A DNA stretch of 64,000 nt. Source: Torpedo marmorata. Lineage: Eukaryota. Positions 1 to 64,000 of this stretch are shown here, piece by piece. Below the pieces are notes generated by a model that ran no database searches, was not told the DNA's origin, and was given only the letters and a program-made list of their open reading frames with translations. Each line of letters opens with the position of its first letter. Within the stretch, counting starts at the first letter, position 1. The translations under genes and the position numbers were made by a program. The stretch spans positions 154,256,001 through 154,320,000 of the forward strand of contig OZ360225.1 in assembly GCA_977017645.1 (NCBI GenBank). The letters are read 5' to 3'.

Positions 1-1263
1 TAAAAATGCACCTTGTAAAAATGGGGCTCTGAAATTAAGGATCATAGGAATGTTTATTGTCCAGTGTACTGAAATACAACGAAAAACCTGTACAGTAGAT
101 CGTCACATAAGTCAAATGTGCAGAATATAGTGTTAAAGAGAAAGGTACAGTAATGTAAGGCATCATCTTTGACTAATTAGAGGTCTGTATAGCCGACCTG
201 AGGCTGATAATGACAGGAAAGTAACGTCCTTGAATCTGGACATGAATGTTTGAAACTCATGTAAAGATGAGTCTTGTGAGCCTTATGTCAGGGGTAGGGA
301 AATTATTGGAAAAAATTCTAAGGGACAGAATTTCTTTTCATTTGGAAAGGCTAGTGCTGATCAGGGATAATGAGTAGGGCTTTGTATGGGGGAAATCCTT
401 TCTCACTAATTTGACTGAGGTTTTTGAGGAAATAACAAAGGAAACAATAAACATCTGTCAAGGTCCCACATGGCAGGCTGGTCCAGAAAGTACACGGAAT
501 CCAAAGCAAGCTAGCTTGGTGATAGGAGGCTAAGGGTAGTGGTGGAAGGATGTTTTCCTGATTGAAAGTCTGTGATTAGTGGTATACCACAGGGATCTGT
601 ACTGGGACCTTTGCTGTTTGTGATATGCATTAATGACTGGGATGTTGATGTAGGAGCTATGATTGATAAGTTTCAAAATCAATTATCATGAACAAGTCAC
701 AAAATTTGTTGTTTTGTAGCAGCATCACAGTGCAAACATTCATATAAACCACCTTACAACAATAAATAAAAATAGTGCACAAAAAGTCAAAGTAAGGCAG
801 TGTCTTTGGTTCATTGATCATTCAGGAATCTGATGCCGCGGGGAAGAAGCTGTCCTTGTGCCGCCGAATGCTTATCTTTAGGCTCCTGTATCTTTTTCCC
901 GATGGTAGCAGAGTGAAGAGGGCATTGCTTGGGTGGTGGGGGGTCCTTGAGGACAGAGGCTGCTTTCTTAAGACACCGGCCCTTGTAGATGTCCTCGATG
1001 GAGTGGTCTGGTGCTCGTGATGTCGCAGGCCGAGTTAACAACCGTCTGGAGTTTTTGCTTGCCCTGAGCATTGGCACCTCCGTACCAGACAGTGATGCAA
1101 CCAGCCAGAATGCTCTCCACCGTAGACCTGTAGAAGTTTTCGAGAGACTTCGGTGACATACCGAATCTCCTCAAACACCTCACAATGTATAGCCGCTGGT
1201 GAACCTTCTTCATGATTGCATCATCATGGAGGCTCCAGGGCAGATCCTCGGAGATGTTGACAC

Positions 1264-2041
1264 TGTTGTGAGTGAGGAAACAGGTTTGGTGGGTCTCAAA
1301 GGCAAGGACTCTAGACACACAGTTTTGGTAGTAAAGGATTTTATTTACAGAAGGCAAAACGTGGGGGAATGACAGAGGCAACACACACACACACACATAC
1401 ACAATTTACAGCAGCCTTGGGAAAATAGTAGCGGCGATGGAACAACACACACAGTTTAATAGTGATCGTGGGAAAAGTCGGGACGGCAAAAAGCAACACA
1501 CACAGTTTCATAGCGATCGTGGGAAAATCGCGCGAGAACAAAATACACACACATATACAACCAACTGGGTACATACAATAACCAAGGAAAAATCAATACG
1601 ATGCCCCACCACCCATTAGTGCAGGTACGGCTCTATGCTACTTAGGGACACTAATTAAACGCTCCCAACCCTTTTAAACAGTGCACATCTTACCAACAAT
1701 TTCTCCAGCGCCCCTCCACGGTTCTAGGCCTGGAGTGAAGCAGGGTGGTCCCAAGCTTGCAAAGAGGGAGAACAAAGAAAATGTGGCGCCTTTATAGTGC
1801 TGGAGGGCTGGGGGGTCCAGCCCAGGTCGTTAGCAGGGGGCCAATGGCTTGGTGCCAGGAAGGTTAATCCAATTACAAAGGCCAATGGCCCAAGGCCAAG
1901 TACAAAGGGATTTAAATTGGCCAACGGCAAGGTGTGCACTAATGGGTGGGGCAGGGCCAAACCTTGATTGGCAGGTGGTGTGTCCTCCGATTAGGTAGGG
2001 GGCACTGCTGTCACGTGACAGCCACGACCCTTCCCAATATA
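1264..2041 (-). mobile_element. Solo LTR (778 bp) of a separate LTR family
   Basis: 5-bp TSD GACAC (1259-1263, 2042-2046); minus strand runs TA(for TG)TATTGGG...CACAACA; minus-strand TATAAA near 1790 and AATAAA near 1342; internal ~50-bp tandem repeats at 1420-1555. Confidence 0.75.
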
Positions 2042-2062
2042 GACACCCAGGAATTTGAAGTT

Positions 2063-2315
2063 GTTTTTTATTTTTCAATATTTTTATTGAAATTGAAATT
2101 CCACATTGAAAAATACAGAGTACATAAGAATACATATTAAAAGTTAAAAAATAATACATTACACTTAGATCATACCATTTCATCCAAGGTATCCTGCATT
2201 CTCAATCAAACAAATTATATTATAGTAATATTTTATTATAAAAAGAAAATCTAAGCCCATTACCAAAAACGAAGCTGTTTGGCAAAGACAGGGAAAAAAA
2301 ATTCCTCATCAGAGT
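2063..2315 (-). mobile_element. Short 3' end of an L1-type LINE
   Basis: A-rich tail with AATAAA on the minus strand; 11-bp TSD AATTTGAAGTT (2052-2062, 2316-2326). Confidence 0.7.
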
Positions 2316-3880
2316 AATTTGAAGTTCTTGACCCTCTCCAATACTGAGTCCTCAGTGAGGACTGGATCGTGTTCTCCTGACTTCCTCCTGAGGACCACAA
2401 TCATCTCTTTGGTTTTGCTAATGTTGAGCGCAAGGTTGTTGGCATGACACCACTCAACGAGCTGATCTCTCTCATTCCTGTACTCTTCCTCATTGCCGTT
2501 TGTGATTCTGCCGACAACTGTGGTGTCATCGGCAAATTTGTCGAGAGCATTGGAATTGTGCCTGGCCACACAGTCATGGGTATATAGTCATGGGATAAGC
2601 ATGCATCATTGAGGTACGCCTGTGTTGATAGTCAGTAATGAGGAGACGTTGTTTCCAATTCGTACTTACTGTGGTCTTCCGATGAGGAAGTTAAGGATCC
2701 AGTTGCAAAGGGGTTGCAGAGGCCCAGGGTTTGGAGCTTCTTGACGAGCACTGCGGGAATAATGGTATTGAAGGCTGAGCTGTAGTCTATGAAGAGCAGC
2801 CATATGTATGAATTGCTGTTTTTGAGGTGATCCAGAGCTGAGTGGAGAGCCAGCGATATTGCATCTGCTGTGGAGCAATTGTGACGATAGGCGAATTGCA
2901 GTGGGTCCAGACCTTTGCTTAGGTACGTGTTAATTCTGGCCATAACCAACCTCTCAAAGCATTTCATCACAGTAGATGTTAGTGCTACTGGGCGATAGTC
3001 GTTGAGGCAGCTCACACTGCTCTTCTTGGGTACCGGGATGATTGATGCCCTTTTGAAGCAGGTGGGAACCTCTGACTGCAGCAATGAGAGGTTGAAAATG
3101 TCCGTGAACACTCCGGCTTGTTGGTTGGCACAGATTTTCGGTACCCTGACAGGTACGCCGTCAGGGCCTGATGCCTTACGAGGGTTCACCCTCCTGAATG
3201 ATGTTCTGACGTCGGCCTCAGAGACAGATATCACAGGGTCCTCAGCCTTTGCAGGGATTGTAGTAGGCACTGTTGGGTTCTTCTTCTCAAAGCAGGCATA
3301 GAAGATGTTCAGCTCATCAGGTAATGAAGCATCACAACTATCTATGGTATTCGCCCTTGCTTTGTAGGCTGTAATGGCCTGCATTCCCTGCTATAGCTGA
3401 CAATAATCTGTCTCTGTCTCCAGCTTCCTCTGGAATTTCAACTTTGCTTCAGAGATAGCCTTCCACAGGTCGTATCTGCACTTCTTGTAGAGATCTGGAT
3501 CTCTACAAGATCTTTTTATAAGTTTGTGGATGATGTGAACATTGGTGATGTTTTGGATAGGAAGGAAATTTGTCTAAGACTACAGCACAATACAGATCAG
3601 TTGGATGGAGCATTGGCAGATGGAATTTAATCCCAAGGTGATGCATTTTGGGAAGTCAAATTGGATAGGACATATAAAGTAAATGGCAGGGCACTAAGGA
3701 TTAACAGAGACCCAGGGGTCCAAGTCGATAGTTGCTGAAATTATGAAACACAGATCGATGGCTGGTAAAGAAGGCTTACCTTCATAGGTTGGCTTTTAGG
3801 TTATAAAGTTGTAATGTTATGTTGCACCTTTACAAAATTCTGGCCAAGCCACATTTAGTATTAGGCATGTTGACAATGTG

Positions 3881-5275
3881 AAACACGATAGGCTGCAGAC
3901 GCTGTGATTGTAGTAAAAACACCGAAATGTTGGAGGAACTCAACTGGTCTTTTCAGCATCTATAGGAGACAAAGATATATTGTCAACGTTTCTGGCGTGA
4001 GCCCTTCTTCAAGGAAAAATCAGAAAAGGCAGAAGCAGGATATATCAGAAAGTCTCAGAATTCAAACAATGGGGGAGGAATCCAGACCAACAAAAGGTGT
4101 TAATTGGATGTGATAAGCGACTCGGTAGAATTTATCATGTTTGTGCGAAAGGAGACAGGGAAAGGAGAGACAACGGGGGAAGCAGGGGGTGGGTTAACGA
4201 AAGCCAGAGAAATCTATATTAATGCCATCTGGTTGGAGGGTGCCCAGTTGGAAGATGAGGTGTTGTTCCTCCAATTTACGGGTGGTCTCAGTCTGGCAGT
4301 AGAGGAGACCATGGACAGACAGGTCGGCAAGGGAATGGGATGGAGAATTGAAATGGGTGGCCACTGGGAGATCCACGCTATTGCGGCGGACAGAGACGAG
4401 GTGCTCAACAAAGCGATCTCCCAGTCTGCGTTCAGTCTCTCCGATGTAGAGGAGACCACAGCGGGAGCACCGGATGCAGTAGATGACCCCTGCAGATTCA
4501 CAAGTGAAATGTTGCTTCACTTGGAAGGACTGTATGGGGCCCCGAATGGTGCTGAGGGGGAGGTGTGGGCACAAGTGGAGCATCTCCTGTGGTCACAGGG
4601 GTAGGTCCCAAAGGGACAATTGGTGGGGAGGGAGGAGTGGACAAGGGAGTCACGGAGGGAGCGGTCCCTGCGGAAGGCAGAGAGGGGAGGAGAGGGGAAT
4701 ATGTGTCTAGTGGTGGGATTATGTAGTAGGTGGCGGAAATGGCGGCGGAGGATGTGTTGGGTGCAGATGCTAGTGGAGTGGTAGGTGAGGATAAGAGGAA
4801 TCCTGTCCTTGTTGCATGTGGGGGCGGAGGGGGCCAGGGCAGATGTGTAGGTAATGGAGGATATGCGGGTGAGTGCCGAGTTGATGGTGGTCGAGGGAAA
4901 GCCACGTTGTTTGAAGAAGGAGGACGTCTCTGATGATCTGGCATGGAAGTCCTCATCCTGGGTGCGGATGCGACGGAGAAATTGAGAGAATGGAATGGAA
5001 TCCTTACACGGGACGGGTGGGAAGAGGTGTAGTCGAGGTAGCTGTGGGAGTTGGTGGGTTTATAGAGGATGTCTGTCGAGAGTTTGTCTCCTGAGATGGA
5101 GACAGAGAGATCAAGGAAAGGGAGAGTGTTGCGAGAGATCGACCAAGTGAATTTGAGGTCGGGGTGGAAGTTGGCAGCAAAGTGGATGAAGTCAACGAGC
5201 TCATCATTGGTACATGAGGTAGCACCAAAGTAGTCATTGATGTAACGGAGGAAGAGTTGAGGGGCCTTGCCTGTA
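3881..5275 (-). mobile_element. Penelope-like element, 5'-truncated (RT C-terminus plus GIY-YIG endonuclease)
   Basis: LFLRYINDYFG and TLPFLDLSVS; GVIYCIRC...LYIGETERRLGDRFVEH; 9-bp TSD GACAATGTG (3872-3880, 5276-5284). Confidence 0.92.
3978..4016 (-). ncRNA. Degenerate minimal hammerhead ribozyme of Penelope terminal repeat
   Basis: Minus strand TTGAAGA-AGGGCTCACGCCA-GAAAC-GTT. Confidence 0.45.
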
Positions 5276-6955
5276 GACAATGTGGCCCAGAAGAATTGGT
5301 TGAGCCTCAGCTGGGGATGTTGGTTTTTTTGTCTTTCAAAAGATAGTGTAATGATCAGCTGTTACTGGAGTTTTGCACAATAAGAAAAACATAATATTAA
5401 TTTTTAATTGTTAAATCAATCTTACTTTCTAAATTGTAAAATAAATAAAGAACTATAGTCAGCTACACTTTGTATCATATTCTTGGCATCTCCTCCCAAC
5501 ATTTTTAATGATGTGTATTTAAATAACTCAGTTGTTCTGTGTGAGTTTTAATCTTCTAGTAGGGAAGGTCCAGAACTATATGCAATTCCAAGCTGAGGTA
5601 TTAAAAAGATACAACTTTGTACATTATTGCTCTTTTTAAATGATGTTCCACAAGTACTTCCAATAGCGACAATTCACATTTATATTTGCATAGAAAATGT
5701 CATAAGGCTTTTACCAGACCATCATTCAGCAGAATTTGATGCCAAGGCATATGAAGAGATTTTAAAGAAGGAGCTTGGTCAAGGAAATAAGGAAAGGGAA
5801 TTAAAGAGTTTAGAGAAGCAAGTTATGTTTTTGGCCTTACTGAAAGTGAGGGATGATTTAGAATCAGGATTCTCAGGATTTCAGCATTTGAGGAATACAG
5901 GTGTGGCAAAAGGATGTAAGGTTGAATATGTCTCAGAAATGATTAGAGGTGAGACCACAGCAGGATTTGTAAACAAAGATGAGAATCTATAAATTCTAGG
6001 GCATGGACTGAAATTTGCCTTGAGGACTGATGACAGCATAATCTATCTTTCTAGTATATTGTTGGAAGAAATTTTTGTTCATCCAAGACTGGTCGTAGGA
6101 AAAGTATAAGGAGAGTTAGACAAATTGAGTAAAGTAGTGATGAGGTTGAATTGGGTGATGTTATCATGAATGTGGGAATTGTTATTATTTTGGATGATGT
6201 AAGTAAAAGAGAAATAAGATAACGGAAACATCAGATCTCTGGGAGTACCAGAAGTGACCAGGTTTGTCTCAGTGGGAACAGCTGCTATTGAAGGTGCCAA
6301 GACTTGATAGATGGGTGCAGTCCTGTCCAGCTAGACAATGAAGGAAAGACATTGGAATACAATGATGTCAGTTGTGTCAAAAGCTGCAGACAGATCATGG
6401 CAGTAGTGTAGGACATAATTTGTAACTGTTTGGTAAGCCTTGATACTATGATAGGGCTAAATCATACATCAATGAATTCAATCCAACTGCAAATACAAAG
6501 GATATGAATGTAACTTCTGACGTATTTTAACATTTGCAATGTAAACAAAATGAACCCTTCCACTGAGCTTAAACTTGAATCTGAACTTGAGAGCTTGCAA
6601 ATGTCAGATTTAATTTTCAATTGGCTTCTCGGACCACTAGAGGTCAGTGTTTCCCTTCATTTGGCTGTCTGATCACCTCTCTTGCGTGTTTGCTGCCAAA
6701 CAATGTTATATCATTGTTACAGTCACAGCAGAGAAACGGGTCACTCATCCATCCAAGACTGTGTCAATATTTTCTCCACAAGAGCTCCTCATTCTAATAC
6801 TACTGTGGTGCTCAATTTCTTTGCTGGTTCATGCCATAGATTTTCTTTCAGGCGATGCTGCACTAAATTGTGGTATGGCATTCCATATTCTGATCTGCCT
6901 CTTCCCTGGCTGCCAAAGCTCCAGGAAAGGCATCTGGGTCATGAATTCAGGGAAG

Positions 6956-7224
6956 GCCCTTTAGGACGGAGATGAGAAAAAATTTCTTTAGCCAGAGAAG
7001 TGTGAATCTGTGGAATGCTCTGCCACAGAGGGTGGTAGAGGCAGATTCGCTGTTTATGTTCAAAAGAGAGTTAGATAAGACTCTAATGGGCAGAGGATTT
7101 AAGGGTTATGGGGATAAGGCTGGTAAGGGGTACTGATAGTAGTGATCAGCCATGATCTGTAAAATGGCGGTGCTGGCTCGACGGGCCGAAGGGCCTACTC
7201 CAGCTCCTATTGTCTATTGTCTAT
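6956..7224 (+). mobile_element. CR1 3' end
   Basis: FRTEMRKNFFSQR-type coding end, GGCCGAAGGGCC hairpin, (CTATTGT)n tail. Confidence 0.85.
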
Positions 7225-7769
7225 AATATTAGGAAGTGAAAAGAGTTGGAGGCCATGCTTGGAGAGCTGATGAGATCTGTACTCCCAAACAAATCCTGGC
7301 TAGCTGAATGAAGCTCCAGGACTATAAACCGCTCAGAGCTTTGGATATTAAGAAAATATTAATGTTTTTCTTTTAATTTTCTTGAAACTTCTATTAATCA
7401 TTATAGTAATATTGGAGGTAGGAAAATAAATATTGTTTTTCCATGTATAGAGTGTTTAAGGTGATTTGATGAAACCTTCAACCAGAGGTGGAAAGGTGAG
7501 CTATCCTGTATCGCCATTATATGCTGCACAAAAATTGTAATAAGAGAATAATGTAAAAGTAATTTAAAGTCTCTGACAAACTTCATATTCAAGATTCAGT
7601 CAATTACACTGAAAATGTTTTAACTTCTCAATCTTTAATATCTCAAACCCTCCTCCTTGGTATTATTGAAGTTTGTTTTTGCTACATCTTTTTCAATGTT
7701 TTTGTATTCTATCTGCACAGAGCAGCCAGTACTTCACAATTCTGCAATTGCAACCAAAATTAGGGCTCC

Positions 7770-9540
7770 CATAGGTTCAGCATCGTCTTTAAGGAAGGAT
7801 ATACTTCCAGGAATTCAGGAATGATGAACTGGATTAGTTCTTGGTTTGAAATGGTTGTTACATGAAGAAAGATTGAGCAAGTTGGACCTACCCATTGGAA
7901 TTTGGTCAAATGAGCAGTTCTTATTCAAACATATCAGATGATGAAGGGGTTGACAAGGTAGCTGCTTGAAGGTGCTTTCCCCTTATGGGGATTCTAGAAT
8001 TAGGGTATAGTTTCAGAATAAGGGGCCGTGCATTTCAGATAGAAATAAGGAGATTTTTTTTCTCTCAAAGGGATGTGAATCTTTGGAATTCTCTACCCTG
8101 AGAGACAGAGGAGGTTGAATCATTGACCATATCTAAGTTGAGATAGATATGATTGTGGACTATAGGTCAGTCAATTATTCTGGTGAAAAAACTATAAGAC
8201 CATAGACCATTATAGGGGCAGAAATAGGCCATTCGTCCAGTCGAGTCTGCTCCACCATTCCATCATGAGTTGATCCATTCTCCCACTCAGCCCCACTCCC
8301 CTGCCTTCTCCCCATAACCTTTGATACCCGGACTATTCAGATACCTATCCATCTCTGCCTGAAATACACCCAACAATCTGGCCTCCACAGCTGCCCGTGG
8401 CAGCAAATTCCAGAGGTTCACCACTCTCTGACTAAAGAAATTCCTCCACATCTCTGTTTTAAATGGGCACCCTTCAATCCTGGTTGTGTCTTTTTGTTCT
8501 TGACTCCCCTGCTATGGGAAATAACTTTGCCACATCTGCTCTGCCCAGGCCTTTCAACATTCGAAATACTTCCATGAGGTTCCTCCTCATTCTTCTGAAC
8601 TCCAAGTACAGTCCAAGAGCCATCAAACATTCCTCATATGCTAATCCCTTCATTCCAGGAATCATTCTTGTGAATCTTCTCTGAAGTCTCTCCAATGCCA
8701 GCACATCCTTACTTAAATAAGGAGCCCAAAACTAACCCCCGTACTCCAAGTGAGGCCTCACCAGTGCCTTATAAAGCCTCAACATCACATCCCTGCTCTT
8801 GTATCCTATTCCTCTAGATATGAATGCCAACATTGCATTTGCCTTCTTCACCACCGACTCAACATGGAGGTTAACCTTTAGGGTATCCTGCACGAGGACT
8901 TCCAAGTCCCTTAGCACTTCCAAATTTTGAATTTTCTTCCCATCCAAATAATAGTCTGCCCTTTTATTCCTTCTACCAAAGTGCATGACTGTACATTTTC
9001 CAACGTTGTATTTCATTTGCCACTTCTTTTCCCATTCTCCTAATCTATCCAAGTCTCTCTGCAACCTCTCCGTTTCCTCCTCACTACCTGCCCCTCCACC
9101 TATCTTTGTATCATTTGCAAACTTAGCCACAAAGCCATTTATTCCGCAATCCAATCATTAACATACAACGTAAAAAGAAGTGGCCGCAACACTGACCACC
9201 CCTGCGGTACACCACCGGTGACCAGTACCCAACCAGAATAGAATCCATTTATTCCCACTCTCTGTTTCCTGCCGAGCAGCCAATGTGCTACCCATGCTCG
9301 CATCTTTCCTGCAATTCCATGGGCTTTCATTTTGTGAAGCAGTTTCATGTGCAGCACCTTGTCAAAGGCCTTTTGAAAATCCAAAAATACAACATCCACT
9401 GCATGTCCTTTGTCTAGCCTGCTTGTGGTTTCCACAAAAAGACACAAATGTGGAATTGAGGTCCTAATGAGGTAAAATCATAATGAATAGTTGTGCAAGC
9501 TCAAGAGACCTTATGTTCTACTTCTGCTCCTATTTCTCAA
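7770..9540 (+). mobile_element. Old CR1 3' remnant (7770-8185 and 9440-9540) interrupted by a younger CR1
   Basis: Degenerate similarity to the CR1 3' coding end and UTR seen elsewhere in the window. Confidence 0.55.
8191..9434 (-). mobile_element. CR1 LINE, 5'-truncated, RT fragments
   Basis: LDFQKAFDKV, GVPQG, KFANDTKIGG and LYKALVRPHLEY; short repeat tail near 8191-8210. Confidence 0.92.
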
Positions 9541-11226
9541 CTTCATTTTTGTAATGTACAGCTCTGGATGCAAAACAAAGGATTAACCTGTCTTTTGATA
9601 GTTATATCTACTTGTGCAACTGTTTTTAAAGATGTAAATTTGTACGTAAATTGCTGATCTGCTGATTTATCGCATTTTCTGTTCTTATTTTAGCTTCATG
9701 GCATCTGCAGATTTTTAGCTTTTCAATAAATATTAATGGGCCTAGGTGACGGGCACTTGCTGCAGGAGATGCTGGTTAGTCTGTTCAACTACAATCCTAA
9801 AGACTGAGCTCTACATTTTTCAGTCAAGGTGATCTATCATCTGTGACGTATGCATTATGCTCATGTATGCTCAACTGTAAATTGGAATGTATGTTGAAGG
9901 TCACATTTCTTTCTGTCTGTTTATCCATTCTTTCCATGTGGAGCCCATTCTGTAATCATGGGGTCTCATAAATAAAATAAAAAACTTCAACATGCATACA
10001 ATACTAGGTTATGATTATTATTGACAAGTGGTAAGGCTCTTTTTGAACCAGCAAGGCAGAGCTGTATGTAAAAAAAGGACCCTAAGCAATCTGTGGGCTT
10101 CTTTGAAGTCAAAAGCATAAGCATTTGCATTTTCCAGGAATACTTTCTTATCTTGTCACTCACTTTAGCACATGTATATCTTTTGAGAATGAAATTGCAC
10201 TTGGAATTATGTCCATTTTCTTGGATTAAATATTGATAAAGCTATCTCCATCATTTCCCCAATCTGAATTAGTTGTCAAAACTGAAGTTATATTCACATT
10301 AAATATTTATATTTTCACAGAGAAATGTGAAATAAGGATATTCATTTGGAAATAATATATTTAATACTGAAACTTTGCTTAATTCTTGCAGTATACTGGG
10401 ATTCTTCTTGCAATTCTACTGTATATGACCTAATTCACTTGGAGCTGAAATATCAAAGAAACATTCCTATTATTTGTGGCAGCTGACTCTTCACTGAGTG
10501 GAAAGTTTTTTTACATCCAATGTTGCTACAATTAACCAAAGACATTATTTTTTTAAGGTATAGTAACCCATCAAACTTAAAGTAACATGTATGAGCCACA
10601 AACCAGTATATATAGTACTATAACTCTGGAAATAGCCGTGCTTTAGATTCCAGAGTAGAAAATGGAATGGATTTAAGTGAATATAATATTTTCCATCTGG
10701 TCATAGTGAAATTTTACAGGATGTGTCCTTAAGACATCTCATGAGAACTCACGAGTAGCTCTATTGCATGGAGTTCTTAATGATCACGTTGCCATATTAG
10801 ACTCTCACACTTCTATACAATGGGTCTGAAATCTCTGAGCAATTCTAGTGGACTTCCAGTCTTTCAGCCACTTTTTTTTTGTAATTGCCCTCTGGTTGAA
10901 TTACGAAAAACATGGCAAAAGTGAAGGAAAAATATCTGGGTCTTGGAAACATTAGCTCCTCAGATTTACAAAGAATCGTATGTTGCTTTTTTTGTGGGTG
11001 GAGTTTCTGCCTACACAAATGAAACTACTGACACGAAGGTTGGTAACAGGAAGGCACGGCCAAGAAGGACGTCCATTGCTCCATCTTGTTGTTTTCTATT
11101 TCACTGTTTACTATTAGACCTCTACACATTAATGTTTTTGTTGTTTCAGCTTCACGACATGTACTTGCTGAATGCTTATTTAGAACAGAAAAAAAGTGAC
11201 CAAGAAGTGATGTGCCAATGAGTGAG

Positions 11227-11485
11227 AGGGGCAACGTGGTTAGCATAGCAATTAGAGCAATGCTATTACAGTGCCAGTGACCCGGGTTTGAATCCGGTGC
11301 TGTCTATAAGGAGTTTGTATGTTCTCCCCGTGTCTTCGTGGGTTTCGTCTGGGTGCTCCGGTTTCCACCCACATTCCAAAGACGTATGGGGTTAGTCGGT
11401 TAATTGGTCAGATGGGTGTATTTGGGCAGCGTGGGTTCCTGGGCTGGAAGGGCATGTTACCATGTTGTATTTTGATTTGATTTAA
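11227..11485 (+). mobile_element. tRNA-derived SINE (V-SINE/HE1-like)
   Basis: A-box and B-box-like head (GGTTTGAATCC), GGAGTTTGTATGTTCTCCCCGTG core, CR1-like 3' end. Confidence 0.85.
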
Positions 11486-11608
11486 TATGTGGGACAATGT
11501 TAAAAAGTAGTATACATGTGTTCAATAATGTAGATCCAAACTGAATCTTGCAATAACATTTACATCTCTTTTCTAAGAATTATATTTTTTCTGCTTTTTA
11601 CTGCATTA

Positions 11609-12585
11609 CAAATTGGAAACAACGTCTCCTCCTCACTGATTATCAACACAGGCGCACCCCAAGGATGCATGCTTAGTCCACTGCTCTACTCGTTATACAT
11701 CCATGACTTGTGTGGCCAGGCACAATTCCAATGCCATCTACAAGTTTGCCGATGACACCACAGTTGTCAGCAGAATCACAAACGGCAATGAGGAAGCGTA
11801 CAGGAGGGAGATAGATCAGCTCGTTGAATGGTGTAATGACAACAACCTTGAGCTCAACGTCAGCAAAACCAAGTAGATGATTGTGGACTTCAGGAGGAAG
11901 TCAGGGGAACATGACCCAGTCCTCATCGAGGGCTCAGTAGTGGAGAGGGTCAAGAACTTCAAATTCCTGGGTGTCAACATCTCCGAGGATCTGTCCTGGA
12001 GCATCCACGTTGATGCAATCACAAAGAAGGCTCGTCAGCGGCTATACTTTGTGAGGTGTCTGTGGAGATTCAGTATGTCACCGAAGACTCTCGTAAACTT
12101 CTACAGGTGTACCTTGGAGAGCATTCTGGCTGGTTGCATCACTGCCTGGTATGGAGGCGCCAACTCTCAGGACAAGAGGAAACTCCAGAGGGTTGTTAAT
12201 TCGGCCTGTGACATCACAGGCACGAAACTTCACTCCATCGAGGACATCTACATGAGGCAGTGTCTTAAAAAAGCAGCCTCTATCCTCAAAGACCCCCACC
12301 ACCCAGGCCATGCCCTCTTCACTCTGCTTCCATCGGGAAAAAGGTACAGGAGCCTAATGACGAGCACTCAAAGGCACAAGGACAGCTTCTTCCCCGCTGC
12401 CATCGGATTCCTGAATAATCAATGAACCAAAGACACCGCCTTACTTTTCGTGCACTATTATTTATAATTTTTATAGGAATGTCGTAAGATGGTTAATATG
12501 AATGTTAATTGCACTATGATGCTGCCGCAAAACACCGAATTTCATGACTTGTTCATGACAATAAATTCTGATTCTGATTCTGATT
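11609..12585 (+). mobile_element. Rex1/Babar-type LINE 3' part
   Basis: [17 protein letters not shown] and DSFFPAAI; (ATTCTG)n tail. Confidence 0.92.
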
Positions 12586-12887
12586 TATCCAATTTAAACT
12601 CATCTTATACTCTATTTCAGATCTTGCACAGATAGAGATTGTTCATGCCAACCAAATTGTCTACCTCAGCTAGTCCCATTTGTTTGTGCTTGGTCATGTC
12701 CCTCAACGCTTCCTATCCGTGTATCTGTCCAAATGTTCTTTTAAGCATTGCTATTGTGTTCACCTCTACTGCTTCATCTGGCAGCTTGTTTCACATACCC
12801 ACCATCCTCTGTGTTACTGGTAACATCTTTTGTAGACTTGGCTGTAGTCACAACTCTCCTCCTTAGGCAACATGGTGTTAGTTGATG

Positions 12888-13375
12888 TAAAAACACAATG
12901 CTGGAGAAACTCAGCAGGTCAAACAGTGTCCTTTATATAGCAAACATATAGATACATAACCAACGTTTCGGGCTTGAGCCCTTCATCAAGGTATGGAAAA
13001 ATGTCAGCAGACATTGAAACAAAAAGGTGGGGGGGGGGGTAGGGGTGGGGGAAGAGCACATCCCAAAGGCAGGAGGTAATAAGTGGAGAAGGGAAGGAGG
13101 GCACAGCAGCAAGAAGTGGGAGGAGGGATGGCTCGGTGAATAGAGAGGGAAGGGGGTAGAGAGCTGAGGGAAAGAAGACGAGGGGAAGGGAAGGGAAGGG
13201 AGGGAGAATGGAGAGTAGGTTAGCAGAAACCAGAGAAGTCAATGTTAATGCCATCCGGCTGGAGAGTGCCCAGACGGAAAATCAAGTGTTGTTCCTCCAA
13301 TTTACGGGTGGTCTTGGTGGGATAGTACATGAGGCCATGGACAGATATGTAAGTATGGGAGTGGAATGCAGAATT
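12888..13375 (-). mobile_element. Penelope-like element 3' end
   Basis: KLEEQHLIFRLGTLQPDG end plus terminal repeat; 13-bp TSD with one mismatch (12875-12887, 13376-13388). Confidence 0.88.
12955..12995 (-). ncRNA. Minimal hammerhead ribozyme (Penelope)
   Basis: Minus strand CATACC-TTGATGA-A-GGGC(TCAA)GCCC-GAAAC-GTT-GGTTATG; stems I and II can form. Confidence 0.7.
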
Positions 13376-13739
13376 GTGTTAGCTGATGATGAGCTTATTG
13401 TCATACACATAAGTACAATGTACGTATGTACTGAAATTCTTATTTTCTGCAGTCAAACAGGTACTTCGTGAAAGAAAATCTCCAATAGTATACCTTAAAT
13501 GACAGTAATTTACTGGTAATTAAGGTAAGATATTAATGATAGAAGGTAATAAATATTCACAATTTCAGAACTGCAAGAAATAAAAGTGATGTTTCAATAG
13601 TGGTGGTGCTGGAGAAGTTTATCATGAGGATAGTAAGGGGAAGTTTAAGAGCCTGACTGCTGTTGAAAATAAACTTCTTGAACTTGGAGGTGCTGGTCTT
13701 CATCAGGGTTTTGTACCTTCTTCCCAAAGGCAGCAGCTA

Positions 13740-14948
13740 GAATCAGAATCAGAATTTATTGTCATTAACAAGTCACGAAATTTGGTGTTTTGCGGCAGCA
13801 TCATAGTGCAAACATTCATATAAACCACTTTTACAACAATAAATTTAAAAAGATAGTGCACGAAAAGTAAGGCAGTGTTTTTGGTTCATTGATTATTCAG
13901 GAATTTGATGGCAGCGGGGAAGAAGCTGTCCTTGTGCCGCTGAGTGCTCATCTTTAGGCTCCTGTACCTTTTTCCCAATGGTAGCAGAGTGAAGAGGGCA
14001 TGGCCTGGGAGGTGGGAGTCTTTGAGGATAGAGGCTGCTTTATTAAGACACCGCCTCTTGTAGATGCCCTCGATGGAGTGAAGTCTGGTGCCTGTGATGT
14101 CGCAGGCCGAGTTAACAACCCTCTGGAGTTTACTCTTGTCCTAAGAGTTGGCGCCTCCATACCAGACAGTGATGCAACCAGCCAGAATGCTCTCCACGGT
14201 ACACCTGTAGAAGTTTTCAAGAGTCTTCAGTGACATACCAAATCTCCTCAAACACCTCACAAAGTATAGCCGGTGGCGAGCCTTCTTCATGATTGCCTCG
14301 ACGTGGAGGCTCCAGGACAGATCCTCGGAGATGTTAAAACCCAGGAATTTGAAGTTCTTGACCCTCTCCACTACTGAGCCCTTGATGAGGACTGGGTTGT
14401 GTTCCCCTGACTTCCTCCTGAAGTCCACAATCATCTCCTTGGTTTTGCTAATGTTGAGCGCAAGGTTGTTGGCATGACACGACTCAACGAGCTGATCTAT
14501 CTCCCTCCTGTATGCTTCTTCATTGCTGTTTGTGATTCTGCCGACAACTGTGGTGTCATCGGCAAATTTGTAGATAGCATTGGAATTGTGCCTGGCCACA
14601 CAGTCATGGGTGTATAATGAGTAGAGCAGTGGGCTAAGCATGCATCCTTGAGGTGCGCCTGTGTTGATAATCAGTGAGGAGGAGACATTGTTTCCAATTC
14701 ATACGTACTGCGGTCTTCCAATGAGGAAGTCAAGGATCCACTTGCAGAGGGGGGTGCAGAGGCCCAGAGTTTGGAGCTTCTTGACCAGCACTGGTGTTGA
14801 AGGCTGAGCTGCAGTCGATGAAGAGCAGCCGTATGTTTGAGTTGCTGTTTTTGAGGTGATCCAGAGCTGAGTGGAGAGCCAGCGATATTGCGTCTGCTGT
14901 GGAGAGATTGTGGCGATAGGTGATTGTGACGATAGGCGAAATGCAGTG
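13740..14948 (-). mobile_element. Rex1/Babar-type LINE 3' part
   Basis: ORF 14141-14641 ([13 protein letters not shown]...[10 protein letters not shown]); (ATTCTG)n tail at 13740. Confidence 0.92.
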
Positions 14949-15264
14949 TAACCAGGATAATGAGGTCCTTTATGACACTGGCTGCCTTCCTGAGGCAGTG
15001 CCTCATGTATAGATGTTTGATAGTATTCAATAATATGCCAAATCTCTATAGACTTCATAGAAAGTAGAGGGGTTGTGTGCTTTCTTCACGTTTGCCTCGA
15101 TGTGTTGGCAGAATCCCTGGAACTTGAAAGTACTAACCCTCTCCACTTCCATCCCATCAATGAGGACTAGTGCTTGATATCTTAGCCTCCCCTTCCTAAA
15201 ATCCGATAACACTCTCCCCTTCTTGGATCTCTCTGTCTCCATCTCGGGAGACAAGCTTTCCACC

Positions 15265-15498
15265 TGTGGTAAACCACTGTGTATGGATTGTGGGCTGGGT
15301 GATAAGTCTGGACATGCCCCTGCTGACTGTCCCGGTGGCTCCTCCCACAGATCCCCTTGATAAAGGCCATTGTGCCACTGCTCCTCCCCCAGTCCAGGAC
15401 AGATCATTAGCACGAATGTAGCTCCATTCTTTTGCTAATAAAAGCCTTTCAGTTCTTGTGTAACTTCGAGTCTTTTGGAGTTATTGATGGGCTCATCA
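15265..15498 (+). repeat. 5' LTR of Gypsy copy 1 (234 bp)
   Basis: TGTGGTAAACC...GCTCATCA; TATA-like motif near 15358; AATAAA at 15437-15442. Confidence 0.95.
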
Positions 15499-15499
15499 A

Positions 15500-15513
15500 T
15501 TTTATTAGCAAAA
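15500..15513 (+). promoter_or_regulatory. Non-tRNA primer-binding-site position, complementary to the element's own LTR
   Basis: TTTTATTAGCAAAA is the exact reverse complement of 15430-15443; no TGG-starting PBS; gag ATG follows at 15522. Confidence 0.75.
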
Positions 15514-15521
15514 TTGTAAAC

Positions 15522-16262
15522 ATGGAGAACATCTTGAGACCAGACAAACTGGACATCGACCCACAAACACCGGAAGCTGGCAATGCCTTCGAACTCTGGC
15601 TAGTCTGTTTTGAATCGTTCCTGGAGGAGATCAAAGTGCAAGAAGACGCCGCAAAACGCAAGGTCCTCCTCTCCAGGGTAAGCCCACGAGTCTACTCTAT
15701 GATCCGAGATCTACAGACTTATGAGGATGCGATGAATACACTTAAAAGACAGTACATACGGCCTGTAAATACCGTGTACGCAAGACACAGGCTAGCGACG
15801 CGGCAGCAGCGGCCCGGGGAGTCGAGCGCGGAGTTCGTACGGGCCCTACAAACACTCGTGCGGGCGTGCGACTGTCGGGGACTGACGGCTGAACAGCATG
15901 CAGAGCTCCTAGTGAGAGACGCTTTCGTTACGGGGACCAGGTCACTGTATGTGCGCCAGCGGCTGCTGGAACAAGCTGACCTTACCTTCCGTTCCGCGAT
16001 CGAACTGGCCGACACGCTGGAGGCCGTGCTACAGAACTCGGATGCTATCCAGGCGCGCGATCTCCAGCAGGCCCCGTGGATGCCGCCGACCCCCCACCAT
16101 GCCAGTGAATCGACCACTGCGGCCATCAGTCGCGAGCCCCAGAAATGCTATTTCTGCGGGCTTGAGAAGCACCCCCAGAAACGTTGCCCGGCCCGAGAAG
16201 CGACCTGCTCCAGCTGCGGGAAGAAAGGCCACTTCGCTAAGGTCTGTCGATCTAAACCGTGA
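15522..16262 (+). pseudogene. gag: Gypsy Gag with two CCHC-type zinc knuckles
   Basis: CYFCGLEKHPQKRC and CSSCGKKGHFAKVC; the terminal TGA is CGA in copy 2, so gag-pol was probably one ORF. Confidence 0.88.
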
Positions 16263-19200
16263 GCGGGATCGAGCAGCGCCGCGTGCGAGACGCGGGGTGG
16301 CCATTTTGTGTGTCGTCACTTCCGTCTCTGCCATCTTACCTACCCGCCGCCGCGGCCAACACGTGCAAGGTATGGGGGCGGCCATCTTGTGTTTCGTCAC
16401 TTCCATCGCCGCCATCTTACCTACCCGCCACCAACACTTGCGAGTCATGGGAGCGGCCATTTTGTTCCACGCCGACGAGTTGACACAGGGTGCCGCTATC
16501 CCGGGACAGCGGGCACTCCATCGCGACGTCGGATCAAGACAGTGACCCAACGTTGGCGTCAGTTACACTCGACCAGAGTGCACCCCACCAACTCGCGAGG
16601 TCGATGATGGACATTCTGGTCGAGGGACACAGGACAAACTGCCTGTTCGACACAGGCAGCACAGAGAGCTTCATCCACCCTGACACGGTACAGCGATGCG
16701 GCCTCACGACACAGCCGGTAAGCCAGAGGGTTGCCATGGCTTCCGGGTCGCACACAACAGACATCCGGGGGAGTTGTGTAGCAACGATAGTGGTACAGGG
16801 CACGGAATACCGGGACTTCACGCTATTGGTCATGCCCCGACTGTGTGCACCTGTACTAATAGAGCTCGACTTCCAGAGTCACCTCCAAAGTGTGACTATG
16901 GAGTATGACGGGCCCCTCCCACCGATTACTGTCAGTAATCACCAATTCCTTCAAAACAGCAAGAATATTTTGTCACCCCACACTACTTGCGGTCTATCCA
17001 CCCTCAAGATCCCGCCCCCATCGCTATTCGCCAACCTGACCCCTGATTGTAAACCTGTGGCAACCAAAAGCAGGAGATATAGCGCAGGGGACAGGGCATT
17101 CATTAAGTCAGAGGTGCAGCGGTTATTTGGGGAAGGGATCATCGAGGCGAGCACAAGTCCCTGGAGGGCCCAGGTGGTTGTCGTCAAGAACGGGGACAAA
17201 AACAGGATGGTGGTAGATTATAGTCAGACCGTCAATAGGTTCACGCAGCTTGACGCGTACCCTCTACCACGCATTGCAGATATGGTAAACCAGATAGCTC
17301 AGTACAAGCTCTTCTCCACCATAGACCTCAAATCTGCCTACCACCAGCTCCCCATTCGCCGGGAGGACTGCCCCTACACCGCCTTCGAGGCGGGCGGCAG
17401 ACTCTATAATTTCCTGCGCGTTCCCTTTGGGGTCACAAATGGGGTATCCGTCTTCCAGAGGGAGATGGACAGGATGGTGGACCAATACAAATTAAAAGCC
17501 ACTTTTCCATACTTAGATAACATCACCATCTGCGGTCACGACCGCCAGGACCACGGTAACAATCTTCGGAAGTTCCTCCAGGCGGCCAAAGCGCTTAACT
17601 TAACCTATAACAAGGATAAGTGCGTGTTCGGAACCACCCGATTCGCTATCCTGGGGTGTGTTGTGGTGAACGGGGTCATCGGCCCCGACCCCGACCGCAT
17701 GCGCCCCCTGTTGGAACTACCGCTTCCCCACACCCTCAGAGCCCTCAAAAGGTGCTTGGGCTTCTTTTCTTACTATGCTCAATGGGTCCCTAATTATGCG
17801 GACAAGGCCCGCCCCCTTTTCAAGTCCACCACTTTTCCCCTTGCAGCGGAGGCACGTGAGGCTTTCAGCCTCATAAAAGGGGATATTGCTAGAGCAGCAT
17901 TGCACGCGGTGGACGAGTCCACTCCCTTCCAAGTAGAGAGTGACGCGTCCAACTTCGCACTGGCTGCTACCCTCAACCAGGCGGGAAGACCAGTGGCGTT
18001 CTTCTACCGTACACTTCAAGGCCCAGAAATTCGGCACTCAGCAGTGGAGAAAGAGGCCCAAGCCATAGTGGAAACTATCAGGCACTGGAGGCACTACCTC
18101 ATCGGAAAAAGGTTTACCCTGCTGACTGACCAACGCTCAGTCACATTCATGTTCAGCAACCAGCAGCGGGGTAAAATCAAAAATGATAAAATCCTGAGGT
18201 GGAGAATCCAACTCTCCACCTACAACTACGATATAATGTACCGGCCCGGGAAGCTCAATGAGCCCTCCGACGCTCTATCCCGGGGGACGTACGCTAGCGC
18301 ACAGATCGACCGGTTATATGCCCTCCACTGTGACCTCTGCCACCCCGGAGTCACCAGGCTTTTTCACTTTGTGAAAGCCCGTAATCTACCGTACTCCCTG
18401 GAAGAGGTCAGGACGATGACCAGCAGCTGCCAAGTCTGCGCAGAGTGCAAACCGCACTTCTACCGTCCTGACAAGGCACAGTTGATAAAAGCAACCCGCC
18501 CATTTGAGCGACTCAGCGTCGACTTTAAGGGCCCCCTTCCCTCCACCGACCACAATGTGTACTTCCTCAACATTATTGATGAGTACTCGCGGTTCCCTTT
18601 CGCCATTCCCTGCATCGATACCACGACCACCTCAGTCATAAAGGCCCTCCGCAAACTCTTCACGTTGTTTGGATACCCCTGCTATATCCATAGCGACCGA
18701 GGGTCCTCATTTATGAGTGACGAGCTGCGACAATATCTGCTGGCCAAGGGTATCGTGACTAGCAGGACCACGAGCTATAACCCACAGGGTAATGGACAAG
18801 TGGAGAGGGAGAACGCCACGGTCTGGAAAGCCACACTCTTAGCCCTCAGGTCTAAGGGATTACCAGTCTCCCGTTGGCAAGAAGTCCTTCCCGAGGCACT
18901 CCACTCTATCCGATCCCTGCTATGTACATCCACCAATGCTACACCTCATGAGAGACTCTTTTCCTTCCCCAGGACGTCGACCACCGGGACTACCCTACCA
19001 GCATGGCTGATGTCCTCAGGGCCAGTGCTGCTCCGGAAACATGTCAGGAGCAATAATTATTATTACACGCGAACTCCCAGTACGCCTACGTGGTTTTTCC
19101 TGATGGGCGGGAAGACACGGTCTCCATCCGGGACCTGGCGCCCGCAGGAGCACTGGAACCCGCCGCTGCCCTCGAACACCCCGTAGTTACTCTTACCCCC

Positions 19201-19410
19201 TTACCTACCATTAAGGACACACAAGAGGCACCACCCAATTCAAACACGACACCACACGCACCAGCATATTCATCTGAGGTTTCGCCAGACGTGCCGGTAC
19301 CCCAGATCAGGCAGGAGGTAGCTCCGCCACCTGCCCCATCACCACCATCACCACAAGTACTGCGCCGATCACAGCAGCGGACTCGACCGCCTGATCGACT
19401 CGATTTGTAA
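16263..19410 (+). pseudogene. pol: Gypsy Pol (protease, RT, RNase H, integrase) with stops and a C-terminal frameshift
   Basis: LFDTGS; IDLKSAYHQ and YLDN; ESDASN and EKEA; HHCC; SVDFKG, HSDRG and VERE; ends RPPDRLDL. Confidence 0.93.
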
Positions 19411-19461
19411 TTTTAATCTCTTGTAAATATTGTTATACACTTCACCCCGCTGGACTCTTTT

Positions 19462-19477
19462 AAAAAGGAGGGGTGAA
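19462..19477 (+). promoter_or_regulatory. Polypurine tract
   Basis: AAAAAGGAGGGGTGAA immediately before the 3' LTR; same motif in copy 2. Confidence 0.85.
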
Positions 19478-19688
19478 TGTGGGCTGGGTGATAAGTCTGG
19501 ACATGCCCCTGCTGACTGTCCCGGTGGCTCCTCCCATAGATCCCCTTGAATAAGGGCCATTGTGCCACTGCTCCTCCCCCAGTCCGGGACAGATCATCAG
19601 CACGAATGTAGCTCCATTCTTTTGCTAATAAAAGCCTTTCAGTTCTTGTGTAACTTCTAGTCTTTTGGAGTTATTAATGGGCTCATCA
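19478..19688 (+). repeat. 3' LTR of Gypsy copy 1 (24-bp deletion at its start)
   Basis: Matches the 5' LTR with about 7 differences; deletion lies between two TGTGG repeats. Confidence 0.93.
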
Positions 19689-20752
19689 CCACCGATATTT
19701 ACTACAAACCCTCCAACTCCCACAACTATCTGGACTACACTTCCTCACACCCTGTCCCCTGCAAGGACTCCATTCCCTTCTCTCAATTTCTCCGCCTCCG
19801 CCACATCTGTTCCCAAGATGAGGTGTTCCACTCCAGATCTTCTGAAATGTCTGCCTTTTTCCACAAACGTGGCTTCCCCTCCACCACCATCAACTCAGCC
19901 CTCACCCGCATCTCCTCCATTTCCCGCTCATCTGCCCTGGCCCCCTCTGCCCCCAGACGCAACAAACATACAATCCCCCTCATCCTCACCTACCACCCAC
20001 CAGCCTCCGCATCCCAAACATTATCCACCGGAATTTCCGGAACTTACTACAGGATTCCACCACCAGACACATTTTTCCTTCTCCTCCCCTCTCGGCCTTC
20101 CGTAGGGACTGCTCCCTCCGCGATTCACTCGTGCACTCATCCCTCCCCATCCATCGCACCCCCTGCACCTTCCCCTGTGCCCGCAGGAGGTGCAACACTT
20201 GCGCCCACACCTCCCCCCTCACCACGGTCCAGGGCCCCAAACAGGCCTTCCAAGTGAAACTACACTTCACTTGTACATCCAGAGAACTTATTTACTGCAT
20301 CTTTGTGGCTTTCTCTACATCGGAGAGACCGGTCGTAGATTGGGAGACCGCTTTGCTGAGCACCTCCTCTCCGTCCGCAACAACAGCGACCTCCCGGTAG
20401 CCAACCATTTCAATTCCGGGTCACACTCCCACACTCACCTGTCTGTCCATGGCCTTATGTACTATCCCACCCAGACTACCCGCAAATTGGAGGAACAACA
20501 TCTCATTTTCCGTCTCGGCACTCTCCAGCCAGATGGCATTAACATTGACTTTTCTGCTTTCCACTAAACCTGCTTGTCATTCCCTTCCCCTCCCCCCTCA
20601 CCTGTCCTTCCTGTTTTTCTCCACCTACCCAGCCATCCCTCCTCCCCCTCTTTGCTGCTGTCCCCTCCCTCCTTTCTCCACCTATCATCTCCTGCCTTTG
20701 CCACCCCCCTTCCCCCCTCACTCTTTTGTTCGGACGCCTGCCGGCATTTTCT

Positions 20753-20793
20753 CATACTTTGATGAAGGGCTCAAGCCCGAAACGTCGGTTATG
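20753..20793 (+). ncRNA. Minimal hammerhead ribozyme (Penelope)
   Basis: CATACT-TTGATGA-A-GGGC(TCAA)GCCC-GAAAC-GTC-GGTTATG. Confidence 0.7.
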
Positions 20794-21463
20794 TATTTCT
20801 ACCTTTGCTACATAAAAGACACTGTTTGACCTGCTGAGTTTCTCCAGCATTTGTGTTTTTTACTTCAACCACAGTGTCTACAGATTTTCGTGTTTTACTT
20901 CTAAAATCCAGCTTGGTCTTGTTGACATTGAGAGCAAGATTGTCGTCCTGGCACCCCCCAACCAGATTCTTAATCTCCATCCAGTATTATAACTCATTAT
21001 TCCCCGTTATTCAGCCAATAACAAAGGTGTTGTCAGCAAATCTATAGATTGGTTGATCTAAGCTTGGCTATTCAGTCATGAGTGTACAGGGAATAGAGCA
21101 TGGGATTAAGCATTCAGCCTTGCAGTGCTACTGTGTTGGCAGAGTTGCTGTGGAGGTTGCAGTTTCTTCTGCCAGTGTTGCTGATACTGCCACTGGTGAT
21201 GGTCTGCCATTGATAATTCCTCTTCCAACAGCTCTGGTGTAGGTCAAAGATGGATATGTTTCCACACAATCTTGGGGCATCAGCTTTATCAATGACTTTG
21301 ATAGTTCACTTCCAGGATCATAAGTGGAATCTTACACATGCACTAATGTTCCTCCGCACCGTTCAGGCAATCATTTGTCATGGATTTGTAGTGTGGCCTT
21401 CTGTTTACTTTTGTATCAATCAAACATTGACTTCTTCCAGTCTTGCAGATGATTCATTTTGCT

Positions 21464-21725
21464 TGGGCGTCACGGTTGGCGTAGCAGTTAGCACAACGCC
21501 TTTACAGCGCCAGTGATCGGGACCGGGGTTCGAATCACGCGCTGTCGGTAAGGAGTTTCTACATTCTCCCTGTGTCTGCGTGGGTTTTCCCCGGGGGCTC
21601 CGGTTTCCTCCCACCATTTGAAACGTACCGGGGGTGTAGGTCAATTGGGTGTAAATTGGGCGGCATGGACTCGTGGGCCGAAATGGCCTGTTACCGAGTT
21701 GTATGTCTAAATTTTTTTTTAATTA
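21464..21725 (+). mobile_element. tRNA-derived SINE (V-SINE/HE1-like)
   Basis: TGGCGTAGCAGTTAG A-box-like, GGTTCGAATC B-box, conserved core. Confidence 0.88.
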
Positions 21726-21839
21726 AAATTGCCTTGTTCTGGCAAATCATGCAGAGTCACAGCATTTTTTAAAAATCTTTGTAGATGTCATACCAGAATC
21801 CAATGAATCTTGCCTCAGCTTGCATTTCTGTATACTCAC

Positions 21840-21892
21840 TTGGCTTATATATATCTCTCAAAGTAATTGTCCTTGCAGCTTTTGGGGTTACC
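21840..21892 (-). CDS. Candidate 53-bp host exon (VTPKAARTITLRDIYKP), gene not identified
   Basis: TTATTCTCCAG acceptor and GTGAGT donor in non-repeat DNA; only one frame open. Confidence 0.3.
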
Positions 21893-22209
21893 CTGGAGAA
21901 TAATATCTTCCAGTGAGCTGACCATTAGCATCATGTAAGAGGCTGTGTTAATTTAATCTATTCAGAGCACATGTATATCATTTTCTGAGAGCTTTCCCAA
22001 GAGTTACTTAACTTTTCAGGTGTTACGTTTACACCTGTATCTTTACATTGAAATCTTCTACCTCATGCTTCCCTTGTGGTCACTGTCGAGATATTGCATC
22101 TGGAGCATCTTTTCTTTACCCAGTTTGTATTTCAGGTTAAAGTCATTATTCTCAAACTTCAATGGGAATATTGCTATTTTGCTGGTAAAGCACATAGGTT
22201 TTTCTTGCA

Positions 22210-24095
22210 GATTAGTGTAAGTTAAGTTTAAGTTGATTTTCAAATTATATCAGGTACTGTGGGAAGTGTTCTTCCATGAACAGTCTAGCAGGTCAACTCT
22301 AACATTCATACAACCGTAAGAAGTACCAAGGCATAAGCCGTTACAGTGCATCAAGTTACATTAAAAATATCAATTAGTATAAACCAAGGGCAGCACGAGA
22401 GCAATGTTCAGTAGCCTGATGACTGTGGGGAAGAGAATGTTGTTAACTCTGCTGGTGCACGATTTCACTCTCTTGAACCTACCCACCGATGGGAGGAGGG
22501 GGAAGAGAGTGTGTCCAGAGAGTGATGGGTCCTTCAGTATATTGGCTGCTTTTCCTAGGCAGTGCGAGATGTAGATGGAGTCCACGGAAGGGGGGAAGTT
22601 TGTGTTATGTTCTGAGTAGCATTCAGTATGTTCTGTCGCTTTTTCTGAACTTGGGCAGAGCATCACCCATACTACACTGTGATGCATCCAGTATGTATGC
22701 TTTCGATGGAGCACCTGTAGAAATTGTTGAGGAACAAGGGGGATAAACTGAACCTCCTTGGTCTTCTAAGAAATTAGAGGTGTTGATGCACATATTTGAC
22801 CTCGTCAATGTGGTTGGTCCAGTTCAAGTCAATGGAAATGTTAATGTGTGGGAACTTGAAGCTATCTACTGACTCTACTTCATTGCATTGATATGGACAG
22901 GGGAGTGGGTTCTACTCTCTCACCTGAAATCTATGATCAGCCCCTTTTTTTACTCACATTGAGAGAGATGTCGTTCGTTATCTTGGCACCAGTCACTAGA
23001 CCCAATCTCCTTCTTCATTCTGTCTCATTTGATATCTGACCAATAACAGTGGAGTTGTCAAAGAATTTGAGGGTGGAGTTGGACCGGTGTTTGGCTGTAC
23101 AGTCGTGGGTATAGAGGGAGTAATGGTAGAGGGCTGAGTACGGAGATGATTGCAGTCTGTTAGGAAGTCAAGGATCCAGATGCAGTGGGGGTTGCTAAGG
23201 CCAAGATCTTGAAGATTGTGGATGAGTTTGCAGAGTATTATGGCATTGTAGGCAGATCTGTAGTCAATGAACTCTAATCCAAGTGTTCCAGGGGTGAGTG
23301 GAGAGGCAGGGAGATGGCATCTGCTGTGAACCTGTTTGGAGAGCAGGCAAGTTGAAGTGGGTCAAGAGTGGCTGGGAGGCAGGAGAAAATGTGAGCCATG
23401 ACCAGTCTCTCAAAGCACTTCATGATGTTAAATGTCAGCCCCCTTAGTTGGTAGTCTTTTAGGCCCATTATTGTACATTTCTTCGGTACAGGTATGATAG
23501 TGGCCTTCTTGAAACATGGCCTGTTGCAGGGAATGATTGAAGTTATTGATGAATACGCCCAACAGTTGATTTGGGCAGGATCTCAGGACATATCTGTGGT
23601 GGAACGCGGTACTGCGGGGATGTCTGGGCATGTCCGGACATGTCCTCACTGGCTCACCGGGCTAACCTGTAGCCCCTCCCCATTACATCCCCTAATAAAG
23701 GCTGAGAGCCCTAGTCTTCTCCCCTATACCTGCCTTGGAAGTGAGCCAGCAGCATGTAGAGGCATGCTCGAACTTTCTGATCAATAAAGCCTTTGATCAC
23801 TTTCTTCGCGTCTGTGAGTGGTCATTGATCACGCTACAATATCTGTGGGTTTACTCTATGGAAGCTGACTTGACTTTAGCAGCAGGAGCACACAAAGTAG
23901 TTGAGGTGGATGTCACTGCCTCGCGGGCTCCCTGTTCAAAGCAAACATAGAGCACCTCATGGTACCTGGCCTTGCGTGATAGCACACATGCTATATGATG
24001 TGCTCCTGGGACTCAAGCTCTTGGCTTCCCTGATGGCATTGTGAAGACCAGACTTATATTTATTGTAAAGGGCAGGGTCCCTCGATTTTAAATGC
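22210..24095 (-). mobile_element. Old degenerate Rex1-type LINE
   Basis: [21 protein letters not shown] and LDPLQ remnants. Confidence 0.75.
23595..23838 (+). mobile_element. Solo LTR (244 bp), probably distantly related to the Gypsy family
   Basis: TGTGGT...CTACA; 5-bp TSD ATATC (23590-23594, 23839-23843); TAATAAAGGC and AATAAAGCC motifs in the same order as in the Gypsy LTR. Confidence 0.85.
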
Positions 24096-24096
24096 C

Positions 24097-25330
24097 CAAG
24101 TCAAGTCACCTTTATTTGTCGTTCATTACCATATACACAGTAAGACGAGATAGTGTTTCTCCAGGACCATGGGCAGATGTAAATAAATATCATAATACAA
24201 TAAAAAAACTATAACATGCTAATACACATATATATCTAGGAATTGAGGAGCCTGATGGCTTGGGGGAAGAAACTGTTGCACAGTCTGGACGTACGAGCCT
24301 GAGTGCTTCGGTACCTCCTTCCAGATGGCAAAAGGGAAAACAGTTTACCAAAGGGGTGTGAGAAGTCCTTCACAATGATTTTAGCCTTCCTCATGCATCG
24401 TGTGTTGTAGATGTCCGTCATGGTGGGGAGAGAGATTCCATAACGTGGCCTTCAGTAGTGAGTTGACTTTGTGGTACATCCGTGGTTTCTGATTGGGGAA
24501 TTCCTTCATTGTCTTCTTGATCATGCAGTTTTACTGATGAAGGAAGTGATGGCGGTGATGTATTCATCGAGATGGGTCACGGAGTCCTTGAACATGGACT
24601 GATCTGCTGACTCGAAGCAGTCACATGGTATGTCATCTGTGTTATCAGACCACTATTGAATAACATTCACCACCAGGCCCTCCCTCCTGAACTTCTGTTT
24701 GTATGTGGGTAGCAGCAGCACAGCCTCGTGATCAGATTTTCTAAGGGTTGTAAGGGTTGATGAACACTTTATGATCTATAGAAATCCTCCTGCGGAGGTG
24801 GGTATGGAAGTTCTCACATTCACACAGTATTGTTCAGAGTTTATTTATATTTATAAACAAATATTGTATTTTTATTGATTTACTTTTCTGTTTTGATGTT
24901 GGCATATTATGTTTCACCGTAGACCTGTTGCTACGATAGGCGAATTGGAACTGATCCATGTCGCCGCTCAGACAGGAGCTGATATGCTTCAACACCCGCC
25001 TTTCAAAACACTTAATCACTGTTGATGTGAGTGCCCCTGGTCGATAGTCATTTAGGCAGGTTACCACACTCTTCTTGGGCACCGCTACGATTGATGCCTG
25101 TTTGAAATAGGTGGGTACCATGCTCTGCCGGAGTGAGATGCTGAAGATATCCGTGAATACATTGATAAGTTGGTCAGCACAGATTTTTAATACATGGCCG
25201 AGTACTCCGTCTGGATGCTTTCCTGAGATGCGCTCTCCTAAAGGCAGCCCTCACATCATCCTCGGATACGAAAGGGAGACGATCATCAGATGATATCGGG
25301 GTGCGCAGTGGTGGTTCTTTCTTGTTCTTT
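24097..25330 (-). mobile_element. Jumbled Rex1-type fragments (3' end with GACTT tail, linker region, RT part)
   Basis: NSFFPQAIRLLN, PNQKP and CLNDYRPGALTSTV. Confidence 0.7.
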
Positions 25331-25592
25331 CCATCACCTCATGAAGATGAAGGTCATGTGCTTTTACATTCACTCTAACTGCCTGGATGTCATCTCTATG
25401 TCTGCACCTTCTTGCATCCTCCATAAGTCTCAATCACTTGCTGCTAAAACATATCCCAGTTTACTCTAAGGTGTACTTTCCAAATGGGGTAGTGAATGTT
25501 GTCAACAAAGAAAATTCATCATGAAGCTTCATATTCATAGGAGGCTGAGGGAAGAGCTTACAGAAGTTTATAAGGACATGAGGGGCATGGTT

Positions 25593-28500
25593 TTTTTTTT
25601 TTTTTTTTTTTTAATATTTTATTTAAATTTTTAAATCACACATTACATAATATAATTCTACATATAATTCTTAAAAACTTACATGTGATTACATTTTCTC
25701 CCCCCTCCTTCCCACCCTCCCCTCCCTAACCCCTATATCCCCCTAGTCTAAATTTAAAATAAAATAAAATAATAAAAGAAAAGAAAAGAGAAAAGATAGA
25801 AAAATAGAGAAATAGAGTGAGGAGTCAATAAGCTTAAAAAACTAATATATCTTAGAGGTTATTTCGCCAGCAGATCTGATATCCAGAGAATTTACAGTGT
25901 TAAACCCATAATCCTCATATATGGGCCCCAAATTTTCAAAAAGAAATGATATTTATTTCGTAAATTATAAGTAATTTTCTCTAATGGTATACATGACCGT
26001 AACTCTGCATGCCATCGCTCTAAATTTAAATCAACATCCGATTTCCAAGTAATAGCTATACATTTTTTTGAAACAGCTAATACTATACGTAAAAATTCTA
26101 CTTGATACATATTTAATCTATGTCTAATACTAAATTTTTTAATATCTCCAAATAAAAATAACATAGGATCCATTGCAATTTCAACATTAAAAATTCTTTC
26201 TAAAAAATTCTTAACTTTCAACCAAAAATCTTGAATTTTTGAACATGACCATGTACAATGTGCGAAAGATCCTATTTCAGTTTTACATCTAAAACACATA
26301 TCTGATAACGCTGGATTAAATTTTTTTAATTTTTTAGGTGTCAAATACAATTGATGAAAAAAATTATATTGTACCAATCTATATCTCACATTAATGACTT
26401 TTGTCATACTTAATTTACATAAATCTTTCCAATGATTTTCATCTATATTAACATTCAAATCTAATTCCCATTTCAATCTGGACTTATGCACTCCTACTTT
26501 AGACATCTTTCTTTGGAACAACTTATACATTTGTGAAATAAATTTATTAACATTGACTTTAGTAATTAATAATTCCAATTCATTTTGCCCTGGTGCTGTT
26601 AATTCATTCCCTAATCTTTCAATCAAAAAAGCTTTAACTTGAAAATAAACTAACATTGTATTATCCAATATATTAAATTTTTCTTTTAACCTCTGGAAAG
26701 TAATAAATCTACCTGCTTCAAAACAATCTTTTAAAGTCTTAATTCCCTTTAAAAACCATAACTTAAGTAACTGATTATCCATAGAAAATGGTAAAAGCGG
26801 ATTCTGATATATTGGTGTATTTAAAGAAATTAACCCTTTTTGACCTATCTCTTTGTCTACTTGTGACCAAATTTCCAACAAATGTTTAATAATTGGTGTA
26901 TTTTTCTTTTTAAGTAATAATAATTTAGAATTCCATTTATAAATAATATCTTCTTTATGTATTTCTCCCATATTATTCAATTCTATATTAATCCAAGCAG
27001 AAGATTTATTTAAATCAAAGAATTCATTAATAAATTTTAATTGGGCCACTTTATAATAATACTGAAAATTAGGAAGTTGTAACCCTCCCATCTCATAATT
27101 CCATGTTAATTTATCTATACTTACTCTTGCCAACTTTCCTTTCCATAAAAATTTCCTAATAATAAATTTTAAATCTTTAAAAAATTTATTTGGAATACCA
27201 TAAGGAATCGATTGAAAAAGATATTGAATTCTTGGAAAAACATTCATTTTAATACAATTTACTCTTCCCATCAAAGTTATAGGTAAATCTTTCCAAAGCT
27301 CTAAATCTTTTTTTATTTTCATAAATAAAGGAATCTTGACCACCCAATGGAATTAGAAAGAGCACACAGGATTGGAAGAAGAAATCAGGGCGATCGGAGA
27401 CCGCGTCCAGTTTTGATGAAGTGTCTTAGATATCAAGATAGGGAAAAAATTTTAAAAATGGCAATTCAAAAAGCACGAGAAAGTAGGGGGCCGTTGATGA
27501 TAGAAGGAAATAGAGTTCTTTTCTATCCTGATTTAAGTCCAATGGTGGTCAAGCAACGGAAAGAATTCAACCCTGCAAAGGCTATATTGTGGGAAAAAGG
27601 ATACAAATTTTCGTTTAGGTATCCAGCGGTTCTGAGGATCCAAGATAATGGTGATACGTTTTTGTTATTCAAGAATCCTGATCAGGCTCTTTCTCATGCT
27701 AATGGTCTTCAACGTCGGGCAAGAAGTTTTTTGGATTCGGTTGAACAACAAGATCGGAATAATCAAGCAAGTCGCGGAGATATGGTACCCGGTCCGTCAA
27801 GAGAAAATATCCGAATTCAAGCTGGAGAAGAATTGGAGGATTCAACTGTGTGAAGAGTTGACTGAATGTATATGTTGGACAAATATATATCTGTTGGGGG
27901 GAGGTGGTTTGTGGAAACTTCTTCCGAAGCAATCACCACCTTAGCAGCGAGAGCTGCTTCTCGAGCAACAGAGGGGGGTAGCACTGGGAGTAGAAGACCA
28001 GTGTTTTTTTTTTTATAGGGGGGTTTTCTTTTCTTTTACTTCTATCTTTCATTCTAGTTGAGGAGGAAATGTATTTACGACAGAGTAAGAGGGAAACGCG
28101 GGTGGATTTGATTAACAGGGAACAGTTACTATTTGATTATGGGAGATTCTAAGAGTATAAACTTAGTAAGTATTAATATAAATGGGCTTAATAACCCAAT
28201 TAAGAGAAAACGGACTTTGGCATATATTAAAAAGTTGAAAGTAGACATAGCTTTTTTGCAGGAAACTCATCTGACGGATATTGAACATCAAAAATTGAAA
28301 AGAGACTGGGTAGGACATGTTATAGCGTCGTCATTTAATTCTAAAGCTAGAGGAGTAGCTATTTTAGTAAATAAAAAGTTACCTTTTAAGATACAATCGA
28401 CAGTGATTGATACGGCAGGAAGATATGTTTTGGTATATTGTCAAATTTATTCAGAATTTTGGACTCTTATGAATTTATATGTGTCAAATCCTGATGATGA

Positions 28501-29461
28501 ACAATTTATTCAAGATGCTTTTTTACATTTATCAGATGCTAAAGAGAATATTTTAATTGGTGGAGATTTCAATTGTTGTTTAAATCCAATTATGGATAAA
28601 ACTTCGAAAACATCTGTTAGACCAAAAATAGTTAAAAAAATAATTAATTTGATGGAGGATTTGAATTTGGTGGATATTTGGAGAAAGTTGAAACCTAGAG
28701 AGAAAGATTATTCATTTTATTCATTTAGACATCATTCTTTTTCTAGGATAGACTTGTTCTTATTATCTTCACAAGTTCAAGATAGAATAACACAGATATC
28801 TTATAAAGCAAGAATAATTTCAGATCATTCACCTTTATTAATGACATGTATAATTCCAGAGAAGGAAAAAACTGTATATAATTGGAGATTTGACTCTTTT
28901 TTATTGAAAAGAAAGGATTTTTGTGAATATATGAGACGAGAAATACAGGAATTTTTAAGAATAAATAATAATTCGGTTAATGATAAATTTATGGTATGGG
29001 AAGCTTTGAAAGCTTATTTAAGAGGTTTAATAATAAGTTATTCAGTAAAGATAAAAAAAGACTATTTGAAAGAAGAGGAAAAATTAGAGAAGGAAATTGA
29101 ATTTATGGAAAAGGATTTACAGAGAAATAAGTCTATTCTTAAGAGGAATCGTTTAGTAAGGAGGAAATTACATTATAATTTATTACAAACACGTAAGACT
29201 GAAAAGTTGATAACGAGAACAAAACAAAGATATTATGAATTAGGGGAAAAGGCACATAAAGTTTTATCATGGCAATTGAAAAAAGAACAAGTTTCTAAAA
29301 CTATTAATGCTATAAGGAAGAGAAATACTGGAGAAATAACTTATAAGCCACAAGAAATAAATGACTCTTTTAAAGAATATTATCAGAACTTATATAGATC
29401 TGAGGTTGATCATGATGATATGAAGATTAATAGATTTTTATCTAGAATTACTTTACCTAAA
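25593..29461 (-). mobile_element. L1 with 5' inversion: 3' segment on minus (25593-27334), ORF1 end-spacer-EN segment on plus (27335-29461)
   Basis: Poly(T) at left; 15-bp TSD ATGAGGGGCATGGTT (25578-25592, 29462-29476); ORF2 C-terminus (CFRC...HCTWSC) on minus; ERAHR/YPDLS and APE motifs (NINGLN, LQETH, GGDFN, ISDH) on plus. Confidence 0.93.
27891..28014 (+). ncRNA. Putative structured RNA in the L1 inter-ORF spacer
   Basis: Stems, a GAGA tetraloop and a hairpin-U tract are retained with compensatory changes at 48084-48203. Confidence 0.55.
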
Positions 29462-31597
29462 ATGAGGGGCATGGTTAAAGTGAATGTTCCCAGTCTTTTT
29501 CCCATTGAAGACAATTATAGAACTAGAAGTCATAGGTGAGGGGGAGTGAGTTAAGAGAGATCTGAGGGACAACCTTTTCACTAAAAGGATAAACTGTAAC
29601 TGGAATGAGCTATCAGAGGAAGCTTTAAAAACATGTGCAATTATGACCTTCAAAAGACATTTGGACAGATGTATAGATAGGAAGGGTTTAGTATTTGGAT
29701 CAAGTGCAGGCAAATGGGACTATTCCAGATTGTCAAATTAGTCAGCATGAACGAGTTGGGCTGAAGTGCCTGTTCTATGCTGTATGACTGTCTCTATTCC
29801 AGGGCTCTTCTCTGGCATCATTTGCTGAAAGTTTGGCTTCAGTCCTGGTGTGAGTTTTTTTTAACAGCGGGTGAAGAGTTAGGGTTTCTTTTGATTGTTT
29901 GATTCAGGTTTTGGGGCCTTACCCAGACACTTCTTTCACCACAATTGTGTTCACTTTGTAAATAAGTTTTGTGACTTTGGCTATTTCTTGGCCATCATTT
30001 CCAGCTTCATCTTTACCTCAATTACAGAGGATGTGCATTAATTACTGTTTGTACTTGGGGATTAATGATGATTTGATTTTCACTGTCTTCAAAGCAAACA
30101 CCTGATTTATCAAGGCATCCTGGGCACATTTATATTAAATCCATTTTGACTCCATTTGGAGGGAAATTCTCAATGGAAAATCACTTGCAGTTTTCATTGT
30201 TATCTCCCAGTGCGGTTCATCATAATTTCTCAAACCCAAGATAGCAGGCTTTTGTTTCTGTGGCATAGAACATGCAATTAATTTATTTCCCTTTGTGGGT
30301 TGCTCTGACTTGGTTTGACTCCGGTTGTGTAATCTTACTCTCCCCCTTCACATACTCTTAGCGTGACATGCTTGTGTTTCAAGATACTTTCACCTTTTTC
30401 GAGCTTTACAGGGAATATCTATTGGTATAAACTGAGTATAAATGATGGGCAAGTATATGAGATTAGTTTGCTTCATTTCCTTCTTAAGATCAGGATAATC
30501 ATGTGTTTCATTTCTGTCACCTCCGGTTACTCCATGCAGATGAATGGTTCCAATATGTAGTTTGAATCCAAACTTGCTGACACCTTCCATGCTTTGGATG
30601 TTCTAGTTTTGATTCTTGTGCATGGGCCCTTCTGTCTTTCTAACCTTCTTTAATTTGTTCTGTATCGACTTCCTTTCAATTTGCACAAACGTTGAGCTTG
30701 CTGTGGAACAACCTGTGATTTTTTTTCTCTGTGAATTTGGGACAATTTTAGGAAATCTGTGATGTCAGCTCTAAGTGATGTTGGCAAACATTAGTGCAAA
30801 CACAAACCTGCCATTGCCATTTTAAATAATTTTCCAAAAAAGTAATTACACTGAAATGCTGTGTTAATCGTATTACTGGGAAAATCAGCAGGATCCCACA
30901 ACGAACATGGAATGTACACCAATTTTTGTTGGTGTTGCTTAAAGGAAGAATATTGCCCAAAACTTCAAGAGGACTCTCTTTGCATCTTTCAGTAATGTAA
31001 TAGGACTTGTCATTTCCCTGTAAATCATACAAATGGGTCTTAGCAAAACAACTCATCCAAAGGATGACAGTTCCATTAATATCATCACTGTGGTGAAGTA
31101 TCATGACAGAATATGCTCTGGAATTGAACTTGAACTCCAAGCATTACAGCCTAACTATGAGAATGCTTCCAACTGTGACATGTCGACTGACAAATCGGGC
31201 TATATTTCACTCGTTTTAATTTAGTGACGGTTCATTTATATTCTGTTACAGTGCTTATGTGGTTGAGAAAAACCAGCTGCATTTCAGATCTTTTTACCAA
31301 GTTGCAGTCTTGAAAGAGAAATAATTCAAATTTTAAAAACATTGCAGAACTGGTTCATTTTGTATGTGACTGACTGTCCTATTTTAACTTAAAGGCCAGT
31401 TACAATCAGTTCTAATCCTGCTTAGGTTGAATATTAAGTGAATTGCATTTTTTTGTGGAAATATAATTTGAAATACAGACAGTTTGAGAAATATAACATT
31501 TTCTTAAATATCAATGAAAATCTTCAGGAAATGCATCCGGTGGAAAATGAATGAACCTGACAACAATAAACGCAGAGAAAATGTATTTATATTTCTC

Positions 31598-32355
31598 TTT
31601 TTTTTTTGTGGAATATTTTATTTGTATTTTTTAAAGCCAAACATATTATCAATAACAAAAATAATACATCATCAAATATAATATTCGTCTGTTAACTATT
31701 ATACTAAAAAAAAACAAAATTACAAACAAAGGAAAACCCACCCACCCAATTCCCCCCTAAAAGAAAAAAAAAGAGAGGAATAGAATAAGAAAAGGTTGAA
31801 ATAGAAAAGGAAAGAAGACGTTGGAGGTTCGTCGTCCACCCCGCAGGCTTAAATTACTTGGCATACTCGGATTTCTGAAGAGGAAATGGACATAGGTCCT
31901 GGAGGAGAGGGGGGTGGGGGCCTGGTTATAGATTTACAGCATTGTGTTGTAAATATGGAGTCCAAATCTTTAAAAATATATCATATGTATTTCTAAGATT
32001 ATAGGTAATCTTCTCAAGGGGAACACAACTGTACATTTCCTCATTCCATCTTGTCATACCTAGATGGGAATCAGACTTCCATGTGACCGCTATACATTTC
32101 CTGGCCACTGCGATCTCCACAAATTTTATTTGAAATTTTGACAGCCTCTTCTTAGGTCTTACGCCAGAGATATTGCCCAATAGAAATAATTCTGGGCGTT
32201 GTGGGAACTGAATTTCTGTAATTTGTTCTAAGAGTTTCCCTAAGTCCGTCCAGAAAGGTTTTACTTTGGGGCATGACCAGGTTAAATGTAAAAACGTTCC
32301 TATTTCTTTGCCACATCTAAAACATTTATCTGATATTTCTGATTTAAATTTATTC
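31598..32355 (-). mobile_element. L1 3' fragment
   Basis: KCIAVTWKSD...PLEKITYNLRN; poly(T) at left. Confidence 0.88.
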
Positions 32356-32375
32356 TAAATTTGATTTTAAATTTA

Positions 32376-32552
32376 AATCAATGAACCAAAGACACTGCCT
32401 TACTTTTCGTGCACTATTGTTTATAATTTTTTATAGTAATGTCGTAAGATGGTTAATATGAATGTTAATTGCACTATGGTGCTGCCACAAAGCACCAAAT
32501 TTCATGACTTGTTCATGACAATAAATTCTGATTCTGATTCTGATTCTGATTC
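32376..32552 (+). mobile_element. Rex1 3' UTR and tail
   Basis: Nearly identical to 12417-12585; (ATTCTG)n tail. Confidence 0.9.
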
Positions 32553-32679
32553 AATTTTTGTGGCGTGAGATACAACTGGTGCAAAAAATTGTATTGCACC
32601 AGTCTGTATCTCACATTTATTGTGTTTTATTTATATTTCTCGTTTTAGGGATTTGGATGTCCCTGACAAAATATCCCCT

Positions 32680-33750
32680 AATTTCCCAAGTGGTGGTGAG
32701 CAGCCTTCTTGAACTGCTGTGGTCAATCAAATAAAGGTACTCCCACAGTGATGACGGAACGGGTAGGGAATTCCAGGATTTAGATCCAGTGATGATGAAT
32801 CGACAAGGGAATATTTCCAAGTCAGGGTGATGTGTGAATAGGAGTGTTTGGTGGTAGCCTGAAGTGTTAACTCTTGATGGTAGGGCTTGTGGACAACAAT
32901 TGTTGTCTTCTCTGCAACCGTTATGCACAGGTATAGGAGAGAATGGGATCCCAATCAAATGGTTTTCTTTATCTTGAAACATGTTGTTCTTCTTGAGTGT
33001 TTTTGAAGCTGCCTTCATGGCGAGTGGAGGACATTCCATTATACATCTGATTGTTCCTTGTGGACGAGGGGGAAGCTATGGGCCATCATGAGGTGAGTCA
33101 CTCAGTGGAAGATACCTAATATCTCACTGTCTCTGATAATCACATTGCTTATGTGACTGATCCAGTTGAATAACTGGTCAATGGTGACTTGGGATGTTGA
33201 TAGTCGGGTATGTGGCAATAGCAATTCCATTGAAAGTTAAAGATATGTGGTTAGATTCTCTCTTGTTGGAGACATGTGACTGCAGATGCTGGAACCTGGA
33301 GCAAAAAACAATCTGCTGGAGGAACCCAGGGGGTAAACCAGCATTAGTGGGAGCAAAAGAATGGTCAATGTTTCAGTGCAATACACAAATGATCTGGAAA
33401 AACTCAGCAGGCCATGTTGAGTTTCTCCAGCACATTTGTGCATTGGACTCGACCCCAGCATCTGCAGATTTTCTGTTTTATGGTCAATCTTTCAAGTCAG
33501 AACCCTTCATCAAGACTGAGAGGGTCTTGATGATTTTAGACCTGGGGCTCCTGTAATAATTTCTTGGGACTAGAATGGTTGACCACCAACAACCACAACC
33601 ATCTTCCTTTATGTGGGAGATATGATGACAACAATTGATTCCAATGGACTTTGTTTTTACCAGGGTTCCTTGATGCCACACTCACTCAAATCTTGTCTTG
33701 CAGTCAATGCTGGTCATTCTCAGCTCACCACTTAAATTCAGCTTTTGGTC
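32680..33750 (-). mobile_element. Highly degenerate CR1-type LINE remnant with Penelope termini inserted at ~33275-33520
   Basis: Weak RT-region similarity; TGCTGGAGGAAC-type Penelope terminus motifs. Confidence 0.45.
33376..33479 (+). mobile_element. 104-bp fold-back Penelope terminus
   Basis: 31-bp imperfect inverted repeat (33379-33409, 33415-33445); 15-bp TSD with one mismatch (33361-33375, 33480-33494). Confidence 0.7.
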
Positions 33751-33869
33751 CATCAATAACATGATTTATTCTTATTTTTTATATTTATTATCGCTTCCCA
33801 TATGGTAATTTCATATATATGATTGAAGTTCTTTTGTTTTTCTTCATTGGTTATGATGCTGAGTAGGAA

Positions 33870-34400
33870 AGTCAACAAGTCATATAAAAATTTTGTTCGG
33901 CCACATTTGGAGTGCTGTGTGCAATTCTGGTCCTTGCATGATAGGATGGATGTGGAGACTAAAGAGAGTGCAGAGAACTTTGTCAGGATGTTGCCTGGAT
34001 TAGAAAATTTTAGCTATAAGGAGAGGTCAGACAAACTTAGATTGTTTTCACTGGAGCATTAGAGGCTGAGGGGCAAGCTGACCGAAGCATATAAAATTAT
34101 GAGAGGCGTAATAGGGTCGACAATCAGAGACAGGGTGAAAATGTCAAACATCAAAGCTTAAACGAGATCTAGGAGGCAAGTTTCTTTTATGATAGGTGCC
34201 AGGAACACACTGCCAGGGAATGTGGTGGAAGCAGCAACATTTTAGAGACATTTAGATAGGCACACGAACAGGGAGAGGATGGTGGGATATAGACCATGAT
34301 CAAGAAGATAGGATCAGTTTCAATTGGCATCATGGTTTGCACATACATCATGAGCAAATGGACCTGTTCCTGTGCTGTACAGCTCTATGTTATATGTTCT
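33870..34400 (+). mobile_element. CR1 3' fragment
   Basis: FVRPHLECCVQFWS and RMLPGLENFSYKER; CTATGTT-type tail. Confidence 0.85.
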
Positions 34401-34444
34401 GTATTCCAAAAATTAATTGTCAACATGTGGAATTCATACAATAT

Positions 34445-34960
34445 TAGGAGACGACCCACGGGACGGTGACCACGGCGGTGGACCAGTGAGGGGGCTCTGA
34501 GGCTGAAGGACCAGTGCATGCGGCAGGCTGCTGGCGGCTCGAGGCGAGGAACCCGCGGAGGCTGTGGGCTGCTGGAGACTGCTGTCGGGCTGCGGACTGC
34601 TGGAGGCTGGCTCGAACTGGCTGGAGGAGTACCAGGTATTGGAACCGGGATGCGAGGGGGTGCCGAGGGCGCCGAGGGGTTCCTGACCGTGTCAGAGGTT
34701 CGGATCTGGAGCTCGGGTTGCCGATGGTTTGGTCCGGACTCTGTGTGGCTGCGGAGGCTGCGGAAGCGCTGGAGGCGAATCTACGGACACTCAGTGACAC
34801 TGGGGTGACTCTCTTTTGCTTCTCTTTCTCTGACTGTGAGGAATGTTAGAGGCGCTTAGGCAATTTCTGCCAGTGGCGAATCTGTCTGCCTTGCAGCAGG
34901 CAAAGGGAAATTTCATGGAATATGACACTGTTTTATTACTATGACAATAAATTGAATCTT
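34445..34960 (+). mobile_element. GC-rich non-coding retroposon with a Rex1-like tail
   Basis: Homologous to 53611-54037; ends ATGACAATAAATTGAATCTT; possible TSD ATTCATA. Confidence 0.75.
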
Positions 34961-35752
34961 ATTCATATTTCCTATGGCAAAGAAGGAAGCCATTTCATGC
35001 ATTGAGTCTGTGGTTCCAATGATAAAATTCAAGCTCTGCTCCAGACCTTTGAAGATATCCATACGGGCACTTCATCGAAGCAATGTTGTGGTGCCAGAGG
35101 TGTAATCTTTAGAAAGAAATAGAAAGCAGTAGCTCCTATTTCATCTCACGGGTGGATATAAATCATCAGATATACTATTCAAAAATAGAAAATGGCAGTC
35201 ATTGTACTGTCTTGGCAATTTTTATTCAAAATCAATCATAGGATATTATGCATTGAACACACATGAATTTCCACTCTAATTTTGCTACTTGTTTCTTCAC
35301 TGTTTGTGTCATCATTGCTGTTTCTGGCCAGTTTTGTAGGGCTTTACGCTCAGAGGTATTGGGGTCCCCATACCAGACCGTGATGCAGCCAGTCAGCACA
35401 CTTTGAACCACACATCTGTAGAAATTTGCCAGCATTTCCATTGTCATAACAAACATCCGCAAACTCCTGAGGAAGTAGAGGCGATGACGTGCTTTCTTCA
35501 CGATGCCATTAGTGTGTTGGGTCCAGGAACGATCCTCCAAGATAGTGACTCCCAAGAACTTAAATTTTCTCACCCTCTCCACCTCTGATCCCCCAATGAT
35601 CAATGGATCGTAGACCTCTGGTTTTCCCTTCCTGAATTCAACAATCAGCTCCTTGGTTTTGGCGACATTGGTGCACCATTCAGCCAAGTTTTCAATCTCC
35701 CTCCTGTATGCTGACTCATCTCCCCTTTTTATACAACCCACCACCGTGGTAT

Positions 35753-38700
35753 TGATGAGCCCATCAATAACTCCAAAAGACTAGAAGTTACACAAGAACT
35801 GAAAGGCTTTTATTAGCAAAAGAATGGAGCTACATTCGTGCTGGTGATCTGTCCCGGACTGGGGGAGGAGTAGTGGCACAATGGCCTTTATTCAGGGGAT
35901 CTGTGGGAGGAGCCACCGGGACAGTCAGCAGGGGCATGTCCAGACCTATCACCCAGCCCACAACCCATACATAGTGGTTTACCACATTCACCCCTCCTTT
36001 TTAAAAGAGTCCAGCGGGGTGAAGGGTATAACAATATTTACAAAGAATTAAAATTACAAATCGAGTCGATCAGGCGGTCGAGTCCATCGCTGCAATCGGC
36101 GCAGTACTTGTGGTGATGGGGCAGGTGGCGGTGCTGCCTCCTGCCTGATCTGTGGTACCGGCACGTCTGGCGATCGCGAAACCTCAGATGAATATGCCGG
36201 TACGTTTGGTGTCGTGTTTGAATTGGGTGGTGCCTCTTGTGTGTCCTTAATGGTAGGTAAGGGGGTAACAGTAACTACGGGGTGTTCGAGGGCAGCGGCG
36301 GGTCCCAGTGCTCCTGCGGGCGCCAGGTCCCGGATGAAGACCGTGTCTTCCCGCCCATCAGGAAAAACCACGTAGGCGTACTGGGGGTTTGCGTGTAATA
36401 ATTGGACCCTCTCGACCATTTATTGCTCCTGACATGTTTCTGGAGCAGCACTGGCCCTGAGGACGTCAGCCATGCTGGTAGGGTAGTCCCGGTGGTCGAC
36501 TTCCTGGGGAAGGAAAAGAGTCTCTCATGAGGTGTAGCATTGGTGGATGTACATAGCAGGGATCGGATGGAGTGGAGTGCCTCGGGAAGGACTTCTTGCC
36601 AGCGGGAGAATGGTAATCCCTTAGACCTGAGGGCTAAGAGTGTGGCTTTCCAGACCGTGGCGTTCTCCCTCTCCACTTGTCCATTACCCCGTGGGTTATA
36701 GCTCGTGGTCCTGCTAGTCGCGATACCCTTGGCCAGCAGGTATTGTCGCAGCTCGTCACTCATAAACGAGGACCCTCGGTCGCTATGGATATAGCAGGGG
36801 TATCCAAACTATGTGAAGAGTTTGCGGAGGGCCTTTATGACTGAGGTGCTAGTGGTATCGGGGCATGGAATGGCAAAAGGGAACCGCGAGTACTCATCAA
36901 TAACGTAGAGGAAGTACACATTACAGTCGGTGGAGGGAAGGGGGCCCTTAAAGTCGACGCTTAGTCGCTCAAATGGGCGGGTTGCTTTTATCAACTGTGC
37001 CTTGTCAGGACGGTAGAAGTGCGGTTTGCACTCCGCGCAGACTTGGCAGCTGCTGGTCATCGTCCTGACCTCTTCCAGGGAGTATGGTAGATTACGGGCT
37101 TTCACAAAGTGAAGAAGCCTGGTGACTCCGGGGTGGCAGAGGTCACAGTGGAGGGCATATAACCGGTCGATCTGTGCGCTAGCGCACGTCCCCCAGGATA
37201 GAGCATCGGAGGGCTCATTGAGCTTCCCGGGCCGGTACATTATATTGTAGTTGTAGGTGGAGAGTTCGATTCTCCACCTCAGGATTTTATCATTTTTGAT
37301 TTTACCCCGCTGCTGGTTGCTGAACATGAATGCGACTGAGCGTTGGTCAGTCAGCAGGGTAAACCTTTTTCTGGCGAGATAGTGCCTCCAGTGCCTGATA
37401 GCTTCCACTATGGCTTGGGCCTCTTTCTCCACCGCCGATTGCCGAATTTCTGGGCCTTGAAGGGTACGGGAGAAGAACGCCACCGGTCTTCCCGCCTGGT
37501 TGAGGGTAGCAGCCAGTGCGAAGTTGGACGCGTCACTCTCTACTTGAAAAGGAGTGGACTCGTCCACCGCGTGCATTGTTGCTCTGGCAATGTCCCCTTT
37601 TATGAGGCTGAAAGCCTCGCGTGCCTCCGTTGCAAGGGGAAAAGTGGTGGACTTGACTAGGGGGCGGGCCTTGTCCGCATAATTAGGGACCCATTGAGCA
37701 TAGTAAGAAAAGAAGCCCAAGCACCTTTTGAGGGCTCTGAGGGCGTGGGGAAGCGGTAGTTCCAACAGGAGGCGCATGCGGTCGGGGTCGGGGCCGATGA
37801 CCCCGTTCTGCACAACACACCCCAGGATAGCGAGTCGGGTGGTTCCGAACACGCACATCCTTGTTATAGGTTAGGTTAAGTGCTTTGGCCGCCTGGAGGA
37901 ACTTCCGAAGATTGTTATCGTGGTCCTGACGGTCGTGACCGCAGATGGTGATGTTATCTAAGTATGGAAAAGTGGCCTTTAATTTGCATTGGTCCACCAT
38001 CCTGTCCATCTCCCTCTGGAAGACGGATACCCCATTTGTGACCCCAAAGGGAACGCGCAGGAAATGATAGAGTCTGCCGTCCGCCTCGAAGGCGGTGTAG
38101 GGGCGGTCTTCCCGGCGAATTGGGAGCTGGTGGTAGGCAGAATTGAGGTCTATGGTGGAGAAAAGCTTATACTGAGCTATCTGGTTCACCATATCTGCAA
38201 TGCGTGTTAGAGGGTACGCGTCTAGCTGTGTGAACCTATTGACGGTCTGACTATAAACTACCACCATCCTGTTTTTGTCCCCGTTCTTGACAACAACCAC
38301 CTGGGCCCTCCAGGGACTTGTGCTCGCCTCGATGATCCCTTCCCCAAGTAACCGCTGCACCTCTGACTTAATGAATGGCCTGTCCCCTGCGCTATATCTC
38401 CTGCTTTTGGTTGCCACAGGTTTACAATCAGGGGTCAGGTTGGCGAATAGCGTTGGGGGCGGGATCTTGAGGGTGGATAGACCGCAAGTAGTATGATGTG
38501 ACAAAATATTTCTGCCGTTTTTAAGAAATTGGTGATTACCGACAGTAATCGGTGGGAGGGGCCCGTCATACTCCATCGTCACACTTTGGAGGTGACTCTG
38601 GAAGTCGAGGCCCAGTAGTACTGGTGCGCACAGTCGGGGCATGACCAATAGCGTGAAGTCCCGGTATTCCGTGTCCTGTACCACTATCGTCGCTACACAA

Positions 38701-40166
38701 CCCCCCCGGATGTTTGTTGTGTGCGACCCGGAAACCATGGCAACCCTCTGGCTTACCGGCTGTGTCGTGAGGCCGCATCGCTGTACCGTGTCAGGGTGGA
38801 TGAAGCTCTCTGTGCTGCCTGTGTCGAACAGGCAGTTTGTCATGTGTCCCTTGACCAGGATGTCCATCATCGACCTCGCGAGTTGGTGGGGTGCACTCTG
38901 GTCGAGTGTAACTGACGCCAACGTTGGGTCGCTGTCTTGATCCGACGGCGCGATGGAGTGCCTGCTGTCCCGCGATAGCGGCACCCTGTGTCGGCTCAAT
39001 GGCGTGGAACAAAATGGCCGCTCCCATGACTCACACGTGTTGGCGGTGGGTAGGTAAGATGGCGGCGACGGAAGTGACGGAACACAAGATGGCCGCCCCC
39101 ATACTTCGCACGTGTTGGCCGCGGGTAGGTAAAATGGCAGAGACGGAAGTGACGACACACAAGATGGCCGCCCCCAAGCCTCGCATGCGGCGCTGGTCGA
39201 TCCCGCTCGCGGTTTTGATCTACAGACCTTAGTGAAGTGGTCTTTCTGCCCGCAGCTGCAGCAGTTCGCTTCTCGGGCCGGGCAACCTTTCAGGGGGTGC
39301 TTCTCAAGCCCGCAGAAATAGCATTTCTCGGACTCGCGGCTGATGGCCGCAGTGGTCGATTCACTGGCATGGTGGGCGACATCCACGGAGCCTGCTGGAG
39401 ATCGCTCGCCTGGATAGCATCCGAGTTCTGTAGCGCACCCTTCAGCGTATCGGCCAGCTCGATCGCGGAATGGAAGGTGACGTCAGCTTGTTCCAGCAGC
39501 CGCTGGTGCACATACACTGACCTGGTCCCCGTAACAAAAGAGTCTCTCACTAGGAGCTCTGCGTGCTGTTTGGCCGTCAGTCCCCGGCAGTCGCACGCCC
39601 GCACAAGTGTTTGTAGGGCCGCTGCTGCCGCGTCACTAGCCTGTGTCTCGCATATACGGTATTCACAGGCCGTATATACTGTCTTTTAAGGGTATTCATC
39701 GCGTCCTCATAAGTCTGCAGATCTCGGATCATAGAGTAGACTCGTGGGCTTACCCTAGAGAGGAGGACCTTGCGTTTTGCGGCGTCTTCTTGCACTTTGA
39801 TCTCCTCCAGGAACGATTCAAAACAGGCTAGCCAGAGTTCGAAGGCATTGCCAGCTTCTGGTGTTTGTGGGTCGAGGTCCAGTTTGTCTGGTCTCAAGAC
39901 ATTCTCCATGTTTACAATTTTGCCAATAAAATTGATTAGCCCATCAATAACTCCAAAAGACTCGAAGTTACACAAGAACTGAAAGGCTTTTATTGGCAAA
40001 AGAATGGAGCTACATTCGTGCTGGTGATCTGTCCCGGACTGGGGGAGGAGTAGTGGCACAATGGCCTTTATTCAGGGGGTCTGTGGGAGGAGCCACTGGG
40101 ACAGTCAGCAGGGGCATGTCCAGACCTATCTCCCAGCCCACAAGCCATACATAGTGGTTTACCACA
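35753..40166 (-). mobile_element. Gypsy LTR retrotransposon copy 2 (4414 bp)
   Basis: LTRs at 39933-40166 (5') and 35753-35986 (3'), 234 bp each with 7 differences; TSD GGTAT (35748-35752, 40167-40171); polypurine tract. Confidence 0.97.
36054..39909 (-). pseudogene. Gag-Pol of Gypsy copy 2, frameshifted
   Basis: ORF pieces at 39577-39909, 39290-39604, 37683-39386, 36809-37858, 36275-36763 and 36054-36419 match copy 1. Confidence 0.92.
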
Positions 40167-41275
40167 GGTATCGTCAGTGAATTTGTAGATGGTGTTGTTG
40201 TCATACTGAGCCACACAGTCATAGGTGTAAAGTGAGTAGAGCAGGGGGCTAAGAATGCAGCCCTGTGGTGCTCCAGTACTGATGGAGATTGTGGAGGAGA
40301 TGTTCTTACCAATCCTCACTGATTGTGGTCTCGAGGTGAGGAAATCAAGGTTCCAATTGCACAGTGAGGTGTTGAGTCCTAGGTCTTGAAGTTTGCTGAT
40401 CAATTTTGAGGGGATGTTGGTGTCAAATGCCAAACTGTTGTCAATAATGAGCATCCTGATGTATGCATCTTTACTGTCCAGGTGTTCCAGGGATTTGTGT
40501 AGAGCCAGTGAGATAGCATCCGCCGTAAACCTGTTGCTACGATAGGTGAATTGGAACGGATCCATGTCACCCCTCAGACAGGAGCTGATATGCTTCAACA
40601 CCCGCCTTTCAAAACACTTCATCACTGTTGATGTGAGTGCCACTGATCGATAGTCATTTAGGCAGCTTACCACACTCTTTTTGGGCACCGGTATGATTGA
40701 CTCCTGTTTGAAACAGGTGGGTACCACGCCCTGCCGGAGTGAGATGCTGAAGATATCCGTGAATACGTTGGTAAGTTGGTCTGCACAGATTTTTAATACT
40801 CGGCCGGATACTCTGTCCAGACTGGATGCTTTCCTTGGATTCACTCTCCTGAAGGCAGCCCGCACATCATTCTCGGATATGGACAGGAGATGATCATCAG
40901 GGGACGTGAGAGTGCGCAGTGGTGGTTCTTTCTTGTTCTTGTAGTTGAATCTGACATAGAAGGCATTGAGTTCATCTGGGAGTGAAGCTTTGCTGTCTCC
41001 TACTGCACTGGATTTGGTTTTGTTGCAGGTTATGTCATTTAGGCCCTGCCACAGCTGTTGGGTATCCTTCGTTGTTTCCCATTCCCATTAGCCCATCCTC
41101 TCCCTCTATTTACACAGTATAGTGACTTGGATATATTTGCATGTTTGTTCATTTGTACCTGTTTAAAATACTGAAGTCATATGTAACAATGGACATATCA
41201 CTTAAAGAAGTTGATCCATTACTACATTGCTAAGATCGATGACGGATAGGCAATAAATTCCAGTCTTCCATCCAA

Positions 41276-41359
41276 ACACACACACACACACACACTCACT
41301 CACTCACTCACTCACTCACTCACTCACTCACTCACTCACTCACACACACACACACACAC
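41276..41359. repeat. Compound microsatellite (CA)n(CACT)n(CA)n
   Basis: Read directly from the sequence. Confidence 0.95.
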
Positions 41360-41399
41360 CATCTCTTTAAAAATGCATGAAGAATTGCAATTAACCAAA

Positions 41400-42665
41400 T
41401 GAATTAACACATACCTAAGCAAAGATCTGGACCCACTACAATTCGCCTATCGTCACAATCGCTCCACAGCAGATGCAATATCACTGGCTCTCCACTCAGC
41501 TCTGGATCACCTCGAAAACTGCAATTCATACATACGGCTGCTCTTCATCGACTATAGCTCGGCCTTCAATACCATTATTCCCTCAGTGCTGGTCAAGAAG
41601 CTACAAACTCTAGGCCTCTGTACCCCACTCTGCAACTGGATCCTTGACTTTCTCATCGGAAGACCACAGTCAGTACAAATTAGAAACAACGTCTCCTCCT
41701 CACTGATTATCAACACAGGTACACCCCAAGGATGCGTGCTTAGCCCACTGCTCTACTCGTTATACACCCATGACTGTGTGGCCAGGCACAATTCCAATGC
41801 CATCTACAAATTTGCTGATGACACCACAGTTGTTGGCTTGATCACAAACGGCAATGAGGAAGCGTACAGGAGGGAGATAGATCAGCTCATTGAATGGTGT
41901 AACGACAACAACCTTGCGCTCAATGTCAGAAAAACCAAGAAGATGATTATGGACTTCAGGAGGAAGTCAGGGACACATGACCCAGTCCTCATCGAGGGCT
42001 CAGTAGTGGAGAGGGTCAAGAACTTCAAATTCCTGGGTGTCAACATCTCCAAGGATCTGTCCTGGAGCCTTCACGTTGATGCAATCACAAAGAAGGCTCG
42101 TCAGCGGCTATACTTTGTGAGGTGTCTGAGGAGATTCGGTATGTCACCGAAGACTCTCATAAGCTTCTACAGGTGTACCGTGGAGAGCATTCTGGCTGGT
42201 TGCATCACTGCCTGGTATGGAGGCGCCAACTCTCAGGACAAGAATAAACTCTAGAGGGTTGTTAACTCGTCCTGTGACATCACAGGCACCAGACTTCACT
42301 CCATCGCGGACATCTACATGAGGCGATGTCTTAAAAAAGCAGCCTCTGTCCTCAAGGACCCCCACCACCCAGGCCATGCCCTTTTCACTCTGCTTCCATC
42401 GGGAAAAAGGTACAGGAGCCTAAAGACGAGCACTCAACGGCACAAGGATAGCTTCTTCCCCGCTGCCATCAAATTCCTGAATAATCAATGAACCAAAGAC
42501 ACTGCCTTACTTTTCGTGCACTATTGTTTATATATATTTTTTTATAGTAATGTCGTAAGATGGTTATAATATGAATGTTTTCACTATGATGCTGCTGCAA
42601 AACACTGAATTTCATGACTTGTTCATGACAATAAATTCTGATTCTGATTCTGATTCTGATTCTGA
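41400..42665 (+). mobile_element. Rex1/Babar-type LINE 3' part
   Basis: ORF 41586-42254 with [13 protein letters not shown] and [10 protein letters not shown]; (ATTCTG)n tail. Confidence 0.93.
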
Positions 42666-44180
42666 ATACTTGTATATTATACAGTGTGAAAGACCTTTCA
42701 GATAACTAAATGCATAAGAAGTGTTTCTAAACAAGAAAAAAATAGATGAATAATTTTGAGATAAAATGAAGAACAGTAATGAAAACAAAGATAGCATGGG
42801 TGATAATGTGCTTGGTAGTTTGAAAGTTTGCAGTCATGAAACCAATCTGTAATAACCTGAGTGAAAGGTAAACATGCATAGAAGTCAACATTAGACCAGA
42901 CATGTCACTCAGTTAAATCAAATGCAAATAAGTTCTTTTATCTAAATCACTTGAAGATACCAAAGGCAGATTTACAAACACACTCAGGGAGTAAGGTGGC
43001 TGCTGTTTGCAATGACTCTGAATGTCCAGCTGTGCAAACAAGAGCAATAAAAAAATCCATGATGTTTGGCAAAGATAGTTTACAATGGTGTGCAAATTTG
43101 AATGATATTAATTTCCTCCAGTTGACAAGAATAAAGCTGCTGGAAAGACAAGAAAAATGTATTTTGAGAGGAAAGGCAAAAATGCAAGCAATAATGAAAA
43201 AAAACCCAATATGTTATATACTTTGTCCAAATTAAATATGCTACATCTTGTTTCCCCTGAATGAGGGAAGAGTGCACAGAAGAGTGAAGAGAATAGAAGA
43301 GTGCGGTAATTATTCCTAGGGTCAATTCAATTGGTGCAGTCCACATCTATCAATATGGCATAATCTCTGTTATTTCCATATTTTATGTGCATTTTATGTG
43401 GTGCCTTAGCATTCAATAAGGTGCTGCATAAAGACTTATCTATAAGGTAATGATGTATGAAATTGGAGGTAATGTATTGGCATGGATAAAGGATTGGTTA
43501 GCCAAGAAAAGGCTGAGAGTTGGGATAAATGGGTGTTTCTCTGGTTGGCAATCGGTGTTGAGCAGAGTACCACAGAGATTGGTGTGAGGCCTGCAACTGT
43601 TCACACTTAGGAAGAGGGGACTAAGTGTAGCATATCTAAATTTGCTGATAACATTAAATTGAGTGGAAAAGCAAAATGTGCAGAGAATACTGAGAGTGTG
43701 CAGAGTGATATAAGATAGGTTAATAGAGTGGGCAAGTTTCTGGCAGTTGGAGTACAATGTTGGTAAATTCAAGGTCATCAAATTTGGAAGAAAAAATAGC
43801 AGCTCACATTATTATTTAAATGGTAAAAGATTGCACTCTGCTGTTGGGCAGAGGGAATTGGGAGTGCTTGTGTATGAATCATAAAAGATTTTTTTTTTAA
43901 ATAATTTTATTTAAATTTTTAAAATCACAAAATACATAAATCAAAAATACTATATCATTCCAAATACATGTGATATATTTCCTCCCCCCTCCCACCCTCC
44001 CCTCCCCAACCCCCCCAGCACTATTCTAAAAAATAAAAAAAAATTAGTTATAAAGAAAAAAAAAGAAAAGAATTGAATAATAAAGAATTAAAGAATTAAA
44101 GTGAGGAGAAAACAAATTACAAGCTAAATCTATTTATATATTGGAGGTTCGTTTTGCCAGCGGCACCGACTTCTAGAGAA

Positions 44181-47100
44181 TTAATTCATACCCATAATTC
44201 TCATATATGGGCTCCAAATTTTCAAAAAGAAATGGTATTTATTACGTAAATTATATGTAATTTTTTCCAATGGTATACAAGAACGTAATTCTGCATGTAA
44301 TCTATCTAAATTCAAATCTAAATCTGATTTCCAAGTAATAGCAATACATTTTTTTGAAACCGCTAAAACAATTCGCAAAAATTCTATTTGATACATATTC
44401 AATCTATTTCTAATACTAAATTTTTTAATATCTCCAAATAAAAATAACATAGGGTCCATTGGAACCGTAATATTAAAAATTCTATCCAAAAAATCTTTAA
44501 ATTTAGACCAAAAGTCTTGAATTTTTGAACATGACCATGTACAGTGTACAAAAGAACCTATTTCATCCTTACATCTAAAACACATATCTGATAATGCCGG
44601 ATTAAATTTCTTTAATTTTTTAGGTGTTAAATATAATTGATGAAAAAAATTATATTGTACTAATCTATACCTAACATTAATAATTTTAGTCATACTCAAT
44701 TTACATAAATCTTTCCAATGTTTTTCATCTATATTAATATTTAAGTCTAATTCCCAACTTAATCTTGATTTATGTAATCCTACCTTAGGCATTTTTCTCT
44801 GAAGTAATTTATACATTTGTGATATAAATTTGTTAACATTTCCATTAGTGATTAATAATTCTAATCCATCCTGTCTTGGAGCTATTAATTGATTCCCCAA
44901 TTTCTCAACTAAAAATCCTCTAACCTGATAATAAGCCAAAATTGTATTATCCAATATTCCAAATTTTTCTTTCAACCTGGAAAATGTAACAAATCTTCCA
45001 GCCTCAAAACAATCTTTAATCTTCTTAATTCCTTTTTGAAACCATAATTTTAAAAATTGATTATCAATAGAAAAAGGTAATAATAAATTCTGATACAGTG
45101 GCATATTTGGAGATAATAACCCTTTTCGTCCTATCTCATTGTCTAACTGAGTCCAAATTTCCAACAAATGTTTAATAATCGGTGAATTTTTCTTTTTAAC
45201 TAATAATAATTTAGAATTCCATTTATAAATAATATCTTCTTTATATCTCTCCCCTATATTATTCAATTCTATATTAATCCAAGCAGTAGATTTAGTTAAA
45301 TCAAAAAATTCATTAATAAATTTTAATTGAGCTGCCTTGTAATAATATAAAAAATTGGGGAGTTGTAATCCACCCATCTCGTAATTCCAAGTTAATCTAT
45401 CCATACTTACTCTCGCTAATTTTCCCTTCCATAAAAATTTCCTAATAATAATTTTTAAATCTTTAAAAAATTTTGAGGAATTCCAAAAGGAATAGATTGA
45501 AAAAGGTATTGAACTCTTGGAAAAATATTCATTTTAATACAATTCACTCTTCCCATTAAAGTTATAGGTAAATCTTTCCAATTCTCCAAATCTTTCTTTA
45601 TTTTCTGAAATAAAGGTATATAATTTAATTTATATAAATTTTCCAATTTTGTATCTACTTTAACTCCCAAATATTTAATTCCTTCTTTAGCCTATTTAAA
45701 TCCTGTGACTTCTTTGCATTTAGTATAATCTCCTTGAGATAAAGCCATTATTTCACTCTTATCTGAATTTATTTTATAACCAGATATCTCACCATACTCC
45801 CTCAATATCCTAGCTAATTGTTGAAGCGATGCAATAGATTTCATCATATATATTAATACATCATCTGCAAATAAACTAATTTTATGCTCTTCTGTACCTA
45901 CTTTAATCCCATTTATATTAATATCTTTCCTAATCATTTCAGCCAACGGTTCTATTGCCAATACAAATAAAGCAGGTGATAAAGGGCATCCTTGTCTTGT
46001 TGACCTCATCAAGGGGAATTTAGATGATATCTGACCATTTGTAATTACTCTAGCTGTAGGTTCTTTATATATAGTTTTAATCCAATTTATAAAAGTATTC
46101 CCAAATCCATATTTCTCTAAAACCTTAAATAAAAAATTCCATTCTAATCTATCAAATGCTTTTTCTGCGTCTAATGTTATCACCAACGGCAAATCTTGTT
46201 TCCTTTTTTGCAAATTAATTAAACTTATTAATCTTGCTATATTATCCTTCGAATATCTATTTTTAATAAATCCTGCTTGATCTGAATGTATTAAAATCGG
46301 TAAATACTTAGCTAATCTATTTGTCCAAATTTTTGCCATTAATTTATAATCTACATTCAATAATGATATAGGTCTGTATGACTCAGTTTTTAATACATCT
46401 CTATCTTTCTTTGGTATAACTAATAATAGCATTCAAAAAAGTTTTCGGTAATAAATGAGTTTCCTTAATTTGAGTCAATATTTCCATATATATAGGTATC
46501 AATAAATCTTTAAACTCCTTATAAAACTCTATCGGAAATCCATCATCACCAGGAGATTTACCACTTTTCAATGTCGATAAAGCTTCAACTACTTCTCTCA
46601 TTGTAATAGGTAAATCTAACATATCTCTATTAAAATTATTTAATTTAGGTAATGTAATTTTGGATAAAAATCTATTAATTTTTGTATCATCATGATCAAT
46701 CTGAGAGGTATATAAATTCTGATAATATTCTCTGAAAGATTCATTTATTTCCTGAGGTTTATAAGTTATTTCACCAGTACTTTTTTTATAGCATTTATAG
46801 TTTTAGAAACTTGTTCTTTTTTTAATTGCCATGCTAGAACTTTATGTGCTCTTTCTCCTAATTCATAATATCTTTGTTTCGTTCTACCAATTAATTTTTC
46901 TATTTTTCGAGTTTGTAATATATTATAATGCAATTTTTTCCTAATTAAACGTTGTCTCCTAAAAATTGTTTTATTTCTTTGAAAATCTTTCTCCATAAAT
47001 TCAATCTCCCTTTCCAATTTTCCTTCTTCTTTCAAATAATCTTTTCTAATTTTTGCCGAAAAACTTATTATCAAACCTCTTAAATAAGCTTTTAAAGATT

Positions 47101-47962
47101 CCCAAATTATAAATTTATCATTAACCGAATTATTATTAATTCTTAAAAATTCCTGAATTTCTTTTCTTATATATTCACAAAAGTCTTTTCTATTTAATAA
47201 AGAAGAATCTAATCTCCAATTATATACAGTTTTTTCTTTCTCTGGAATTATACACGTCATCAATAAAGGTGAATGATCTGAAATTATTCTTGCTTTATAA
47301 GATATTTGAGTTACTCTATCCTGAATTTGTGAAAATCTCAAAAACAAATCAATCCTAGAAAATGAGTTATGTCTAAAAGAATAAAATGAATAATCTTTTT
47401 CTCTAGGGTTTAATTTCCTCCAGATATCTACCAGATTCAAATCTTCCATTAAATTAATAATTCTTTTGACTATTTTAGGTCTAGCAAATGTTCTAGTAGT
47501 TCTATCCATGTTCGCATTTAAACAACAATTAAAATCTCCACCAATTAAAATATTTTCCTTAGCCTCAGATAAATGTAAAAAAGCATCTTGAATAAACTGT
47601 TCGTCATCCGGATTTGTAACATATAAATTTTAAAAAGTCCATATTTCTGAATAAATTTGACAATGTATTAAAACATATCTACCAGCTACATCAGTCACTA
47701 CTGATTGTATTTTAAATGGTAATTTTTTATTAACTAAAATCACTACACCTCTCGCTTTAGAATTAAAAGATGAAGCTACTACATGTCCCACCCATTCTCT
47801 TTTTAACTTTTGATGTTCCTTATCAATCAAATGTGTTTCTTGTAAAAAAGCTATATCTACTTTCAATTTCTTAATATATGCCAAAGTTTTTTTCCTCTTA
47901 ATTGGATTATTAAGACCATTAACATTAATACTTACAAAATTTATACTTCTAGAATCCACCAT
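44181..47962 (-). pseudogene. L1 ORF2 (APE endonuclease, RT, Cys-rich C-terminus), disrupted
   Basis: NVNGLN, LQETH, ISDH, YRPISLLN, LDAEKAFD, RQGCPLSP, LFADD and CFRC...HCTWSC in several frames. Confidence 0.93.
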
Positions 47963-48083
47963 AAATAAACTTTAGACATTCTCTATCTGTCAGATCCGCT
48001 AGCATTTCCCTCCTAATCTGTTGACCACATATTTTCTCCTCAAATAGAATAGAAAACCAGAAAAGTAAGAAAAAATACCCCAT

Positions 48084-48203
48084 AAAAAACACCGGATTAT
48101 GTACCCCAGTGTCACCCCCCTCCGTCGTTCGAGAAGCGGCTCTCACCGCTAAGGTGGTGATGGTTTCGGAAAAAGTTCCAATGAGTCCACCTCCCCCCAA
48201 CAG
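48084..48203 (-). ncRNA. Putative structured RNA in the L1 inter-ORF spacer (second copy)
   Basis: Covaries with 27891-28014. Confidence 0.55.
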
Positions 48204-48226
48204 ATAATTATTTATACAGCTTATAT

Positions 48227-49621
48227 TCAATTAACTCCTCCCAAATCTTCACGTTCTCCTTCAGCTTGAACCAGAACAGCTTCTCCAGTTATCGAACCAG
48301 GTATCTCGATATCCAGACTTGTCTGACCTTCTTGCTTTTGTTGATCAGAGACCAAAGGAAACTTTCTTCTCAGACGCGGAAGATTTCTTGCATGAAAGAG
48401 AGCTTGCTCAGGATCCATAAATAGTAAAGAATTCTCACCATCATTTTGAATCCTCAAAATCGCCGGATACTTAAACGAAAATTTATAACCTTTATCCCAC
48501 AGTACTGCCTTTGCAGGATTAAATTCTTTACGTTGTTTGACCACCATAGGACTTAAATCAGGATAGAAGAAAACTCTACTGTCTTGAATCATCATCGGAG
48601 CCCCGTGATCCCGTGCATGTTGGATCGCTGATCTTAAAATTTTCTCTCTATCTTGATACCTTAAACACTTTATCAAGATTGGACGCGGTCTCCGATCTAG
48701 CTGATTTCTTCTTCCAATCCTATGGGCTCGCTCAAGCTCCACTGATTGGTCAAAATCGAAAATCTGTTTCAACCAATCTTGAAAAAATTGAGTTGTATCT
48801 AAAGTTTCAATATTTTCAGGTAGTCCCAATATTTTCACATTATTTCTGCGACTTTGATTCTCCATCTGATCTATCTTCTGTATTAATTGATCTCTTTGCT
48901 TTTCCCAACCAACAAAAGTATCTTCCATTTTATCCACTCTATCTCTACAGTCTTCAACTTCATGCTTGTTACTTTCAACTTCCTCTTCTATTTTCTTAAC
49001 TCTGACATCTACTTTACCTATAATATTTTCCATTTTTCCCATGTTCTGTTTCATTTCTGTAAATTCATCTTGTATTTTTTGTTCAAGCTTACCAATAGCC
49101 ATATTAAGTTTTACTTCCATTTTTCCTTCTAATTTAACAATAGCTTGTAAAATACTCTCTTGGCTGTTTTTTACTAACCAGAGTTCTCTCAGTACTTCAT
49201 CCTGGTAAGTATCATATTCTTCAATGTCTTCTCCTTCCAGCTGGCTATCTTCTTTCTCCCCTTCTGATTCTGACGATGATTTAGGCTTCCCAGCCTGTAG
49301 TTTAGTCTGGGGAGCCTCCGTTGACGTCATCCTGGCCTCCTCAAGTTGGCTTTCCAAATCGGAAATCCTGCGCATGCGCGTTTGTTCATCTGTTCTTCTT
49401 GTAGTTTTAGGTCGGGCGCCGGCGCCATCTTCCGCAGCTCCCTGCGGAGGTAGCGTCGGCGTTCCCGACTCACTAGAACGTCGTCCATATCGCTTACCGG
49501 GCTTCACCAGTAAGGCAGTCCCAGGCTCCATCTCTAAGGTAGGCCTCTTTTCTTCTTGTAGTAGAACTGTCTGTATCATAGGTTTTTTAACTTTCTGGTC
49601 CTTCGTTTTTCTACCAGCCAT
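48227..49621 (-). CDS. L1 ORF1p, intact 464-aa reading frame
   Basis: Coiled-coil region, RRNNVKILGLPE, ERAHR, YPDLS and YPA motifs. Confidence 0.9.
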   Translation of the reverse strand: MAGRKTKDQKVKKPMIQTVLLQEEKRPTLEMEPGTALLVKPGKRYGRRSSESGTPTLPPQGAAEDGAGARPKTTRRTDEQTRMRRISDLESQLEEARMTSTEAPQTKLQAGKPKSSSESEGEKEDSQLEGEDIEEYDTYQDEVLRELWLVKNSQESILQAIVKLEGKMEVKLNMAIGKLEQKIQDEFTEMKQNMGKMENIIGKVDVRVKKIEEEVESNKHEVEDCRDRVDKMEDTFVGWEKQRDQLIQKIDQMENQSRRNNVKILGLPENIETLDTTQFFQDWLKQIFDFDQSVELERAHRIGRRNQLDRRPRPILIKCLRYQDREKILRSAIQHARDHGAPMMIQDSRVFFYPDLSPMVVKQRKEFNPAKAVLWDKGYKFSFKYPAILRIQNDGENSLLFMDPEQALFHARNLPRLRRKFPLVSDQQKQEGQTSLDIEIPGSITGEAVLVQAEGEREDLGGVN

Positions 49622-51057
49622 TCTGTATTTAGTTATAACACTTTTAGTAGTATTGTAAAAATTTCTGAGTTAATTAAAAAGTCTTCTTGGCTTTATCTGT
49701 CGGGAGAGGTGTATCGTTGCGTCTTCTCCCTACGCCATCACGCCACGCCCCCCATGAATCATAAAAGATTGATTTGCATGTCAAATGGACTATCAAGAAG
49801 GCAAATGCAATGTTAGAGGGATTGAATTGAAGAGCAGGGAGGTTCTGTTGCCACTGTACAGGTACTGGTGAGGCACCACCTGGAGTACTGCACACAGTTC
49901 TGGTCTCCTTGCATGAGAAAAGATATACTGGCTTTTGAGGCACTGCAGAGGAGGTTAACCTTGATGATTCCGGAGACGAGGTGGGTAGCCTATTAGTCGC
50001 TTGGGACTATGCTTGCTGGAATTAGAATAATGAGAGGGGATCTTATGGAAACATCTAAAATTATGAAAGGAATAGATAATATTGATGTAGAAAAGTTGTT
50101 TCCACTGGTAGGTGAAACTAGAACTAAGGGGCATAGCCTCAAAGTTCAGGGGACGAGATTTAGGACAGAGATGAGGAGAAGAGATTTACCCAGAGAGTAG
50201 AAAATCTGTGAAATTCTCTGCCAACAAAGCAGTAGAGGCTGCCTCAATTAATTGTATTTAATACACAGTTAGATAGATTTTTGCAGAGTAGGGGAATTAG
50301 TTGTTTTGGGGAAAAGGCAGTTAAGTAGAGCTAAGTCCACGGCCAGATCAGCCATGAATTTATTAAATGTCGGAGCAGACTGGATGGGCCAGATGCCCTA
50401 CTCCTACTCCTGTTTCTTATGTGACCATGTGGTCAAATTTGACTGTATTTCTGCAAACAAACTAAAGTTATTTAAAAAAAACATTTAAAAAAATTTAAAT
50501 TTAAACTTATTAATACCAATAGGCAAAGAGCCAAAAAAATTGACAGTTGACAAGAACACAATTTTTTAACTTTCAATGAGTTGGCTGTTCTTAAAAGAAG
50601 CATGTAAACCAGCAAAATGGCTATGATCCATTGTTAAGATTTGTCTGAGTTGCCAGATTGCAATATATTTTAAGGGAAGAGTTGGAAAATCTCATAAAAA
50701 TTATGAGCATCTTGATGCATCCATAGAAGTACAACTTGCTTGCTAATGTGAATTGATGAAAATTTTGCAAAGATGATGTCATCTGTTGCCATGTGATCCA
50801 TAAAGAAGGTGCACACTAAAGTCAAGCAAACGTAACTGCCTTAAACCACAGAGTGTAAATTGGAAAATTAATGCCATTGATTCCTATCAGACCTCAGCAA
50901 CAGTGTTGCATCTGCTCTCACTTTCAGCAACAGAACTTGTTTTAGTCCAACTCAGGCCTTAAGCCTCAATGCATTTTCGGATACTTTGATTACTGTATTG
51001 GTGCTGCTTCCTACACTCATACAGGACATGGAAATGTCATTACGTTCACTGCTAATT

Positions 51058-51832
51058 TCTATTCTTGCTCTCACTTTCGTCTGATCCATTTCTGACTCTT
51101 CCTTCCCTTGTGGATTTCTCTATCTCCATGTCAGGGGATAAGTTAGTTTTTGAGTGGGAGGTATCTTTGGCTCTGTGGAAGCAGAGCTGGGGGAAAAGGA
51201 GACAGAGGACAGAGGGAAAAGGAGAGAGAGAGAGAGAGAGAGAGAGAAACAGAACTAGAGGACAGGAGACAGAGAAAAATGGTGGGGGGGGGGGACGGGG
51301 GGTGGAGCTCGGAGAAGTCGATGTTAATGCCATCCGGTTGGAGGGTGTCCAGACAGAATATGAGGTGTTGTTTCCACCAATTTGTAGGTGGTCTCAGTCT
51401 GGCAGTGAATGAGACCATGCGCAGACATGTCGGCAAGGGAATGGGGAAGGGAATTGAAATGGGTAGCCACTGGGAGATCCTCCCTATTGCTGCTGACAGA
51501 GCTGAGGTGCACAACAAAGTGATTTTCCATTGTGCGTCCAGTCTCTCCGATGTAGAGGACACCACAACGGGAACACTGGATGCAGTAGATACTCCAGGTT
51601 ATTTCTCACCTCTCTTCTGTTTCCCATCCATATCAGATTAACACATTTTGTCTGTTGGCCTGTACTCCTTCCCCTGCCCATTCTTCCTTTCTCCCAAGCC
51701 TTTTAATTCAGGTCCCTGCCTGCTTTTTACTCATATCTTGAAGAAGGGCTCAGGCCTGAAACGTTGCTTATATATCTTTATCTCCTATGGACGCTGTGAG
51801 ATCTGCTGAGTTCCTCCAGCATTTCTGTCCTT
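51058..51832. mobile_element. Rearranged Penelope-like element (plus / minus / plus) with a hammerhead motif at 51732-51772
   Basis: RT piece DFSISMSGDKL on plus, GIY-YIG end on minus (~51145-51597), terminal repeat on plus. Confidence 0.75.
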
Positions 51833-52266
51833 TTGGGTGAACCAGTCACTCATGGTCCCAGTCACTTTTTCCAGTCCAGTTTACTGCATCCAAATCTCAT
51901 CCCTACATTGAAAAGAAACCAAATGCTGATTGGGTGTCCAATGTGCAGAGATCAGGAGTGACCCTGAGCTTACAGTTGCCTGTCACTTTAATTTTCACAC
52001 TCTGTCCTATCTTGTGTGACCACCTGCACACTTCCAAATGCCCAATGTACGCCTTTGGAAAAGAACCTCGTCTTCTATCAGTATAGCCTCCAGACACAAC
52101 ACTGAATTCAAAATTTCAGGTTTTTTTTGCTTGTATCTGAACTGGCCAATTCTACTGTAAGCCTAGATAATAAATTGTGCTGTTTGTAATATTTGTAGAA
52201 GAACTCAATTCTCCTTTCTCCACAGACAATGTCTGATCTACAAGACATATCCATCATTCTTCTCTT

Positions 52267-52987
52267 TTTTTTGGAATATTTTATTTTTTAATTTTTAAAG
52301 TCCACAATATAAACAGAAAATATACAATTTACAACTATAGACAACATTATCATTAAACTCTCCCTCCCTCCCCCAACTGAAAAAAGAAAATAAAACATAC
52401 AAAAGAAAAGAAAGAAAATGAAAAAACTAAACATACCGTCAGTGCTTACATTGATTTTTCAATCTTTTTGGAGGCGCCACACCGTTAAATATTTCTACGC
52501 TATATTGTACTGCACCTTACAACTGGACCCCAATATACTCCAGGTATGGTTGCCACACCTTTACCGTACCGTATCTATTCCTGAGATTATATCTAATTTT
52601 CTCAATGGGAATATAGCTGTGCATTTCTGCTGACCATCGAGTGATTTGAAGGGGGGAGTCGGACTTCCAAGTGACTGTTATACATTTTTTTGCTACGGAC
52701 AAAGCAACAAGCACAAATTGAATTTGGAATTTAGATCATTTGTAGCTTATGTCCATTAGATTTCCTAATACAACTCCGGGTCCAGTGGAAAGGCCACCCC
52801 TGTAATTCTGGTTAGTGTATTAGATATATCATACCAAGAGGGTCGTACCTTTGCACAGGACCAAGTGGAGTGCAGGAAAGTTCCAATTTCCCCACCACAT
52901 CTGAAACACATTTCCGATATTTCGGATTTTGATTTGTGTAACTTTTGTGGTGTGAGATATAGTTGGTGCAAGAAATTATATTGGACC
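52267..52987 (-). mobile_element. L1 3' fragment
   Basis: QYNFLHQLYLTP, CFRC...HSTWSC; 17-bp TSD TCCATCATTCTTCTCTT (52250-52266, 52988-53004). Confidence 0.92.
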
Positions 52988-53610
52988 TCCATCATTCTTC
53001 TCTTGATTTCAGGTCCCAGCAACATTACTGACCTGCTTCACAGCTTTTACCTATGCTTATGTTTTTTTTCTCTCTCATTCCCTCAATTCTTTATCAACCA
53101 TGAACAGTGGAAGCACCTCGCAAACCTGGACTCAGTGCATTAAAGGTGTCCTAACCATCCATTCCCCACCCTCTCTTCAATTGATGATGAACATTTTCTC
53201 ACTTTTCTGGTCAGTTGAAGGGTCTAAAACCTGAAAAAAATTACCTCTGTTTCTTTCCTAGTTTATGCTTTCTGATCTGAGTGTTTCCAGCATCTTCTGC
53301 TATCTTGCAGAGTTTCAGCATATTTCGACCGTCTGTTTAAACTAACGGTAACATGTTATTTACTTTCAAACACCCTGCATCATTGCACAATACACAAAAG
53401 TGCTGGAGAAACTCAGCAGGTCACGCAGCATCTACAGGAAGTATAGGGTTTGAGCCCTTCCTCAAGGTATGAGCAAAAATAGGTAACCAATGCTTTGAGC
53501 CTGAGCCTGCATCACTGCAACTTTGCTCTGAATTATCGATATGCCAATATTTTCTGCAACACATAATGCATTTGCCTTTAGATAGCTATCTCTCTGCATC
53601 CTTCAATTCA

Positions 53611-54037
53611 AGATTCAAGATTCAATTTATTGTCATGTAATAAAACAGTGTCATATTACACGAAATTGCTTTTGCCTGCTGTAAGGCAGACAGATTTGCC
53701 ATCGGCAGAAATTGCCTGAAGCTCCTCTTACAGTCAGAGAAAGAGAAGCAAAAGAGAGTCCACCCAGAGTCAGCGAGTGTCCATAGATTAGCCTCCAGCG
53801 CTTCTGCAGCCTCCGCAGCCACACAGAGTCCAGTCCAAACCATCGGCAACCCGAGCTCCAGATCCAAACGTCTGACACGGTCAGGAACCCTTCAGCGCCT
53901 TCGGCACCCCCTCGCATCCCGGTTCCGATACCTGGTACCCCTTTAGCCAGTTTCGAGCCAGTGTCCAGCAGTCCGCAGCCCGGCGTGAGTCCCCCGACAG
54001 CAGTCTCCAGCAGCCTACAGCCTCCGTGGGTTTCTCG
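53611..54037 (-). mobile_element. GC-rich non-coding retroposon, second copy
   Basis: (GAATCTT)n tail; 7-bp TSD CAATTCA (53604-53610, 54038-54044). Confidence 0.78.
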
Positions 54038-54053
54038 CAATTCAGTACAGTAC

Positions 54054-54181
54054 CTGTTTTTGAATACAAAATCACCGAATTTCCAAATTGCTAACAACTC
54101 AGCAATGGAATCAAAGCCTCTGGGACCCAAGTCTACAGAGCTACCAACACAGTATTTCCACAAGCTGTGGGTAATTTTTGA
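54054..54181 (-). CDS. Candidate 128-bp host exon (SKITHSLWKYCVGSSVDLGPRGFDSIAELLAIWKFGDFVFKN), gene not identified
   Basis: Long pyrimidine tract with TTTTCAAG acceptor, AG/GTACTG donor, one open frame, non-repeat DNA. Confidence 0.3.
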
Positions 54182-54600
54182 CTTGAAAATAAACATAGGA
54201 TGGATTGAGCAAGAGAGTGAATTAATGAGAATGAATTCAATGTCATATCAGAAAAAAAATGAAGTGAGGAAAACAGAGATTGAATTGTGAGAAAATAAAA
54301 GAGGAACATTAAGAAGGAAAATAACATCTCAAACATTTCTTCAAAATTTAAGACGGGTAAAAGACCCTATAAAGATAATTATCAACTTTCCATGCTAATG
54401 AAGTTGATTGTTAATCATTGATACCAGCAGCAGAATCTCCCTGGTAGTTGCAAAGAATGGAACACGTTTAAAGGGCAATTGGGGATATAAACATGATGCG
54501 CGACCCTTTCCTAGAATCTTAATGGTAAAGGAGCTCAACCTAACAGTGAATTATGGATAGTCACATTTAATAGTCACATTTAATAGTCACATTTAATTGT

Positions 54601-55588
54601 GGCCTCAGGAGCTGTAACACTTGCGCCCACACCTCCTCCCTCACCACGGTCTGGGGCCCTAAACTGGCCTTTCAAGTGAAACAACACTTCACTTGTACAT
54701 CCACAGGACTTATTTACTGCATCTGGTGCTCCCTTTGTGGCCTTCTCTACATCAGAGACCGGTCGTAGATTGGGAGATCGCTTCACTCAGCAACTCTACT
54801 CCGTCTGCAACAACAGCGACCTCCCAGTAGCCAACCATTTCAATTCTGAGTCACACTCCCACACTCACATGTCTGTCCATGGCCTTATGTACTATCCCAC
54901 CCTGACCACCTGCAAATTGGAGGAACAACATCTTATTTTCCGTCTGGGCACTCTCCAACCAGATGGCCTTAACATTGACTTCTCTGCTTTCTGCTAAACT
55001 TGCTCGCCTTCTTTCCCCTCCCCCTTTCCAGTCTTTCCAGTTCTCCCCTCCCTTCCCCCTTACCCACCCAGCCATCCCTCCTCCCCCTGATCGTTGCTGT
55101 CCCCTCCCTCCCTTCTCCACCTATCATCTCCTGCCTTTACCACACCCACTCCCCCCCTATCTTTTGTTCGGACGCCTGCCGGCTGATGCACCATCAATAA
55201 CTCCAAAAGACTAGAAGTTATATAGAAATGATAGGCTTTTATTAACATCAGAATGGAGGCACATCCATGCTGGTCGTCTGTCCTGGACTGAGGAGGGAGC
55301 TGTGGCACAGTCGCCTTTTTATTCAGGGGTCTGTGGGAGGAGCCACAGGCACAGTCAGCAAGGGGCGTGTCCAGACGAAGTTCAGCAAGCACTAACACTG
55401 CCACAACATATATACAGTGGTTTACCACACCGGCATTCTCTCATTCCTTGATGAAGGGCTCAAGCCTGAAACGTCGGTTATATGTTTTTACCTTTGCTAC
55501 ATAAAGGACACTGTTTGACCTGCTGAGCTTCTCCAGCATTTTGTGTTTTTACTTCAACCACGGTGTCTACAGATTTTCGTGATGTACT
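54601..55588 (+). mobile_element. Penelope-like element 3' part with a hammerhead at 55442-55482, interrupted by a solo LTR
   Basis: ETGRRLGDRF...KLEEQHLIFRLGTLQPDG; 14-bp TSD TCACATTTAATTGT (54587-54600, 55589-55602). Confidence 0.92.
55184..55429 (-). mobile_element. Solo LTR (246 bp), sister subfamily of the Gypsy copies
   Basis: TGTGGTAAACCAC...GCATCA; 5-bp TSD CCGGC (55179-55183, 55430-55434). Confidence 0.93.
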
Positions 55589-55969
55589 TCACATTTAATT
55601 GTAGATCAGCTTCTCACTTGAAAGTGTTGGACCACTTACTCAAAATAACAGTCAGCGCTATTATATTTGCTGTAATTCTAACAACAATTTTTGTCCAATA
55701 ATTCTGCTATTTTTCCAATGTGAACAGTGGGCTGGATACTATGTGCATACAACACATGCTGTGTTTTTAAATGGAAAGTGCTTATGCCTTTGAATGAAAG
55801 AAGACAGACAGATTCCAACACAGATTGCTAGCTGTAACTACTACCAAAATGAACCTCCATGTGTGGGAAAAATATTGTACATGCTGCAGGTTAAACATTT
55901 GCCTTTGCTACCGTCTAATTAACAAGTGAACTAATTTTATTCTCAAGATGTTCATAGTGTACATTGATA

Positions 55970-56800
55970 CAGTTGGTAGAGCTGCTTCCTCGCAGCCATA
56001 TTGACCCAGGTTCAATCTTGACCTCTGTGCTGTCTGTGTGGAGTTTCCACATTCTCCCTGTGGAGTCACAGGTAGATAGGGTGGTCAAACATTGGCCTTC
56101 ATTAATCAGAGTAATGTATAGAAGTTGGGAGGTCATGTTGTAGTTGTATAAGATGTTGGTGAGGCCCCATTTGGAGTATTATGTTCAGTTTTGGTCACCG
56201 TGCTGCAGGAAAGATGTTGTCAAGAGGGACAGGGTGCAGAGATTTACGAGAATGTTGCCAAGACTGAGGTATAGGAAGAGGTTGAGCAGGCCAGGGATTT
56301 ATTGCTTAGAGCGCAGGATGAGGGGTGATCTCAAAGAGGTGTGCAGAATCATGAGAGGAATAAATCGGTGAACACAGAGTCTTTTGCCCTGATTCGGGGA
56401 ATCAGTAACCAGAGGAAATAGGTTTAAGGTGAGGGGGAGAGATTTAACAGGAACCTGAGGGGTAACTATTTTACACAGAGGGTGGTGGGTGTATGGAATG
56501 GGTTACCAGAGAAGGTGATTTAGGCAGGTATAGGTTTAGGCAGGAGGGACTAGTGTGGGTGGGACAATTTATTTGGGGCAGCAAGTTGGCCCAAAGGGCC
56601 TGTTTCCATGCTGTGTGACTTTATGACTCACACCTAAGAGACATGCTGATTGGTAGGTTAATTGGTTATTGTATACAAGGATATTTGATGGGAGTGTATG
56701 GAGAATAAAGTGATATTAGTGAAAGATTAGTGTAATTGGTGTTTGATTGTCAGTGTGCACTTGATGGGTCAAATGGACAGTGTTTATTCTGTATAACTCA
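55970..56800 (+). mobile_element. Old tRNA-SINE split by a CR1 3' fragment (~56064-56628)
   Basis: SINE head at 55970-56063 and tail after 56629; LVRPHLEYYVQFWSP in between. Confidence 0.7.
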
Positions 56801-57149
56801 ATGTTTTATGTGGAACATTCAAGTTCTTATTCTCATTAAATTATGCAAATGTGTAGTAGAAATTCCAGGAAAGATATTTGGGAAGGGCAGGGATTAAGCC
56901 TTAAAGAAAAACGGAATAGATTGACTATTGGTTACATTGTCAAAGAACATATTCAATTATTAATCTGATACAACGGTGAAAGTTCACTCTGATAAATTTT
57001 TTAATTTCACAATGTAACAAGCATACCATGGACGAAAGGGAAATTATTCTTTGTGTCTTGAACTTTCATGTAACCCGCATTAAATGAATAGGCCTTGCTT
57101 CTACATAAAACCATAAAATAACAAAAGTAATAATTCATAAAGACTCATT

Positions 57150-57585
57150 GTACATAGAACCACAGAAACAAGCCCTTTTACCCAATTAGTCCATGTTGAA
57201 CTATTTATTCTACCTCATCCCATCAACCTGCCCTTCCATACCCCTCCCATTCACATACCTATCAAATCTTCCCTCCAATGTTGAAATCGAACCTGCATCC
57301 ACCACTTCCACTGGCAGCTCATTCCATACTCTCACCACTTTCTGACTGAAGAAGTTTCCTTGAATGTTATCCTTAAACATTTCACCTTTCACCCTGTCCT
57401 CTAGTTCTTGTCTCACCCAACCTTCGTGGAAAATGCTTGTTTGCATTTACTCTATCTATACCCCTCATAATTTCGTATCCCTCTATCAAATCTCCCCTCA
57501 TTCTCCAACGCTCCAGGGAATAAAGTCCTATCCTTTGAAGTGCTTCTCTATAACTCAGCTCTTCAAGTCCTGGCAACATTCTTGT
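57150..57585 (-). mobile_element. CR1 3' fragment
   Basis: MLPGLEELSYRE...RGDLIE and NFFSQKVVRVWNELP. Confidence 0.85.
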
Positions 57586-58799
57586 ACATTATGTATAACC
57601 TAGAATACAAAGCTTAGGTTGAGACTCCAAAATTGTTCAGGACTAGATACCAGATATTGCTCAGTTGTGAACACAAACTAAGATAGCACAAAGTTAAGAA
57701 GTGTGAATAGAAAACATTTGAAACTGTATGCTTTAATTACCTCTGTACAACCGCTGTGGTGTAGTTAAGATGATGTATATTATGGAAATAATATGATCTG
57801 TTGTACTCAGTGATTTTGCTGTAACTTAAGCCAATGTCTCCTTTCAGCAATTTTGAAGTAAATACTCTCTAATGGTAGAATTTCATGCCATAAAGGCATG
57901 GGAGGTTGAGTTATCTGTGTTTATATTTAGCATATGTGTATGGATAAAACTCCTTATATCCTAAAAAATTCTGCATTTTGCTACTGGCGATATTCTATAT
58001 TTTAGGAAAATTTGCTTGCTTTGGAAAAGCAAATGTTGCAAATTGTGAAGCATGCACATTTTTGGCATCTTAAGCAATAATTTATTGGAGACAATCAAAA
58101 AGCTTTGCCTTCTTGTTCATTGTGTTTCTTTTCTGCCTTTGTTCTCTTTTGTATTTCTCATGCATTTTGTTCTAATCTTTTGGGTGGCTGTTGGTGGGTT
58201 CAATAGATTGTGTATTGTGAAAAAGGAGATACTAAAGGCAGAAAGGATATATATTCCACTAAGCTCACAGTCAGCCCTTTATGAGCCCATCCCCACTGAG
58301 GGCACAGGTTTCCTTGCTCTCACCTTAAAGTGCTTTCCTCCTCCCTATCTATTTTTTGTTTGCAAATAATCTTTGCTTTCAGAATGTATCTTAATTTTTA
58401 AGTGGATTTACAAGGTAGGATAAGCATCAGAAGCATCTCTTACAATCAGATATTAATATTAACATACACCTGGCTAGCTTGAAGTGTGCCTATTTTAAGA
58501 TGTGTAAACTTGAGGTCATCCAAAACCCTGCAGCCCATGTCACAATTTGCATTATGTTCATTCATCAGCTATGAGCTTTACTGTCCTTTATTGACTCCAG
58601 ATTAAGGAATAATTTTAAGATTCTCATCATTTTTTTTCACAAGTTCTGTTCTCTGTGTTTAATCCTCTCCATGCCTACATCTCAAGGGTATTCACTCTCT
58701 TGATCATCATTACATTTAGAATTTAGTTGCACCATTATTGACTATTGTGTCTTCAGCTGCCAAAGTATTAATCTCTGGAGTTTCCTCCCTTAACCTTCA

Positions 58800-59320
58800 C
58801 AGCTCTCCCAAACTCTTCCCATTCTTCTCTGATATCTAGAAATCTATTAGTGTCTTTTTTAAATATATTCTATGACTTAGACTCTGCTGCTATTTTGTAG
58901 TTGAGAATTCCACACATTCACTGCTTTCTCAGTGAAGAAAATTATCCTCACCTCAGTCCTAAATCCCCTATCCCAGCTCCTCATTCTAGACCCCCCAACA
59001 GGGGATATATCTTCCCTGTATCCAGTCTGTCTAGAGATATTTCTATGAGATATTCTCATAAACTCCATAGGAACATGGAACACAGAACATTACAGCTCAG
59101 TACAGGACCTTCGGCCCACGATGTTGTGCCAACCTATGTAAACCTACTCCACAACAATCTAATCCTTCCCATCTCACACATATAACCCTTTAATTTTCTG
59201 ATATGCACGTGGCTCTCTAAGAGTCATTTGAATGTCCCTATTGTACCCTCGGCAAACATTCCAGGCACCCACCACATGACTCCATATGACTGTTCTATCC
59301 CAGGAATCAATCTGGTGAAG
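58800..59320 (-). mobile_element. Short nested CR1 3' remnants
   Basis: FRTEVRIIFFTEKAVNVWNS; GGCCGAAGG hairpin and tail near 59070-59130. Confidence 0.6.
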
Positions 59321-59552
59321 CTTCACTGCACTCTCTCTCAGTAAACAGTACAAAAAGTGTTGCTTGGATGCTGAAATCATGAAAATGTGGAAGCCCACAT
59401 TTTATTTTTATCCTGCACTGGGTCCAATGGCCACAGGTTAATTATTCATCAGTGCACACATTCTGCCATAGTCTATCTTAGCCACAACCTTTTATAACAG
59501 CTAGCACTTGAAGATAAATTGTAACAAATTGTCCACGAGGGATTCAAATATT

Positions 59553-59780
59553 GTAGTGGTTAGAGCCACGCTGTTACAGTGCCAGCGACCTGGGATCGGA
59601 TCCCGCACTCTCTGTAAGGAGTTTGTATGTTCTTCCCTTACCTGCGTGGTTTTCCTTCGGTGCTCCAATTTCCTCCCACCGTTCAAAAACGTACGGGGGT
59701 TGTAGGTGAATTGGATGTAATTGGGCGGGATGGGCTCGTGGGCCTGAAGGACCTGTTTCTGTGTTGTATGTCTAAAATTA
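59553..59780 (+). mobile_element. tRNA-derived SINE (V-SINE/HE1-like)
   Basis: Same core as the 11227 and 21464 copies. Confidence 0.85.
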
Positions 59781-62200
59781 CATGTTAAGTGCTGGAAATC
59801 CAATGAAATATGACACACTCAGCAAACCAGTGCAAAACCAGGTGACACAGGAATTTTCCAGGACATCATGATCAACCTGAATACCTTGTTCCTTGCTGAA
59901 ATCTGGAGGAATTGACCTGTAAGTATGTGAAGACATTCTTCCTATTCAGTTCCAGATAACTAATTTAATAGAAAGAATGGCTCTACTTGGTTAAGCAGAG
60001 GGAAGCTACTTTAATCATCTACTGAAGTTAAATTCTAACTGTATTTCAACGCGCAATTGGATACATAATCTCAATAGATAAACTCTCTTAAGAGTATGCT
60101 GGTCTTAAATATGGAAATATCACACAAAGTGAACACATTATTCTCTATGTTATGTGATTGAATGCTATCCAATGCATCCACATCAGCAAGATGTAACTTT
60201 AGTTTCATTTTTTGCCAAAATATATCCTTCCTTCATAGATTAATACTTACATTCTGTTTTTATGACAATGAAAGCACTTAGCTGCATTTTAAGCAATAAA
60301 CATGATTTTCTACTTTAAATCATTGCTGCAACTGGGGTGGAATATAAGTAAGGAAGAGCAATCAGCTATTTGATTAATTGCAAACAGATGTCCCTGCAAA
60401 ACAGTAACAATTTATTAAGGTATTTATGAACAGTCCAGTCAGATGGCATTTAAAGTGGAGTTAAATGTTTACTTTTTGCAGAGGTCTATCTACGGGCTGA
60501 TAAACGTTCTCAGTTCTACATATGGAATGTGAATGGAATCTGTTGTTTTTAAGAATTCCCACAGAAACACTGTTAACTAATGGGCTTTAGGTGTTTCATA
60601 CTGCACTACTAATGAATCTTTGAAACACTGGTAAAGATGCCCTTAGCAAATAAAACTACATTAGATATCCTGCATTATTAGAGCCTCAATCCTTCAGCAC
60701 TATTATTCAGACAGTATATACTGTACAATTGTGTTAGCTATTGCTGGCATGTAAGTCTTCCTATGAACCTTACAAGGTCACTGTTTTGTAGTACACTTGT
60801 TGAAATCAAATGCAGCTTATTCCCAGTTCCAGAATGGTTCAGAAAGACTAATTCTCCCAGTTGTTCACCTATTGGAAGGCAGCTTAAAATTAATTGAATA
60901 CAGTAATGTGTTTATCAGTGTATACACAGGTATTGTTAAGAAAAGCAATACAATTTGCACTTTCACTGTTCAATTCAGCTTAAACTCTATTTACTGAAAG
61001 TGTTCTGTCAAAGAAAAATTTAATACTTTTAACATTGTGCACTGGTATAAGATTGTTTTTATACATTGGCTGCTCATTTTGTCTCCTCTAATCTTTACTT
61101 CTATTGAAAAGAGACTTTGATTTAATTGTGTTGAGTTTCAGATGTTAATTAAGGATTTGGCTCTGATTTTCTTAATTATTCTAATACTGAACACATATCA
61201 TTGGAAAGGATGAAATTTGGAGTTGAAGATATTACACAATAAAAACAAATATTTTAGATGATAAACAAATTAAATTAGTTGAATAACATGGAGTCAAAAC
61301 TATTGTCAGTCTGTTCACAGTAAGTGAAATATAAGGGAGGGGATAACTGCAATGAAATAAAAGCCAGAGGCTCCTCATATCAAAAAATGTCAAGAAAATA
61401 ATACCTGTATCTATATTCCATACAAAAATGCATGGTTCAGGAAAATTGATGATTAAAAAGTAACTCTACAGCCTTGCTTGCAATCTTATTGAAAATCAAG
61501 GGATCATAAAACATCCAGCTGTGATGACTCCATTAGGAACTAAACCACAAAAGAAAATAGTGTAAAAAAGAGTTACAATTGGACAGAATTTGTAGCCAGC
61601 TGCAAGCTGTCTTCATCCTCCATTGACCTTGATAAAAATATGGACTCTGAGCTAATAACATTTCTCCCAGTGGGAGAGAACTAGACTGATCCTTCATGCT
61701 GATGCCTGTACAACACTCCCGCCGCCCCCACCCACATCCCCCCCCCCCTCCACCACACACCCAATCTAACCTGTAAGTTACTCAGTGTCAGTGTCTGAAC
61801 CATGGCTGCAAGTATTAAATCAGGGAACTGTTTGCCTTCATTTTCACTCTCTTCTCACCACCTTACCCCTGAAAGCACAGTGGCAAAGTAGTGGTATGGG
61901 GAGGGGGTAAGTTTATACCAACTGCAGCTTGTAAGTCATAAATGTTTGTGGGATGAGATGTGAAAAGGAGGACCAATTTTGAGCATACCATTTTCAGTTT
62001 CCCACCCCACAGGTCCTTTCATGCAGTCTTTGCAGCTGTGAGGGTTGTGGCAATATTGAGTCCATGAGGGTGCAATGAACCACATGAAAATTATGCATTT
62101 GATTGGTGAAGAATGTTGTTTGATGGGGTGAGGTATATTGAATGTGGACTTTGATCTAATTATGATGAAACTGGCAGATGATGCTGTTAAATTATAGATA

Positions 62201-64000
62201 CCGTATATTTCAGCGTATAAGTCAAGTCTTGAAACCCTCAAAAATCTCTCAAAAAACAGGGGTTAACTTATACGCCGGATATACTTTTGAGACCTTAAAT
62301 TCAGCTCAAAAACCGCTCCACGCCGATTCGGCGTATATATCGACCCATGAAAACCCGATTCAGCGTATAAGTCGACCCTTGAAAACCCGATTTGGCATAT
62401 AAATCGACCCTTGAAAAACCAAAAAAAACCCGACTGCAACAAATTTTCATTGACATTTTTATTGAAAACAACAAGACATTTAGAACCCTTCAAAAATCAC
62501 TTTCGCTATCATCGTCTGAGGCAAAGATCTCGGCAAGCACATCCGGGGTCACACTGTTTAAACAGTCATCATACGGGTCCCAGTCTGTATCTGATGAGGC
62601 GGCTTCAGCTTTGTCGTCAGTGTCCCACGATAAATCATCTTCCGTACCATCAATTGCACAAGAGATACCGCACTTTTTAAACAATTTTATTACAGTCTCT
62701 ACTTTCACTTTGTCCCATGCCTTGAGCACGAAGTCACACAGCACATCAAGCGATGCAGCACGCATTGCCCCGCCTTTTGTAAATGATTTTTCTGCACTCG
62801 ACATCCATGTATTCCACTCTTCACGCACATGGTCTTTGAATGGCTTGTTCAAGCAGACATCGAGAGGTTGCAATATAGACGTCAAACCACCCGGGATAAC
62901 CGCCATGTAAGTATTATGTTGTGCTAATCTACTTTTAGTGTTCTCAGTTAAGTGGCTACGAAACATATCCCAGACCAGCAAACTCCGTTCCTTGCGTAAA
63001 CCGCCTGGCCGCCTGTTCCACACATTGTCCATCCATAGTTTTACACCATTTACATCCATCCATCCTTTTTCATGAAAATGTACAAAAATACCCGCAGGGA
63101 ATTTTATTTTAGTTTTAAATTTGCGTTTGAAGATTACCATGGGTCTTAACTTTGTCCCGTCGGCCATGCACGATAACACCACAGTAAACCTGGTCCTTTC
63201 ATGGCCTGTACTCCTGGTTTGCACAGTTTTCACACCTTTCCATTCCACTGTTCTATTGCCTATCATGTCTATTGCCTATTCATGGGGGTTTTGTCCATGT
63301 TTTCAATATTTGCCAATGTAAACTGGTGTTGTTACGTATAATAAACTGGTGAAAACGTACAACTTTATGATCAGATCTTTTGGTAGTTTCTGAGCAATTT
63401 TTGTTTTTGTCGTAATACCAGATTTTTCCTGTTCATGATATGGTTGCACCAGCCTACTGTAGCTTCAAAATCTTTACTGAGTTCTGGGTGCGACTTTGCC
63501 CACTTCAGTGCAAATGTTCTTATTTTATTTCAGGTGACTATGTAGCAATCTTGCCTCTGTTCACATACCCAGATTTTCCAACTCTGGCCAACAAGTGATT
63601 CCTCTTCTCATCGAACATAGCCTTTTTGGTATTTTTCTTAAAGTCTCTTCTTTCTTCCTCCAATCTCTTACCACTTCTCATATACCGGTATATCAAATTT
63701 TCTTGCAGCAGTACAGTTGTTGGTTTTCTTGGCCATTTCTATCACTTTTAATTTAAAACTCGCCTCATACTTTCAATGGAGCCTCCATGATAACAATCAC
63801 CTCCAGCCAACACCCAGCAGCTCAATCAGCGCGATCGTTGTGGGTCTTCCTATATGCCGGTCAACGCCCAGCATCTCAGGCATCGCGATTTTTGGGGGTG
63901 ATTTATACGCCGGTCAACGCCCAGCATCTCAGGCATCGCGATTTTTGGGGGTCGACTTATACGCCGGTCAACGCTCAGCATCTCGATTTTTTGGGGGTCA
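62201..64000 (-). mobile_element. pogo-superfamily DNA transposon (Passer/POGK-like), running off the window
   Basis: TA followed by CCGTATATTTCAGCGTATAAG terminus; subterminal repeats at both ends; transposase remnants. Confidence 0.9.
62490..63789 (-). pseudogene. DD35D transposase (Brinker-type HTH, CENP-B HTH, DDE_1), frameshifted
   Basis: KYEASFKLKVIEMAKKTNNCTAARKF N-terminus; LLVWD followed by 35 residues then D in LQPLD. Confidence 0.88.

Follow-up and report, generated by a model that had tools for sequence, protein, structure and literature searches.

An animal Ty3/Gypsy clade without a chromodomain that very probably primes reverse transcription with its own RNA

For Tf1 it is demonstrated that the element self-primes its reverse transcription; the same has been inferred mainly for its chromovirus relatives and for one plant copia lineage. 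For Tf1 and Tf2 of S. pombe, for Tj1 and Tosmo, and for the Tf1/sushi chromoviruses, the accessible parts of the literature describe a primer-binding site (PBS) that can pair with the R region of the element itself, priming that needs no tRNA, and a reverse transcriptase (RT) that cleaves the self-primer (PMC5341516, PMC10085805, PMC4600332). According to the available text of PMC11042837, Tf1 retains a copy of the primer at the 3' end of its cDNA. Two plant lineages, TAR of Ty1/copia (Houba, Osr-1) and Tcn1, are predicted from sequence to self-prime in the accessible part of PMC6317226. TAR shares with the element described here self-priming outside of the chromoviruses; Tcn1 is itself a chromovirus, and for neither of the two does this part of the source report an overlap with the poly(A) signal. 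The metazoan Gypsy clades Mag (A/B/C), Cigr-1, MolGy1-16 and Barthez likewise have no chromodomain and live in similar hosts. Self-priming is not reported for them in the accessible portions of the sources, and that of PMC6238403 has no mention of a PBS. In the open-access literature, with subscription papers, Repbase and GyDB outside of the scope, we found no account of self-priming in a non-chromodomain animal Gypsy clade; an earlier mention of the self-priming of our clade elsewhere is possible, though we rather doubt it.

Here we describe such a clade, starting from a stretch of 64,000 nucleotides of Torpedo marmorata DNA (contig OZ360225.1), which we call the window and in which all positions are counted from the first letter. 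Judged from the sequences, we hold it to be very probable that these elements self-prime in some form, using their own RNA rather than a tRNA. That the priming is Tf1-like, occurs in cis in a separate metazoan Ty3/Gypsy clade and uses an internal primer with a capped 5' tail still attached appears probable to us. As in Tf1/sushi elements, the PBS is complementary to the element's own 5' LTR and not to a tRNA. Unlike in Tf1/sushi, where the primer consists of the first bases of the RNA, the primer of our clade likely carries a 5' tail of 38-50 nt. It would furthermore end at the poly(A) hexamer, with about 18 nt left for strand transfer. Also different are the missing chromodomain and the RT motif, which is mostly Y[LMI]DN (99 of the 120 listed relatives; YLDN in most host copies). 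Because no chromodomain was found, we do not file the clade in the Tf1/sushi group despite its Tf1-like working. An origin of self-priming independent from that group is likely.

The element that we studied most closely, copy 1, spans 15265-19688 on the forward strand and is a Ty3/Gypsy LTR retrotransposon, with TG..CA LTRs, a 5-bp target duplication (CCACC at 15260-15264 and 19689-19693), the domain order PR-RT-RH-IN and a polypurine tract (PPT, 19462-19473). Its 5' LTR (15265-15498, family A) matches both copy 2 and its own 3' LTR (19478-19688), which has a short deletion at its 5' end. The pol frame (16484-19186) contains the RT motif YLDN and is disrupted near the integrase tail; the best match of the RT to a solved structure is Ty3 RT. 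A scan at E 0.1 gave no chromodomain in this pol, in its tail or in 6 relatives, and PF00385 occurs in 0 of the 120 listed relatives. Rfam has no match in 15250-15600. Two CCHC knuckles in gag are a feature of the Mag lineage, and the translation of the stop-terminated gag ORF of copy 1 (15522-16262, forward strand) contains two. This gag also has a weak PNMA match under the Pfam cut-off; PNMA was traced to Barthez, as the accessible text of PMC3670739 states. The LTRs of the relatives resemble in size and ends the Mag C model (mean 174 nt) given in the available part of PMC3601003, and the motifs of the clade were not found in the accessible supplements of PMC6238403 and PMC8556966. Copy 2 (35753-40166, reverse strand; 5' LTR 39933-40166, 3' LTR 35753-35986) is inserted within a LINE RT fragment. 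Copy 1 is enclosed by another retroelement with broken frames (15000-15259 and 19694-20567), which by the look of these frames we take to be Penelope-like. The window also holds two related ORFs of about 450-490 aa, 25892-27352 and 44181-45533 (-), with no Pfam match.

The initial annotation had claimed that copy 1 lacks a tRNA-type PBS and carries in its place a 14-mer complementary to its own LTR. This proved exact. The LTR segment 15430-15443 (arm 1) reads TTTTGCTAATAAAA, and the PBS at 15500-15513 (arm 2) reads TTTTATTAGCAAAA, its perfect reverse complement. The LTR ends at 15498 and is followed by one spacer base (15499), no TGG-type PBS is present, and the gag ATG stands at 15522. Arm 1 terminates in AATAAAA, with the hexamer AATAAA at 15437-15442, and it would form the 3' part of the self-primer with a predicted cut at 15443/15444. 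In shuffled LTRs the longest complement had a mean of 5.4 bp and a maximum of 12, with 10 bp or more in 0.46%, so that the complementarity of PBS and LTR is not due to chance. Genome-wide, family A comprises 3,245 exact LTR-PBS-leader junctions. Upstream of the helix lies a TATA-like element as the putative promoter (15360-15366), followed after 22 nt by an Inr-like heptamer (15389-15395); this spacing is equal in families A, B and C, and the Inr-like site is found 38-50 nt above the helix.

The pairing changes together with the subfamily. In copy 2 the covarying site is indeed C in arm 1 (39988-40001) and G in the PBS (39918-39931), both on the reverse strand, and the 3' LTR has T there, all as first described. 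The C:G pair is a true subfamily trait (A2), since it is present in 30 of 30 copy-2-like loci; the 30 best family-A loci, which were picked for similarity and include the window copy, carry T:A in the helix without exception. In the first 40 of the 3,245 junctions, the base in the 3' LTR agrees with the PBS in all 21 detectable cases (8 C/G, 13 T/A) and that in the 5' LTR in 33 of 37 scorable ones. Because of this agreement elsewhere, together with an LTR-LTR divergence after insertion of 1-8% in the junction set compared, the T in the 3' LTR of copy 2 is most likely a later mutation. From two solo LTRs in the window, the PBS of two further families had been predicted. For family B (solo LTR 55184-55429, reverse strand, duplication GCCGG) 11 of 30 loci consist of a 5' LTR and then gag, and the predicted TTTTATTAACATCA follows exactly in 7 and with one change in 4. 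For family C (solo LTR 23595-23838, forward strand, duplication ATATC) a complement follows the 5' LTR as expected, with three T in place of the predicted four: 11 of 30 loci are 5' LTRs, with TTTATTGATCAGAA in 10 and one change in 1. The remaining 19 of 30 loci in each of the two sets are solo and 3' LTRs.

The same arrangement extends to distant relatives with 45-65% RT identity. We fetched 87 related loci, of which 37 had a usable leader, and in 31 of these 37 scorable relatives the LTR end is followed by one base and a complement of 10-19 bp. The 6 misses comprise two short contigs and one wrong ATG, two helices that have decayed, and a single locus with no helix. Relatives at 56-65% identity come from corals and a damselfly, another from a nematode, and many from further contigs; the nearest proteins are those of rays and sharks. 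When the LTR ends were set by LTR-LTR alignment, which left out 66 of the 87 loci for want of a usable LTR pair and another 4 truncated at contig ends, 12 of 14 distinct junctions gave a complement of 10-17 bp. The 2 misses (L103, L136) are overrun LTR ends, and the leader survey gives them helices of 16 and 13 bp. A cross-family control had a mean complement of 5.8 bp, close to the shuffle mean given above, and a PBS beginning with TGG, as tRNA-primed LTR elements have it to pair with the CCA end of the tRNA, was seen in 0 of the 14 distinct junctions. We tabulated 19 helices, choosing rows that have a helix. Among these selected rows, 2-4 kinds of Watson-Crick pair occur at each position in a run of 8, and the covariation check on relatives that had been proposed at the outset gave a positive answer for the inner helix positions. 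The common pattern is CA, one base and TTT(T)A on the PBS side, with a one-base spacer in 19 of 19, and an arm end TAAA(A), after which 18 have ACC or GCC. The helix is present in both YxDN and YxDD branches. These two motifs switch several times on a tree of clade members only, made by a quick search. A change of the second aspartate is damaging in other RTs, and the persistence of YxDN in a high-copy clade is unexpected. No relatives were confirmed in viral contigs. Seven clade members (L171-L177) lie within contigs of bacterial metagenome-assembled genomes, where they are most likely host contamination.

Should the LTR arm serve as primer, replication that fails is expected to leave fold-back junctions, in which copying goes on past LTR end, spacer and PBS into the LTR sequence upstream of the arm. 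We found about 150 such junctions genome-wide, in which copying continued through the predicted primer. Exact family-A fold-backs number 16 (control 0), compared with the 3,245 normal junctions. The reciprocal junction, which would be expected equally often if chromosomes switched at the inverted repeat, was found exactly only twice (16 vs 2, P 0.0013), with a few more variant forms of it among the loci. Allowing up to two mismatches gave 74 A-type matches (control 1), of which 4 are normal elements; the 70 loci inspected for these matches include at least one case of two abutting LTRs. For family C, with the solo LTR of the window as ruler, we obtained 85 fold-backs (84 loci, control 0). Seven loci are complete palindromes away from the PPT, and three of them have a perfect 5-bp target duplication and three a 4-of-5 match, which argues that they integrated as such. 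In 8 loci a PBS follows the 3' LTR, as expected from copying of a primer that was not removed. The 16 to 2 asymmetry, the duplications at the palindromes and the PBS after the 3' LTR together point to reverse transcription and integrase. Most fold-backs extend to the LTR start, so that a DNA-level (snap-back) step is needed as well. Two rearrangements recur in several subfamilies (L233, L285, L287, L304, L311, L315; L245, L289, L321), one with the antisense last 30 nt of U5 inserted directly after the arm, the other snapping back where the antisense U5 copy ends; both look like RT switching at short microhomology. In family C a variant with a lengthened PBS-side copy has the same breakpoint in about seven loci (L372, L376, L393, L394, L400, L402, L433), which indicates that at least one fold-back product was itself amplified.

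The endpoints of these fossils allow the likely cut and start to be placed. Of the antisense U5 copies, 11 of 38 in family C (expected 3.0, P 1e-4) and 5 of 23 in family A (expected 1.7, P 0.026) have their end within -4..+2 of the predicted cut, the test of the cut site being post hoc. In family C only 6 antisense U5 stops fall into the 46 nt beyond the cut window. On the primer side, 26 stops lie in the 46 nt of the predicted tail and 7 in the 67 nt upstream for family C, and 17 in 36 nt against 6 in 62 nt for family A. The stops form a hump at -5..+9 of the Inr-like site (10/23 A, 12/33 C). Six independent A-type events stop at 15389-15392 (6/26, hand-curated; element positions 125-128), a cluster with P 6e-4 at a fixed position and 0.028 after scanning, so that this is the likely transcription start and 5' end of the primer. 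For family C we had stated beforehand that stops should fall within 3 nt of the Inr A; this held in part, for 5 of 33 events with one indel artefact among them. Three independent family C stops share one base near the Inr, and another hot spot lies at position 216 (4 events). Strict endpoint extension halts falsely at U3 subfamily indels and permissive extension overruns, and the ranges were limited accordingly; the counts retain some alignment artefacts. The A right stops, for instance, contain 1 normal element and another that is nearly so.

We propose the following mechanism. The RNA would begin at the Inr-like site, which lies about 38 nt above the helix in family A and 50 nt above it in family C, and the segment ending in AATAAA(A) would pair in cis with the PBS. 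The element's RNase H may then cut directly after the hexamer arm, by analogy to Tf1, which would give a capped primer of about 52-63 nt with its last 14 nt paired. Extension by RT would produce a strong-stop DNA of about 51-56 nt; in copy 1 the loop 15444-15498, for which a U5 hairpin is predicted, would together with the spacer template 56 nt. Transfer of the strong-stop DNA would rely on only the 17-19 nt between cut and poly(A) site, in copy 1 the first nucleotides of this loop. The unpaired 5' tail would usually be removed, probably by RNase H once complementary minus-strand DNA exists. Plus-strand copying of the primer would rewrite the PBS, by which the arms stay matched, and where the tail survives, RT could copy into it and leave the fold-back fossils. 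The tests described here give good support to several points raised by the initial annotation: self-priming, covariation across the clade, the missing chromodomain, and a primer that lies inside the RNA some 40 nt below its start.

Four other explanations have to be weighed. The RNA could begin at the first base of the arm, with a 14-nt primer that has no tail and long fold-backs arising by DNA snap-back only. This is the known arrangement of Tf1 and Tj1, it avoids a problem with a plus-strand flap, and most fold-backs reach the LTR start anyway. Against it speak the TATA-like/Inr-like pair 38-50 nt upstream with equal spacing in three families, and the stops, which in both families hump at the Inr-like site and thin out beyond; we consider it unlikely. 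A primer acting in trans is less likely still. Here short RNAs of 5' or solo LTRs, running from the start to the poly(A) site, would anneal to the PBS of the full-length RNA and be trimmed to the helix. Solo and 3' LTRs, which could supply them, are abundant (19 of the 30 loci both in family B and in family C), and at least one natural transduced copy apparently used the AATAAA of the LTR for polyadenylation. However, trans priming would give the template no end at the arm, where the antisense U5 copies pile up, and folding predicts a complete cis helix.

That a host tRNA fragment primes, in particular the 5' half of tRNA-Ile(AAT), and that the helix only hides the poly(A) signal, is strongly disfavoured. 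The anticodon loop of the host tRNA-Ile(AAT) does pair over 9 nt with the PBS of families A and A2, half-tRNA-Ile priming is reported for Bianca copia elements in the accessible part of PMC6317226, and HIV-1 represses its own 5' AAUAAA in a hairpin according to the available text of PMC2645353. For the Bianca type, a PBS match to the tRNA half would be expected across the family; here it is limited to 9 nt in A and A2, and the own LTR fits better. Indeed, the own-LTR duplex is longer and more stable than that with tRNA-Ile, the only tRNA compared, in 14 of 14 junctions (13-17 vs 5-11 pairs; 2 of the 14 were fold-back copies). Moreover, the PBS of every family changes along with its own LTR, and it is the LTR arm, not a tRNA, that the fossils link to the U5 copy. 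Finally, the inverted repeat could be maintained by chromosomal template switching or gene conversion and have no role in priming. A fold-back junction alone would equally result from a DNA template switch at any inverted repeat, the breakpoint is not placeable inside the 14-bp repeat, and a few loop inversions are present (L239, L436). Yet the junctions are asymmetric, the palindromes bear integrase-type duplications, the one-base offset from the LTR end is fixed in 19 of 19 junctions and no alternative primer site is present, all of which makes this explanation hardly credible.

If self-priming from the element's own RNA holds true, a second large animal clade shows that it arose again with a different design: an internal, tailed primer that is cut at the poly(A) signal, and strand transfer over a very short homology. 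Thousands of copies of the clade are present in the Torpedo marmorata genome, and relatives are known from corals, an insect and a nematode. Regulation by tRNA fragments would not reach such elements, and annotation software that depends on a tRNA PBS would overlook them. What is added here is a genome-wide mapping of the likely cut and start from rearranged DNA copies. The fold-back fossils yield exact coordinates that can be tested, and RT errors collected genome-wide could map priming in other uncultured elements.

Hiding of the 5' AATAAA in the helix could have a plausible second role, that of blocking premature 5' polyadenylation, for which we see slightly less than an even chance. In the predicted fold of the 5' leader, a central helix with a short extension and a U5 hairpin (z -2.3) to be set beside the three-duplex 'pretzel' leader of the Tf1/sushi group, the hexamer is fully paired (unpaired probability of 0.03 or less). 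It is free in the fold of the 3' LTR (0.80-0.97), where the poly(A) site likely lies at about 19649-19652, and partly free before the PBS is transcribed. A canonical hexamer lies within the helix in 15 of 19 junctions; the other 4 have GTTAAA or TTTAAA, and 2 of these have a canonical hexamer in the loop. The HIV-1 polyA hairpin is comparable in that an RNA helix covers AAUAAA and represses 5' polyadenylation (available text of PMC2645353). That hairpin is local, is present at both ends and belongs to a tRNA-primed virus, whereas here the partner strand is the PBS, which exists at the 5' end only, and the repressing function is a predicted one. With a primer that stops at the signal, no more than about 18 nt remain for strand transfer, and such a price hints at some advantage. 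A 5' poly(A) signal could be suppressed by its nearness to the promoter, with no need of a helix. Since copying of the primer into the PBS yields covariation automatically, the covariation argues for priming and not for selection on a helix that hides the signal. The complete picture we put forward tentatively and with some doubt: a large undescribed animal Ty3/Gypsy clade that self-primes independently of Tf1/sushi with a capped primer of 50-60 nt cut after the hexamer, in which the priming helix at the same time shuts off the 5' poly(A) signal and perhaps covers the gag start, the RT works mostly with YxDN, and fossils map cut and start. In the predicted fold, tail positions 15422-15427 pair with the gag start codon region (15522-15527); this complement, not clearly kept in family C, is kept in family B.

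The polyadenylation block is plausible from folding and from one natural A-tailed copy. At this locus (L266) a LINE-like 3' end is followed by an LTR piece and by ten A that begin 17 nt after AATAAA, with a flanking duplication of 14 bp. We read it as a 3' transduction that probably used the poly(A) signal of the LTR, and the position of its A tail falls into the segment corresponding to the loop of copy 1. One pattern search for A tails gave 7 distinct places, only 2 of them in the LTR of the family. A second search gave 14, of which 4 were kept, L266 alone having a flanking duplication. The other 10 were rejected as antisense LINE 3' ends inserted in the LTR. These ten LINE-like ends lie antisense in U5 T-runs (L248, L249, L251, L253-L255, L259, L261-L263); they were selected by the search pattern and carry no information on preference. 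The poly(A) pattern was also matched by a processed pseudogene with an A tail (L211), by eye a ubiquitin-ribosomal protein fusion.

Follow-up and report, generated by a model that had tools for sequence, protein, structure and literature searches.

How ribosomes cross the long spacer to L1 ORF2, and why long L1 spacers persist though they are inhibitory in human cells, are presented as open questions in the spacer-related sections of PMC4072516, PMC5381506 and PMC3894237. The question is raised again by two L1 copies in the 64,000 nt stretch of DNA analysed here (the window). An earlier note on this sequence had described paired stems in the ORF1-ORF2 spacers of both copies and had suggested a site of internal ribosome entry (IRES) or a reinitiation element, an attenuator or a ribozyme. 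All of the quoted stems are present, at 27891-28014 (+) in the first copy (copy a) and at 48084-48203 (-) in the second (copy b), 125 nt before ORF2. The region is a GC-rich island, as had been claimed, with a GC content of 0.51 and 0.54 in copies a and b, respectively, against 0.41 and 0.37 in the flanks of copy a. Comparison across L1 families demonstrates a conserved, covarying RNA structure in the L1 ORF1-ORF2 spacer.

Copy a is a 5'-inverted L1. A plus-strand segment (27333-29461) comprising the ORF1 end, spacer and endonuclease lies head-to-head with a minus-strand segment (25602-27334) that carries the 3' part of ORF2 and the 3' UTR, and ~1 kb of ORF2 is absent. The 3' part of ORF1 occupies 27347-27853 (+), its stop codon lying 43 nt upstream of the first G-run of the spacer, and the N-terminal, endonuclease part of ORF2, interrupted by the inversion, occupies 28139-29539 (+). 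This arrangement fits twin priming; no target-site duplication was detected in the stretches examined. Copy b has an ORF1 of 464 aa at 48227-49621 (-). Both spacers belong to young, high-copy L1 families, with 1785 and 1872 candidate spacers in the 6.2-Gb vertebrate genome; identity was 99-100 % among the best 40 of the 1785 and among the best 40 of the 1872. The nearest named relative of ORF1 is from a ray (39 %), while those of ORF2 are from teleosts (48 % and below), making a cartilaginous fish the probable host. For a sample of greater divergence, 355 ORF2 starts with their upstream DNA were collected by pattern, protein and Pfam searches and grouped into families a to q, the endonuclease N-termini of which are 57-98 % identical to that of family a. 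Eight usable fish-type L1 loci from metagenome assemblies were added.

In copy a (+), the element begins with the 5' strand of a clade-specific outer stem, a first G-run (G1) and GGTGG (27890-27907; one-sided changes only), followed by an inner domain (27908-27941) that is variable and contains CCACCT and a stretch of pyrimidines. Hairpin P3 (27943-27958), with two-sided covariation and a variable loop, has 6 bp here and 7 bp in families d, i, j and k. It is joined by a connector of fixed length (27960-27978) to hairpin P4 (27980-28005), which has 8 bp and a variable loop, and beyond P4 are a T run (11 T in copy a), a third G-run and a pyrimidine tract (28004-28056). The connector is free of gaps in an alignment of 16 families and consists of a pyrimidine triplet (the C-run), a purine, seven bases, GA and a second G-run (G2) with an invariant GGG; the upstream G-run starts 67-78 nt 5' of it in most families. 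The structure is located 35-350 nt downstream of the ORF1 stop and 125-200 nt from ORF2.

Covariation was scored on a MAFFT alignment of 16 family representatives that had been fitted to no structure. In P3 and P4 together, 90.4 % of cells were paired and 10 of 15 pairs showed two-sided change (6 of 7 in P3 and 4 of 8 in P4). Pairing in slid controls was 26-55 %, and none of 500 shuffles scored as high, in a control that ignores kinship among the 16 families. The six core pairs of P3 were kept in 95 of 96 cells across the 16 families, with ~9 independent two-sided changes by parsimony on the endonuclease tree. When P3 was searched for genome-wide as a pattern with four free positions per arm, there were 5094 matches and none for the reversed control. 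By eye, all four pairs were kept in 98 of the first 100 matches listed, which comprised several sequence types. A pattern requiring a pyrimidine at stem position four of P3 had no match. G-U pairs were frequent and A-C pairs few on the sense strand, which points to RNA. The sense strands folded better than shuffles, with z-scores of -2.8 and -2.7 for the first and second copies; the scores on the antisense strand were -4.1 and -0.4. The earlier claim that substitutions in the stems preserve pairing is thus confirmed for P3 and P4, where the larger alignment contains covariation; no two-sided change was found in the closing stem, GGGA/TCTC or GGTGG/CCACC.

A descriptor of the hairpin-connector-hairpin arrangement, written after the sequences had been seen, matched 20 of 23 families from the same genome and two of eight metagenome loci, with 0.9 matches expected from shuffles. 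A covariance model built on the 16 families recovered families b2 and j2 at 75-77 bits and family h weakly, at 14 bits; the copy b element scored 75 bits (48082-48155), this copy being in the training set. Families f, l, m, n, p and q and the metagenome loci were not found with the model, and homology for these is assigned by the descriptor. For 24 distant families taken jointly, the 5' domain could not be aligned and RNAalifold therefore gave no consensus. A single apparent compensation, in family l, was accounted for by CpG decay.

Several parts of the proposed structure are limited to the clade of the window's copies. The three-way junction described from the two copies was recovered there as an RNAalifold consensus, whereas in a second clade (families d, h, i, j and k) the consensus consists of hairpins in series, the C-run being paired with the downstream GGG. 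The closing stem CTGTTG/CAACAG, GGGA/TCTC and GGTGG/CCACC were 89-98 % paired in the window's clade, and the closing stem and GGTGG/CCACC were unrecognisable in more distant families. Three further features do not hold generally: the GNRA loop of P3 is replaced elsewhere by GAGG, TAAG, TTTA or AGAA, GGAA/TTCC is not conserved across families and the T run is absent or broken in most of them. The C-run can pair with either G1 or G2 in nearly all families. Pairing with the upstream G-run was found in 92 % of cells against 19-64 % in slid controls, with 4 of 25 rows mis-anchored and several registers possible, while single-sequence ensembles more often favoured the downstream G-run. The C-run possibly pairs with one or the other, or with both as a switch.

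One frame of the spacer is free of stop codons up to the ORF2 start and the other two are closed within ~30 nt. In copy b this hidden frame has 93 codons on the minus strand (47949-48230); it opens at a TTG overlapping the ORF1 stop, closes 11 nt inside ORF2 and has its sole AUG before the last 15 codons at 48083. In copy a the frame through the spacer is broken because of the 11-T run, leaving a relay ORF (ORF-X) of 27 codons in the -1 frame at 28069-28152 (+), which stops 11 nt downstream of the first base of the ORF2 AUG. The frame was open for at least 90 nt in 63 of 66 copies of family a, 11 of 11 of b, 9 of 10 of c1, 29 of 32 of g, 15 of 19 of m and 20 of 22 of n. The median copy had at least 50 open codons in 23 of 28 groups from the same genome and in five of the seven metagenome loci scored, a length reached in 1-26 % of trials by composition-preserving windowed shuffles; these frames ended about -13 to +14 nt from the ORF2 start, and any frame entering the A-rich ORF2 soon meets a stop by chance. 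As an illustration, 19 copies picked for contiguity, one per family, had all 1485 codons of this frame free of stops, whereas the other two frames contained 91 and 131. Random placement of the observed substitutions would keep the frame open in all 19 with a joint chance near 1e-21, a value inflated by the picking.

The peptide of the relay frame drifts, without selection on the peptide itself: pN/pS, 0.18 for the endonuclease, reached 0.84 in the folded part, 0.80 in the tail and 0.75 in the T-rich part, and pS was 0.23 in the folded part against 0.40. None of 17 relay peptides had a Pfam match below E 0.019. A protein-coding third ORF was rejected on the values of 0.75-0.84 and the lack of a credible Pfam match. 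Readthrough or frameshifting from ORF1 was also rejected, given the in-frame stops after ORF1 and a relay frame that differs among families. The relay stops lie at +11, +8, +5, +1, -7, -9 and -10, and thus in all three frames relative to ORF2, so that no single frameshift can be common to them; this fits a stop-restart mechanism. By eye, a spacer of the same layout, with 56 open codons from an AUG into the ORF2 start in the -1 frame, is seen for zebrafish L1-8 in the supplementary sequence from PMC5381506.

The position of the relay AUG was compared with that of the fold by taking the first AUG from 36 nt before the C-run onwards. Its position relative to the C-run was -31 (family f), -28 (d, i, j and k), -27 (n) or -25 (l and m), which in most cases places the first AUG of these distant families ~10 nt before P3, and intact copies read from it to the coupled stop. 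A downstream shift is seen in the window's clade, where the relay AUG lies at +8 (in the connector), +50 or about +100-110 past the C-run and is still the first AUG after P3. Of 111 copies from four young families, 105 can be read from this AUG to the coupled stop (61/66 in a, 2/2 in a3, 11/11 in b and 31/32 in g). For all anchored copies the figure is 149 of 253, a set in which older copies have decayed and family h is mis-anchored (1/20). Of 16 relay AUGs, 14 have a purine at -3. The ORF1 stop is separated from ORF2 by a variable distance, about 270-600 nt, which indicates that the position of the fold follows the relay ORF rather than the ORF1 stop. Retention of the fold where the AUG has moved away indicates that it does more than present one AUG.

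From these sequence comparisons, the reading we prefer, at a probability of about 0.48, is that the fold at the head of the relay ORF loads or holds ribosomes, which would translate the relay ORF and then restart on ORF2. In this account ribosomes would enter at the fold or be retained there, and initiation at the first AUG would be followed by 27-93 translated codons and then, at the overlapping stop-start site, by termination-reinitiation on ORF2. The fold would set the entry point, and the 40S subunits may come from ORF1 termination or be recruited afresh. We infer that the relay frame is translated. A spacer frame that stays open and ends at the ORF2 start points to reinitiation through the relay ORF and away from an IRES placed directly on ORF2. 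A conserved structure with a probable part in ORF2 translation, as first suggested, is supported. A doubtful extension is that the fish-lineage L1 mRNA is tricistronic, with a landing element (its GGG contacting the 40S subunit and its C-run switching between G-runs) that would feed the relay ORF independently of ORF1, and then ORF2; such an arrangement may persist in teleost L1s. The combination of a covarying fold, a fixed AUG position and a frame ending on the ORF2 start is testable by point mutations with compensatory rescue. With families a, b and g all young, and with an ORF2 of 1272 codons intact in many copies of family a, this can be done directly, without sequence reconstruction.

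The probability is held to this level, with a role independent of initiation as the main rival, by the moved AUGs and by three lineages in which fold and frame are less tightly joined. Of 36 family-a copies chosen without regard to spacer identity, 28 keep the frame across the T run, but the 11-T sub-lineage (22 of the 30 copies nearest to the window copy) has lost the frame through the element and still multiplied. In family g that frame is contiguous in one of 33 copies, yet the family multiplied. Of 31 copies of family q, 21 have a long frame (not significant), and the family had no descriptor match, so fold and frame can come apart. According to the rival account the fold would bind ORF1p, ORF2p or a host protein, or serve in localisation or protection from decay, and would merely overlap the relay ORF. 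Besides family q, it draws support from the fold being retained where the AUG has shifted far downstream, and the three G-runs could bind G-run proteins. The near-fixed distance of the AUG before P3 in eight distant families and an element that tracks the relay ORF rather than the ORF1 stop make this account unlikely, if still a serious competitor.

If the fold and relay ORF instead formed a brake, an upstream ORF overlapping ORF2 would divert ribosomes and keep ORF2p low, with ORF2 reached by leaky scanning. The frame does overlap the ORF2 AUG out of frame in families a to g, l, m and n, and the megabat intergenic region (IGR) is inhibitory overall in the data available from PMC4072516. In families d, i1 and j, however, the frame stops 7-10 nt before the AUG and so would not block it. 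Megabat L1 activity also fell when the IGR AUGs were removed (about 3.3-fold less retrotransposition; PMC4072516, in the experiments on the megabat element), which goes against a brake, a reading that we regard as improbable. The intact IGR performed 8.8-fold better than a shuffled IGR (PMC4072516), and both results favour the relay reading. The same text reasons that small IGR ORFs help reinitiation.

The preferred reading, with restart after the relay ORF, can also be set against a classical IRES starting ORF2 directly, independently of ORF1 and the relay ORF. Most long L1 IGRs are scored positive by IRES predictors, and a mouse L1 IRES reported by Li 2006 is cited, in the relevant part of PMC5381506. 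The dicistrovirus-like IRESs predicted there for vertebrate L1 IGRs concern the same region and question, but they are single-sequence software predictions within 10 nt of the ORF2 start, whereas the present element is based on covariation and lies further upstream; that text states that no structure common to the IGRs was found. Against direct initiation, one to several AUGs intervene between element and ORF2, the first of them in the relay frame. The fold, not recognised when it was first described, also had no counterpart in Rfam: apart from one chance hit of 13 bits, the window had no match at E up to 10, and there was none for eight other loci at E up to 1, so an Rfam IRES match is absent from both. 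Dicistrovirus IGR IRESs have three pseudoknots and a non-AUG start codon directly after PKI; the present element is 125-200 nt from ORF2 and the relay starts with AUG in 16 of the 16 copies listed. HCV-like (type IV) IRESs have a GGG loop in IIId, a GAYA hairpin in IIIe and a pseudoknot ~11 nt before the AUG. Here the P3 loop is variable, and the likeness is a loose one, consisting of the invariant GGG and, by eye, a helix end 11-12 nt before the AUG in families i, j and k. A classical IRES on ORF2 is accordingly given little chance.

Another use of the G-runs and pyrimidine tract would be as splice signals for an ORF2-only mRNA, and many families do have a pyrimidine tract followed by AG 70-100 nt before ORF2. 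The base at -3 is usually G or A, against C or T in normal acceptors, and two-sided covariation would be left unexplained. In a set of 170 copies chosen by endonuclease, similarity ends within 330 nt of ORF2 in 44, at scattered positions with no common junction; six breakpoints at -305/-306 probably reflect divergence from the reference copy. Splicing is therefore very improbable. A self-cleaving ribozyme or transcription attenuator, suggested by the compact GC-rich fold, is the least probable reading, given the lack of an Rfam match, the variable loops, the scattered 5' breakpoints (none shared among the 170 copies that could mark a cleavage site) and a T run that is not conserved, the U run expected right after the hairpin of an intrinsic-terminator-like attenuator being interrupted or missing in most families. 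HDV-like ribozymes are carried by other non-LTR elements; no covariance-model match to the HDV-like, twister, hammerhead, pistol or hatchet classes was found in the window (E up to 10) or in the eight loci (E up to 1), and ribozyme catalytic cores, looked for by eye on the alignments, were absent.

Termination-reinitiation through the relay ORF has closer parallels, described for TURBS, SART1 and L1 in the sections of PMC5972666 and PMC3894237 on reinitiation. Mammalian L1 ORF2 needs an upstream ORF that terminates nearby (Alisch 2006, as cited in PMC5972666 and PMC4072516), and IGR AUGs of the small megabat ORFs raise activity (PMC4072516, in the text on these ORFs). The fish-type elements differ from what is described there in having one frame open across 20-odd divergent families, headed by a covarying fold. 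SART1, another non-LTR element, needs a structure downstream of its stop-start site (PMC5972666), and RNA structure past the ORF1 stop aids the next initiation (Kojima 2005, as cited in PMC5972666 and PMC3894237). As summarised there, SART1 is spacerless and couples ORF1 directly to ORF2, whereas here the coupled start would be that of the relay ORF. In calicivirus and influenza B TURBS, as outlined in PMC5972666, stop and restart codons are a few bases apart in any frame; the present fold, 125-200 nt upstream, lacks a conserved UGGGA.

With respect to the features of TURBS, the stop and restart sites overlap or lie within about 30 nt of each other, the relay stop being at about -13 to +11 in most families. 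For motif 1, a UGGGA located about 40-80 nt ahead of the stop-start site in TURBS, an exact UGGGA occurs near ORF2 in families d, j, m and p and AGGGA or GGGGA in a to g, h and i, while there is no GGGA before ORF2 in c2, f1, f2, k and q. GGGA is 39-58 nt upstream of ORF2 in many families, and the site in the window (28087-28095) is at a TURBS-like distance from the relay stop; this motif is not part of the fold reported here. The element itself, at 125-200 nt from ORF2, is too far away for a canonical TURBS. It would work like known reinitiation aids, is a member of none of those tested and had no match in Rfam or the literature searched, and it would add an RNA family absent from Rfam. Titles and abstract openings, searched outside the subscription journals and Repbase reports, contained no description of the fold or of a conserved relay ORF in fish L1.

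Other observations were made on individual spacers. Two features noticed by eye, a K-loop in the connector and a pseudoknot in families d, i and j, are not general and were set aside; the loop of the 5' hairpin may pair in a pseudoknot with bases around the relay AUG (L304, L306, L307, L245 and L142), and one pair of this candidate is G-U, G-C and A-U in three j families (by eye). Family q (L272 and relatives) is a distant L1 with a different GC-rich spacer segment and a long frame ending at ORF2. In a single copy of family k (L322) the relay frame is in frame with ORF2, lacks a stop and is open for 342 nt, and family h (L224 and L239) seems to carry GTG where ORF2 usually starts. Two forms of overlap occur at the ORF1 stop in the window's clade, TTGA (a2, b and c1) and ATGA (c2, e and g), for example at 48227-48230 (-) and in L079, L196 and L076. 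The TTG opens the through-spacer frame in b and the ATG a 3-codon ORF in g and c2; this overlap is possibly a second coupling site, or due to chance.

The 3' UTRs of both L1 copies contain a G-rich tract before the poly(A) signal, at 25700-25745 (-) and about 43960-44010 (-), that resembles the spacer G-runs in look. Elsewhere in the window, translations identified other LINE reverse transcriptase (RT) fragments and a DDE transposase-like ORF (2632-3384, 11877-12425, 14141-14641, 40068-40622 and 62490-63266). Two related Ty3/Gypsy-type LTR retrotransposon copies are located at 15522-19186 (+) and 36275-38870 (-), the second fragmented, with a gag-like ORF and with protease, RT, RNase H and integrase recognised by sequence motifs.
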